DNA of 64,000 bases, taken from Marsupella aquatica. Lineage: Eukaryota; Plantae; Marchantiophyta. The stretch is from contig OZ316894.1 in NCBI GenBank assembly GCA_973895155.1, positions 9,262,234 through 9,326,233 of the forward strand, in the 5' to 3' direction. This document shows positions 1 to 64,000 of the stretch, piece by piece (the first letter of the stretch is position 1; each line of letters starts with the position of its first letter). Both the position numbers and the translations under genes were made by a program. The notes beneath the pieces are model-generated. The model saw only the letters and a list, made by a program, of their open reading frames with translations. It was not told the origin of the DNA and did not search any database.

Positions 1-3000
1 ATAGGTCATTTCCCTGGCCTTTAGTTTGTGCTTCATAAAATAAATTTTTATTACATACCAAACAATAAGAAATAAACATAAATTGCACAGAAAGTGACAA
101 ACACACTAGAATGAAGAGCAAACAAAAGAAGTCCAACGAGGACAAAAGCAAAAGAAGCTAGTGCAACCCACACAAGAGCTATAAGGTTTGGAAAGTAACA
201 AATACTAGTACGGGTGCACAGGACGAGCTCGGGGACCAGGGCTCTCATGCCCGTCCTACTTAAGAACATAATCTACATATCAACTTTTGTTGTTGTCAGA
301 GAAATTTCAGTCTCTCGGTAGGTCATGAATCACAAATTATAGCATAGATGAAGCCCCATTGACCGTGAAATTAGGGAATATATTCCCATGAACTTTGGGA
401 GTCGAAAGAGAATACACTTTTCGTCAGATTTATATTAAAAATATTTCTGAGTGGTCCATTCAAGTTGCATGGTTAGATGTCAATTCTTAGATGATTCGAG
501 ATAGAGTGAAGCTGTAGATCATAATTTCTGTGGTAATATTTTATATTGATATTTAGGCTATCTTCACGAGTAATGACGGACATGGGGAGTATGGATATAA
601 GGAGAAAAGATCGTACTTATGAATGATATTAGGATTATTCATTAAAAAAATTTAATAAAAATAAAAATAAAAATGAAAAATTAGGATTATTGATTTTTCA
701 AAAAAATGCCCAACTTTGCAGTAATAGATGGTGTGATTGTTCACATTTTTATTAGATTGAATGACGTAAGAAGTACTCTACCTGGTCTGACTCACGACGT
801 TGTCTACCTGTACCTGGTTACCAAGTCTCCAGACAAGTATTTTCGAAAAATTACTGCCAGTCCTGGAGGCAAGTCCGCCGAAGGACATGTCCTCAGGCAG
901 AAAAGAAGGATGTCCCTCATGAGACGTGCTGGGCACCTTCCATGCCCCATGCCACTATCCATGGGTCGTGCAACAGAAAAACTGTAGTGTAGTACTATTG
1001 TATTGTCGTGTGACTCCGTACGCTTCGTAGCAGTGCTCTATGGCTTCACTTCTGGGAACGCTATCTTAATCTGAGTCGTTTAATTTGAACTTCAACGATC
1101 ACGATTGGCCGAAACGGATCACGATTGGCGGAACGGATCTCCGACTTAATTAAACAAGGAATGGCTCGTTCATGAACGATGAATTCCATTGAATTTAAAT
1201 ACAATCTAAAACTCTTGCTATCAAGTGTTTTGCATCTCCAGAGTGATGAGCGTCAAAAGATGTTACAGTGTATTTCTTGATTCCATTTCATACTAATCTT
1301 AAATATTGTTTCCCTCACTATAGTAGCGTAACTGAATGAGCAACCCTTCCTTTCCCCCACCCATTGCCTCACCCGCTAACTTCTTACCACCCAAAGTCAC
1401 GGTCTAGAGTGAATTATCTTTTAAGTCATGTGCAACCCAAAATTTGGATCTGATGTTTCATATGTATTTCAGATCCATGATCAGTACCCTTGACTTCCTT
1501 TTAGATTGGGGGATTACTCTCATCATCACATGTCCCTTCTCTTTCTCTCCCTTCGGAGTTGTGTCACTTGGCCAAACATCTTATACAGATTATCTGTATG
1601 GTATGACAGATGAGGCCTTACTAAGTTATATGAAAGTGGCAGAATTCACCCCTTTTAAAGACCTGGAGATTAGCCAATGCACATTAGCATGTACAGTCTA
1701 GTATAGTGCCGTGTATGTGCTAAAGTTTTGCAACTTGCATTGCAAGTCATCTATAATCATCACTCAAACCTTCTGCAAATAAATTGGACAAATTTCTGCA
1801 AAAGAGAGATCACCCCCCATACCCTTAGAATCAGCCAGATTAGAAAGATCACCGTCACACGGCAGAACGCAAGCCAAAGTGAACGGGTCAGATTGCTTTG
1901 TACTACGAAGATTGTCCTTCCTTTAATTGATTTTGTGCCTTAGTCAATGAAAAGAGTAAGCTTTTCTTTCATGTTTGGTGAATAGAACACAACTTTAAGC
2001 AGTATCCAACGTGTCGTCCACCTGCACTCTATGGTAGATAGACTGCAAGTCTAAAATATTTCAGAACCTTTTGGGGCAAAATAATATGGAACCATACGGA
2101 ACCTTGAGTTAAAGAGATGGTAGTTATTCACATCTACAGTAGGTCAAAGTCAATCCTGCTTTCCCTCATTTTTTAGACGGTTAACTCTGTCCTGTAACCA
2201 GGGTTTCTGGATTAACGCTGAATCCGTAACCCCAGTCCCTGCCAACTTCTGAGAACGCCCTAGTGTAAACCTTATCAGTGACAAGCAATACAATGTGAGA
2301 ATTCTATCTGGGCATATTTTTGAACGTTTTTTGCCGCCACTGGATGTGCTTTTTGAATTTTGATTTCATCAATAAATAATCATTTCATGAAAATAAGACG
2401 AAACTGACTTTGGGCGGCCCTGACACCGGATTGTATTACTTACAATGTCAGATTAAGGTCGTTGTATATCGAAGCGGTCCTTGCCAGCGTTCATGAATTT
2501 AAATAAAATTATGTACTGAAACTCGCCAACAAGCAATAGAACGTTGGGAAGAGGAAAAATTCAAATGAAATAGCTACAGTTTCTGGACGAGAAAGATTGG
2601 GACACTCAAGCCAAAAAGTACTACAGTAGCTCTCTTCTGAAACTGCAGTAGTGTCGGCTGTCTGGAGGTACACATTCCCCGGTAGGGTGTGCACTTAAAA
2701 CTAGTGTTTGCATCACATCATAAGTGCAACAACTTGGCATTTGCATTTATAGATAACAGCTTATGGTTCAAATCTATTATTATAATGTGCAATCATTGAC
2801 ACATGATAGGGGGACGTTGCCAGGGTGTGTTGGCAATGGCTGATTCAGCTCCACAAAAAATGAAGAGCAATAAGACTCAAATGTGTCACATATACATCAT
2901 AAATGCTGTGGAGTACCGAGATGACAAAAAGAATCCTTGATATAAATTTTATTATAAAACAGCAACATCTTGAGGCCACTAAGTCCAAGAATGGAATTTG

Positions 3001-6000
3001 TCTACACTTCCTATTCCTCTGAAGCAGCGTACTACACAACACCTTCAGTAGCATTGGCCTGTTGTCAGTAGATATTCTTGTGATTTTCCTGCTAAATTGT
3101 GATCCCCTATCTCATAAGGGCAAATTTTACTCATCATAAAGTGAGTTGCACTTGTGGGCAACCACACAATTCCTTTGATTGTCATTTATAACATCTGACA
3201 TTTATTGGAGTCCTTTCTGCACTCAACGAAAATGCAAGATAGTGTAAAATGGTACCAAGAAAAAGGGAAGAACAGGACCCTTTACAATTAGACCGGTTTT
3301 GCACTTATGAAGTGTGCACTTAAAGAGAGCCAACTGTATGCGGAGGACACCAGGACTCGAGACTCGAGGAGACATTCAAAACGATGAACTACAGTGATGG
3401 AGATAAAATTAGTCTGCTTCCGTCTGAAAACCCTAAACACTCTGAAGTGCTCAGTGCTCGCATAGGATGATTGGCAGTGTGCTTTGTGAATCTGGCTCTG
3501 CAGACTGCAGAAAGATTGGAACTCTGTCGCCAAGAGGAGAAGGAATATTCTGACCTCATCAATCTGTTCGGATCGCGGTTGTCTGACTGGTCCGACAGTC
3601 CTCCAAACACGCAAGCAATGCAATCCTTCGTTGAGAAGATGAGGAGATTCAAAACAATGACAGGCTACAGTCCATACGCAGGATAGTCCTCCCATGGTTG
3701 CAGCAATGCAATCGTTGAGAGGAGGACTCACCTTCGAGTAGATTCAAAACAATGAGCTACAGTGATGGAGATAAGTCTTCGTAGTTCGTTTGCTTTCCTT
3801 TGGTAAAATCTCGCTTACTGTGGATTGCTCGCATCTAGTGATAGGATAGGGAGCATGCTTTGTAAATCTGGCTCTGCAGAGTGCAGACAGATTGCAACTC
3901 TGTAGCCAAGAAGCGAAAGATTGCAACTCTGTAGCCAAGAAGCGAAAGATTGCAACAAGCAGGAATGGAATCGTTCGTTGAGATGAGGAGATTCAAAACA
4001 ATGACTGGCTACAGTGATGGAGAGCAGTGTTTGGAATTCTGGTTGTGAACGATTGGAAGTTTTGAAGTCAGAGTCTAACGAGGACAAAGGACAATTCGGA
4101 CCTCATCGATTTGAATTATTATTAAATGATCACGGCGGTGGGCCGCTCTTTCTGCTAATTTGAAATCTTCACAATGTCTGTGGTTCACGTGAATCAGAGG
4201 GAGGTGACGTCAAGCCAGGCCTGAAAGAAGGTACGAAGAACTTAGAATTGCCTCTTCTCACAGGACTGTATTATGGATACGGTGCGTACAGTACTCATTT
4301 GGGAAAACCGTGAGCCATCTTACGTTCGAACTCATCATTCTGTTCAAAGGAAGCAGAATCATCGATGACGATCCAAGCCGGAGGCAATCTAGGTTTACCA
4401 CTGACGTGCCACAGATAAAATTGGTTCAAGCATATCAACGGAACGACAGAGCTTTGGCGCTGCATGAAATTAGACTTTGGCATTTGTTTGCGCTCGGCGA
4501 CTGCCTCCTTGGCAGCTTGAAATTAAGGATACCGTGCACGACGTTGTTGAGGGAACATTCAATTGGAGTGAGGGAGTCCTTTACGCGTACTGTACAAAGG
4601 AATCGAGGTGTTGGAAAATCGTTGTGTAGTACGGGTAGCTTTCAAGCACCGTGGATGTTTTAAATGGTGAATTCCATCGACGAGAATCGGCAATCACAAT
4701 CTCGAGCAGTCCAAAGGAAACCACTCCAATTACCGTTGCTCAAGCTCTTCGCTCGCGATAGCTCGACGAAATCGGTACACAGTACCTTAATCGAGTGGTG
4801 GTAATTTGAATTCTCCCTGAAATCCGAAACTTACCGTACATTTTGTCAAGTTTCTCTACAATTAACCCTGTAGAACTGAGCATGGATAAGTGCATTATGT
4901 GTATTAGTGCAGTCCAACCAGGCTTACAAGAATTTTCTTTGTAAATGCATCAAAAAATGCAGTTTGCACAGGTGTAGGTACATCCTCACTAAATGACAAA
5001 TAATAGGCACTTAACAATAAATATATAAGCGCATTTTTTTTCTATAAGGGTACACATGTATGTATCAATTATTCCAATGCATACATAAGAAGCATCTATC
5101 AAAAAGTGGAGGAAGCAACTACATAAAGCAATTTCATGCACTTATCCAGCTGAGATATGTAATATCACGGCTTGGGGTATGAGAAGTCCCCTGTGTATGA
5201 CCAGACAACACAACGGGGAAGTGTATGAGTGATTTTTCATGCACTTATCAGATAGAGCAGACTATGCACATATGGAGATGTGCATAAATGATGTCCTGTG
5301 CACTTATAGCATAGTGCATTCTGTGTATATGTGCTGGCTAGTGGTGGCTTCCTGAGAGTCTTCAGTGAGACCTTTATTGTGTCACTAAGCCTGACTATGT
5401 CTGCAAATCAGGGTAATCTTTAAGGTTTTTCCTGTTTGGCCAGTATGGCAAAATGTCATCCTATGTGAAGGAGATATAGAGACATAGGAGGAATGCTCCT
5501 TATCTGTTTTCATGAATTATTTTTGGATTGATAGATCTCCCTAGATCTCTTACATTTTGGAAAATGAGGTGTGTGACTAGGTGGTTAACTGGCTAATAGT
5601 ACACAAACCTAGCCAATTAGTGGGAAACTTTTTGGGACGTGGAATCTTGCAAAAATTTGAATCTAAAACATGCCCGATGCAAATGATTATCATGCAGTTG
5701 GGGAGAGAATCTCCAAGAGTGGCTGCAAAAGGTCCATATGAGCATCTCTACCAGTTTGGTGGCTTCAGGCCGCTGGTGCTAAAAATTTGCAGGCCGGCCT
5801 TAAGGAAACAGGTACTAGGGTGTCTCCCATCTCAAAATCTGATTGACCTTAGCTAGGTATTAAAATCTGATTGACCTTCGCTAGGTTTAAGGTTATAGAC
5901 AGAAAGTGTTTTGGATTACCAAATTTATGATTACGGAACCCCTAATGGGGTCCCTTGCAAATTCCCTGGCACGAGGATGTGCCACATCAGCAAGGATGTT

Positions 6001-6256
6001 GACAAACAGGACAGAGCAGGTTTTCTGGAAAGCACAAAGGTCCTTGTCAGGTTTGTGTTCATATTTGTGTAAATTTTGGGTTGCCATGCTGTAAGTACTA
6101 AACATAAAAAACACCAGAATACAAAGGAATAGATGTCATTTTTTCATTATAACCGTATTAGTTACCTTTCTAGTGTTTTAAAATTGTTTACTATGTAATT
6201 AGTTAGATAACTGTCTCCAAAATAACATAAGTGAGTAATAGTTCACACCTGATTCT

Positions 6257-6600
6257 TGTTAGATATTGCTCTAGTCTTGTGACTCTTATGCTAACCACAG
6301 TTAGGCTAACTCGGGTTAGGACCTAGCTAAGGTTAGCGGTAGTGTTGTTGTGCATATAGCCAGGGCTGATGCCAGACCCTGGTGGAACTTAGGCTCATTG
6401 TTACGGAGCTAGTTGAGAGATAGGGAGAGCTTGTGTTGTGGATGCTTGGTATGGCCGGTCGGCCTAGAGTGCAGTAAAGCTCTTGTGTGTTCCCGTGGAC
6501 GTAGCCTCATGTGGAGGTGAACCACGTATCTCTCTGTGTCGACTATTGTGCGTTGGATGGTTCATGGGCTTGCCGTTGCGAATGTCGTCTATGCTCAACA
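6257..6600 (+). mobile_element. Solo LTR of a Ty1/Copia family, 5-bp TSD ATTCT
   Basis: TGTTAG...CTCAACA termini. ATTCT lies on both sides (6252-6256, 6601-6605). Similar to the LTRs at 7512, 34386 and 61087. Confidence 0.9.
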
Positions 6601-7511
6601 ATTCTCTCTCTTTCGATGAGAGACATACCAACAGAAGATGATTGAACAGGGTATTACCATTTTGTCACATTGCGTCGAAGAAATGGAGGAGCGATCTTCA
6701 GCTGAGTTTTGAGTTTGAGTTGAGTGGTGAATATCGTATGATCATATAACTTGCACACACTTAAAGAACCGTCACCGACTCAAGAAATGCATCAGAAAAT
6801 GTCCACCTCCCTTTCTCGATGAAGAGATGTCACAATCCCGTCACCGTTACAAACTTAGCCGCTGCAAATTGATTTCTTCGATTACGTCGCCATCACTTGT
6901 CCGCGATGCTTGCTTCTTGGCTTGAATTGTTTGCGCCCCTCCCTAAACCCTAAACCCTAAACTGAAGCTCACTTTGAACACAAGTTGACGCCAAATGCAG
7001 GCTCAATGTGAAAGAAACAATCATTGGTCTCCCCCTCACACCATAGCTTTCTTAAATAAAAAATTACAAAACCTTCATCTGAAGTGATGACTTGTCCGTT
7101 TCGTGCATTTTTCCCACCAAAAGGACAAGCGCTCTTCTGCCAACAGCTCAATGTTGTCCTCCAGTTTATCTTGTGGCCGTAATGCTCAACATAACTCACA
7201 AATGATCAATCATGAATGGTAGAAACACAATTTTTCCAATGTGTAAGTGAAAACTGTCAAAAAACTCAATTCCTCCACATTCAACCTTCCGTTTGATAAG
7301 CCAGAGAGATCATCTCAACCAGATTGATCTCCTCTATCTTTCGAGTATTCTATTTTGTATGAGCACACACCAAGACCCCAGGGAGACTCAAAACCATTGG
7401 TTACCGCCTTGCTGAAGATTGATTTTACTTCATCACACACATATTGCTTGGATGAACATGGGGGTCCACAGATTGATTCATGACTTTTTGCCCAAGATTG
7501 GTTATCTGCCA

Positions 7512-7850
7512 TGTTAGGTATTTACTCATGGTCTAAGGTTACGACATGTAACCGTAGTTAGGTTAACCATAGTCGGAGACATGGGTTAACTAGGATGCAC
7601 ACTATATGCCAAGCGATGTTTGCTTGGATAAGTGGAACTTAGGCTCATTGTTATGGAGCCACTTGAGAAATGAGGAGAGCTTACACTGTGGAGACTTGGT
7701 ATGGCCGACCGGCTTAGAGTTCAGTAAAGCTCTCTTGTGTGTTCCCGTGGACGTAGCCTCGAGGAGGTGAACCACGTATCTCTTGTGTCGACTACTTGTG
7801 AGTTGGATGTGTCATGTGCTTACCGTTACGAGTGTCGTCTATGCTCAACA
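7512..7850 (+). mobile_element. Solo LTR of the same Copia family, 5-bp TSD TGCCA
   Basis: TGTTAGG...CTCAACA termini. TGCCA lies on both sides (7507-7511, 7851-7855). Closely matches the reverse complement of the 3' LTR at 34386-34728. Confidence 0.92.
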
Positions 7851-9339
7851 TGCCATGACCATAAGTCATTGTAGAGGCTAGTGAAACAACACTTTTGTAT
7901 AACCATGAGAAAAAGCCATGGCCAGTTCTAAATGAACAAAAGCCATCACCCATAATTAAAGGTATATGCTTGATGGGACTTATGCTAGAACAAATTTATG
8001 TGATGGGCCCTTACAAATTTTTTTTGTTACAAATTAGGTCCCCCATATAGGTTCCGTACATAGGGTTTTGTGTGGTGTCTATCCAGTATGCATTTCCCAC
8101 CGCACTCCACCGTGCGCCATGTTATAGTCCGTTGTGTGTACGTCTATGCTTCAAGACATAATGCAATATGTCTTTATATAATTATAGGGTTTTAGTGAAT
8201 CTGTTGCTACATGAGAGTGGATTTGTACAGCATTTCTAGTCTAGTTCTTGCAGATTCATAAAACTTTCTCGTTCCACGAGGGGTTTTAGGGGGTCTTGAT
8301 CATTTATCGGCTGCTACTATTACTTTTTAGAGGTTGCTAGTTTTTCATCATGGAGGGAGGGAGGCATTGGCAATTACCAAACAAACAGCAAAACACAATG
8401 TACTCAATCTAGACATCTCTTCCCTTAACATCAAAATCATCCGCTTCACAAAAGTTACTGTCAGGAACGTGAAAAATTTGCTTTGTGGTCACCTGTAACT
8501 GACCTGGAAGTTGACATAGTTATCTCATAGTTACCTGAAAATACATTCACCTTATTGCTGTAACCGTTGAATTTAACCATAGTAAACAGATCAATATAGC
8601 TTGTTTACCCAAAAGATTCTGGTGATGTCTGATGATCCCAAACCAAATGCAAGTATGTGTCTGGAACCCAAAACATTAATCTAACCCTCAAAATTAGCTA
8701 TTGTTCTGGTCCAAGCAATCAAGGAAAGCCATGAATACAAAGGGCAAGACAAGCATTGCAATGGTCCAAGAAATGAAGAAAACCCATGAATACAAAGGGA
8801 AACAAAAATATTGCACTGGTTCAAGAAATTGAGAAAGTACACTCTTGTAACATTGAGCTAAAATGAACCTATTTGAAAACAATAAGATAGGGAAAACACA
8901 ACTTTCATCACTACCAATTTGATGACTGACCAATCAGAATTGGCCATATGGATTCCCTTAAATCACACCTGGCACTATAAAAGCCTCATTCCATGTCTCA
9001 CTACTCACCATAAAAGGTGGAACACTAGCACCTTTTGTGGAATACTTGTCATAAAAAGGTTTTGCAGTCAGCACCTTTTGTGGAGCTCAAAGTCCATTCT
9101 GAACCTGTGCTCTTTACAATGAGAGCTGTGGGTTACCCGTAGCCCTTTATAGGGGTAAGTGTTGTTTAATGAAAATGGACAAACATCTCAACACGGACAG
9201 GGTTTAGGGTCATCACAAGCATCGCCTGTCAGTTTGTTTACTGGAGAGTAGATAACTCAAATTTGGACCATAAATAGCCAATAGCAGAACACTTAGCCAA
9301 TAGTGTTGTTTCGAGTTTATGGTTTTTATTTTTAATTTG

Positions 9340-9665
9340 GGGGTGCTAAGTGTGCAACTGTTTCTGTAAGATATGTGCTGTGTGATGTAATAGGAAAGGT
9401 GAGCTAAGTGTGCAACTGTTCCTAATATATGTCCTGAGATGTAAGGAAAGGTTTGCCAAGTGTGCAGGTCTTCCTGTAAGATGTAAGGAAAGGTTAGCTA
9501 CTGTAGGTGTGCAACTGTTCCTGTAAGATGTTACCTATCTTGGATGTCCTTCAAGATGTCAGGAAGGTTAGGAAGTGTGTAACTTTTCCTGCAAGATATT
9601 TCCTGTAAGATGTGAGGAAAGGTTGGCTAGTATTTCCTGTAAGATGTGGAAAAAGGTTAGCTAAT
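9340..9665. repeat. Degenerate tandem minisatellite, unit about 40-45 bp
   Basis: Recurring AAGGAAAGGTT(A/G)GCTA-AGTGTGCAACTGTTCCTGTAAGATGT pieces, about 7 copies. Confidence 0.75.
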
Positions 9666-10669
9666 GATCTGGTGATTTGTCTTATATTCCCTCCATAGCC
9701 AAGGTGGAAAATAGAGTCCATAGTTTTAGCCATAGCAAAGTTTTATTCTTTACATTTGTGCGGGGTTTCCGTAGCCCCTATCCCAGACAACGAAACAAAT
9801 CTTTCACATGCGGGCAATAGTAGTAGGGCTGAGCAATAGTTCCCATATAATAAAATAAATGACCCACCAACATCGTTCGTTCCCCAGGAGTGATTCTGAC
9901 TCTGTGGGGACCAGATGGGATGAACGAAAGATAATAATAATAATAAAGAACTTTTGTTTCCCTGATCTCGAAGCAATGTTTCGATACAGTATTTCCTCCA
10001 TAGCTTCGAATTTCCAGAATGGGGGTTGGTTTATTGTCTCATTATGATAGCCATTTTCATCGTCTTTTCAAAAGCATAATGTCAACAGAAGATTGAACAG
10101 ATGCTTAGGGGTAAAAAATAACAACAAAAACAAATAAATAAAATTACATTCAAATGATTTCATTTACACCATACTGTGGAGTGTGATTGGTTGTAAATGG
10201 CAGTGAGACCTAGCTAGTGCATTTTTTCTAGAGAAAAGAGTTCGACCTGATTCTACCTTCCCACAGCAGCTTCCGCTAATTTTCACAGAGTAACTATCGA
10301 GCTCTTGGCTCAAGTTTTTCACCACTTTTGCAAAAGCGAGATTCCAATGGGCATGTGCGGCAGCAGTCTTTCTGTGGACACAGTCTACTAAGACCTCTGA
10401 ATCCCGCTGATTTTAACGCATAATAATGGTGTCAAACCAATCCACGCCAAACTTCAGTTTCGGCTGACAAGCGTCTTACTTCGATCCGCCCCACTAATGT
10501 TGGGCCCGGACCAATGGCTCGTGGTTTGCTTGAATGACTAATGAATGAGGACAAGGATAGATCTATCTCCTAGACCTGCAGGAAGACCGTCGAAGCGTTG
10601 ATGGATGATAGGTGAGCAACCACTGCTTGCTTCACTGGAGGTCCATAATTCTTTCAGCGGGTGGGTTGG

Positions 10670-13600
10670 TCAGTCCACTGAATGTTTCCCTGAGCGTGGT
10701 AGAGTTCTGAACACCCAGTCCCACATGGTGCTGGTGATTCCGTAACCGTTGGTCTGATCCTTGAAGTGGTGGTTCAAGTGGTACCTCTGACGTAAACCCA
10801 GCGGCGATGGTCGTTAGTCCAATTTCAATCTACAGCCATTTTTTGTAAGTAGCGCAGAAAGAACCTTAACAGGACTTAAGTTCGCTGAATTCCACGAGAA
10901 TGAGTTTAAGTAACAAGCGCTCTGCATTGTGCCGGTGAGACGAATGTTCCGAAGCTGACTAGCAAAACACGAATGGAACGGTCGATTCCATCTTTGCATT
11001 TCAGATTTCGGCATGCCCTCAGGCTGTTCCGAGACTGTAAAGAATGGATTCTGAGCGTACTGCTGCTTACCTTCAGTTTGCGAGTGTGATCGCTGAAAGC
11101 TGCCCCGAAGTGGAGGAAATAGTGAGTTACATCGTATGTCACGTACGCGAGAAGAGCCGCTGCATATACTGGCAATTTATCGGGATAAGGTGCAAGCCAG
11201 CTGCCCATCAGGAACCATATCTGGCGAAGCAAGTCCACTACATACGTCAATCAATGGACATTCGACAATATTAGAGACTAAATATTCCAGTTGCCTATCC
11301 TTACTTCCCCTCAAATTGGAGTAAGCTAGTAAGAGTAAGGATTGCAGGGTTGAAATCATGAGCTGAACTGCAGAAATTTCGGAAATAACTTTTTACATTT
11401 TGCTTTGAGTTTCCGTCTGCTTCCCAAGGATAACTACTTGTTTACTTTCTACTCTCGAATGGAGGTTCAGTTTGCATAATTCGTAATCGGCAGGCTACTC
11501 CATTCTTATTTAAAACTCTTAGTTCCATGTATTCGGTGAAAGAATCATCGGCAGGTTCTGTGACTCACCCCAGTGCAAATAATGGACGCGAATGCTGGAG
11601 GGAACACCAGACGACTTCCATCCATAGGATGCTTGTGATGAAATCCATGCAGTAAGTAATGCAAAGTGTTACCCCTGTAAGACATCCAACCGAAGCAGCA
11701 ACGTCAAGAACCCACCCATGAAATTAAGTCTGTACAAACTGCGGAAGATTTGTCCTAGTGTGTTTCATTCGTGTATCGAGCAATTCTGGCATGGATCGCG
11801 TGTGCCTACTATCCACAAAGTCCCTTATGTTTGGAAAATTTAACTTAATGAAATTTAGTGCAGCCAAAGGCCTCCCATCCTGTTTTTAGAAAAGGGTACC
11901 CAAGTGTTTATGCTATACATGAGTGGTCATTTTAGAGGTTATTATCCTGCTCGGTGGCTTAGTTTTCTGAAAGTATGATTACTTATCGGGACAATGTTCA
12001 GCCATACATACATGGTGAACGAACCGCTCATGTCACGCATACGCTAGACGCAACTTAAATAATCCCTCTTCGGTTAATGTAATAAAGCTTTAAAGTTAAA
12101 TTGCAAAGATAGCATCCAAGAACATATCAGTGAAAGCCATTAAATTCACAGATCAGTGACACTTCCTAGTCTGTACACGTACGTATTCAACACATGACTT
12201 TTTATGCCCTTAGAGAAATTACTAGTCGTTGGGCACAAAAATACAAAACAGGAGCACGAGACGGAACTAGGTATCTAAGTCTAACGGGCCATGACAACCT
12301 AAAAGAATAAGCAAGCCCCAGAACGAACACAACTATCATAACAGAGCTCAGAAATCTGAAAATCGTCTCTAGAATTTAACAAGAAGTAAAAGGAAATCGA
12401 GTCCACGATAAATCCAAAGAGTGATTGAAGTAAAAAACATCCAACATATATGACACGAGCGGAAGGTGGAGCAGTATAGCACATCATTGCTTCAATGACA
12501 AAATCGTGAATATTTTAAGATTCATTGCCACAAAATTGGGTTCATACTCTCTAAAAATGTGCAATGTTCCTGGATCTCATATAAAAAATTGATGTAGGTG
12601 AGAATAGCATCACCATGATTTGCATCCTTCAAGTAAGTACAAACAAAAATATTACATTCGGTCTAATAAGACGATCATGTACACCAATGTTGTGTCCGAC
12701 AATATAAAACAAACCCCGCAATCGCAATTGAAGTGTTTGTGATGTGTCTCACCAAAAGCTTGACGTTTTCATGTGGAAGAGAAAACGGTGGAGAAGGTAT
12801 TCTAAGAGAGTCCAAACACCAACTCCATAGGCCAACAAGGCGGGTATCCGGACGAGAGGAACTCGTTCCTTCACAATCGCAATGTAGATCATGGCGAATG
12901 CAACAGGACACCAAACCAGAGGAATAACCCACCAACTAGTCCTTGTGAAAAACTGCAGACGGTGGGAACAAAACATCAAGAAAAACCTGAGCAAGACGTT
13001 TTACAACTGTTTCTTTGTATATGACTGGTGGCAGATAATTTTAATCGTACGTTCAGATTCGGCATAATCATCTTTAGCATCTCTTTTCAATGGCTGCCCG
13101 TAAATTTTCACTCTAAGCAACATCATATCCAATAAAAAGGTCTCCCAACCATTTCAACTTAACTTCTTGAACTTCTTAAGAGTTCTTCCATCACCTTGAA
13201 AGTCACTGGTGATGTTTCTGTCTTAATATCTTAATCTCTTAACCCTTTAATTCTTGTTCCGACTGACTGCTTTCAGTCTTACTTAGTGGGATTGTGTTTG
13301 GACTTTGGGAATTTCGTTTGTTTACTCATTTGACACGTTAGGTGGCTGACGGCGCGTCATTTCTACTTGTCTTTCATTTCTTTCTTCGTCGGAAACGATG
13401 TTTAGGTCCTGCTTGTTGTGTATACATGTGTGCGCGACTCCTCAGTTAGGCAAGAGACTGATGAATACTCGGAAAGAAAGGCTCCATGAATATGATTCGG
13501 AATGTACCTCGTATATGTCGTTCTCGAAAAAGCGTGGACTTTCTTTACATACCACTGGATCGTGGACCCACTCATCGTAGTCAGCTCCGAGATAACCGAC

Positions 13601-15253
13601 CTGAGAGCCCAAATATTTATTGCCGACTGTGAGAAGCGTTGACTGGCGTTCTGGGATGAAGAGAAAAAAATACATTATTTTACTCAGGACTAGATAATCT
13701 CAACGTATTTTAGTATTGAAGGGAACTACAACTTCCACCGTCTCCTGGAGGGCCGATATGTTTTGCCTCAGCTAGAATCAGGCTCTTTAGTCTTTCTGAC
13801 TATAGACTTTTAGCGATCCAGTGATTGAGCTCATCCGTGCAAGCTTGGAAAAAAGAGACGAGAGGATGAGTGGCAGACCTGAGAAACGATTGGCTTCGTT
13901 AAATCGACATTATAGCGGTACTTCTTTCCCACACCTCCGTCCACAGGAGTAGAACTGTGATCACACGAAAGGTCTGAATCAGCGAGCTGTCGCTCCATGA
14001 ATTACTTGATTTTTATGCTAGCTAGAGCAGGTATCCGTATACAGCAGTATGGTGACCTTCTAATAAGCAAAGTACAATCCCATATGGCAACAGTACCGCC
14101 ACGATGTTCCTGTGCATTAGGCGTCAACTACATTTGGCGTGACCGTTCGAGAGAAAACACAATAATGATGTCTTTAAATCAAGCTCCAGCTTGTCCGTCC
14201 TGGTGAATGAAAGTGCGGGAAAGCGTGCTGGATGGATCTCTATGCAAAACCCCCCTTTCGTGGGTTACTTGTATTGAAACATGTGGCTGACATGCGGGAG
14301 AGATGACATTGCTCACATACCCAGGCGAGGCTTCCACTGACCCAACCAGAAACTGTTCTAGCATTCGAAAGGCAGCTTTGCTATGGCTGTGGCCATCCTC
14401 GTCAATCTTCCCCTTCATTAGAGGGCCAGCATCTTTCGCTCCCTCCGTGTGCAAATGCTCCAGAATAAGCTACAGGTTTCCACTCGTGAGAAAGAAAACA
14501 AATGACAATGTCATCCAAAAGGTGGCCGCTGGCTAGTTGGAGCGACACCGTACTCTACTATATATTTGATTCCAAAAATATACGTGTATCGGGAGAACCT
14601 CACACAGTTGAGGACGAACAAACTAATCGTTTCTGTCGGGAACTACGGGATTTCTCGAAATACAGTATGCATGTTCTCGCAATTACATATAGAGAATAGT
14701 GCGAACAAACTATTCGTTTCTGTCGCGAACTACGGGATTTCTCGGAATGCAGTATGCATGTTCACGCAATTACATATAGATTATTATCCAAGTAGTGTAG
14801 TGATCCAAGTCGCGGGTCGGTTACCTCTGGACCTCCAGGATGAGTCTCAAGAAAGTGCGTCACGTCGTAAACCTTTCCATCTACAACAATCCACGCATCA
14901 TCCTCGCTCTTGTGTCGCGAAATTTCCTCGTAAGACCAGAGCTGCGTCACATGTTTGCGTCTATTCTCGTCCTTCTCTCCATTGCGGACTTCACCTGTAG
15001 AACTCTGAACTGGAGGCGAAACAGCTCCGTCGTCGTCCACCGAGAGCACAGCAGAAGTCGCGGATCTGTTCACATTCCACAATGTACTGAGCATCGGCTT
15101 GCCCCCGTTGCGCTCCAGCTGCTCGCCTTTGGGAATCGGACCTCCCGCCCCTCCTGCTGCTGTACCGTGGCCCTCATGCGGCTGAATTATCATGGATATC
15201 TTCGTCGACGACGACGACTGCAGCAGAGAAGAAGATGGCGCCATTTGTGCCAT
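10670..15253 (-). CDS. FAH: Sphingolipid fatty-acid 2-hydroxylase with N-terminal cytochrome b5 domain (Scs7/FA2H architecture). Exons 15253-14825, 14469-14317, 13986-13879, 13600-13508, 12952-12753, 11674-11569, 11220-11071, 10786-10670
   Basis: Cytochrome b5 motifs [21 protein letters not shown] and GHSHS. FAH motifs [70 protein letters not shown]. All introns are GT-AG with consistent phases. The start could be the ATG at 15253 or 15244. Confidence 0.92.
14615..14780. repeat. Tandem duplication of about 85 bp in FAH intron 1
   Basis: GAACAAACTA.TCGTTTCTGTCG.GAACTACGGGATTTCTCG.AAT.CAGTATGCATGTTC.CGCAATTACATATAGA occurs twice. Confidence 0.85.
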
Positions 15254-18200
15254 CCCGCACGCAAATGGACCTTTCTGCCCTTCGCCCCGAATTCGAGCCG
15301 GCCCTTCCTCTCCTCCTATACAATCGAATCCAAACCGCACGCAGAAGTCAATCAACCCAATCCCGAGTCACATCGACGTCCAGAGCACGCCACGAGTCGT
15401 CCTTCGCACAATATTCTAAGCACGCACCTGCACGACTCGAAGTACGGGGCAATTTCTCAAAACCAATGATGATTTCCACACCTCCGACTCCGGACTCTCC
15501 GCACTAGTCCACTCCTCCTCTCCGTCCCCCTTTAATGCCTCCGTCCGTTCAATCGACTGGAAGCTTCATCCCAAGCCGCGCGAGATTAATGCATTCACTC
15601 CTCACACTCTCACAGAATTAGCGGTGGCTGATGAATTGGGTCTCCACCGTCACACCGTGTTACAGTCCGCGCGAGCTCAGAGTCTCAGGACTCAGAAATC
15701 ATTCATTATTATCGAGGTGAAACGCAACCCGGAAAGTGATTGTCAACACAGTACTGTACTCGAGCGGGACTCGTCCAAGTCAATTAATGGCGTGGTTGGT
15801 TGGTCGCGCCGAGGCGAGGCGAGATAAGGCAAGGTTCCTCCTCCTCGAGTGGCTCTCATCTCTCTTCTGCTCGAAACCAATTTGGTAAGGACAGCCACGA
15901 ATGTACAGTATCTATGGATCTATCTTGCCTATCGTCATCTGTCCTCACACAACTCTTGATGGTGCCTGACAACAAACCGATCGAGCTCCGCCTCGAATCA
16001 CCTTCTCTTCAAGAATCGGCGAAGTCCTGTTTCAGTAGCAATCTTGAAGAACGTACTCGAGCGGGTTGAATTTCCTGCTGCTCAACAGGAACGACATCCA
16101 TGTTCCTGTCCCAAACGGATTTCGCCGGTACGTTCTTGACACACTCATGCCGGACCTGGGGCCAGTGGCCGGGTCCCATTGATGGGTTGACCACAGCCCC
16201 CACCAAGTACAGTCACCACATGGCTGCCTGGCCTGGCCCCAGGGCGATCCTGGTTTACTGCGTGGGTCCTGTTTCTGCCAAGTAATTGCTGTGGCGATAG
16301 CCCCCATTGGATTGCCTCAGCCTTCAGGAATGGCGATAGCCCATTGGATTTCTGCAGGTGGGGTGCCGACCTCATGAAACCATCGCTTGGAACGGGTGGC
16401 GATCTCTCGCATACCTGAGGTCAGATTTTGGCGAAAGGGGTGGGAGCAGCCATTTGTTCCTAGGTTTTTGAAATTAGTCAAGGTGGCGAGCCTCTTAGTG
16501 AGGAGGGCTGGCTGGTTATTGAGTATTGATAGTACTATTGTACAACAATTTCTGGCTGATGCTCCTCAATAGCGCATGTGGTGCTGGCAATGGAACAAAT
16601 TTTTGAAAATTTCAGTTTGCGTTTCATTTGCGTGCCTGTCCTTAAACTAAGTGATTGATAGATTTTTGCCCACCAAAAAATGGCTGGTGGGCAGGAGGGA
16701 GGAGGGGGAGCAATTTCAAAATCTTCAGTACTGCCAAGGGTGGCTGGCTGACAATTGGTCTTGTGAGGAGGTAGTGATTGGGGGAAGGGACGGATGGGAG
16801 GGGCTTGTAGTCCTCCAGAACCCTGGCAAGTCGTTGTGGGGATATCAGGATCCCGACAAATGGCCATATTATTCCTGAATACCTTACCTGAATAATATGG
16901 CCATTTTTACAAGTATGCAGGATAAATTGTAACCAGGCAGTCTAAAATACTAAGGTGGTAATGTTAGTTCAGTCCCTTTCTATCTGTCCTCATAGGCAGA
17001 AGTGTAACCAGATTTTCTGTTTGTAATTTGGAGTGCAATCTGGGTCCTTTTCAATCTGTCCATAGGCAGAAGTATAACCAGATTTTATGTAATTTGGAGT
17101 GCAATCTGGCATAATGCTCCTGGCAGAACTACAGTAAGTGCCCTCAAGATTTCAGCTCCCAAACAGTACAGAAAGTAGGAAAATCCAAATGAACTCTGGG
17201 CACCCCAGAGTCCTTTCACAAAGGCAACGTCCCCAGAAAAGTACCTAGGATGAGTCGCTCTCAGGCTTATTAATGAAGATGCTCTCGTGAAGGGCTTTAA
17301 TAAAAACAGACAAAAAGCTCTTTACTCAAGGTAACGCATGGAAACGAAGCCAAAGCTCTGCGCATTTTCCGCGGATAAAAAGAAGCCCCTTCCAGGCGTT
17401 ATGGACCACAATGCCCTCTTTTACAAATGCGTTATTATATACTACTGAAGCGCTCTCTACTCAACGTAACGCTTGAAAACCCAAATCAATTTTGCCCATT
17501 TTCGCGAATAAAAAGAAGCCCCAGCATGACCCCGGTTGTTCCTGCCGCGGTGGGCAATCGGGCACTGCTGTATATTCCCCATTCGATGCGCCAACATCGT
17601 ACGCCTCAGTTGCGGGCCGGGTGGGTGGATGGATTCATGGCCCACCGCCATAAATAGGGTAGATATCGATACTCGCGACGTCCCATCTAAATCTAGCTGG
17701 GGTATTAAAGCCCTGGATCCCTGTCCAGTCAACGCCAGCGAAGGAGTAGCTGATAACGCCTGTCGCTGCCTCTACCTGATAATTAACCTACCGTAGCTGG
17801 TCTGGTCTAGGTTCCGTACCCATCAGCTATCTTGTCGGGTCAGATCAGTTTAGGTCTGGTGTCTAGTACAGCGGTTTTATTAGTGGCTAAAATCTGCCAA
17901 ATTCTCCCCCCGCATTGAAAAGACAGTGTGCGCCAGGCTTTTTGTCTTGGATTCCATTCCTTTGGGTGTCAAAAAGCGTTTGTTCTGGTCCAATGACTCT
18001 TCGTTCCTTTAGATATCAAAAAGTGTTTGGTCCTCATGAGGATTCAGCACTTCAAACCACTCCGAAAGTATATATCACACTTGCAAAAAGACTGGAACGC
18101 CAAACCGGAACACATTTCCATTCCATTACTTTTTGCTCTAGAAACTGAAGCTCCCATAGACCCAGCCTTGAGCCATGCAACGTCCATGGATTGAAAGAAT

Positions 18201-19061
18201 TCAGCAATAAAATTTAACCAAGGTCCATTGACTGCCAATGGAATTGGCTCTTTTTGGGCTTGTTAGAAAGGGTTTGGAAGACCTTGCTAGGCAATCTAAT
18301 GTCTCTAGTTTTCATGACAAATTCATACTAGAATTAAGAATTTTCTGTCTTGAGCACTCTGGAAAAGTCCTCGAGCAACTAACTTTGACAGTCAATAATA
18401 TGTCACTCTTGTTTTAACGGGATCTGATTTTTTGGGGGGTTACTATAAACTGCTTGGCGAGATGGTTTCAACTAGCATAATATTGACAAATTCATTGAGA
18501 ATCAAGAGACCTCATGTTTCCAAAACTGGACTATCTCATTTTCTAGCAATATTTCACTCATCGGTGTAATGTGCACTATGTGAGCAGAAAAGAATGTTTT
18601 GCTGAAGTCCATCCGAGTTGCCAAGTTCATCCGAGCATTCCAGGAAACATGGAGTTCCAACCAGGATTCAGTGTCCAGTTTTCCACATGATCATAGAGTG
18701 ACTCCCTTAACTAGATCTGATGGTTATCCTTAAGTCTAGGGAGATCTTAGTCAGAAATTCACTACAGAAAACGTTACATAAGGAAGATGCTCCTTTACAC
18801 AGGCTGACATTCGCCACCTCTGTAAAAAGAAAAAACCTTACAAAATTACCCTCTCGTCTGATTTACTATGTAAGCTGGTCTTATCTGATCTGGTTGGGTC
18901 AGGTATTTCCTTTTCTGTGCAGCTTTTGCACATTTGCTACCGGATGAAGGTTTGCAAATGATATAAAAAGGTTTTCAGAGAGTTTATGTAATTAAGTCCC
19001 AATGGCCGCAATACAACCACAGAATGTTTCCCGCCAAAAACATTTGATGGGAAGCTTTTGA

Positions 19062-19254
19062 GAGAGATACTAGATGGACCCCTAAATTGAAAAGTGTTAC
19101 TTAATGGACCCTATGAGGCCCCATGAGATTTTAGAACCCATGATTTAAGGTCTATCAAGGATATGGATTTTAGAACCCATGATTTAAGGTCTATCAAGGA
19201 TAGGGGTCCATCAAGTAAAGATTTCATTTTGGGGGTCCATCAAGAATATCTCTT
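19062..19254. mobile_element. MITE-like foldback element with an internal duplication of about 38 bp
   Basis: Left AGAGATACTAGATGGACCCC...GGACCCTAT is inverted relative to right ATAGGGGTCC...GGGGTCCATCAAGAATATCTCT. GATTTTAGAACCCATGATTTAAGGTCTATCAAGGATA occurs twice inside. Confidence 0.65.
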
Positions 19255-19754
19255 GAAGTTTTCCAGTATTCTTCCCCTATTATTCAGCCAAAATGTGTTC
19301 ACAAATTATTTAAATAAAAAATACACATTTCTCAAACCATCTCGCCCCATATAGTAGAATTGGAATCACGTAATTTTGATTTATCCCAATTGCATTGGTA
19401 GACCAACATAATTTACACCGAAACTTCAAATTTGCACGGTGGGAGCCAGAATGTTTTTAATGTACGAATCTAATCACGACTACCTTAATCTAATCTTCCT
19501 TTACTACGTAGTGCAGATCACGCTGGTCTGGTCTGGTCGTTCACCGCAATTCAGCATCATTCTCATTAGGAACGAAAGTTCTTGGAATACTATGATACGA
19601 TTGGGCCACTATTTGCACGTTCTTGGCCAGGAGGCATGCAATCTGACCCCTGCCCTGACCCCGTTCGTTCTCCCACTAAGGACGTGAGGCAGCGCCGAGA
19701 AGTGCAGCCTTTTGACGAATTTTCAGGTTCTTGCAAGGCAAGGCCATGATTGTA

Positions 19755-20370
19755 CGCACGCCCTCATGACGGAAGGGGAGTTGGGGCCCGGCTGCCCCCA
19801 CGGTTCCATATGCCCTTCTGCAGCCAGTATTTTCAGGGCGATTCTTAGCCTTAATCTTACCTGGAAAATGCGAAACTGAAGCCCCAATACCCTCATGAAG
19901 GAAAGGGAGTTGGGCTAGGCCTGAGTATCAAGGTTGCATACTCCCTCTGCGGCCATTTTTTCTGGGTAATGCTTTGCCTTAATCTAAGCCTGGAAAATGC
20001 GAAACTAAAGCTCCCATGCCCTCATGAATGCCTGGAAAATGCGAAACTAAAGCTCCCATGCCCTCATGAATGAAGGGGAGTGCGGGTAGGCCTGAGCTCA
20101 AGGTTCCTTATGCCCTATGCAGCCACTTTTTTGTGGATGATTTTTTGCTTTAATCTTAATAGGAAAAGGCAAAACTGAAGCCCCCATGCCCTCTTGAAGG
20201 AAGGGGAATTGGGGTCGGCCTGAGCTCAAGGTTTCATATGCCCTCTACAGCTTATTTCTGGGCTGTTCTTTGCCTTAATTTTACCTGCCCTCTACAGCTT
20301 ATTTCTGGGCTGTTCTTTGCCTTAATTTTACCTGGAAAAGGCAAAAGTGAAGCCCCCATAGACCTCAATG
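19755..20370. repeat. Tandem array of about 130-bp units, 4-5 diverged copies with partial duplications
   Basis: GGAAAATGCGAAACTGAAGCCCC...CCCTCATGAAGGAAGGGGAGTTGGG...CCTGAGCTCAAGGTT...GCCTTAATCTTACCT recurs. Confidence 0.85.
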
Positions 20371-22061
20371 CCTGGATGAACCAATGCAATCCGGATGGAC
20401 TGCAGATCATCCCATCAACTAAGCCTCCAAGAAACCCAGTGGAAAAATAAAGATGACCACCATAAACTACATCCCCAGGCTGTTTGTATTATTGACAACA
20501 ACCAAAAAATGATTTTGGATTTATAATACACCCTCCATTGCCCAAAGGTGAGGTATTCTTTTTTAAGTTGTAGTGATTTTGCTGTTTAGGTGCCCCTGGG
20601 ATACATCATCATTCTGAGTTTCACCACAAAAGTTTTGTAACCATAATTTGTAGTATCAAGTCCAGTTAGACAAAAAAATGTTGCTGCCTACTTCGGAGAC
20701 AGACTTACTATATAAATTTGAAAAATAATCAAGATTCCCTAAAACGTTGATGAGTCTCCTTAAACCACTCACGAAACTGATGGGTGGGTAGGGGAGGAAG
20801 GAAAGAAATTCAAAGGTGCAAGTTTAGGTAGGAGGGCAATGCACCAAAATGATACCTATCACTCTAATTAGTCTCAGCACTCTAACGGGTCTCCTGTCTC
20901 GAAGGTCAGTCAGTTGGGAAAGTAAATGTAAAACGTGGGGTGGAGTGTGAGGGAGAGGTAGGAAAGAAAGTTTAAATAGGAGGGCAATGCATCAAAATGA
21001 TACCTGTCACTCTAATTGAAGCCCCCTGTCTTGAAGCTCAAGGACTGAGATATTCCTCGATTAGAGTCTCCTGTCTTGAAGGTCAAGGACCGACAGATAT
21101 TGCTGTTGCCATGCCTTTGCCATGGAAAGGTCCATATGAAAATCACGTCTCGATAGAGCTACTTCGTAAGGAGAACACATTTATCCCACTGTTGCCATGC
21201 CTTTGCATGGAAAGGTCCGTATAAAAATCCGTATGAAAATCATTTATCGATATAGCCACTTTGTATCGAATGCACATTTGAGACCAAGATACTACTAAAC
21301 TCAACGAAAACTAACAGACGATACTGCTGTTCCCATGGAAAGATCCTTATGAAAAAATGAAGGCTCGACTTACTTCACTTTGTAAACATTTTTAGACCCA
21401 CATATAGTATATCACAAAACACTTCTTCTGATGCCTTGTGGAGTCTTCCGAATCCTGCATTGTGGATTCTGCATCACTAGCTCGTTCGAGCAATCGAAGA
21501 GGTGCCCTGTCCAACTTCTGATCGATCCAGAACTTGATGGCTTTAAGAATTGCTTTACTTCGATCCGACACTGAGGGAGCCGAATACTCGATTTCTTATT
21601 TGGAACGTTGCTTGCATTTTGACCATACACATTTGCCTTCCTGTGGAAAATGAAGTTGGGATCCCCCAGAGTGCTCTATGTCTGTTCCCAAAGAATTGCC
21701 AGGACAGACATTTCAAATGCACGGTTTCTATCCATTTGTCAAACAGGGACGAGAACTCAAAATCATCATGAGTTCTGGACCTAATGATGCATACACAGAA
21801 TTTGGCATTATTCTTCCCTCGGACCAAGATTGGAAATATAATCAGTCTTCGAAAAAGTTATCTTACAACACGATACACAATTCTCCAATCAATGTTTCCC
21901 GCACATAATTTTCACCTACTGCCCTGTCTTCCCATTTTAGAATTTGCACAAGAGCATCCCATCCCCTGCGTTCCAATCCGCGTCCAGAGCCTCATCCCAG
22001 AGTCGCTCAGTGGGACAGACTACAATGCCCTATTTTCATGTAAAGCTCAATCAATCGACTA

Positions 22062-22880
22062 TTATACCTGGGCGTCAGCTGCATCTGCCACTATGGGAAG
22101 CCTGGGAGTCTTCCCTAGGATGCATGAGATGACTCCGAACAAAAAGCAAGATACCAGGAACAGGAACACCGTGTTGTAAAAGATGATGAGAAGCTCAAAC
22201 CCTATGCCCCCTCGAGGCGCAAAAGTTCTCTCCACCAGGTTCGGTACTATCAAAAGAACATCCAAGACCACCGCCTGCATGGCATTGAACCTCACGTACC
22301 GGTTTATGCTAGGGTTCCGAACAACCAGCAGATAGAGCGAGAAGAAGGCAATTAGGTTGGAGTAAGGGAAGCCCTTGTACGCGGCCAGAATAGGATACAG
22401 AGGTCGCACCAACCCCTCTGCTACGGGAAACTGCAAGAAGAAAAAGCGCCCGTACTGAATCCCATCGAAAAACGGGAGCACATATCCCAACGCGGCAAGA
22501 ACCCTCTCCGGCGCCCCGACTCCGTTCCTCCCCGCTTGCGCAACAATTTCCTTCAAGCTCGGTCTACTCCGACTTGTCGGTGCGAACCCTGACCCCTCTA
22601 ATCCCTGTCTCCCGTAAAATCGAGTTCTTCCAATGCCAAAGAATACCGAAGGCACTGACGACCCCAATCCCAAAACCCCTCGCCCGTCTGGCCCTGATCG
22701 AATTGCCCTAACCACTCCGACTTGATCTCTCGTTTCACCTCGACCATGAGCCAACACAATTGGCTTCAGAGGAATTCGCTGCTGAGATGTGGAAACGGAG
22801 AACTGCGTCCTATTTTGGACACACATATCTGCACGACATCCGGAGAACACCGCCATCGCCGAGCCGCTCATCGTGGCCAT
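22062..22880 (-). CDS. TIC20-V: Chloroplast inner-envelope translocon component Tic20-V-like, intronless, with transit-peptide-like N terminus
   Basis: ERVLAALGYVLPFFDGIQYGRFF, LVVRNPSINRYVRFNAMQAVVLDVLLIVP and the C terminus GKTPRLPIVADAADAQV match the Tic20/Ycf60 family. The N terminus is Ser/Arg-rich. Confidence 0.92.
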   Translation of the reverse strand: MATMSGSAMAVFSGCRADMCVQNRTQFSVSTSQQRIPLKPIVLAHGRGETRDQVGVVRAIRSGPDGRGVLGLGSSVPSVFFGIGRTRFYGRQGLEGSGFAPTSRSRPSLKEIVAQAGRNGVGAPERVLAALGYVLPFFDGIQYGRFFFLQFPVAEGLVRPLYPILAAYKGFPYSNLIAFFSLYLLVVRNPSINRYVRFNAMQAVVLDVLLIVPNLVERTFAPRGGIGFELLIIFYNTVFLFLVSCFLFGVISCILGKTPRLPIVADAADAQV

Positions 22881-23090
22881 GCCTCCTGCTTGCTGCCCTC
22901 AGGCGACGCAGATTCGCTGACGGACTTCTTCAGATTGTGCAGCACCAATCGAGTCCGAAATGCGATGGCCAAGAGTGGCAGTCGAGGGGCTTGCAATTTG
23001 TGTCAACCACAAGCCAGTTTCAAATCCACCAGTGACAGTTGGCGCCCCGGTAATTGCACATCCAAAAACCTACAGTCAATTGCGCATTTA

Positions 23091-23705
23091 GGATAACACT
23101 TAGTGATTTAAAGAGATTACTGGAGTTTATGGAGTTTATGGAGTTTAGTGATTTAAAGTGATTACTGGAGTTTGTGGAGTTTAGGGCCACTTTACAAGAC
23201 TGGAGTTTAGTGATTTAAAGTGATTACTGGAGTTCAGGGCCACTTTACAAGACGGGCGCAAAATTTAGTCCCTCTTTTTTCAGGATCGAATCAATCACGA
23301 CCATTGTTTTAGCCTGCCAGGGCACTCCTTGCTTTAGAAGACTGGCACGGCAAGTTGAGCTGCGGGATTGACCGAACATGCATTCTGGTGGGATCAGGTT
23401 GGCTCCGGACTCTCATCCGGACGCTAGACTATCGGACCTCCAGAGGTGCAAAAATGGGCAGGCCTTTTCTCCTATGATTCCTGCCTTGGATTGGTCTAGA
23501 GTCCTACCTTACACAAAAAGTCGGGCTCTGTTACAGCCTTGGTAGAAAGCACTCAAATTGTCATGCCGGTCTTGTAAAGTGGCCCTTAGTGATTTGAAGA
23601 GATTACTGGAGTTTATTTACAGATAACACTTAGTGATTTAAAGAGATTAATGGAGTTTTTGTATGGATAACACTTAGTGATTTAAAGAGATTAATAGAGT
23701 TTATG
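23091..23705. repeat. Tandem repeat of about 40 bp (GGATAACACTTAGTGATTTAAAGAGATTACTGGAGTTTAT) interrupted by a MITE
   Basis: The unit recurs at 23091-23235 and 23586-23705. Confidence 0.8.
23237..23585. mobile_element. Tourist/PIF-Harbinger-like MITE
   Basis: TIR GGGCCACTTTACAAGAC / GTCTTGTAAAGTGGCCC followed by TTA. A duplicated left end at 23184 is preceded by TTA, the typical 3-bp Harbinger TSD. Confidence 0.75.
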
Positions 23706-26700
23706 TATGTAGTGACCACAGTACACCTTATATTGTCACATTTTGATGTGCAGTTATTAGGAGGGTAGTTGTTGATGTGGGTTCACTTGTTGGCTTCTGT
23801 ACAATCCGAGTCCCACTAACTGAAGCTAGGATGGACCCCCACATTGGAAACAATGCTCCATTGGAGCACATTTTGGTGATCCATGGGAGTTTGCGGCCCA
23901 TAACTTGATGATTATGAGTTCTATAAAAATATAAAAGGAAAAGGCCCCAAAAGACCCAGGAGATCAAACACGCTGAGGGGTCCCAAGTAACTTTAAATTT
24001 TGCACCTGCAAGGGCAAGTAGAGAGGGAGGAAACATGAATGAACACAAGCCCAAAAATTTCATATCAACACATGAAAATTAACCTAACCCAATTTACCCC
24101 AAGCATCTTGTGATTTAGAAAATCAAAATAATATTCACTGGCACTGTGATGGAAGCATAGCTTACCTACTCTAATATATCCCCAAAACTAATACAGATTT
24201 GAATTTATGAATATTAAATTATTGCACTTAAACTCAAATTTTAGGAAACCTTGTGGAGGGAATTTGAAGCCCCCATGGACCACAAGGTTGGTCTTTGAAA
24301 CCCCCATGGACCATATTTTCTAAGTTTGCTCCATTCTTCAATGAAGACTTATTTCTTGGTACACACAAGGGTGCCTAACAGTTTCTAGAATCCTTGAAAT
24401 GATCATGACCTTACTTATGGCTAGCCATTTGGGAGTAATTTCACAACTGCCCCTATAAAGAGCTACAGGTTACCAGTAACTGTCATTGTAAAGTGCACAT
24501 GTTCAGGAATGGGCTTTGAGCTCCACAAAAGGTGGTGAGTGCAGAAACGTTTATTGGTAAGTAGTGAGACATGGAATGGGACTTTTATAGTGGCAGGTGT
24601 AGTTTAATGTCACATTTTGAGCTTCTTCTTGGAGTACAGGGAAGAGAGGTGGGATGATCATGGTGATCTGATACACCAATCTTTGTGGCAAAATCTTGAA
24701 GCATTCCCATAGCGCAACCCAGTATGAGGGTCAACAGTGAGGCCACTGGTGTTTTGGGTTGTTGTTGGCAGATTGCATCCAGACCTGATCCCCAACAGTC
24801 TCAATGAGTGAAGTGACAAGGTCCCTGTGAGAGATGCAGCAATGAGGGAACTTTCGGCAGAGATTGGGCAACCTGTGCCATCCACACACCTTTGCCCGGT
24901 TTGAACTGACACCAGTTGTTGACAACACAACAACTTGTCATTTGTCAACTATTTGCTTATATTCCCCGGCCGGCCGGGATAGGCCCAGGACTGGCCGGGG
25001 TCGAGGCCGGGACAGGCTGGGATAGGCCCTGGTCGGGGGCCGGTACAGGGTCAGGCCGGGTCAGGGCGGGGTGTGAGCCAGGACGACCAGGTGTGACACA
25101 TGTTGGATGTCGGGGTCCAGACCCCTCATTTGTTGGACAAGTCCAAACCTGGCACCTTTGGCAAGACTGGTGGGGACAGCTAAGTCCATATTTCAACTCA
25201 CCAGTTCTGGCTGGCAAGACTGGTTGCGGACAGCTAACTCCACATCCCAACTCACCAGTTCTGGCTTACGGGAGGCGCTGCCTGACTGGCCTGGAGTCCT
25301 TGTTTAAACTTTCCAGGGCCCTGTAGGATTAGAAAAGGGCTTTTGCGAGCAACTCTCCCTAAATTGAGGCTGGCTGGGCATTTCTTACAACGCATGGGGA
25401 TGCTCTTCAGTCAGTAACTCCATGCTTAAACCATTGCAAAGTTTTTGTTTCTATTTTGGGTTTCCATGCCATCAACCTAAGTGGAGTGAAGCTCCTTTCT
25501 CACAATCACTTTCCGCCTGTCTCTAGAAAGTTTTTCCGTGATCGTTCGTAATGTCTGTCCAGTGGAAAAGGCCCCGACTTGAAAGTGGAATTCCATACAG
25601 ATCAGGCAGAAGAAGTAGTTTCACTGCAGATCATGCCATTAGGAGTTAGTAAGCCAAGATAATTGAGGCAAAGTGCTACAGGATCTCTACTCCCATGTTT
25701 GCCAACGTAGGCTTGAAGCCAAAAACCAATACAACAATAGCAAACAACCAGAGCACCGTAACAAGTGGCCACGTGCTAGTTTGCAGTGACAATGGGTTAC
25801 ACCCTGAAGTGGGTGAGGAAAGACTGGCTGACTATCCAGTTAACAAATTGCTCCATCCAAACACGAAGCATTTCTATTAGAATAATACAATTATCGATCA
25901 ACTTGGAATCAGTGTGGGATCCCAAATCCAGTCTATCCCGGCCGATTATATGCCCCTGAGTGTTTGGCCTTGATCTAACGTTCTTCAAGTAAATCTCTGC
26001 ACCCTCCTGCACGCCACCGAAGCTTTGAGTGAGCAAGACTCCTCTGGCTTTCTGCATTTTAGCACGGGTTCAAGTCAAGGCCGTTTCTCTGGACGCTCCC
26101 GTACGCCGAAGCTTGGAGTGAGAAAGATTCCCCTGGCTTTCAGCATTTTATCACAGCTTCTAGTCGAGGCCTTTTCACTGGGCTATGGAATCATTAATCA
26201 CCCACGGTCTACGTCTTTCTATGGTCTTTCGCTTATACACCAGAGAATTTTGGGCCGTAGAGGTTTTCTGAATCCCATGTTCGCAAGTCCCAGACAAAAG
26301 ATCGTCACTCTCATTGGCCTTCTTTAAGAAATATATTCCAGAATTCTTCACCGCATTAAAACGACAAAATACCTGATGAACCGTTCCAGACTTCCAGATA
26401 TGAAACTCGAGCCTCGCATACGAATTGTCCATCAAAAGACAATCACTCCGGAGATACAAATCATTTCTTTTAGAGGTGAAATCATTAAGCCCGTAAAACC
26501 TTGTGCCCTCAAGTTCTTTTAAATTGATTGGGCCAGTCCATTTTTGTTTGTAGCATTGATTACACACGGAATTAATCTTTCAAGTTCGTAGATTGAGTCA
26601 TCTAAGAAACTCAATTCCCTGCACGCAACACGACTCAGGTCTAAGGAAAGACAAATGAAGACCTCTGTGCAGCTTCTGTTAGCCTGCAAAGCAAGTGACT

Positions 26701-26901
26701 ATCACAATCTCATATCTGTACAGTATCCTGCCCATTTAGATCATTCCAACTCATCCAATACAAGAGTTGCAATTCTCGTCCCTTTCTTCCATTGAATCTG
26801 TTCTAAAAAATAGTGCTGTCAAATTAAGAAGCTCAAAGGTAGATTGGCTAACAGTCATCAACTGTAAAAGTGGAGTACACTCCATTGAATCTGTCAAGCA
26901 G

Positions 26902-29900
26902 TCAAGAAGATTCTTCATACAAGCCTCGTGAACTTGGCTCACTTGGGCCCTTTTTGGCTGCAGACATCTGCCTAATGGTCGACTCATCCACAACTTTGCT
27001 CCAAGTATTTGATATCTTTTCTGAATAACCAATCTGAAACAGTCAACAAAACAATCACCATAAGATTCCGTTCCCAGCATCAGTATTTACCATGAGCTTC
27101 ATCTAAGCTACAGCACCTCACTACATCAATTCTTACGTTACACGCCTGCAAGGCATTATTCCACAGGCTACCTTACTCTTACAATATTCTACAGTAGAAG
27201 AGAGTAAATGCCGCAGATCAGTGTCCCGAATAAGCTAGTGAGAGTGGGTTTACCTGAGTGATCACAACCCCCTTTACCATGTTGATGAAGTCCCTTCGCC
27301 TTTCTTTGTCAAACCGTTCAAGTTCTGATCGATTTCGCTCCTAAATGACAAATTTGAGTTTGGTTGTACACCCTTGAATATGTCAATATCTTCCCAGATC
27401 AAGCTCAAAGCTCGCTTTACATTGGCATAATCAAGACTTGACACACGGTCGAATGCACAAGATTGGTGTTCGAACTTATAATAACAAGCATCACCCATAA
27501 ATGGAAGAGCAGGTGGTTTACCTTGATATTTTCATACTCTTGTTGGGCACAATCGCGAGCTTCTTCATCGAGTTTTGCCAGCTCTTTCAGCTCATCTATT
27601 TTCCGATTCCTACTTTTGTCAACACCAAAAAATTTACTAGCGGCCACATTGAGTTTTTCAATACGAGTATTGGTAGCTTGCAGATCCGTCATCAATGTCT
27701 GCACGGTTAGCAAGGCGTTGGCGCGATCGGTGTGTGCAGCATGAATAGCCTGCATGAGCCCAAGATATTCATGCAATTGATCCTGACCAGGAAAGGGAAA
27801 CGCTCCAGTTAGCCACCGGATATTGAATATACAATTGAGTACGATCGACCTTAAGGTCTGTCCATAGCTTCATTCCAGCTGAAAGCCATGGTTGTTGGCT
27901 TTCTAAAAATTAAACCATGCCCAAGGAAAACAGTCCTGACCAACATCGACTTTCTTCTGGTCTGCCAGGTCCTAATAGAAGGGTTCTTGTTGATACACCA
28001 TTGCAATTCTTCTAAATCAACCGTGTCTCGAGAAAACAATTCTGAACAATATCATCCTTGACATTAGAACCATGTACTCATAACTCCTGAACATAGCAAA
28101 GAAGTAACTCCTATAAACTTTTACACGGTCAGTTTCACTTGTACACATATCAGGTGAAGAGGCAAAAATAGTGCTGCCGGCATTCCACAAGCCCAGAATT
28201 GGAATGCAACTATTAAAGCACTAAGGCCAGATCAGATACGCTGTAGAGCCTGTCCTAAGAAGATTGGACTCATTTCGCAAAGCATCGAAGTTAAGGGAAC
28301 ATACCAGATGCTTCATAGATTGTGCATTGGCTTCCCGATAGCAGCGGCTAGCTTTGACAGCTGCTGTCCCAATACGCTTGGCATCGTTACTATGCACTCT
28401 TTGGGCATTGGTAACAGCCTCTTCCGTCTCAAACTTCGCAATTTTTATAAAAGCGAGACCAAGCTCCCCCATAACCTCGCCTGCTTCTTGTTGAGCCTTG
28501 ACCAGAACCTCAGCCTACAGAACAACATTACCACATAAGACAAGAGAGCCAGGCTTGGTGTTTGACAATATACAGTCTATCTCCTCAGATAATCAGTTTT
28601 GCAAAGCGACATTTGACACAGCCAACTCTGAATGGAGAAGTAAAGCAGTAGTTTTCGGTGATAACCTATTTGTTAACAAAAGATTCGTTAACCAAAAAGG
28701 TCTTTCGACAGTTCGCGCATAACGGATCTGCATGAAGCCAATCTCTAGTCTTGTTTGCTTGAACACTACAGGACCTGCTTTTGACATTGTAGAAACCACC
28801 ATGACAATTGTCTCATAGTTTTCAGTGAACCTAGCTTCAGAGTTTTGTTTTGAGAATTTCCGAGGCCTCTATGTCATGTGCATCTCGTGGAAACTTCCGT
28901 CGGGAATAGGCCATGGCATCTTGTCGTATACTCTTCCCAGGAATTTTTGACGTTTATCAACGCGGAAACTACAGTAGCTTTGTTGAGCAATAGTGGGCTT
29001 CAGTCAGAGCATCACCAGAAGCTGAGATTTTGAGGTATGCTTTTCAGTCCTAGCCAAGTATCAGAATGGAAGCTGTCCAGATTAGAAGAATACGGTACTC
29101 TAAGATCCTCGTGCCGTTAGGCACTATGAGAATGGGACCAAAGCCTAGACGCTACAAGTTTGGCCAGACAGCCCATCTAAAAAGGGGACCCAAGGGGTTT
29201 GGAGATTAAGGTGATCACTTGGAACGGCGGGGTCCTTCATTAGCTCGAGTTCAAAGACTACATCTATAGCACGACAACTATTGACACTCACCTAACTCAC
29301 TGAATGCAGTTCTGGTTCATCACCACAAAAGCTTTGGCAAAAGCAAGCTAAGGGAAAAAGGTCCCCGAGTGAGATCGTGACGCATTGATTGGTCAATTGT
29401 TTGTCAGCTTTCTTCATTCGAAATGATCGCTGGATTTAGAGTTTTAGGGTTCACGCTTGGAAACTCAGTCCTAGCACTATCTACAATTCATCTCCCAACT
29501 GCATGCACGCTTAAAATCTTACCCTTGTGTCACTACGGTACTAGTCTGCTGGATAGTAGCTTCGGTACAAGAATAGTCCTAGAACAGAGCTAGAGGAAAA
29601 CCTTGAATATGCGACACAGGTGTCCAGTAGATTGCGTAGAAACGAATTGCATGACGAATTTAAGCGAAGGTTGCACAGTGAAAGAAAAGGGGAAGGATAG
29701 GGCTGGGAAAATAACCTGCTGAGACGCATCACTGAGCTGCTTCTCAAGCTCCTGAAGTTTCTCCTTTTTCTCTAGAAATTCCTTATCTTCTTCAACAACG
29801 GCTGGCTTGGTTCCTCCCCAATCATTTGTCACAGACTGCTTCAGCTCTTTAAATAGACGTACGAGGTCACGGCCCCCCTTCGCTGGCTGGGCAGCTTCTT

Positions 29901-30804
29901 GCGGCAGGACAGTGCTGGTCTCGCCGAAAAGCTGGCGAGGCAGATTCACTGCCCCATCCAACATCCGGGACGCAATATCCGTCGTGGGCATTAGCGGCAA
30001 CTTACCTTGGAACTGAAGGAAAAGCCGCAATTCGTTACTCCTCCTCAACACCGGGTGGGCAGCTAATCTGAACAAATACTTCTCAAGCGCTACCCTCCGT
30101 TGCTCGATGAACTCCGCCTTTTGCATGACCTGGCTCTCCACAATACTCTTATCAGGCCGCGGAGGAATGAAGAATCCCCGGTAGGCCTCGGCTAGCCTAT
30201 CGGCGAGGGTGACCACATCACGGAAGCGCCTCCGAACAGTGAAGTCAGTTCCTCTATACTCAGGAATATTTGTTTTGGTGGTGATCAAGTAGGTCACATA
30301 ATTGCTTCCACCTGGCACGATCGAGCTTCCCGCATCCAATGTTTTTTGTGGCTGCGTAACAGTAATGACCAGAGTGTCTGTGTAGACAGGGAACGAGTGA
30401 AGAAGCGAGGAGGACGAATCACCAACTTCTCTACTGTTACCGTTGCCGGATGATCCTTCTCCCATATAGGGAGTGAAGATTGCATCTGCGTAGGACGGAG
30501 GCTCGACCAGATCTGCCTCTCGGAAACTGCTACCTTTCCTAGACGAGGAGGTGGTGTCTTCAAAACCTTTCCTATACGAATCCTTGAAGCCGCTCTTCTG
30601 AGACAAGCCGTCGTGCTTGTTGTTGGAGGAGGCGGCCAGCGGATGGGACTCCTCCAGACCAGCACCACTTCCGGACATGGCACTACGGTAGTCACTGTTG
30701 GACAAAAACGGATGTGGAGAGTGGTCAAGAACGAGGCTCTCCATGGCGTCTGTCGACGTGAACAAGCGCGCCTGCTGCGCCTCGTCGTCCTCAGAGCCCA
30801 TCAT
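26902..30804 (-). CDS. SNX2: Sorting nexin 2 (PX-BAR retromer component). Exons 30804-29716, 28514-28305, 27782-27522, 27340-27254, 27033-26902
   Basis: PX domain YVTYLITT...VRRRFRDVVTLADRL...FIPPRPDKS...FIEQRRVALEKYL. Vps5/BAR region with LHEYLGLM, ERNRSELERFD and GYSEKISNTW. Introns are phase-0 GT-AG. Confidence 0.95.
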
Positions 30805-33800
30805 TGCCTCGATTGCTCTAAGATCCTAAATGCCTCAGCCTCCTCCCCGTCCCTTCCTCTTCGTCAGCACACCAGACCAAGCTCTTCCTCACGTCTTGTT
30901 CGTTGCTCGCTAGGCTCATCCAATCCTTCACTCTACTTTACCCCGTCTGTCCTCATCCAGATTCATCGTCTGGACATTATCATTCCTCCTCGATCAAACC
31001 TGTCTCTGCAAGTCCGTCATTCATGCATTCTCCCGATCCTGCCTTGCCCCGCCCTGCCCTGCCTGGTATCCATCCCCTACTCCATGGTGCCATCCATCCC
31101 GCCCTGCCTCTCATCATCGAGTCGACTACCAACTCATGCAAGCCGCCAGCCCGCCTGTCAACGAATCTGATTCTTTCCACCACCACTACGGCAGATGCAG
31201 GGATCTATCCTGCAAGCACAAAGCACAAAATCCTCAACGTGTGCACGTTCGTCACTGTCAGCTAAGTTTCAGAGTATACATTTTTACGGACGACAATTCT
31301 GCGCCTTAACAAAGAAGCGATGATCACAGAAGCCTCTTATTATGCGACGAACGTCTCTCACTTTCAGCTACGATGTCAGAGCAAGGTCGCAACAACGATA
31401 TCGACGACAATTCTGCGCCCTAACAAAGAGGCGATTCATGATCAGAGGATGAGCACACAACCAAAATGACTGATGTCAATCACGGTCGATAGTCGATACG
31501 GTACCTTGCCTGCCTCCGTGCTGCGCGTCGATCGCGTTTCATGTTTGCATCATACCAACGATCTCTTTCGGGAGTCCTAAATCTCGAAGAGCTGTCTGAA
31601 TGTCGAAGAAACGTAGGAGTCACAATTTTCTGTACAGTAGTTTGATTGCGAAGGCACACGAAGTTTGTGGCAACGAAACTAAGGTACTTTACTGTACTGT
31701 ACTGTGCTGTACTGTACTGCAGTGGTGACTGTGGTCAGGCACCGACTGTGGTGGGGTTAGTCAACTCTGTCTGTTCTAGGGAAGGGGTCTTCTATGGAGC
31801 AAAGGATGGGGTTTCATGAGTCCTTAGAACCAACTCGCATGTGATCGGCCCTCAGTTTTCTGGCGTAAAGGGTGTTGGTTTCATGAGTCCTTGTCTAGCC
31901 AACTTGCGTGTGAGCACCCCAATAGTTTTAGGCCCTCTAGCTGACTTGTGGGAGCATATAAGTGAGTGAGGGAAGGATCCCTGAACAGTATCCAGTGCCA
32001 GGCCTGACGGCAAAAAATTAGGACGGCAAAAAATTAGGAGTTCGAAGAGCAAGTTAGGGCCTGGATGTTTCCAGCCCTTGAGGTTACAGCCTCAAAATTC
32101 ATAATAAAACAAAAGCCCAAACATTGCAGGGGAGCTGTCAAACATGATCTGCATTAGTTTTGTGACTACTGCGCATGAGCTGGTAAACTAAGGACTGCTA
32201 CATCTGAGTTGGCTCTTAGGATTGAAGCCATCCCCTCCCTTGCCTGGGTGGAAACTAACCAGGTGGTAACTAAAGTGCTTTGGTCACAAGAATAGTGAAC
32301 AAATTAGTATCTATGTATTTTTTATTGAGTACCACCCAAAAGACCAACCACACTTGCCCTACCCTTAGGGCTGTCTTGCATGTGAGGGTCTTCAAATTAT
32401 ATACTCTTTTAAGTGATCAGGTGGCACTTTGTACTCATTGAGCCTTTCCTGCCTCACCCCCCTCACAAGCCAGTCCTCACCGCAGTACAAGTTTTTTTCC
32501 CTGACTTGTGTTCAGTAAAATTGTGTGAGAGTGGCTTTTCGGTAGTCCCATGTTGGGGGATTGTAAACTACACTTGCTTATGTTAGTTGGCTCTCATGAA
32601 TGCTTATGGCGATGTTATGTATATTCCTTCCCAGTTTTCCAACTACAACAAAACCACAACCAAACCATAACATTGTGTCAAAAGGACAACAACAAAAGCA
32701 TTTGCCCATTCATACATACCCTGTGTAATGAATAGATGACAGAATTAGATGTGATTGAGCGAGGCTGCAGTGTTTTATGACAAAATGACAATTTGATACA
32801 ATCAGCAAGGACTCATTCAGGCCCGATCAGTTGATGCATAGCAGCAGCTTGGTGGCAATGTGCGAGCAAAACTAGGAATTCTCAATCTGCTGGAGGATCA
32901 ATCCCAACAAAAAATGGCATCGTAAGGGTGCAGCGGCAGTGAGCAACCAAAAAGACGTTTGAGCAGACTTCTCTCATCTGTTCAACTTAACTGATGACCT
33001 GGCTCTCACAAATTCCAGCACAATCGGGACATGGGCTGTAGATCATGCATGTGAACGCACAAGAGCAACCACATTACCCTTCATTACAGTTTGTTCAAAG
33101 GAGCAAGTGAAAAGTGCACATCTCATCCGGGATTTTGGAGGGCAACATTTTGCACAGATCTACACATATGGAGAGACAATACTCTGTTGTGCCCTTGTAT
33201 AATCGTTAACCGTTAATGACAAGCGGTGACACGGAAGGCCATGTAAATTTCACACATACCATTCATAGAGATCCTCTGGACAAGCAGAGATCTTCTTTTT
33301 CCCAGCATGTTTGGGAATGATGAGGGCCGGTTTTTTTGAGACCACCACATGCAAGACAGCCCTTAACTCTTAGGGCTATCTTGCATGTGCAAGAGTCCTA
33401 AAAAAGCCGCCCTTACCAGCCCACAAATGTCAGGAAAAAGTGTAAGCCTGAATCTAACCTCAATCAAAGAACATAGACGTTTGATGCGCCCACTCAATTG
33501 AACATAAACGTGTGATGCATCCACTCAATTGAGTCTACTCCTTTGTCTTCTTATGATCAATGTTTTTTTGCTTTATTGAGATTTGAAGGTTTGGGACCTC
33601 AAGGCCCAGAAAATTTCCGACCCTTGCCCCTTGCATCTCAACCAAAGACGCCATCAGGACTGCCAAATTCTCACTTCATGAACTCATGCCACGGGTTTAT
33701 TTCATGGCCAGAAAGCAAAGAACCTTGCACATGCAAGACAACCCTTAACTACACAAAGTATGTGGTCTTTGGGAATATCACTTTGAAAAATAATAGTAAA

Positions 33801-34385
33801 AGGTCAAAAATGATAGTACAATAAAGAAAATGACCAAATTTTTATAAAGGGCCAAACAAAGTACAATGAATTAAAGAAACGAAAGAAGTCCATGGAGGAC
33901 AAACATGCCTTTGGGATAGGGTTTCCAGGTTGGGCCTCTTTTGTTGTTTGGCAATGTGACAAACACCAAGTCAAAAACATAAAACAAAACAATACCCAAA
34001 AACCTATAAACTAAGTAAATAAGCATCTACCAGTGGAATACTCTGATGATCTAATGGTACACATAGTGTTGAAGTGGGACATGGATGTACTCTTAGGGGG
34101 CAAGCTCTACTCAACCACACTAGTACCCATGGCTAGAGATCCATGATGGATTGTTTGGGCATGAGCATGCGTCACCAAATCCATTGACAAAAGTTAGTTG
34201 TCAAAACAAATAGTGATAGTCCTATGGAACCGTAATACGATAAGTGATAGTTTTAAGTGCAATCCGATAATAAGAGTATCTCCACGGGTTTGCAGGGGAG
34301 GGGCACAAACCCGCACAAGTAGAGGGGTTGAATGCAGGCCTGGATCATCCTTGCAACCCAAAAAAATGTGGTCCCACAAAGTGTC

Positions 34386-34728
34386 TGTTGAGCATAGACG
34401 ACACTTGTAACGGTAAGCACATGACACATCCAATGCGCAAGTAGTCGACACAAGAGATACATGGTTCACCTCCTCGAGGCTACGTCCACGAGAACACACA
34501 AGAGAGCTTTACTGAACTCTAAGCCCGTCGGCCATACCAAGTCTCCACAGTGTAAGCTCTCCTCATCTCTCAAGTGGCTCTATAACAATGAGCCTAAGTT
34601 CCACTTATCCAAGCAAACACGGCTTGGCATATAGTGTGCACCCTAGTTAACCTGACCACGTCTCCGACGACGGTTAGTCTAACTACAATTACATGTTGTA
34701 ACCCTAGACCTTGAGTAAATACCTAACA
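34386..34728 (-). repeat. 3' LTR of the Copia element
   Basis: Reverse complement of the 7512-7850 LTR, adjacent to the PPT. Confidence 0.92.
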
Positions 34729-37700
34729 ATCTCCCCCTTGACTCTGGTCTAGGGGAGGGTAATACTGCTAACCTATATGATTCCTCGACGGGAAGTTCTG
34801 GACGAAAACCAAAATGGTTTCCCCTCTCTAACTAGAGCATATCATAACTAAACCGTAGCCTATTACTAGGAGTGAAAAAGAGCTTATATCAATAATTATA
34901 GCGAATGTTAAGAAAAACCCTTACTTGTGATGCAATTACAAAACCTGTAGCACATCACAATGTCTAGAGAAACCTTCCAAAGGAATCACTTTGGTAAATG
35001 CGTTAGCTGGGTCGAGTTTATTGTCTATCTTGACTAGCTCAAACAAATTATCAAACACAACCTGTCTGATAAAATGGTATCAGACGTCTATGTGCTTCAC
35101 TCTATTGTCCATCACCTAGTTCACAACAAGGTGGAGCGCACTCTAACTATCACAATGGAGCTTCACATTCCCCTATGGCAATCTCATTTCAGTGATAAGT
35201 CTATCCAACCAAATTGCTTCCTTCGTTACTTCTGCTGCTGCAACATACTCTGCTTCTGTAGTAGACTAAGCAATACACTTTTGCAAAGTAGACCTCCAAC
35301 TTATGCATCCATCGCCAAGTGTGAACACGTACCCTGTTCTTGATCTTCTTTGGTCCAGATCTTGTTCATAGCCAGAATCTACATAGCCAATCAATGATCT
35401 AGAATTCTTTGCATTTGCATCAAATAAAAGACCATGATCCACGGTATCCTTCAAGTACCTAATAATCCACTTCACTGCTTTCCAATGTACCTTCCCTGGA
35501 TTCAACATGTACCTGCTCACCTTGCCCATAGCCATGGCAATTAAAGATCAGGTCTAGTGCAAGTCATCACATACATGAGACTTCCCACTGCCTTATCATA
35601 AGGAACCTTTGACATCAGCCCTTCTCTATCGCATCTGTGGGACAAAAAATTGATGATAATTTGAGGTGTACAACCAAAGGGGTACTTACTGGCTTACTAT
35701 CCCCCATGTTGAACCTAGCAATTACCTTCCTCGCATAACTGCTATGTGTCAACCATAGCTTACCAACCTCCAAGTCCCTAGTGATCTCCATACCCAAAAT
35801 CCTCTTAGCTGGCCCTAGGTCCTTCATCTTAAACTCTGCATTGAGCAGTGCCTTAAGCTTAACAATCTCAGACCTTTTCTTGGCCGCAATAAGCATGTCA
35901 TCCACGTAAAGTACTAAAATAATGAACCCAAAAGGCAACATTTTTCACCGGTTTCAATATACACAAGGGTCAAACACACTCTTATGAAAACCTTGTGACC
36001 GAATCCAATCGTCAAACCGCTTGTTCCATTGTCTTGGTGACTACTTCAACCCATACAAGGATTGCAGCAATCTGCAAACCAGTTCCTCTTGTCTTCTCTT
36101 CACAAAACCTAACGGCTGTCTCATGAAGATCACCTCTTCCAAGGTGCCATAGAGGAAAACTGTGACAACATTCATCTGATCTAGCAGCAGACCAAACATT
36201 ACAATAAGTACACACAATAGCCGTATTGTTGAGTACTTAACAATTGGTGAAAGGACCTCATTGTAATCCATATTTTTTTCTTGTGTGAATCCCTTGGCTA
36301 CCAACCTAGCCTTGTAGACCTTTGATCCACCTCCCATAGATTGATCCTTCAGCTTGTATATCCACTTGTTGTCCATCACTTGCTCACCCTTAGGCAGCTT
36401 AACAAGCTTCCAAGTTTTGTTGTCCTTCAGTGACTGCATCTTTGTATGCATTGCTGTAGTCCACTTCTACTTCTCCTTTGAAGCACTTGCCTCATCAAAT
36501 GAAGACGGTTCCCCTTCTTCCAAAATTAACGTATCACCCTCATCATCAGATGCAAATTCATCCTCTTGCAGTTGAGATGAATCAACCCACTATCCATACC
36601 TAGGAGGAGCGCGTATAGTGCAACCAAATGTTCTTCTAGCCAATAACTCCGATTGAATTGCATCTACTGGTACAATTTGAAGCTCAGTAGCATCCACTTG
36701 TTGCTCACCAGCATCAACAAACTACTCTTGTTCCTTTGGCACAAGAACCAGCTCCATACTTGGAGCACCTCTCTCTCCGATCATGCACTTCATGATCAAT
36801 CTCCCCCTCAACGAGATCTGGGATAGGAGATTTTCCTTTGTCAGTACGGGAGACCTGAGTATTCTCTCCCTCCTTCAATAATCTGGATTCATTGAAGGAA
36901 ACATCCCTACTAACAACGAGCTTACAGGCAATAGGATCCCATAGTCTGTAGGCCTTCACACCACTCTGATACCCAAGAAAAATATATTTCTTGGACGTAG
37001 GATCCAACTTGGTCCTATTCTGCTTTGGCGTGAGAGCATATGCATCACTTCCAAAAACTATCAAGCCATGATAGTCTGTTTGTCGTTTATAACGCATTTC
37101 AAATGGCGTTTTGAAATTGATTGCACTAGAAGGAGAAAAATTTACCAAATAAGCTGTAGTATTGACAGCTTCTGCCCAAAATTCCTGTGGTAAACCTGAT
37201 TGGCTCAGCATACTCCATGATCGCTCCAATAGTGTTTGATTGAGCCTCTCAATGACACCATTCTCCTGCGGAGTATAAACTATGGTGAGATGACGAGTTA
37301 TCCCCTGTTCAACATAGTACTCTTCAAATTCTATGGAAGTGTACTCCCCATCGTTGTCTGACCTCAGACTCTCCACCCTTGTATCCAAACACTTAACCGT
37401 GTTTCCCGTTTGATTCTCCACTTGGGCCTTCCACTTTGTAAAAATGGACAAGACATCAAACTTATGCATCATGAAATAAATCCATAAAAATCTTGAGTAA
37501 TCATCAATAAAAGATACATAGTACAATTTTCCAGAATGTGAGGGAGTCGAGGATGATCCCCACACGTCACTATGTATGTACTCAAAAACCGTTTTGGAAC
37601 GATGAGTTCCAACACCGAAAGCACGATGATGCTGCTTTCCAAAAATGCAATGCTCATAGAAATCCAATTTAAAAGATTGCAAATCAAAAATGAGCCCATT

Positions 37701-40219
37701 CTTTTGCAAGATAGCCAAACCCTTCTCACTCATGTGGGCTAGCCGTGGATGCCATAGTTAAGTCATTTCCTCGTGAGACTTGGTTACATTGGCCTCTCCA
37801 CATACTGTATTGCCCTACAGCACATATAATTTCTTCTATCTGCTCCTCTTCAAAATCACTGTCTCTCCCGACATGACTTGAAGTTCATCATCAATTACTC
37901 GCCATTGATGACCATTTGTATCCAACACACCAAGTGAAATCAAATTCTTATGCATGCCATGTACAAACCTGACTCCGAACACTGTGCGCACAATGCCATC
38001 AAACATTTAAATCTTTACAGACCCAATACCCTCAACTCGATAGAAGTGATAATTTCCCATCAAAACTGAACCGTTTGACACAGAATAAGAATTGAAATAC
38101 TCACAAATGTAACAAATGTGAAAGGAGCAAACACAATCAAGAATCCACACATCATTTTTTCTCCTAGATGAGGTGCACAGGGCATACATCTGGCTTCATA
38201 AAACATACTCATCATTGAGTAAATCACTTTCTCCATCAGCACTAGCCACATTGGCTGATGAAGATTCAACTACCTTACCCTTACAATCCCTCTTAACGTG
38301 ACCAACCTTGTGACACTTCTAACAGACTACTGGTTTTCTCTCCTGGGACTTCCCCCTTGAAGCAAATCTCATCCTAGATTTACTTCATTCCTTGCCATTC
38401 GTGCGTTGCTTGGGATGCCGTTGTGACCTCCCATGATTCACATTCAAGACAACACCAGATGACAACGTTGTCTAGGCTTGACCTAATTTTTTTTGTGCAT
38501 CATCTGACAACAAAGAGCTTACCATCTCATCGTATGAAATAGACTTTAGGTTTCTATACAAGAGAACATGCTTCAAACCTTGATAAGATGGGGGTAAGGA
38601 GCTAAGAAGAAACAAGGCTTTGTCCTCTTCTTCAATGCCCCACTAGAAGAAACCCACCCTTTTTGAGACCACAAAGAACATGACTCATCCGAGACCTTCA
38701 TGAAACAGTGACTCCAAGGTTGTTGGTGTCATGTTAGTCACACCTCCTTGACTGAGTTTTGGTGAAGTTTTGGGGAGTCATGTTTACAACTTTTAGGGAA
38801 GTTGCAACTATAACTCAATTAAGGCAATTAGGTTGAAATTATACAAGTGATTCTACATTAAAGTACAACTTATGAGAGCACAACATTTAAACCCTTCAAC
38901 CTTAAAGTATGGGATCTAACCCAATACATATGATTTTGGATACACCATATGTCATTCCACATTAATTTAATCATAGTTTGGTCATACCATTTTAAACCAT
39001 TATTGAGTATTCCATCATTATTCCTGCCCCCATTTAGACACAATGAAGCCCTAGCCCCATTCAACTACAAAAAGGCTAGCTTTCTCAAAGCTTGCTAACC
39101 TAACTTAATGCTTTTTGTAGTCAATCTCTACTTTTTCTATCGAGGTCTTCTGGTCGTGCCAAAGGAGTGCTTATCACCCAATTTCAGCCTCACATATGCA
39201 GGTTGGGTTTACTTATTGCCATGTCCCATAAACCTTCATGTACTTTCGGCCGGCCCCCTTCATATATGACAACCAATGCATGCTTCAGTTTCAATATAAG
39301 TCCAACTTAAATGTCCAACTTAAATATATATGAAAAGTACCCCAGCCCTAAAAATGGGTACTTTTCATAATGGTAATATGGGGTCATACCTGACTATTTG
39401 GCCACATTTTTCACCAAAGGGTGTGGCTCAAAGTTGTTCCTAACCACTCACCCCACATATAACTATTGCGTAAGTCCTTTGGTTATCATTAGGCAAATCA
39501 TAGACTTTCGTGTCTCTTTGTGAACTAATGTCTCCACTTCAATGGGAAGACAAGTGAATGGTCTTTGCGTTCGGCGTTTCTCTCTCGCACAAGGTTTTGG
39601 GAAGGTTTTTCCAAGGAGTCGGTTTGCCTCAAGGGTTTGCAAGCCAAACGGAGCTTTGCGTGCCATTGTCATTGAGCTGGTGGGAGGTCACCGAGGCTTT
39701 GGAAGAGGGAGGTCGAATGCCGTCTGTCTGACGGGAAATTCTGTCTTTGGGACTCGTGATGGTCGCGAGATGGATTGTCCGATTTGCGGTTGGAAGCAGA
39801 GACTTGCTCGGAACGTCGAGCGCTTGTGTACAAGGCAGATAGAGCTGCGTTTGTGTTTGTGCCGCGATGTAGTGTCTTTGAATTGGAAAAGCGGGATTGG
39901 CGTGGGGCATCCTTTCCTCGAATGCAGGTCTCCTTTGAGGAATCTTTGGCGTCGCAATGGCTTTGTCTTGTGCCATGAGCAGAGGGAGGAGTTTTGCTAT
40001 TAAGCTGTACTCAAGAATACAGAGTTTGACATTATTCAACTCCTGAACAAGCTGCTCGCGATCTTCCTGTGTCTTTTCCATTGCCTTTTTGTTGTCTTTT
40101 AGGAGGAATCTCCAGCTGCGGCTTCCATTCAAAAGGTTTAGTATTGTCCAACTGATACTCTGTATCAATGTCTTCATCTACAAACTCGCTCACATCCAGG
40201 GGTTCCTTATTCGACATGA

Positions 40220-40796
40220 TGAGCCCTACTTCCTAAAAGACACCTTCAATCTGCTCATGGATCAGATGAACGACATCGAGTCTTACAACGGGGGAGACCA
40301 GGGGTATCTGAACAAAATCTTTCCTTCATGGTACCGGATCCCCAAGCGCCTGAATTTCCTGAAGCATTTCTGGTTGAATGAGACAAAGGAACGAGACAAG
40401 AAGACCAATCTCTTCCAAGCTATGGACCCTCCATCGTTGCATGTCATCCACTACCTTGGCAGGAAACCATGGCTCTGCTACCGGGACTACGACTGTAACT
40501 GGGACTCCGGAGAATACCGGAAGTATGCGAGCGACTCTGCACACAGCCGCTGGTGGGAAGTGCATGACACTATGCCTGATAAGCTTCAAGACCAGTGTCT
40601 GCTACTGGCTAAGCAGAAAGCAAACATCGAGTACAATCGGAGGAGGGCTGAGGCGGCGGGCTTCGAGGATGAGCATTGGAATATCACCATCACCAATCCG
40701 CGGCAGAACATTTGCACTAAGAGCTTTTGCAATTGGCGCAGCATGCTTAAGCATTGGGGAGAACTGCGCGTATCTCGCAGGACACTGCAGTTCTAG
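40220..40796 (+). pseudogene. C-terminal fragment of a GT8 xylan glucuronyltransferase / glycogenin-like (GUX/PGSIP) gene inside the CACTA element
   Basis: TFNLLMDQMNDIESYNGGDQGYLN, RIPKRLNFLKHFW, HYLGRKPWLCYRDYDCNW, ASDSAHSRWWEVHDTMP, HWNITITNPR, CNWRSMLKHWGE. The N-terminal half with the DxD motif is absent. Confidence 0.85.
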
Positions 40797-43229
40797 ACTG
40801 ATCTTGTCACGGATTGGTTGTTCTTCAGATCGAAGCGCTTGTCTGCAAAAGGTTCTGGTTCCCTAAAGGTTGTTGTCAACAATGGATAACTGTCCACAAA
40901 TTAACCACATTGGCGTTGTACCCTCCATTCTACAGGAAGCTTGTGAAAAGAAGCCAGCCATAGATAAAATTAATCCAGGTGATTACAGTGTACCACAAAT
41001 CTAATTCAGAATTGGGACAAAGAATGTTAGGTCGGCGTAGGCACTAGCTGCTTTACATGATTGCACATTGATATATGGAACAGCTGGCCATTTTCCAAAC
41101 GGAGTTCTTGGGACAAACAACCGTAGCAAACATTTTTTGTTGACAACCTGCTACGGGAAGATCTCTCTTGATTGAGAAGAACTGATCTAAACTTGAAGGC
41201 AAACCGAGACATGGCGACACAATAGGGTGTTTTCATGGACAAAATTTCCGGCCGAGACGTGCCTACGGTAACAGTATTTATGGACACGGTACGGTTGATT
41301 TTCTCATTGTCACCTTTTGAAGTTCATCATCTTTTGCTAAATTCAGACTTTCTCCCTGCGTCTTCTACGATAGTCGCATTATTTAGTCTTGTCCAAGACC
41401 CCACAAGTTTGTACATGTTGCAATGCACGCGGTTCTCTTACCTCAATTGAGTCCTACTGACCGAGATGACCCCTGATGTAGGAAGAGTATGAAATCTATG
41501 CTGAAAGCAAGGAGAAATTCACCTCGCCACGCCAGCCCCACTGGATCATGCTCAAAGCTAAGTCATGTTGAGGCCAACCATACCATCGCTCGTTCTTCGT
41601 CTTTGCACAATCTCTTTGAACAATATCTAATCTTGAAGGCACTCCCGTATCAGCTCTACAGTTTGAGTTCAAACTTTGTTCTGCCACATCTGGGGGAATA
41701 CTAGACATCCGTCTCCTGAGTCTCTGGGGTTTCAGACAGTCTCAGAGTGATGCAATCAACAGCTCATGATTTTGAGAGTCTTAGATGTACATTCATGCAT
41801 GCACACTACATCCGCATTAATGGACTACCTACAATCCGTAGAATGGACACAAGCCTGTGGACAAAACTGACTAATACAGCTTTACAGAGCCACACGGATG
41901 GATCCAGTCACCCTGTGGTCAACTCATGCCAGAACTTTAGAATGTTCAATCCTCAGCGAAGACCGTTGCCGTTTCTTGCCCCTTTCCCAGGTGTCCTTAG
42001 TTTGGTCGGCCAATCGCTGTGACTTCAATGGTTTGTTTCGACACCGACAAAGTTTGTCAAAGGCAAGACTTTATCAGGAACACAAGTTCATACATTCATC
42101 GTCGGTACATGATTATATGAAGCAGCCGGTGACGTCTGCCCGAGCACATACTCGTACCCGGATCCCTTCTACCTCAATTCTTGTGAGCGCACAAGGTGCA
42201 ATAGAGGTTAACTGTTTGACAGAATATTTTGAAGTATATATGCAGGCGATAGAAAAGCGCGTAGAACTCCACGACAGACTCTGATGAGTAAATAATGAAC
42301 GACCCAATGTCAGATTGCAATTAGCAACGTTTCCACATATTCTTCCAATCTGCGTGATAATCAACTACACGAGGAAATAAAAAAGCATGAGAAGTATACA
42401 CAAGCTCTTACAATAAATCCTGGGAAATTGGAGAAGATGGTCAAGGCTCTAAAGAAGGAGAAGCTTGTCAGGGAGTTGGAGAACAAAAGGAAGGAGCGGG
42501 TACATTCTACTTGTACGAAAGTTGTAGCTACGTTCCTCTAAGGTAACAAAAGATGGCATTTTTGGGTCCTTAGGTGCTTCAGCTCGGAGTTGTTTAGGTT
42601 TCAGCGAGCTTCCCAAGCTCGCAATGCTCCTATGCCTTTCGAACAATAGTGGCCTGGCTTCGTTCTTACAAGCTCCAGCCGGGAAGATTGTCCACTTAGC
42701 TGACATGCCAACTGTTGTGACTATCATTGTCTAGTAAGGCAAGACCTACGTCATATAGAATATGTCGAGAGACACACAACTTAACTAGTCTGCACAATTG
42801 CAATGCCATCCGTTGCTGGCCCTTGGATAGTTTGTCAACCATAGCTGGTTTGTCCCTAATGTCCCTGTTATTATGTACTTTCAACCACTAACAAGGGAAT
42901 TGTAAAAGTCTTATGTCTATATGAATTAAACCTTTTGACTATGTGGTTTGATGACGCGTATGGTTCTTCCTGAATGGTCGTTAAAGTTTCCTTTTCTTAA
43001 TGTTAGTTGTGACAAACAAATTGATCACTTCCAGAATGAACTCTGCTTTCACCCTGTTATCGTGTCCATTTGAAACAACCAAGGTTCCAAGTCGTGCATT
43101 TGCCCCACCTTCCCGGTGGCGTGTGAGTTGTATCAGCACCCTGAAGATCATGAACTTTTGTGAACTTGATGGGGTCCCAGTTTTCACTTTCTGGTCCTTC
43201 GCCTTACTCTCTTTATGTTTGTGGGGATC

Positions 43230-45764
43230 AGGCTAATGGAAATCAACAGGCAAAACCTGTTGTGAAAGTTGCTGTAAATGGAGGTATGTCCGTCATTGAT
43301 TTTGTTTTCCTTGCCACTCTTGAATTTTGCATTGTTTTAACGTTTGGATAGTTTTCGCATTTCTGGTTCCTCATGGAATGATAAATATCGTTGCAATGTG
43401 GATTGTTTTCATCTTTGGAATTCTGCAATGATTGATATGAAAATGTGCTTTCCCAGATAATGGTAGGCCCAAGTCGACCCGTGCGTCCACTTCCAATCGT
43501 AAATATGTAAATGTCACTGATGCAAAGGTAGAAACCAGGGCCACACGTTGTCCACAAGTTGTCACACAAGGCATCATTTGGGAAAAATTGGTGCCTAAGT
43601 TGACGTATAGTATCGTTTTTTTCGTTACGCCTTTCATCAGATGTGTGTGGTAGTTTGCCTTTCCTTTTCACATGTTTGTCTTTATTCTGCCTAGATAGAT
43701 GGCATTGCGAGTCAGAGCAAAGATCACGTAGCAAATGGCACTGCATTTAGCGAAGAATGTGTATTATTAAATCCTTCCAAAGGGAAAGGGCCTTTCACTC
43801 AGCATTCTCTAGACACAGAAGCATTTACAGCATACGGTCGGAAAGATGCTAGTAGATTCGTCTCCTGTGATCTGGTTGGAGCTTCACCTCGACCAGGATT
43901 ACGGTCTGGTTCAAAGCTATGCAGTCAATGTGGCGGGTCCAGCACTGACCTGATGTGCACAGATTGTTGGTAAGGTTCTTGAATTATAATTTCTTGAGAA
44001 GACCACTCTGGACTGTTTTTGACATAGATGTCGGTCCAGACGCAGATCATGACGATCCGATGTTGTATCGTGTTATATATTCAACTCCAACGGTGATAGA
44101 CACTTGATTGTAAGGAACCACAGTGGCTTGCTCCTTTGCTATGGTACATGGCACTCCGCTACTGCCAATGTAGTTCATAGCTTTGGTGTCAATGTCGAAG
44201 TTACAAGTCAAAGCAGATCAGAATTTAGACCTTTTGATGCAGTAGTGCACTCTGGAGGGAAAGTATACTCGGTGAAAGCAGTTTTGAAACGCTGCAAACA
44301 GTTTTGAGCAAATGGTTTGTGAAGAGTCTAAACCCTAAGGATTTGGATTGGTGCATGAAGGTTTTACAGGAAGCAACCTAAGCGCTTTTTCGCAGCAAAA
44401 GAGGTGATGACACGCTCACTACATGTTGTAGGCTATTTCTAGTCATGAGTATGTGGGTATCCCGTGTGTATAGAAGTAACGTCATACTGTGCAATAATAT
44501 GCTTGTCAAGGCTCCACACATGGCGAGCCTTCAGCAGTCCTTTTCACCTGTAAGTTGCTGTGATCATTTTGGGGCCTCGTACTTAGAAAAATGATAAAGT
44601 TACATGCTCTGTACCTTTGAGTGTTGCAATACAGGACTTTGGGTGTGTTTAGCTAGATGCTGATGCCTAAAGTCTACACCTAAAAATTGTCGTAGGTAAT
44701 CTGGTCATGCTTGTCAATTTCGACAGGATATTATCTCTATTAGACATCTAGATTGACAAATCAGGAGTTTCCAAGTGCAAAATTGATGTAGTAAATACCG
44801 CGTGGACGTCATGCTATTAAGGACGGGATTCTCCAAATTGAGAGATGTGTATATGCATTTCAGGTACCCGAACAGAATTCATCGCCTGGAATTCTGGTTA
44901 GTAAAGCTTTGACGGGATTCTTGATCCATCATTATCTTCAGGGCAAAGGTGGTCGTGTTTATGAAGCCAGTTGCAAAAGCATAGATTGTCTATTATGCAA
45001 TCCCTAGAAAATTTTTGTTGGGTTAATTTTGGAAGCCGACTGGTGTGACAGGAAAAGGTTGTGGAGTTGTTTTCTTCAGAAGATGAAGAAGTCAAAGTAA
45101 CTTGAGAGACGTACGATGACTTTCAAATAGCTACCCAGATAAAAGTTTATGAAACTCGAAGTGCACTGTCACCTAGGTAGGATACTTTCTAAAACTAGCA
45201 CGTCTATGTTTGACAAATCTGGGAGCTTGAGCTGTGGCCTTGAAACACCAGCATGGATTCAGCAATTTTCCGTCAGGATTTCTCTATTCTGATCTTTGTC
45301 ACTTTGTAGTATCCGTCCTAGAGATAGAAAGTCCTTTTTGGTTCTGGATAATTTTCTTCCTGTATGTTAAAATTTGATTTCATTCTTGTGATACTTTCCA
45401 GCATGGAGGGATATAGAATTGCGTATCCATCTAGGTAAGATTCGTTGAGAAAGGACATTTAGACGGCTATGCAAATGTATGGAAACCTTTAAATAAAATC
45501 TCGCTTGCTCCAACCTAAATCCTATATTAGTCTTGGATTGTTGCTAATTTACTGTCTCTACAAAATGTATTGGGAGATTTGGTCTGTATGCTACAGGTAG
45601 TCCTCGCTCCCACTTTTCTTCTTGCTTGTCAATTTACGCATTATTTTGTCTGTTTCTGTGGTCTTCAAGGATGATCCTGAAGGTGCAGAGGTTGCATACC
45701 ATGACATACTCCAACTAGAACCAATGGAATTTCTCAATGATACTGTGATTGACTTCTATATTAA
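43230..45764 (+). pseudogene. Intron-containing 5' part of a ULP (C48) SUMO protease gene, cut off at the start of the catalytic domain, inside the CACTA element
   Basis: Exons MEGYRIAYPS (about 45403-45433) and DDPEGAEVAYHDILQLEPMEFLNDTVIDFYIK (about 45670-45764) resemble OTS/ULP2-type proteases. Upstream GT-AG-bounded open segments at about 43231, 43457 and 43695 are assigned tentatively. Confidence 0.65.
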
Positions 45765-47959
45765 GTAGGTAATCTCAGCTGCAAAGGATCTTGGTTTTCG
45801 GGAGGCTCCGGCAAATCATGTTGTGTTCTATTGTACCAGTGTTGCTAAAATTCTAGGGAACATCTTAGTAGTTTGACACTTTTTCTTGGGCTTCTATTGG
45901 CTCGTTGAACTTTTAGTAAAGTTGCAGTTTGTGGTCCTAGCAACAGTTGAATATTTGCTTATATCATGTGGATGTCATTCATGCTCATGTTCTGTTTATT
46001 TTTTGTAGTTAATATGTTATATTATTAAAGTGTTAATATGTTATATTTCTAAAGTGATGATGAACATGAATGTTTTTATGTAATGCAATGTGAATTGTGC
46101 ATGAATTGATTATCTCTTTTTATGAACTATGACATAATTGTTATAATTCATTTTGGATTAATCATGGTTACAATTTACTTAAATTCAATCTCAACCTTAT
46201 TAGTTATGAACATGACTATGTAGAGACTCAAATGAAAGTGTTATGTGACTCGGACCAGGGTCTCCCTTGGTCTATTATGTGACACTAAAAGATCACAAGC
46301 TAGTTGCTTTTAAGGGCAAGTAAGCCATGGACATGACTTACCCTGTGACTAATTAAAGTCACATTGCAGTCATGTATCAACAAGACTAGATTTCATAATG
46401 GAGTCACAAATCAGTCACAAATGGGTATAAGCAAGTCACAATGTCCAGTATCAATAATGACTTCTAATTTTTGGTCTCAACTTTTGCAACTCCAAAGGTC
46501 ACAGCCTGGGTCACGTCACGTTGAGTCACAATGAAGTCACATGACCCAAAATGAGTCACATATTGCGGTCTCAGATAAGCTCGGATTCTTCTAGTGCCCT
46601 TACTGAGATTAGATAAATCAATAGCTAGGTTGTCGAATTTATCCAAGTGATCTTGGAGCTTGTTCTCCTCTTTGAGCCTAAGGCTCATCAAGAGAGACTT
46701 CTTGTACAATCGATCTGATGCATCTCTCGATAGTACTTTTGCCTTAGGGCTTTGAACAGAGATGCATAATCCGCGTAGTCATTCAACTTCTTGATGATAT
46801 GCGGCTTTAGATAAAGCATCATCGCATTCACTGCAATTACTTGTTCCTGCCTCCACCTCTTTAGTGGAATGTCCTCATCATCATTGTACATCTCTCGTGT
46901 AGAGAGAAGATGATCTAGGCCCATAGTACAAAGAACTCCTTTCACTTGCTTCTCTTAGAGCAAGTAGTTCGTACGTCCATCATACTTTTCCACCTCAAAC
47001 TTGACACCTCCAAACTTGGATGCCATCTCTTTTTCCTTCACACCCCCCTCTACTCGCTGCACCAATGATTGTTCCGGTGTCACGTTTGCTTCCTCCTGCT
47101 CCTCTCTCTTCACCTCAAACCATCGTGATGATCTTTGTGCTTCAAGCTCCACGTCTTCAAAAATCTCCTCTGAATCACTCATGTGAGAATGCAAGAAAAA
47201 ATGACATTTTCTCAACTTCTTCAAAGAACTCAAAACTTATCACCGTCGCGTAGCCCACAAGCCCAGCTCTCCAATGCTAAAAACCAAAATCAAAATTGAA
47301 CTCCGACGTAAAACTTATTCACTTTTTGGTCGGGGTGTGGTAAAACTTGCAATTCTTCCTCGTTTTGACCACCTCGGGGAATAACCAAAATGTGAACTAG
47401 TACCTAAATATCAAAAATGCAATTTTATTGGTGCACCATATGGCCAACTATGATGGCTACCTCCTTGCCGAAGATGAACAAAAAAAAGTTACCATTCGAC
47501 GGACGAAATCTTTGACAAACGGCTGAAAACACACTCTCTATTTTTTGGGAGTATTCCCACACAGAGCAGCAGGGATCACAAGGGGCCGTTCCCCTGTCCA
47601 AGCGGTTAAAGCAAAGGGTGGCAGGGCCCGGGATGCGATAGCAATCAGAAACCGGGAAAAGGAAAATAAAAAAAGCTTTAACAGTGTCCACATATGGACT
47701 GCCAAATACCAGAAACCCACTTCAAGATTGCATATATAGCACTAGTTTGAACCTTGGTTTCCTTGCAAAATTTTCATCAGCATTTGTTTCAATCCTAAAC
47801 ATTGAACACAAAGGTTGTCGACTTCGGCCAAATGGAGCAACAAATCGCAATTGGAGAGGGCAGGGTGCAAATTCACAATGAGATCATCACTAATGGAGCA
47901 GGAGGCTTTGGAGGCATTTAAGCTGAATTTGCACAGGCCAATGTCATCGATAGGATCTC

Positions 47960-48502
47960 ACAGAAGTGCAATATGGGTGGGCCATTGCCAGTAACGATGG
48001 CCAACAAAGATCAAAAGAGGAAGCGAGGGCACAGGCAACAGCATGAACAAATTTGGGAAGATTACTTTGCCCAAACACCTTGTATTGATGCAACTGATTT
48101 TTTAAGACTCTTTGATCAGATTTCTGATGTTGTTTGTGCACGCAATAGCCTTTTCCAACAAAGATAAAATGTTGCCAAGAAGAGGGCATTTTCTGGTCTT
48201 CAAAAGAATACTGTTGCTTTGCAACAACTTGCACATTGAATTGGAGAAAAATACCATAAATGAGTACTGGAGGTTGAGAGAATCCCTAGCAATCCATAGA
48301 TAGCATTGAAGTCATTGCACATATGGTCAAAAGCAATTTGAGAATTGTTTGAGGGCCAGCACTTGAGGAGGCCAAGCAGAGTTGACTTTCAAAGGCTGTT
48401 GGCAATCATGAGAATAGACGGTTTCTTAGGATGTATGTTTCCTTTGTTACATGCATTAAGATTGGATAATTGTACTCGCGCATGGCAAGGGCAATGGCAA
48501 TC
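47960..48502 (+). pseudogene. PIF/Harbinger DDE nuclease pseudogene, 5' part
   Basis: QIWEDYFA, GLQKNTVALQQLA, EYWRLRES, FEGQHLRRPSRVDFQRLL, GFLGC and NCTRAWQGQ are typical plant Harbinger transposase motifs; frameshifted. Confidence 0.8.
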
Positions 48503-48996
48503 TGTCCAACATAGCATTTTTTACTAACCTATCCCCCAAATTGACCATCATTATCAACCTGTCCCACAAACTATTTCAATTCTAAGTAGACATCACCCTA
48601 TTCATTAAAAGTGTATCTTATTTTGTTCACTTTTAGGCCTCAAAATGTACATTTTTTGGTCTCAAAATGTACACTTTTTAACCCCAAAAGGTATACTATA
48701 GTACAATACTCTACACCTAAATAATCAATTGTAAACTTGAGGGAAAAATAATGATCTTTACTAGAAGGAGTCTCATCCTAGTTCATTTATAAAAGATGAA
48801 CATGGTGGTATGTCTGATGGCCATCACTTTATATCTTGCCCAAATGTACACTTTTTGAAAGCCAAATATACACTTTCTATTGCCCAAATGTTCACAAATT
48901 GAATAATAATTCACTTTTAATGAATAGATTGATAGACCCCCTTTTTGTACATGGGTAACTATCTTTAACTCATGTACTTAACCCAAGGTACTCCCT
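48503..48996 (+). repeat. Left terminal inverted repeat (about 145 bp once the nested MITE is removed)
   Basis: TGTCCAA..TTTTTTACTAACCTATCCCCCAAATTGACCAT..AACCTGTCCC.CAAACTATTT..TAAGT.|CCCCCTTT.TGTA.ATGGGT..CTTTAACTCATGTA.TTAACC..AGGTA.TCCCT. Confidence 0.88.
48592..48933. mobile_element. Small MITE nested in the left TIR, 4-bp TSD AGAC
   Basis: TIR ATCACCCTATTCATTAAAAGTG / CACTTTTAATGAATAGATTGAT. AGAC at 48588-48591 and 48934-48937. Internal CAAAATGTACACTTTT repeats. Confidence 0.8.
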
Positions 48997-49737
48997 TTTG
49001 GCCCTGGAGCATTTTTTAAAATGGAAGTACATTGGGAAAGATATAGAACCGCAACAGGAAGGAAGCCACGAGCCTCTTGTCAAGCCTGCCTTTGCAGGTT
49101 TGTTGGGGCAGGGAAGAAGCCAGGGTCATTGTCACACCATTCTGAGTAGTGTAGTAGTATATCGTGCTATTAGAGTATGTACATTTGGTATGAGTGCTAT
49201 TGGAGCCGATAAGGTTCTGTCAGGTTTGTGTGAGAGGGTACTTCTCACTTGTGAGGCATTGAAAGGTCATCTTTCAATGTTGAGCCTTGGAGAGAGAGGA
49301 GCTTGAGGAGCTTGAGTGTGGCTATGGTGGCTGTGAGCTCCGCTTGTGTAACGTGGATTCCTTGAGTAGTGCAAGGTGCGTTGGCTTGACATACGTGTGT
49401 GATCGGATCGGTGCGGGATCGATGGGGTATTGTTGACCGGGATCGTTGCGCCGATTGTATGGAGATTACATTGAAAGATCACATTCGAAATCTGCTGTAC
49501 GGACTGTGCGGACAGAAGTTCGATTGATTGAGTTGTTGACGGTTCGTGGTAGCTCGGATCGTGTGTTGTTATCAAATAGATCGTTGGTATCTTGACCTGT
49601 ATCGTTGTTGTCCGATCGGCCTGCTTCCCGATCGATGTACAGATCTGTGATTGGTGACAGGTTTTGAGTTGGAGGTCGATTGATGATTCGTGGAGGAAAG
49701 CGAATGTTGAGTAGATGTTGGACAGTGGAAGTCGATC

Positions 49738-49830
49738 CGTGAGGCTTCAGATCCGATTGCCGGCTACTGTGAGGCTTCAGATCTGATTGTCGGCTACTAT
49801 GGGGCTTCAGATCTGATTGCCAGCTATTGT
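49738..49830. repeat. 30-bp tandem repeat, 3 copies
   Basis: GTGAGGCTTCAGATC(C/T)GATTG(C/T)CGGCTACT units. Confidence 0.85.
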
Positions 49831-50068
49831 TGGATGATGTTGGCAAGGCGCAGGTGAAGCGACGGCTCTTTTCCTGAAGGAACGGAGCTGCCAATGCCCC
49901 GTGCGACGGTATCATCGTTTCAGTGAAAGAAACGAGGGTCAAAGGTGTTGAATCAAGCTGCTGCCAATTCTGTGGAAGGGCTGCGTTTTTCATGAAGGAA
50001 ATCGACAGTTTTCGGGAGCTTTTCGTGAAGGAAGTAGTCGTTTTTGGGGTCAGGTGTGAGGTGCACAA

Positions 50069-50307
50069 GGTCACCCATCCCAAAAGTGCTCGCACGAGGC
50101 GACGCGTGAGGTCACCCATTCCGAAAGTGCTCCCAACCGCGAGCGCGAAGTCACCCATCGCGAGCGCAGGCAGGCGCGAGGTCGAGGTCACCCATCCCGG
50201 GGCTATTCCGGGCCATGAGCGCGAGGGGAGGCACAAGGTCGAGCGCGAGGAGGTCACCCATCCCGGGGCTATTCCCAGCCGCGAGCGCTTAACTGGCAAG
50301 TTCTCAT
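50069..50307 (-). promoter_or_regulatory. 5S-rRNA-derived Pol III internal control region (A box plus C box) with four extra C-box copies
   Basis: The reverse complement of 50248-50307, ATGAGAACTTGCCAGTTAAGC-N23-GGATGGGTGACCTCCT, mirrors plant 5S ATCAGAACTCCGCAGTTAAGC-N23-GGATGGGTGACCTCCT. Further GGATGGGTGAC-like boxes at 50069, 50110, 50150 and 50186. Confidence 0.75.
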
Positions 50308-53300
50308 CCCACCTTGTGTACACACAAGCTTTGACAACTTGTTGTTTAGATTCAAGCGCCAGGGGGCTTTATACACTTCCCGGTTTGTTTAGAGGCCTAT
50401 TCTAGGCCAAATCAGAGGCCGTTTTAGGGTTTTTGATACTTCTGAGTCCATCTAGATTCACAGATTGAACCAATTTTGCCTTGGTTCTCATCTACAACAT
50501 TGGAGTGCCATTGTGAAGCCTATTATGAAGGCTCTTCCTTGAACCTTATGTACATTGTCATATTGATTTGCATTTGCTTTTGTGTGGAGAGTTGAATGGT
50601 ATCCATTTTTGTTTCTGGATCCTCTTCACACATGTTTCCTGTTTATGCGCCATGTTAGTTTCGTGTGGGCGCTTGATTCCATAGGAGTGATCCGGGTTTG
50701 CAACTGGACACTCTAGTGTCCTGTGTATTTCTCTCTTGGGTGATGTTGGAGTGATGCCCAACACACCATGGTGAGTGCTTGTGGTTGTGGTGCTGACAGG
50801 GATAGATTGCCCTTAGGGTTAGCACATAGATTAGGTTAGGATTGGTCACCACGGATTCTTCTGGTGCTGCTGGATTACTCGATGGATGACGGACCGGTTT
50901 CACTCGGAGTGGGGCACAGTTTTGACCAGCGACATTGGTAGCAGTCAGCAGTGCAGCTTCAGACAGTGATTCTGATGAGGACTCAATGACCAGTTCTCCT
51001 CATCATCAGGTGGTTGCACCTTTGTTGTGGGATATGGACGAGATGTACGGGGCTACAAAGGGCCCACGACGATACTCTGGTGCAGTTGGCACAATTGATC
51101 TGGATGACTTCATCCAGGAGTTTGATACGTGGTGCGATATGCAGACATTGCATAACGTCACGTTGTTTACCCCTTTCATGGCATGGAAGGGATTATTCCA
51201 GCATTTGGAGGGGCCACCCATGGATGACTATCATGAGTTTCGGAAGGCTCATTTGGTTGAGATTGAGGCATGGAGGCAGCATTGGTCGCCTAATTACGTG
51301 TCCATCACCTATGGCACTAGTGCGGCTGCCCAACCCATTGCCACAGCTGGTGCTTCTTCTAGCAGCACTAGCCAGAGTGGCACACCATCCACCAGCAGCA
51401 CTCCAGCAGCATCCACCACTACTCCTGCCGGTGTGATTGTGACAGGAACTAGAGTTGCGCCAGCATTTAATCCTGTGGTGGAATTCTTTGAGGTACTGAA
51501 GCAGAACTATGAGGGTGTGAGAACTGATAAGTTGAAGGGTCTTCAGGAGTTCCAACGCAAGACTGGAGAAAACCTACGTGAGGCATACACACGTATGCGC
51601 AGATTGATCACTGTCACCAAGGGAGTGACAGAGGCTCAGGCAGTCCAGTTTTGGTATGCAATTTTGGACAGAGAATTGCGACGCAGAGTGAGAGATGTCA
51701 CTCTGCTTAGGGATGCAGATCCCACATTAGCAGTTGTTTTCACCCTTTCTGAGCGCATTGAGCTCAATATGGTGAATGAGAAGGTGGTGACTTCCGGATT
51801 TGCCAAGGAAGCACCAAAGGCTACATCTACATCCACACCACAGCCTACTGCACGGAAGAGCCAGAGGGAGAAGCCTACTGCACGAGAGTCTACCAGCCAG
51901 AGACCTGTGCCCTCTTATGCTGGACAGCAGTCATGATGTTGGACCTATGGTGGGGATCATGCACAGAGATATTGTCCAGATCATAGAGGATCAGGGGGAG
52001 CATCAGCGCCTGATCAGCGACAGTGTGATCACTGTGGAGCTCCTGGACACACCAAGGATAGGTGTTTCTCACTCCACCCTGAGTTACGGAGAGGAAGATC
52101 CCGTACACATGATCAGGGAAGAGGAGGAGGAGGTAGAGGTGGTGGATGTGGTCGTGGCATGCCACATGCAGGGAGACAGGGAGGTGATGCTACCCCTGCT
52201 GTAACCATAGATCCAAAGGATGCTAAGATTGCTCAATTGGAGCAACAACTAGCTGCCATGGCTAGTTCCCAGGTGAGACCTAATTCTGGTGATGGGGCAT
52301 CTACATCCTATGGACCTTCCACATCCCATGGTCCTTCCACATCTTATGGAGCTGATGGAGACCTTGCCACCATGGGATTCATGTGTGGCACTGCACATAT
52401 TGATGCATCAGCAGCTTTGACACGTGGGGCAGCCAAAGCTCTTGAGCCCCGAGGAGCAGTAGTGGAGTTAGATCCACAAAGGGGGGATGCACGTCGGCAG
52501 ACAAAGCTTCCTCAGTCTTTTACATTGTCAGAGACAGTTCAGACTGCCTCTATGAACCCGGTTCGGACAAACCTTGATGTGGGTAAGTTGGCAGAATCAG
52601 GTAGTGATGCAGTAGGGATGACAGGTACCTTGCTGGGGGCGGCTATTGCCATAGTACGCACCCCATTATTTTCAGCGATAGACATGCTGAACTTGGGAGT
52701 TGGTCCTGCAAAAGTGTTCAGATTGGCAGCTACACTCTGTGAGGACACTCCAGTGGTTGCTTCCCATGCAGAATCAACTTGCAGTGTTAATGCAGTGAAG
52801 ACCATGCCACCTACTGCTACTAGTGAGACATGGCATGCAGCAGCAACGAGGTTGGTGGATTTACCAGCACGCCCTGCATTTGAGAGGACTAGGTTTAAAC
52901 CTAGTGTTGTGTCATTGGATAATCGGAGTGGTATCTTTCGATTAGTTGGGCCTTTTGGAGCAGTATACCAGCCAGAGAGAGTGTTACTGGATACTGGTGC
53001 TCAGCCCTTGATGTTGGGGAAGTCTGCCATACGTGGATTGGGATTGCATCCAGAGGATTTGGAGGATTGTCCCTTTCCCATTCAGACTTCATTGGGGGGA
53101 CCTACACCTACACAGCATATCACCAGGAGACCACTTGATTTGAGGATTCAGGAAGGTCATACCACAGATAGCTCACAGATACAGGCGCGAGCTATACTGA
53201 CTAAGGTAGAGTCATATGATGTGTTGGTGGGATGTACAGTGCTCTACCCCATGGGATTTATTCTTGATTTTTGGGAGGAATCAGTGTCATATAGACCTAA

Positions 53301-53699
53301 TTAGCAGTCAGGAGATGCTCAATTGAGCAAATTGCCAGTGAGATTTAGTGGACCTGTGGGAGGCCCTAAATCCACACCATTGTCTTTGGTAGCATTCAGT
53401 GGTGTAATTGTTGGACTTGATGATTTGATTGAGGGTAATGCGCATGCAGCCGATGTTCCACCATTGGAGGAGTCTCATGAGGAGCACATCATGCGAGGAT
53501 TACCTGTTGGCAGTGTTGTGCCACTAGTGTGGGGCACTGCACAGGCCTTGCCACAGGCAGCAACACGATTGGTACATGATGCATGGCGTCATGCTTTTAC
53601 ACCACAGTCAGGAGCAGAGTAGTCTCTTGCAGATGGACCTGTGACTCTTTCACCATTGGATACCACTCCTATTGCTTGGCAGTATCCACCGGAGGGTAT

Positions 53700-54630
53700 T
53701 TGTTTGTTGGATCTTTTTGGTGGGATTAGCACTGGATTGGCTGCTGTTCTTCAGGCAGGAATTCCTGTGCGTCGTTATTTGTATGTGGAGACAGATGAGA
53801 CAACACGAAGGGTCTCATTGCGACATGTGGCTATGTTGGTGGATAGATATCCACAGTTGCTGCCAGTGGATGCTGTTCGTGGTTATCAGCATGCACTACC
53901 TGCTGATATTTTATTGTTGGGGGCGGATCATCTACATCGTGTTGGCCCCATTGATGTGGTGATTGCTGGTTGGCCATGTCAGGGCCAATCTAGAGCTGGC
54001 ATTGGGCATGGACTTCATGATCCACGTTCTGCATTATTTTGGGAGATGTTACGGGTGCTGCGTCATCTCCAGCTACATCAGACACAGTCTCCAGCATACA
54101 TTTTGGAGAATGTGCCATTGTTAGGTGATGATCGTAGTCGGATTGTTGCCAGTGTTCACCAGGTGAGGTCTTGGATTGGACCTGCTGTGTTATTGGATGC
54201 TGCACGTGTGGGTTCTTGTGCACATCATCCACGCTTGTGGTGGACTAATTTGATCCCATGTGAGGTGCTGAAGCGCGCATTTGACAATATTCCACGCTCA
54301 CCAGCCTTAGTGGTGGATGATATTTTGGATCCAGGGCGTCGTGCACAGGGTGTGACCCAACCTGATAGACCTCCATTGGCAATGGTCAATGCAGTTGGGT
54401 GCCCACGTTGTGCATTACCCACTCTTGTAAGCCACTCTGCTTCATATGCATTCAGAGCAGGTGGCCCTGGACTTGTATGGGACACAGCTCTCCAGCAGTT
54501 AGTGGAGCCTACTGCTGATGAGAGAGAGCGTGCTATGGGATTTTTGACTAACACCACTGCAGTTGCCTCTGTGTCAGAGGGTTTGCGGCGCCAGGTTCTT
54601 GGTCAAGCAATGGATTTGAATTGTTTGACT
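53700..54630 (+). other. DNMT3-like C5 cytosine DNA methyltransferase domain within pol
   Basis: Motif I LDLFGGISTG, II VETD, IV AGWPCQG (catalytic PC at about 53974), VI ENV (about 54106), VIII AHHPRLWWTN, IX ERERAMGF, X RRQVLGQAMD, in canonical order. Confidence 0.9.
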
Positions 54631-57600
54631 TGGATTATCAGCTTGGGAGTAGCTGAACAGTTGCGGATGCGCTCTGCCGGAATTACTGATTGTCCCTTGG
54701 TGAGCTTGCGGTCCACTGAGATAGTATTGACCACAGCTGGGGGCGAGCAGACAGTCCATGGACCTATGACAGGATTGGCGGCTGGACAGATTGTTGAGCA
54801 GGAAGGGACTGCTCAATCTACTGCTAAATAGCAATCATCGGCTATCTCTTCTACCCTACAAAGAGATATTAGGGATTTGGTGGAGAGTTGGGAACCATAG
54901 CTTGGCCCTAAGTTAACAGGGGAGGAGAGACGTCGCATGCATCAATTCCTGAAGAGTTATTGGAATTGTTTTGCATTCAGCATGAAGGATTTGGGAACAT
55001 TGAAGGGCCCTGGTATTCAGATTGAATTGGCTAGTGATGCGCCAATCTTTCGTAGGCCATACCGTTATAGTGACATGGAGAGAGCTCTGATTCAAAGCAG
55101 AACTCAAAATTTGTTGGAGGCTGGATTGGTGGAGATTTCATATGGGGAGTATGCATCTGCCACAGTGATGCCAGCCAAGAAGGATGTGCATGGCAATTAC
55201 ACAGATAGGCGCATGTGTGGTGATTACAGACCTATTAATCGCCAGACAAAATCTGATCGATATGCCATGCCCACACCTGAGGAGATCTTTGATGCTGTGG
55301 GGCATGCAAAGGTTTTCAGTTCATTGGATCTGAGGGCAGGATACCATCAGCTTCCAATTAGGCATGCTGACAAGTCCAAGACAGCATTCTGGGGGATTGA
55401 TTCTTATGGCAAAGATCGTTTGTATCAATGGTTATTCTTACCATTTGGGTTGAAGAATGCACCAGCTGAGTTCCAGAGAGTCATGGATCGAATCCTTGCA
55501 GGTTTGGATTTTGTCAGATGTTATATTGATGATATTTTGGTCTATTCTTCTACTGTGGAAGAACATCAGCAGCACTTGCAGACTGTGTTGGAGAGATTGA
55601 GAGCACATGGGTTGAAGCTCCATCCTAGCAAGTGTAAGTTCTTCCAAGACCAGATTGAGTATTTGGGCCACACCATATACCCAGGGGGATTGGGTGTACA
55701 ACAGACTAAAGTGGAAGCCATTACACAGATTCTTTGTCCTACTGATGTGAGTAGAGTTCGTGCATTCTTGGGATTGGCGAGCTATTACAGGAGGTATGTT
55801 AAAGGATTTAGCCAGCTTGCTAAACCTTTGACCATACTCACTAAGTTGGATCAGGAATGGATTTGGGGTGATGACCAGGAGCATGCCTTTCAGGAGTTGA
55901 AGCATAGGTTGGCATCATCCCCTATTTTGAGAAGACCCATTTCAGGCAGACCATTTCAGCTACACACTGATTGGAGTGGAATAGGACTTGGAGCAGTGCT
56001 GACTCAGAAGGATGATGAGGGGAATGAGTTTGTTGTGGCTTATGCCAGTAGATCAAACAATTCAGCAGAGGCTAAGTATAGCTCTTATGAGGGAGAGTGT
56101 TTGGCAGCAGTGTGGGCTGTTGCACACTTTCGTTGCTACTTGTTTGGTAACCCCTTCACCTTGATCACTGATCATCAGCCTCTTAAGTGGTTAATGGAGT
56201 CTGACAAGCTTACAGGGAAGCTTGCACGATGGGCATTATTGTTACACGAGTATGATTTCCAGGTGGTGCATAGGCCTGGAAAAGTGAACTTGGATGCAGA
56301 TGGATTAAGCCGCAATCCATGTACCAGTCAGCAGGATAAGACTGGAGCCAGATGGCATGATGAGTCAGATAAGGAGATGGTGCCAGGATGGCATGCATCT
56401 GCCTTTCTTTGTTGGGTGCCAGCATACAGTGGATCTGTGGACTCTACCTCATTGGATGGAGTGGGTGATGAGTCTTCAGATGTGGATGTTGGTGAGGTAA
56501 CTTCTGGACAACAAGATATTCACAATGATGTGAGAGTGTTGGAATATCTGCGCAATAGTTCTATTGTTGGCAGTGTTGATGCCAAGGAACGTGACAGGGT
56601 TCTACAGAGAGCCAAGAGGTTTCGATGGGAGGGAAACCATCTTTTGAGAGTACTGCATGATGGTAGGATGTTGGTGGTACCAAAACCATCACAACGAGTA
56701 CATTTGGTGCGACATGCGCACGAGGAGTTGGGTCACTTTGGTGTGAAGCGCACTTACAACTTGCTGCAGACACAGTATTGGTGGCGTGGTATGCACACTC
56801 ATGTCTAGCAGTTGATAGCTAAGTGTGTGGTATGTGACAGAGTGAGAGCATCATTTAATGCTCCCACTCCCCAGTTGCACCCATTACCGATCATGGGTTT
56901 GGGATATCATTGGAGTTTGGATTTTGCTGGTCCATTACCTCTTACCCAACGTCATAATCGGTATGTTTTGGTCATGGTGGAGCACTTCTCCAAGTGGATT
57001 GAGCTAGTGGCGTTGCCAGATAAAGCCAGTAGAGGAGTTGCTGCTACATTTTTGGATCGTGTACTCAGTCATTTTGGAGCACCAGCTGAGGTGTTGACTG
57101 ATCAGGGAACTGAGTTCCATAGAGAGTTTGAGAGTTTGTGTGAACAAGCTCTGATTGATCATTGATCATCGCACTACCTCTCGTGATCATCCTGAGGCAG
57201 ATGGATTAGCTGAGAGAGTTGTGCAAACTATGAAGAGAGGATTGCGTAAGTATGGCTTGCAGGTTGGTCATCTGGGAGATTGGGATCTCCAGCTACCTTG
57301 GTTAGCTATGGGCTACCGTTTCAGTCGGCAAACATCACTTGCATCCTTCTCACCCTACTTTTTGCTCTATGGTAGAGAGCCAGATTTGCCAGCAGCTATT
57401 CATCGTCATGCTGCACCAGTTGTGAACTTGGATGATCCTGATGTTTGGGTCAAGGTGTGTTCAGAGAGAGCACGGGTATTTCAGAGAGTGATGCCCATGG
57501 CTTTTGACAACCTTGCCATTGCCCAACATCGTGATACTTTGAGGTATGCCACTATTCGTGGAGGAGGTTACCGTGCAAGCATTCGACGATTTCATCCTGG

Positions 57601-57822
57601 TGATTATGTTTATTTGCAGCAGACAGCACCCACGACACTTGATGTGACCGCATGCCGGACAATCTTACGTGTGCGTGAAGTGTTGCCTTCTGGTGTCCTG
57701 ATGTTGGAGGGACGCGATGGTATGGTTTGGAAGGATCATGTGCGCAACTGTGCACCATGTCACCTTCCCAACATTGATGGTACAGTAGATCCAAGCTTGG
57801 CACATGTTCGTGCTGGCTTGAA

Positions 57823-57961
57823 ATGTATGTTGTGTGGATCTGCTCAGGGAGCAACTACTATGTTGATTTGTGATAAGTGTTCTAGAGGATGGCACATGTC
57901 ATGTTTGACACCACCATTGCAGGTGATTCCTAGTGGATCATGGTTGTGTCCTCAGTGTCGG
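57823..57961 (+). other. PHD finger at the integrase C terminus
   Basis: C4HC3 pattern CMLC...MLICDKCSRGWHMSCLTPPL...GSWLCPQC. Confidence 0.93.
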
Positions 57962-58445
57962 TGAAGCCGACTAGTTATCATTTGTGTTCTCTTGGCAGAT
58001 ATGGATTGCAGGTAGGTGATCGATGGGGCTCACTTGCACCCGGCCTCCTGATCTTCACACCTAAAAAGGTGTATATCAACCTTGTAGAACTCATGGCTAG
58101 CTAGAGTTAGGGGACCTTACTCCCAGCTAGGGGGGCGATTGTGGGTTTTGGACATGTGTGGACATGAGTTCCACTTGTATTCCATTCTCTTGTATTTGTG
58201 ATGTGGCAGTGTGACTATGTCTGGATGTATGTGACAAGCGATGTATGTTGTGTAGCGATATGTATGCGCACGCATCATGCCTGCCCTATCGCAATGCAAG
58301 GGAGCCAGCCCCCGAGCCAGCCTAGTACTCCCTTAATCATCATCATGGGAAGGAGTCAGCCCAGGTCAGGGTAGAACAAGCCAGGGTAGAACAAGCCAGG
58401 GTTTGGCACGGCCAATAGTGCCTCACCATGTGTCATGCAATCAGT

Positions 58446-58589
58446 AGGGAACTACCTCAGGTTAAATACATGAGTTAAAGTTAACCCATATACAGAAAGG
58501 GGGTTGACTTAGGAATTAAAATAGTTTGAGGGACAGGTTAGTAATTATGGTCAATTTGGGGGATAGGTTAGTAAAAAATGGTTTGGACA
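58446..58589 (-). repeat. Right terminal inverted repeat
   Basis: The reverse complement aligns colinearly with the left TIR and ends in ...TTTGGACA. Confidence 0.88.
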
Positions 58590-58845
58590 CGAGGATAGGG
58601 ATAAGTCCTATAGTCATGACGGCAATTGCACTAGGAGTTATGATTCTAGCATGCACCTTTTGGGATTCCTGGTGGGAACAATGATTTAAATGTTCTTGAC
58701 AGGTCTCATTTACTGAACTACATGTTGCATGAGCAGTATGATCAGGTTGAATTCGTTGTGAATGGGACACAATACATAAGGGCTTACCTTCTTGTTGATG
58801 GCATTTATCCAAAATGGTGTTGTTTTGTGACAACCATGCACCAGC
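58590..58845 (+). pseudogene. PIF/Harbinger nuclease pseudogene, 3' continuation
   Basis: EDRDK...IVMTAIA...HAPFGIPGGNNDLNVLDRS...FVVNGTQYIRAYLLVDGIYPKW follows AWQGQ in this family. Confidence 0.82.
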
Positions 58846-61086
58846 GATGGAAGAATTTAGATTTAAGGGAATTCTCTCATAGAGTACGTTTCAGCTCAAT
58901 TTGATCCACCAACATGTTATTTTTAATTTGCTGAAATGAAAAGTTGTAGCTTGTGGCCATGCATAATACAAATCAAAGCATTGTGCATGGCTGAATTTCA
59001 CTCGATTTGACTTGCATACCAGGCAATTTGATAAGTGTGTGAATCAATTTCAACTCTAGCTTCACATTAGGCGCCTTTGTTTGAGTTTTGTCTGCCTTCC
59101 CTACATAAGAATTTTGTAGCTCTAATTTTCCCTTTCTTGAAAGGACTACGGAGCAAATCTTTATTCACTCAAGAAATTATCTAGAATGGATGGTACAGCC
59201 CTATTAACAACACAGACAACCTTGATATGATGCTGAAACATCTTACAAAAAGCTCCCCTAGTCTTTTCCAAGCTGCCTTTCTTCTGCCCCAACCCAACAC
59301 ATGATCTTGAGAAGTCTCCATCAAACTCAAACAGGGTTTGTTTCAACTCATCTGGCAATAATTTTCCCTCGTGATGTTGCCATGTCTACATTGCAATGGG
59401 AATGGCCCAATGTGCAATGCAAAGTGCAGAGAAATCAATGGGTGTGAGCCAAGCATGAGTTTTATGTGAAAACAATACACAGAGAAACACTATGCAACAA
59501 TGAATGTGGAAAATGACAACATGGGGCAGACGCAAGGAATGTTTGTGGGAATATTTAAATGCCAACATGTGGCAGTGCCCTAGCTACAATAGCCATGGAT
59601 ATGGTATGAGGGCACGAGAGCAATTTTGGCTCCCCGCAAAGGTGGATTAAATTGGCATCCTCTATTTCATTTTTCCCATACCTGAAAATTGTTTATGAAT
59701 GGTTTTTGTTGTTGTTTGTTTATGAATGGTGATCAGGGTGCAAAAGGATTTTTCTAGTCATCCCCCCAAATGACGGTTTGTAGGCATCTATCCAAAATGT
59801 CCAAATAATTAATCCGTGGACCCCCATGTTACTTTAGAGGCAGTTATCTAGAAGCTGAAGCCTAGATGGACCTCCAAATCTAAAGGAAAAAAACTCAAAA
59901 ATGGACAAGTCAATGTTTGACACTTGAAATAGTTGCCAAACTTACCAAGGCAACCATAATTAACATCAATTAACGGTGCTTGACGGTTTCCTCCACGGTA
60001 CCAAAGGGATGCCAGATGCACTCAAGTTGCATTGAAAGTAATCCCTTTTCAATTCCTACACGCAATTGACAAAGAGAGAGAAATCATCGGTGTCATCAAA
60101 TCACTAACTTTGCATAATTGTTTAAGACAAAAACTTTCATGGAAACAATTTCCAATTGTGGAATTCGGAATCGATCGAAAGCTAGAGAAATTTAGAAACT
60201 CATGACCACTTTAGTACTTGATAAAATCTCCCAATGTTACACTCATTGGAAAGCTAGAGAACATTGGAAACTTATAATCTCTTCTAAAGAAAAAGCTAAA
60301 GAAATTCTAAAATTCATATTCTCCTTAGTACTCGATAAAATCTGTCAATATTAGGTTCATTCTCATGGAAGGGGTCAACATTTCAGGGGTTGTACAACAC
60401 AGATTTCTATTCACGTTAGAGATTATGAAATCACGGGTAAAATTTCTTTTTTAAATTACTTACTCAATTCTTATCAAATGATGAAAATGCTGAGCTCATT
60501 AGTATCGTCTCTTCAAGATCTTTCTAACACCATATTATATGTGAGTTTTCATTATGATTTGACTCAACAATGTCAAATTAAAAATTGCTACTGGGAAAAT
60601 TTTATGTTTTGAATAAAATCAAAATGTAAATTAAACCGTTAATGGGAGCAATTTTACCTCAATCTTTTTGTCTTTTGATTCGTATGTCAGTTTTTTTACA
60701 TTCTTTTTATGGCATGGCGTCCCAATTTTTACAGCAAACCTGCCACAAACACGAATGCAGAAGTTAATTTTATCCAAAAACAAGTCTCTTCCTATTTGTA
60801 GCATGTGCTGATGATGTGGCGTGTTGTGGAGCCAGGAATTTTGGAAAGGACCCCTAATGGGGGTCCATAAAGAAAAGAATATCCATTTTTCACCATGAAT
60901 GACAAACACAGGTTTAGGGTTTAGGTTTTCACACTTGACAGGACCTTAAACTCAACCCTCAAAGTCTTGTTGGGGCATGAATGGGAGGATAGAGTACTTC
61001 AATCTCAATCTGTGATAGCCTGTGGAACTTTGCTCTAAAGGAATACCCCTTAAACCATCTACCCTAAGGTTTCTCCACACTCATAA

Positions 61087-61745
61087 TGTTAGGCATTTAC
61101 TCTTAGATCTAAAGTTATGACTATAATAGTAGTTAAGGATGACCTTAGTTGCAGACTAGGTTTGGTTAACTAGGTTGCACACTATATCCCAAGTGATGTT
61201 TGCTTGGATAGAAAACACTCAGCCTCATTGTTACAAAGGCAATTGAGAGATAAGATGATCTAACTTGTATTACAAAGATTTGATATGGCCGACAAGCCTA
61301 GATAGCAATATTAAAGCTCTTGTGTGTACCCATGGACGTAGCCTGGTCTGCGGTGAACCACATATCTCTCTGTGTTGACTACTTGTGTATTGGATTTTCA
61401 TGGGCTTGCCATTGTGGATGTTATTTGTGCTCAACAATTGGTATCAGAGCGATCTGAAGGCCTACAGGCTATGGGATCCTATTTCTTGTAAGCTTCTTGT
61501 CAATAGGGATATTTTTTTCAATGAATCCAGACCCGAATCCAAATTATTGAAGGAGAGTGAGGATACTCAAATCTCTCATACTGAAAAATAAATATCTCCA
61601 TCCCAAACTTGTTGAGGGGGAGATTGATCATGAGGTGCATAATAGGAGAGAAGGAGGTGCTCCAAGCATGAAGCTGGTTTTTGTGCCATAGAAATAGGAG
61701 TGCGTTTATTCATGTTGGTGAGCAGCAAGTGGATGCTAGTGGTGG
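61087..61745 (+). mobile_element. Internally deleted Copia derivative: 5' LTR 61087-61436, tRNA-iMet PBS 61439-61450, then an integrase C-terminal fragment
   Basis: TGTTAGG...CTCAACA LTR of the same family. TGGTATCAGAGC is followed at once by KAYRLWDPISCKLLVNRDIFFNES, homologous to the reverse complement of about 36700-36960. Confidence 0.85.
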
Positions 61746-64000
61746 ACTTGGCCACCCAGTGCCCTCATCAATCCCAACACTCTTGCCTAAGTGCTCTTGA
61801 TGCCCAGGCACATGGAACTCCTTGAGGAAGAAACTTGATGCCTCTATCACCATGCGGCCACTAGTGGCAAGTTCTATTCTAAGTTGCACTTGCTCCCTAA
61901 CATGACCATTGCTCAACAATCCTCATTGTCTACACAAGCATCCAAACATATTAGTAAGTAACCCATGAGGATCTAGGAACTCCAAAACCATTGTCTTGAC
62001 TCAAGCTCAACAGACGTTAGTAAGTAGGTCAAAACCTAGAACCTCTTGGGTTTGAGTGGCCTTGCCATAAGCCAAAGCCAGAGCCGACAATCTCTGTTTG
62101 TCCAAAATAGCCCCTCTATTGGGTACCTCCTGAGCTTCCCCATTTGCTATTCACCATTGGCTGACCACCCTGCCTCTAGGACATGCTCATGCCCAAATAG
62201 CTAGCTTGTCCCAAACTTCGGGACCAGTTTAGCCCTGACTCTAGCAACCATCTCTAAGGTTCCAACTCAATTGAGAGTCTAGGGAAAAAATGCACTTGGA
62301 CCTCAACACCCATGCTTACTTTGCATTCCCCCCCAATGCAAGCTCCCGTGAGAAACTGAACACGACTTGGCTGTTGTTTTTGTAGGATTTGGCAAGTGGG
62401 CAAGATAGCCCCAACAAACCTTGAGAACCAAAGTCATCCCTAGACCTTACTGAGCTCAAGAGGATGTAGTCTTCCTTGAGAGGTTCCAATGCATCCAAGA
62501 AGTCCTCCAATGGACCTCCCGTTGAGTAGTTATCATCGTTTCCACATGACATTTCCTCTTAGTAGCGTGACTATCACGCTTCACCACTTGGGCTCGTCGC
62601 TAGCTTCCAAGGAGACACCACTCCCCTCACATATGCTTTTGGATACTTGTCACCCCGGACCAACTTTGGTCCCCTATATTTTCCCCTCAACCTGAACTCC
62701 AACCGAATTGCATAGGTGCGCAAATAACTTGTTATGCCCATACCTTTCTAGTTAGTCATCATATTTGAAGTGCTTTAGCCCGTTGTGATCAGGCCAACGC
62801 GGTGCTCATGCCCGAGACCTCAGATTTCATTGTGAGTGGGGGTCCCAAATGGCTACACCTGAGGTACGCCATATCTCCTATGCCAAGCATCCGTTGTACT
62901 TGAAGTGAAGTTCTTTGGCCTTGCGCCCAAGATGAGCTCTCACTCAAGTCTTCGAAACTCAAAATTTTTCTAGGGGTCCGGACAGTCCACCCTAAGCTTG
63001 GCCCTTCCCATGACTTGACCAACACAACTACAATTCTTGAGGGTTTAACGTAATATGAGTTGACGCTAAACACGACGTGAACTTACCCTAAAGCAAAGTC
63101 AATTACAACGACATGAAACTGGGCACGTAAAGAGCCCAGACCCAGACGATCTCATTTACGTCATCCACAACAACGTTTGTTGCCACGTTTTAAGTGACGT
63201 AACATTCTTAACGTAGTTGATTAAGACATTCCAAGGGGAAGAGTTTACTAAGAGAATTCTAGTTGTTTACGTCCTTTAATACGATGTCAGAGTTAATTAC
63301 GTCGTACATAACGTGTTTACACGAGGCCTTATAAACAACATTTAGGTGAGTGTGTGTCGTTGGTCATATGGAACAACGTAATTAACTTAACAACGGCAAA
63401 TGAGACGTTGGATTCTTCCCATAGACGAGGTATACTAAAATTATTTGACTTTTGTGGGGATGTTAATTCCGACGTATGATGTTGCTTAGGGCTCCATGGT
63501 TATGTGGGCAGGTTGTGCGTTTTAGGGGGTAGGGAATACATACAAAATACACAATCAAGTGTTCAAGATCAATACATGCCCATTGTACACAGTTCAATCC
63601 TGGAATGTGGCACCACAACATATGGGTGAGATCAAAATAGAATTGGGAAATTTACAAAATTCAGGAGGAAGTCGTGCAAACAAAACCCTAAACCCTATGA
63701 GCCCCATGCAAAACTGAGGTTCTCTAGTTGATTTTAGATCTATATCAAACAGTGACATCTTGAGGGACCTCAACGCCTGTAAAATGGCAAACTAGGCAAT
63801 CTTGGAGTAGTGATGGTGGGAGAGCCCTTAGAAGGAAGGGGTTCCCACACTTGTGTTCCCCTTCACCCTTTGTGTGGTCCTCACATGTTTTTTTGTTCTC
63901 TTTCCCTTCCCCACCGTAGAAGGGCCACCGTAGAAGGGGCCCTAACACTTTCTTCCTTCCCTTTTTCTCTATTCTCACTTGTGAGGTTTCCATCCATACC

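What the first reader, a model, noticed from the sequence alone, without database searches (positions are those of the whole stretch)
50069..50307. Antisense array of 5S-rRNA-derived Pol III promoter boxes in the element leader
Seen: on the minus strand, one A box (AGTTAAGC) and C box (GGATGGGTGACCTCCT) pair keeps the 23-nt spacing of plant 5S rDNA although the spacer sequence has diverged. Four more C-box-like copies follow, and a TATAAAG lies upstream on the same strand (about 50365-50371). Known: Cassandra TRIMs carry 5S sequences in their LTRs, and TFIIIA binds this region. Inference: kept spacing with a changed spacer suggests selection on promoter function, such as TFIIIA recruitment, antisense RNA, or insulation from silencing.
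Basis: partly seen in the sequence, partly recalled or inferred. Interest (0 to 1): 0.7.

Follow-up and report, generated by a model that had tools for sequence, protein, structure and literature searches.

The report
Backward 5S promoter array in retrotransposon

Summary
Observation confirmed and extended. The minus strand carries a full 5S-gene-type Pol III promoter layout. The A box sits at +50 and the C box at +81, 23 nt apart. TATAAAG lies at -30, with C at -1 and a purine at +1. Four more C boxes follow, and the only T4 run in 1.2 kb would end a 262-nt antisense RNA. It is not a 5S gene (no RF00001 hit) and not a Cassandra LTR. It lies in the internal 5' leader of a Gypsy-type element (gag-PR-DNMT3-like-RT-RH-INT-PHD, TG..CA ends, 4-bp TSD) whose full-length relatives have split direct repeats like KnitGypsy-Dnmt3. 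Other copies keep the boxes, and diverged copies keep the TATA in register. The box-versus-spacer test across copies was not significant (P 0.11-0.27). A CpG-rich domain ends at the A/C box (change point 50286). 0 of 59 distant relatives carry the antisense boxes, and the 7 measured lack that CpG domain. Unrelated animal LINEs show the same antisense leader boxes. Best reading (about 0.5): TFIIIA/Pol III recruitment that shields the element's promoter from methylation. Binding, transcription and methylation are untested.

The parts
50367..50373 (-). TATAAAG at -30..-24 relative to the 5S-equivalent +1
   Evidence: The only TATA[AT]A on the minus strand of the 9.1-kb element. Kept in register in diverged copies.
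50343..50357 (-). Predicted start region: A at +1 (50343), C at -1 (50344), GC at -14/-13 (50357-50356)
   Evidence: Placed by the A core at +50 in Rfam-confirmed 5S genes. Plant external elements as in PMC9043955. The start itself is inferred.
50299..50320 (-). Remnant 5S similarity at +24..+45 (16 of 22 letters match the 5S gene of L189); over +1..+37 as a whole only 11 of 37 match
   Evidence: alignment, counted from the printed match line
50287..50294 (-). A-box core AGTTAAGC (+50..+57)
50270..50276 (-). Intermediate-element region GGAATAG (+68..+74); a second copy precedes C box 2
   Evidence: 7 of 8 letters match L189 at +68..+75
50248..50263 (-). C box 1 (+81..+96)
   Evidence: 16 of 17 match L189 and L143 at +80..+96
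50186..50197 (-). C box 2, with its own IE copy but no A box
   Evidence: (D7)
50149..50160 (-). C box 3 (core GATGGGTGAC intact)
50110..50121 (-). C box 4; one mismatch private to this copy
   Evidence: At 50120 essentially all depth in X1 (28 contigs) and X2 (21 contigs) carries the canonical base.
50082..50085 (-). T4 run, predicted Pol III terminator (RNA of 262 nt from +1)
   Evidence: Only run of 4 or more T on the minus strand between 50343 and 49130. T4 suffices in Arabidopsis per PMC10533338.
50069..50080 (-). C box 5, just past the T4 run
49330..50300 (.). CpG-rich domain between the element's presumed Pol II start and the A box
   Evidence: CpG o/e 0.85-1.12 against 0.33-0.41 in the rest of the leader and the coding region. 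Change point 50286 (50246-50308), LLR 42 against a permutation maximum of 7.7.
49130..49468 (+). Terminal segment A of the host element, starting TG; right end approximate
   Evidence: Depth steps near 49130 and 49490 and a contig joining the element's right end to 49130. Analogy to relatives.
49468..49479 (+). Likely self-priming site, complementary over 12 nt to 49269-49280
   Evidence: 1 of 300 shuffles reach it; 6 of 7 relatives show 10-17 nt of the same kind
50926..57964 (+). gag-like, protease, DNMT3-like C5 methyltransferase (53623-54831), RT, RNase H, integrase, PHD finger; broken by several stops and a frame change near 57160
58128..58274 (+). Polypurine tract followed by terminal segment B, ending CA at 58274; 4-bp target duplication TCAT at 49126-49129 and 58275-58278

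Best explanation
The segment matches a whole 5S rRNA gene promoter (TATA, start site, A box, intermediate element, C box, T4 run) set backwards in the 5' leader of a Gypsy-DNMT3 retrotransposon with four extra C boxes, and it likely recruits host TFIIIA and Pol III to keep the element's own promoter region open and low in CG methylation. Shown: the layout, its register against real 5S genes, loss of most other 5S sequence, its place inside the element, its presence in other copies, and a CpG-rich domain whose right edge falls on the boxes. Inferred: TFIIIA binds all five C boxes; only the first unit, which has the A box and TATA, would start a roughly 260-nt antisense RNA ending at the T4 run; boxes 2-5 would be docking sites only; and this occupancy would work as a boundary against methylation coming from the element body, which matters for an element that encodes its own DNMT3-like enzyme.
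For: Register: A core at +50 and C box at +81 as in Rfam-confirmed 5S genes. TATA at -30, GC at -14/-13 and C at -1 as described for plant 5S genes. Chance of TATA[AT]A at -32..-26 is 0.003 per site, 0.0003 with C-1 and purine +1, and it is the only such hexamer on the element's minus strand. Among loci fetched by the same A-C pattern, 13 of 46 5S-gene-like segments have it at -28..-32, but 0 of 24 box-only segments. Functional letters are kept while neighbours are lost: +50..57 8/8, +68..75 7/8, +80..96 16/17, against +58..67 4/10, +76..79 1/4, +97..119 7/23 (L189). 296, 215 and 2 contigs of runs X1, X2, X5 (three organisms) lie on the block; no site in any C box, the IE copies, the TATA or the T4 run is listed as variable except the window's private change. 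Two diverged loose ends keep TATAAA in register (6/6 and 5/6) while the letters before it match 11/21 and 10/17. CpG boundary at 50286. Seven relatives without boxes have leader CpG o/e close to their coding level. In P. formosum rDNA is 6.7% CG-methylated against 76.8% for Gypsy (PMC6739443). Three N-terminal fingers of Xenopus TFIIIA bind the C box with near full affinity (PMC1950542). Five LINE ORF1 types in animal-type 5S/U1/U2 arrays carry antisense C-box or A+C-box clusters just upstream of ORF1.
Against: The direct test of box against non-box polymorphism is not significant (1-2 of 13 sites in boxes, 3.4-3.6 expected, P 0.11-0.27), and the one X5 contig over the A box changes its first base. 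CpG transitions do occur inside the array: 2 of the 3 changes where this copy differs from most others, and 3 of the 13 variable sites (50094 counted in both), so inserted copies are not fully protected (P 0.09 for enrichment). CpG-rich promoter regions are common in LTR elements anyway (recalled), and the relatives lacking both features live in other hosts, so the comparison is confounded. 0 of 59 relatives with 1 kb or more upstream carry antisense C boxes, so the element family replicates without them. The same paper on TFIIIA says the C-terminal fingers also add much affinity. The animal LINEs come from one assembly and were found by the pattern itself. No binding, RNA or methylation data were obtained.
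Confidence: 0.5

Rival explanations
1. The 262-nt antisense Pol III RNA, or the act of convergent transcription, is the product: it damps or times the element's own expression by pairing with the leader or by transcriptional interference.
For: Complete start-to-T4 unit; the only T4 run in 1.2 kb falls at the end of the array; it faces the presumed Pol II start near 49269.
Against: The RNA folds no better than shuffles (z 0.23). One promoter would suffice, so four A-less C boxes, one of them past the T4 run, are unexplained.
Confidence: 0.17
2. Neutral passenger: a piece of rDNA (5S gene plus spacer subrepeats), or a 5S-derived insertion, was picked up by one lineage and copied along; the CpG richness is inherited from unmethylated rDNA.
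For: Absent from distant relatives. P. formosum has a highly repetitive region right after its 5S gene (supplement legend). One TG..CA pair with a 5-bp flanking repeat encloses the boxes (49959-50324). Conservation test not significant.
Against: Mosaic retention of exactly the factor-binding letters and all spacings. TATA kept in diverged copies. The TG..CA pair is one hit in a wide search, has 4/8 terminal complementarity and would cut off +1 and the TATA. Only 0-3% of laid contigs in X1 and X2 run on into unlike DNA, and none of the 15 listed loose ends (of 45) is at 50324.
Confidence: 0.15
3. RNA-level use: the element's sense RNA carries five stretches complementary to 5S rRNA and pairs with 5S rRNA or 5S RNP to aid translation, transport or packaging.
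For: Antisense orientation and a position upstream of the first ORF in both this element and the animal LINEs.
Against: Does not explain the TATA at -30, C-1, the 23-nt spacing with changed letters, or the T4 run.
Confidence: 0.07
4. Targeting: TFIIIA bound to the element's cDNA steers integration toward 5S or Pol III chromatin.
For: The animal LINE analogues sit in 5S/U1/U2 arrays.
Against: This copy sits in nested transposons with no Rfam hit in 64 kb, and its integrase carries a PHD finger that could do the targeting.
Confidence: 0.06
5. The antisense RNA primes minus-strand reverse transcription in place of a tRNA.
For: No TGG-type tRNA primer site follows segment A in the window or in 5 relatives printed.
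Against: A self-priming type complement exists in the window and in 6 of 7 relatives, and the predicted RNA would end about 600 nt from segment A.
Confidence: 0.03

Closest known systems
Cassandra TRIMs (PMC10853983, PMC10886601)
   Same: 5S A box, IE and C box kept with fixed spacing while the letters between them vary; mirrors host 5S promoter.
   Different: Cassandra is short and non-coding, has one 5S core in the middle of each LTR and uses it to make its own template RNA. Here the core is single, internal, opposite to the coding strand, comes with the external TATA and a T4 run, has four extra C boxes, and lies in a 9.1-kb coding element.
Ajax / TRIMp3 and SINE3 (PMC10886601)
   Same: 5S internal promoter reused by a mobile element, RNA structure lost.
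   Different: These are non-autonomous and transcribed by Pol III for mobility. An upstream TATA in register was seen in 0 of 24 box-only segments fetched here.
KnitGypsy-Dnmt3 of Klebsormidium nitens (PMC5890265); 'streptophyte Gypsy-DNMT3' (10.64898/2026.05.21.726589)
   Same: Gypsy domain order, DNMT3-like domain in pol, DIRS-like A-coding-B-A-B repeats in full-length relatives.
   Different: Relatives are named from liverworts and Sphagnum; this copy has A and B once each; no 5S boxes are mentioned in the passages read.
Plant 5S rRNA gene (RF00001)
   Same: TATA, GC, C-1, A box, IE, C box and T run in gene register.
   Different: No Rfam hit; +1..+23, the spacers and +97..+119 are diverged; the T4 run is at +259, not +120.
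tRNA-gene / TFIIIC chromatin insulators (PMC11346459)
   Same: Pol III factor occupancy as a chromatin boundary, anti-correlated with CpG methylation.
   Different: Those are A+B box, TFIIIC-bound sites; this is a TFIIIA type 1 promoter carried by a mobile element.
Mutsu (5S-targeting LINE; PMC5340908)
   Same: Retroelement tied to 5S genes.
   Different: Mutsu inserts into 5S genes; passages read do not describe antisense boxes in its leader.

Membership tests
Cassandra TRIM | 5S A box, IE and C box at 5S spacing | tested here: met
Cassandra TRIM | 5S core lies within both LTRs, at 25-75% of LTR length | tested here: not met
   Single occurrence, about 600-900 nt inside of segment A's end; no direct terminal repeat
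Cassandra TRIM | Short, non-coding, own PBS, PPT and TSD | tested here: not met
   Host element is 9.1 kb with gag-pol; only a weak TG..CA/5-bp pair that excludes +1
5S rRNA gene (RF00001) | Covariance-model score above gathering | tested here: not met
   No hit at gathering or E up to 10
Type 1 Pol III promoter | A box +50, IE, C box +81; plant TATA near -28..-30, GC near -13, C at -1; T4 terminator | tested here: met
Type 1 Pol III promoter | TFIIIA binding and Pol III transcription | not testable with these tools
   Needs EMSA, ChIP or RNA 5'-end data
Type 1 Pol III promoter | Boxes more conserved than spacers across copies | tested here: inconclusive
   1-2 of 13 variable sites in boxes, 3.4-3.6 expected, P 0.11-0.27
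SINE3 | 5S head starting at +1, LINE-like tail, TSD, no upstream promoter | tested here: not met
   TATA in register upstream; only one 7-nt low-complexity flanking repeat; no tail seen
Gypsy-DNMT3 (KnitGypsy-Dnmt3 kind) | PR-RT-RH-INT order with DDE integrase | tested here: met
   (protease below the Pfam cut-off, E 0.003)
Gypsy-DNMT3 (KnitGypsy-Dnmt3 kind) | DNMT3-like, non-rearranged C5 methyltransferase in pol | tested here: met
   PF00145 E 1.3e-10; best solved relatives DNMT3A/B, E 3e-11
Gypsy-DNMT3 (KnitGypsy-Dnmt3 kind) | A-coding-B-A-B repeats | tested here: inconclusive
   Met in L024, L044, L047, L051, L059 and a B-to-A junction exists in run X11; the window copy has only A-coding-B
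Gypsy-DNMT3 (KnitGypsy-Dnmt3 kind) | RT or DNMT tree groups it with the Klebsormidium elements | not tested
   No Klebsormidium sequence was held

The most novel reading that the evidence does not exclude
Autonomous retroelements of unrelated classes (a bryophyte Gypsy-DNMT3 lineage and animal LINEs in snRNA/5S arrays) have convergently built reversed, multiplied 5S promoters into their leaders, using host TFIIIA as a portable anti-silencing boundary. In the bryophyte case it would shield the element's promoter from its own methyltransferase.
Probability: 0.33. Interest if true: 0.82.

Novelty: new variant of a known kind. Interest (0 to 1): 0.62.

Why it matters
Known 5S-promoter captures (Cassandra, Ajax, SINE3) serve to transcribe short non-coding elements. 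A reversed, TATA-bearing, multiplied version inside a coding element cannot serve that role, so it points to another use of TFIIIA, most likely chromatin protection. If true it gives a 320-bp testable module for how a transposon that carries a DNA methyltransferase keeps its promoter on, and a plant TFIIIA-based insulator. It also extends Gypsy-DNMT3 elements with split repeats into bryophytes and suggests how they replicate.

Tried and rejected
Rfam on the window and on two narrow stretches: no 5S hit, only chance matches. Relatives of gag: none in viral or prokaryote collections. The look-up of sequencing runs: no RNA holder listed. Run X11 has no cover over 49610-50456 and X5 none over most of 49610-50246; gaps in cover show nothing. 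Summed contig depth is higher over the boxes than over neighbouring leader but is no copy number, so it was not used. The minus-strand ORF 49466-50368 has no Pfam hit and was not pursued. A conserved antisense B-box-like 11-mer in 7 leaders of relatives is one arm of a hairpin with no A box at tRNA spacing: weak lead only. The predicted antisense RNA has no unusual fold. The lineage of the 5S gene in L189 could not be fixed: the supplement search found no sequence, 3 of its PDF files are pictures, and the genome search gave no answer; that it is bryophyte-type is recalled. Four look-ups in earlier findings returned nothing.

Full report
Observation. The minus strand holds AGTTAAGC at 50294-50287 and GGATGGGTGACCTCCT at 50263-50248, 23 nt apart, and four more C-box cores down to 50069. 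The A-N(21-25)-C pattern occurs once, against 0.00 in 100 shuffles. Rfam finds no 5S gene.

Register against real 5S genes. A pattern scan fetched 112 stretches from prokaryote assemblies and 2 from viral contigs. Of 20 loci given to Rfam, 19 hit RF00001, and the A core starts at +50. That puts the window's +1 at 50343 (A), with C at -1, GC at -14/-13 and TATAAAG at -30..-24. These are the external elements described for plant 5S genes (PMC9043955, PMC8264772; passages). It is the only TATA[AT]A on the element's 9139-nt minus strand; the chance per site is 0.003, or 0.0003 with C-1 and purine +1. 13 of 46 gene-like segments have such a hexamer at -28..-32, and 0 of 24 box-only segments. Against the closest of six 5S genes compared (L189), identity is 8/8, 7/8 and 16/17 in the A core, IE region and C box, and 4/10, 1/4, 7/23 and 11/37 in the spacers, tail and head. 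That L189 is bryophyte-type is recalled, not shown. The only T4 run on this strand in 1.2 kb is at +259; four Ts end Pol III transcripts in Arabidopsis (PMC10533338, passages). The predicted 262-nt RNA folds no better than shuffles. Boxes 2-5 lack the A core.

Host element. Plus-strand frames from 50926 to 57964 encode gag-like, protease, C5 methyltransferase, RT, RNase H, integrase and PHD pieces, broken by stops and a frame change. The methyltransferase is closest to DNMT3A/B among solved structures. There is no LTR pair. The element runs from TG at 49130 to CA at 58274 with a 4-bp duplication. A contig in run X11 joins the right end to 49130. Of 31 related loci self-compared, five show the full A-coding-B-A-B layout and two more show A twice, the layout given for KnitGypsy-Dnmt3 (PMC5890265, passages). 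Named protein relatives are from liverworts and Sphagnum, so the host is likely a bryophyte. The boxes lie in the internal leader, not in a terminal repeat. A 12-nt complement between the end of A and a site inside A, seen also in 6 of 7 relatives, suggests self-priming and removes the need for an antisense primer.

Other copies. 296, 215 and 2 contigs from runs X1, X2 and X5 (organisms A, B, C) lie on 50055-50390. Fourteen substitution sites and one deletion are listed. At 50120 other copies carry the canonical C-box base. Leaving out the two changes private to this copy (50120, 50215), 1 or 2 of 13 sites fall in boxes, against 3.4-3.6 expected; this is not significant. Diverged copies change the spacer after C box 1 and the letters before the TATA, yet keep TATAAA in register (6/6 and 5/6). 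The X5 contig changes the first base of the A core and loses one base at +19. No listed joint removes the block cleanly (15 of 39 joints shown, 3). In 80 loci of distant relatives (gag mostly 45-63% identical, a few samples, not independent) no leader has a C box; 0 of the 59 with 1 kb or more upstream have an antisense core, and one has a single sense-strand 9-mer. The array is therefore a lineage-specific gain.

CpG pattern. CpG o/e is 0.85-1.12 from segment A through the array and 0.33-0.41 beyond. The best change point is 50286 (50246-50308), LLR 42 against at most 7.7 in 500 permutations. Leaving the array out, 50 of 151 Cs are in CpG on the left and 12 of 120 on the right (P 5e-6). Seven relatives without boxes show leader values near their coding values, but they have other hosts. 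Against full protection, CpG transitions account for 2 of the 3 changes where this copy differs from most others (P 0.09). In P. formosum rDNA is almost unmethylated while Gypsy is 76.8% CG-methylated (PMC6739443, passages).

Independent analogue. The same scan returned eukaryotic contigs in which LINE-like elements lie among 5S, U1 and U2 genes. Five ORF1 types have C boxes, some as A-C pairs with changed spacers, antisense and just upstream of ORF1. They come from one assembly and were found through the pattern, so frequency is unknown; orientation and position were not selected for.

Mechanism. Most likely (0.5) TFIIIA occupies five C boxes, the first unit assembles Pol III, and this keeps the domain between the element's presumed Pol II start (near 49269) and the A box open and low in methylation. 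[quoted passage not shown] All steps after the sequence layout are inferred. Rivals: antisense RNA as regulator (0.17), neutral passenger (0.15), pairing with 5S rRNA (0.07), targeting (0.06), primer (0.03).

Known systems and novelty. Kept boxes with variable spacers are known for Cassandra (PMC10853983: abstract, introduction, passages) and for Ajax and SINE3 (PMC10886601: first part and passages). It fails Cassandra membership on position and on element type. Gypsy-DNMT3 elements are known (passages). PMC6317226 and PMC5340908 were seen as passages. Seven searches of the held library (listings and abstract starts only for papers not named above) showed no report of an antisense 5S promoter array in the leader of a coding retroelement. 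Subscription papers, Repbase and unread supplements (bioRxiv closed; picture PDFs) may hold one. Verdict: real, new variant of a known kind, interest 0.62.

Noticed in passing
L117/L161/L193, L171, L119/L137, L151, L144 (leaders just upstream of minus-strand ORF1): LINE-like elements (endonuclease, RT, zf-CCHC hits) among animal-type 5S/U1/U2 arrays in eukaryotic contigs of one MAG carry C boxes, some as A-22/23 nt-C pairs, antisense and within about 250 nt of ORF1; five different ORF1 starts. L117, L171 and L193 appear to join a U1 5' piece (read by eye).
   Followed up: partly
window 49130-58274; L024, L044, L047, L051, L059: Replication model for these split-repeat Gypsy elements: PPT precedes B, a self-priming complement follows A, and B joins A through CA-NN-TG. 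This fits an RT-level LTR of B+NN+A and integration of circles cut at the internal junction: two-LTR circle gives A-coding-B-A-B, one-LTR circle or B/B recombination gives A-coding-B as here. 4-bp TSDs in the window and 4 relatives. Inferred.
   Followed up: partly
P0004, P0009, P0014, P0032, P0071 and others; L001-L080: Gypsy-linked DNMT3-like domains have relatives named from Calypogeia, Sphagnum, Marchantia and Riccia, and the gag-PR-DNMT-RT-RH-INT-PHD order recurs in the loci. The 2018 paper describes them from Klebsormidium.
   Followed up: partly
window 48510-58585 and 48936-58504: The retroelement sits inside two nested inverted-repeat elements (arms 90% and 82% alike), which interrupt a PF04827 plant-transposon coding region.
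   Followed up: partly
L046, L051, L062, L063, L069, L070, L071 (1.7-2.3 kb upstream of gag, minus strand): Conserved B-box-like 11-mer in a locally conserved island that is also a hairpin arm.
   Followed up: partly
window 49739-49830: 3.1 copies of a 30-bp tandem repeat inside the CpG-rich leader.
   Followed up: no
window 22062-22880 (-), 29590-30804 (-), 35615-37733 (-): Tic20-like ORF, PX-domain ORF, and Copia-type integrase/RT fragments.
   Followed up: no
L083-L193: Many prokaryote assemblies hold eukaryotic 5S rDNA or box-only 5S-derived contigs, apparently contamination.
   Followed up: no

Follow-up and report, generated by a model that had tools for sequence, protein, structure and literature searches.

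A Ty3/gypsy element of liverworts and Sphagnum with a DNMT3-like methyltransferase ahead of a conserved, candidate leaky stop codon

The role of DNA methyltransferases carried by transposons has been open since 2018, partly since the known hosts are hard to manipulate. The closest described system is KnitGypsy-Dnmt3 of Klebsormidium nitens. According to the available text of PMC5890265, it is, like the element reported here, a gypsy element whose DNMT3-related domain is non-permuted and under purifying selection. In the same text, the Klebsormidium domain gave no methylation in yeast, a result called inconclusive by its authors, and SymbioDIRS-Dnmt3 methylated CG de novo in yeast. SymbioDIRS-Dnmt3 and EpiLTR/DAM-LTR (PMC5890265; bioRxiv 10.64898/2026.05.21.726589) also involve retrotransposon-borne DNA methyltransferases, but they belong to other element classes and hosts, and the accessible parts of these sources treat the captures as independent. 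Two later papers, including PMC12344493, which cites the 2018 paper, mention "streptophytes" with DNMT3-bearing elements in their available text. A literature search covering papers open without subscription gave no description of DNMT-bearing gypsy elements in land plants; the supplementary trees of those two later papers may hold bryophyte sequences.

Herein, we describe a 9.1-kb Ty3/gypsy element in a liverwort genome. The window, the whole 64,000-nt stretch of Marsupella aquatica DNA that was analysed, contains the entire copy at 49130–58274 in the arrangement A-internal-PPT-B, with a single A and a single B repeat (features lie on the forward strand unless marked otherwise). Its extent was set by end motifs and by a 4-bp target-site duplication (TSD), TCAT, found at 49126–49129 and, with four identical bases, directly after the right end at 58275–58278. 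The copy starts with TGTCAC and ends with CACGCA; the ends of its relatives read TGTCAYG...CACGACA. The polypurine tract (58128–58135) stands directly 5' of the B repeat, as in the relatives, and the B repeat forms the 3' end of the element (58140–58274), with 58175–58272 matching the B repeat of a relative, L035, at 71%. The order Gag-PR-RT-RH-INT, a Ty3-like RT, TG..CA ends, a short TSD and the polypurine tract assign the window copy to Ty3/gypsy, with the exception that it lacks two identical terminal LTRs, self-comparison having found no conventional LTR pair or direct repeat.

Relatives have the longer layout A-coding-PPT-B-A-B. This A-coding-B-A-B form was seen in L035, L054/L071, L047, L048, L055, L064, L076 and L077/L078, and the internal B|A junction of the relatives reads CACGACA-NN-TGTC. 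The shorter A-internal-B form was seen in the window copy, L017 and L034. A 4-bp TSD is exact in the window copy and in six of ten distinct two-ended relatives; three of the ten have one mismatch, and one has no duplication. No tRNA primer-binding site was obvious by eye after the first A repeat in the relatives. We infer that both layouts are expected from opening a one- or two-LTR circle at a palindrome; the short form could instead come from B-B recombination. Isolated A or B matches in L003, L021, L022 and L025 are possible solo repeats or neighbouring insertions. A short degenerate tandem repeat lies inside the 5' leader of the element (50067–50290).

KnitGypsy-Dnmt3 has DIRS-like A-coding-B-A-B repeats as well, as described in the accessible text of PMC5890265, and the window copy represents a reduced form of this arrangement. 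The link to Klebsormidium drawn in an earlier note on this DNA therefore holds for the repeat structure; it does not extend to a DNMT within a continuous Pol ORF, which was found neither in the window nor in groups A and B (defined below). The split-repeat ends, which LTR finders will miss, and a C-terminal PHD finger are additions to the features listed in that note.

The retrotransposon sits between inverted repeats at 48503–48990 and 58453–58589 (88% over 86 nt; 84% over 55 nt), which in turn interrupt a broken transposase, giving a three-level nest. The transposase carries what we take to be PIF/Harbinger-like motifs. The inverted repeats at 48503–48587/58507–58589 were considered as ends of the element and rejected, as they lie outside the TSD and come from another insertion. 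Elsewhere in the window, a Copia-type integrase remnant was recognized by eye at 36714–37757 (−), and short degenerate tandem repeats occupy 19814–20360 and 23091–23705. The host gene for sorting nexin 2 lies at 27417–30825 (−). An exon of this gene matches Calypogeia fissa at 94% identity, Marchantia paleacea at 86% and mosses at 65–66%; being closest to liverworts, it bears out the land-plant host proposed earlier. Further host gene stretches at 22062–22898 (−), 14762–15367 (−), 40047–40796 (+) and about 45650–45770 (+) are presumably Tic20-like, cytochrome b5-like, glycosyltransferase-like and SUMO-protease-like, respectively.

From 50926 to 57165, frame 1 carries gag, protease, C5 methyltransferase, RT, RNase H and the beginning of integrase, after which the remaining integrase and the PHD finger lie in frame 2. 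The gag region (51034–52200) has a probable start codon at 51034, assigned from Marchantia ORF1 N-termini, and a zinc-knuckle-like region seen by eye. It is 62–68% identical to the N-termini of the Marchantia ORF1 proteins P0122, P0124 and P0125 and gives a weak Retrotrans_gag match. The aspartic protease (52879–53301, LDTGA) matches Asp_protease_2 below the cut-off (E 0.003) and is 82% identical to P0121. Downstream of the methyltransferase, a variable C-terminal tail of ORF1 occupies 54661–54828, and P0121 (87% identical) terminates at the same place. It is followed by RT (54955–55680; RVT_1, E 9.6e-35), for which Ty3 is the nearest solved RT, RNase H (55945–56310; RT_RNaseH, E 2.2e-36), and an integrase with H2C2, core and C-terminal parts (56686–57800), which a stop (56806) and a frameshift (near 57155–57165) interrupt. 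The PHD finger closes ORF2 (57824–57964; PHD, E 2.2e-11). Its nearest solved counterparts are the PHDs of CHD4, DPF3, ATXR5 and KDM5B, which are mostly readers of unmethylated H3K4. This resemblance hints at possible targeting of integration to silent chromatin.

The DNMT3-like C5 cytosine methyltransferase domain (53698–54660) was identified by PF00145, PDB sequence match and predicted fold. Motif I starts at 53698, followed by PCQ of motif IV at 53974, ENV of motif VI at 54106, and then VIII and X, so that motifs I–X run in linear order. The segment 53623–54828 matched PF00145 with E 1.3e-10 and 41.7 bits, above the cut-off of 22, the profile check that had been suggested. DNMT3A gave the best PDB sequence match (E 3e-11), ahead of DRM2 and M.HaeIII, and the AlphaFold model (pLDDT 71.8) had DNMT3A/B as its top Foldseek match (E 2.6e-14). 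With DNMT3A nearest by both sequence and fold, the domain is DNMT3-like and non-permuted, unlike DRM, as the earlier note had described it. DUF3444, the C-terminus of host plant DNMT3, gave no Pfam match in the window ORFs or in the nine relatives scanned.

The catalytic Cys of motif IV is present in 204 of 207 relatives and the Glu of motif VI in all 207. Two substitutions recur among these DNMT relatives: Glu replaces Pro before the catalytic Cys in 66, and the motif I Phe is Cys in 26. The first motif-VIII Arg is retained in 202/207 and the second in 201/207. The earlier note had also reported His for Arg in motif VIII; we located it at the first Arg (54226–54228), where four of the 207 relatives have His. 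Because the His of the window copy is private and nearly all relatives keep the Arg, the window-copy enzyme is probably inactive.

Between lineages, the dN/dS of the DNMT domain was 0.05–0.18 for unsaturated pairs, saturated pairs being ignored. L019 and L023 gave 0.11 with each other and 0.05 and 0.07 against L081, and the window gave 0.13–0.18 against three Sphagnum-like loci. Within subfamilies of decayed copies, the values were 0.25–0.70, high as expected after insertion. Because of these low ratios between lineages and its presence across liverworts and Sphagnum, we regard the DNMT domain as a family trait under purifying selection. A recent, unselected capture, raised beforehand as the alternative, is not what the dN/dS comparison found.

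The two protein searches found 244 and 80 relatives; those with a named host included proteins of Marchantia, Calypogeia, Riccia and Sphagnum and, more distantly related, of Closterium. With E values up to 1e-30, a DNMT profile search yielded 476 clusters (50% identity). Among the best 150 of these, 31 were RT-RH-DNMT-INT-PHD, 48 were DNMT-only fragments, and others were PR-DNMT or DNMT-RT; these differing domain orders indicate at least two positions in pol for the DNMT domain. In Marchantia polymorpha, apparently intact ORF1 genes such as Mp4g09160 and Mp5g06330 carry the annotation "hypothetical protein". P0159, an RT-RH-DNMT-INT-PHD polyprotein, has a MethyltransfD12 match at residues 1833–1865 (E 0.0035, below cut-off), and its element possibly carries both methyltransferase types. 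A K. nitens protease fragment falls into one cluster with the Gag-PR-DNMT protein P0186, to which the window DNMT is about 33% identical over motifs I–VIII. The Klebsormidium-linked Gag-PR-DNMT proteins P0186, P0187 and P0190 end 12–13 residues past the motif X block, and RT would therefore be reached there by another form of recoding. No relatives were found among viral contigs. Genome contigs yielded L081 plus four weak Streptomyces matches, which were dropped. L081 (CADCWO010000201.1) is an intact plant-type element with a circular assembly and a 127-nt terminal overlap in a cyanobacterial genome assembly, where it is probably contamination.

The window copy contains six in-frame stops (51934, 53302, 53620, 54829, 54898 and 56806) besides the frameshift and is therefore dead. 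The gag stop at 51934 is probably decay because P0122, P0124 and P0125 are open there; this stop, 56806 and the frameshift were judged as decay from open relatives only. Across four runs, the variants listed include replacements, at 70–100% of contig depth, of three stops (53302, 53620 and 54898) and of the codon for the motif-VIII His; contig depth does not equal copy number. These three stops are private decay. At 54822–54837, no variant of 3% or more was listed in the contigs of the four runs, with all bins covered; the 16-nt invariant stretch alone is not significant, given 33 variable places in 221 nt. The stop at 54829 and its 3' context read TAG CAA TCA (54829–54837), a candidate readthrough site of the form UAG-CAR-YYA on account of its conservation and the motif given in PMC3159437. 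The junction as a whole reads AAA TAG CAA TCA. The earlier placement of the DNMT in one frame with gag, protease and RT is thus correct as to the frame, and the uninterrupted polyprotein derived from it is not, given the conserved stop at 54829.

Conservation of this stop was followed in 80 metagenome and 5 genome loci, of which 57 had a measurable DNMT-RT linker. Group A comprises 31 loci (28 distinct) with a DNMT identity of 58% or more and is Sphagnum-like via a match to S. fallax P0155; group B comprises the distant loci L019, L023 and L081; and group C comprises 23 stop-less loci. In group A, 30 of 31 loci have a stop in the aligned column, and all 21 frame-intact linkers have it in frame with RT. 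It is followed by CAA CCC ATG, not CAR-YYA. L015 of this group (2686–2700) shows the ATG six bases past the stop and then a serine run, and the pyrimidine codons of the group A serine run are able to pair with purine-rich RT codons downstream.

Group B carries TAG-CAR-YYA in all three loci (TAG CAG TTA or TAG CAA TCA). The context CAR-YYA thus follows the stop in the window, L019, L023 and L081, and it takes two forms (CAA TCA and CAG TTA) across lineages near synonymous saturation. Its background in the loci is 64 of 33,248 stop triplets (0.2%). A perfect CAR-YYA also follows the decay stop (53302–53310), at which sister copies have a sense codon; for this reason, our argument is built on conservation and not on the motif by itself. 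L019 is open for 1369 codons and L081 for at least 1162, followed by a single stop and then 1047 codons. Both contain exactly two long ORFs, Gag-PR-DNMT and RT-RH-INT-PHD, and each may be an assembly into which many copies have collapsed. DNMT-RT linkers of four lengths (310, 370, 439 and 484 nt) all keep the frame. Marchantia ORF1 proteins, compared as protein sequences alone, share an end about 98 aa past motif X. In a DNMT tree that took in element-borne domains only (and in which P0134 is mislabelled), the stop-bearing and ORF1-ending rows group into a single 25-row clade (99/93), apart from group C. A quick RT tree placed the stop-less P0236 and P0191 among stop-bearing rows. Because the stop at 54829 is conserved in the family, it is, by comparison of these loci, a family trait, and the DNMT domain ends a predicted ORF1, Gag-PR-DNMT. 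The finding that 30 of 37 PR-DNMT proteins end after the DNMT was set aside as proof, being biased by a search restricted to proteins of 2000 residues or fewer.

The stop is dispensable in part of the family. Group C has a stop followed by CAR in 0 of 23 loci, 11 of its 22 frame-intact linkers are fully open, and in several of its copies the stretch between gag and protease is broken by no more than scattered stops. P0236 (2811 aa) carries the same domains in one frame without a stop. A possible RNA stem 3' of the window stop (54838–54935) had a folding z-score of −1.2, and the mean scores were −2.8 for group B (3 loci), −1.0 for group A (31) and +0.3 for stop-less loci (23); other windows of the same elements fold equally well, and the stem is weak.

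We propose that most ribosomes would halt after the DNMT and release Gag-PR-DNMT, and a few percent would read through the stop into the in-frame RT, RH and PHD-tipped integrase. Because it is fused to Gag, the DNMT would, if ORF1 is translated, be packaged at coat stoichiometry, with many molecules per particle, and be released by the element's own protease. It would then meet the cDNA during synthesis. This whole scheme, a conserved UAG-CAR-YYA stop with low readthrough, a Gag-level DNMT and likely methylation of the element's own cDNA in the particle, has in our estimate a probability of roughly 60%. Within it, readthrough is the likely recoding route, and the family DNMT is likely to be catalytically active on DNA, as far as sequence can tell. 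Methylation of the element's own cDNA, probably at CG, has about an even chance of being its function. The accessible parts of PMC3159437 and PMC2194720 give UAG-CAR-YYA as sufficient for readthrough in plants; PMC2194720 also describes a look-alike junction of Tca2 that directed no readthrough in a reporter.

The reading closest to the earlier note, a continuous Gag-PR-DNMT-RT polyprotein in which every stop, 54829 included, is decay or an ancestral lesion in non-autonomous copies, does hold for group C and P0236. For the stop-bearing elements it is very improbable, as the stop occupies the same position in liverwort, Sphagnum-like and group B lineages near synonymous saturation, and the ORF2 behind it is intact and under purifying selection (RT dN/dS of 0.03–0.07 in group B). 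The invariant junction, the linkers and the two-ORF loci largely refute it. Bypass of the stop by splicing is unlikely to a lesser degree. The TAG or a nearby AG would serve as the 3' splice site, and gag, with or without PR and DNMT, would be joined to RT, as reported for Ogre, whose intron lies between PR and RT, and for further plant LTR elements. A U-rich run 5' of the TAG in group A does resemble a splice acceptor, and all six proteins from one search that extend from PR-DNMT into pol domains come from annotated gene models of Marchantia or Sphagnum in which the junction is skipped. The junctions of these models, however, differ from one another, with none at the stop itself, and the window and group B have no U-rich tract. 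Splicing needs no frame, yet the stop stays in the RT frame across all four linker lengths; in the window and the three group B loci, the CAR-YYA context fits readthrough. The use of TAA in place of TAG in group A was considered as an argument against a splice acceptor and dropped, since the proportion, 8 of 31, is no higher than decay gives at similar sites (up to 0.26) and the TAA copies do not cluster. Splicing is a known means of setting the Gag/Pol ratio in plant LTR elements, according to the available text of a review (PMC12786077).

Separate translation of RT-RH-INT-PHD, through reinitiation or with the help of an internal promoter, and its recruitment in trans to the particles are improbable, standing between splicing and the continuous polyprotein. 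An ATG at 6 nt past the stop in 29 of 31 group A loci at the A position would suit reinitiation, and Tca2 has a junction promoter in the account of PMC2194720, as far as available. Against this, L019, L023 and L081 have no Met in the first 80 codons past the stop, a stretch that reaches well into conserved RT, and the first Met in the window comes after the conserved W-x-P-x-x-G-P-x-L-T-G block. Free Pol would also require an extra packaging route. The alternative that deserves most weight accepts the proposed expression and changes the target: the DNMT would act on the insertion site or, once imported into the nucleus, on host chromatin, or it would serve as a decoy that binds DNA. We consider this doubtful, yet less so than splicing. 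The nucleus is within reach of a free Gag-level enzyme, the integrase bears a chromatin-reader PHD, and the Klebsormidium domain had no activity in yeast in the text of PMC5890265. A mere decoy fits poorly with the full catalytic set kept in about 200 diverse relatives, and in 31 of 150 representatives the DNMT lies between RH and INT and so stays beside the enzymes that handle cDNA. CG depletion is of no help here. The CG o/e of the window element is 0.33 in the coding part vs 0.8 in the G+C-rich 5' leader; it was rejected as a sign of self-methylation, since C>T decay in the relatives is 0.18 at CG and 0.24 at CHG, an equal CHG-type decay that is explained by host silencing.

Our preferred reading thus remains low-level readthrough with a Gag-level DNMT. 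A fuller history can be offered tentatively, and we hold it to be clearly less probable than that reading: an old, widespread bryophyte clade in which a captured DNMT3 moved in front of a tobamovirus-type leaky stop, particles of Gag-PR-DNMT, each with many active methyltransferases, would pre-methylate the cDNA, and the readthrough-made, PHD-tipped integrase would insert it by cutting the internal palindrome of a circular intermediate.

What is new in this element is the conserved, candidate leaky stop that would place a methyltransferase with Gag, and the literature open without subscription that was searched holds no description of a conserved leaky stop after a DNMT. The stop bears on dose, as it would tie production of the enzyme to the coat and not to the rare copying enzymes. 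A coat-level dose would suit an enzyme working inside the particle and would make off-target methylation of the host more likely when elements wake. With the system now shown in liverworts and Sphagnum, the apparently intact Marchantia ORF1 genes make the purpose of the DNMT testable in a model land plant. Element DNMT genes can also inflate DNMT counts in bryophyte annotations. If our reading is true, stop-codon readthrough inside pol joins the repertoire of plant LTR elements, for which the review lists only frameshifting and splicing in its accessible text (PMC12786077).

As far as the available parts of the cited sources describe them, the candidate site resembles several recoding systems. 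In tobamoviruses, benyviruses and pomoviruses, type I readthrough (UAG-CAA-UYA; PMC3159437) likewise involves UAG-CAR-YYA in frame with the polymerase, and the window copy shares the two adenines 5' of the stop; in contrast, the present candidate site belongs to a retrotransposon, and group A has CAA CCC. In MuLV, Tca2 gag-pol and SIRE1 pol-env (PMC2194720), a stop also sets the ratio of upstream to downstream protein, but here the candidate stop lies inside pol, after the protease and a captured chromatin enzyme. The Ty3/gypsy element Ogre (cited in PMC12786077) makes Gag and protease in excess over RT-RH-INT, as we propose here; an intron achieves this in Ogre, whereas the present element has a single in-frame stop and the DNMT in ORF1. 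The non-permuted DNMT3-type catalytic domain is also that of host DNMT3 in non-flowering plants (PMC6453930); the host enzymes include DUF3444, whereas the element domain lacks it (nine proteins scanned), is intronless and resides in a transposon. For KnitGypsy-Dnmt3, the words "readthrough" and "frameshift" are absent from the available text of PMC5890265, and a PHD was not found in its supplements in text form. In that account, the DNMT lies in the Pol ORF of an algal-lineage element, Klebsormidium nitens being the host; in the family described here, it closes ORF1, and the host is a land plant.
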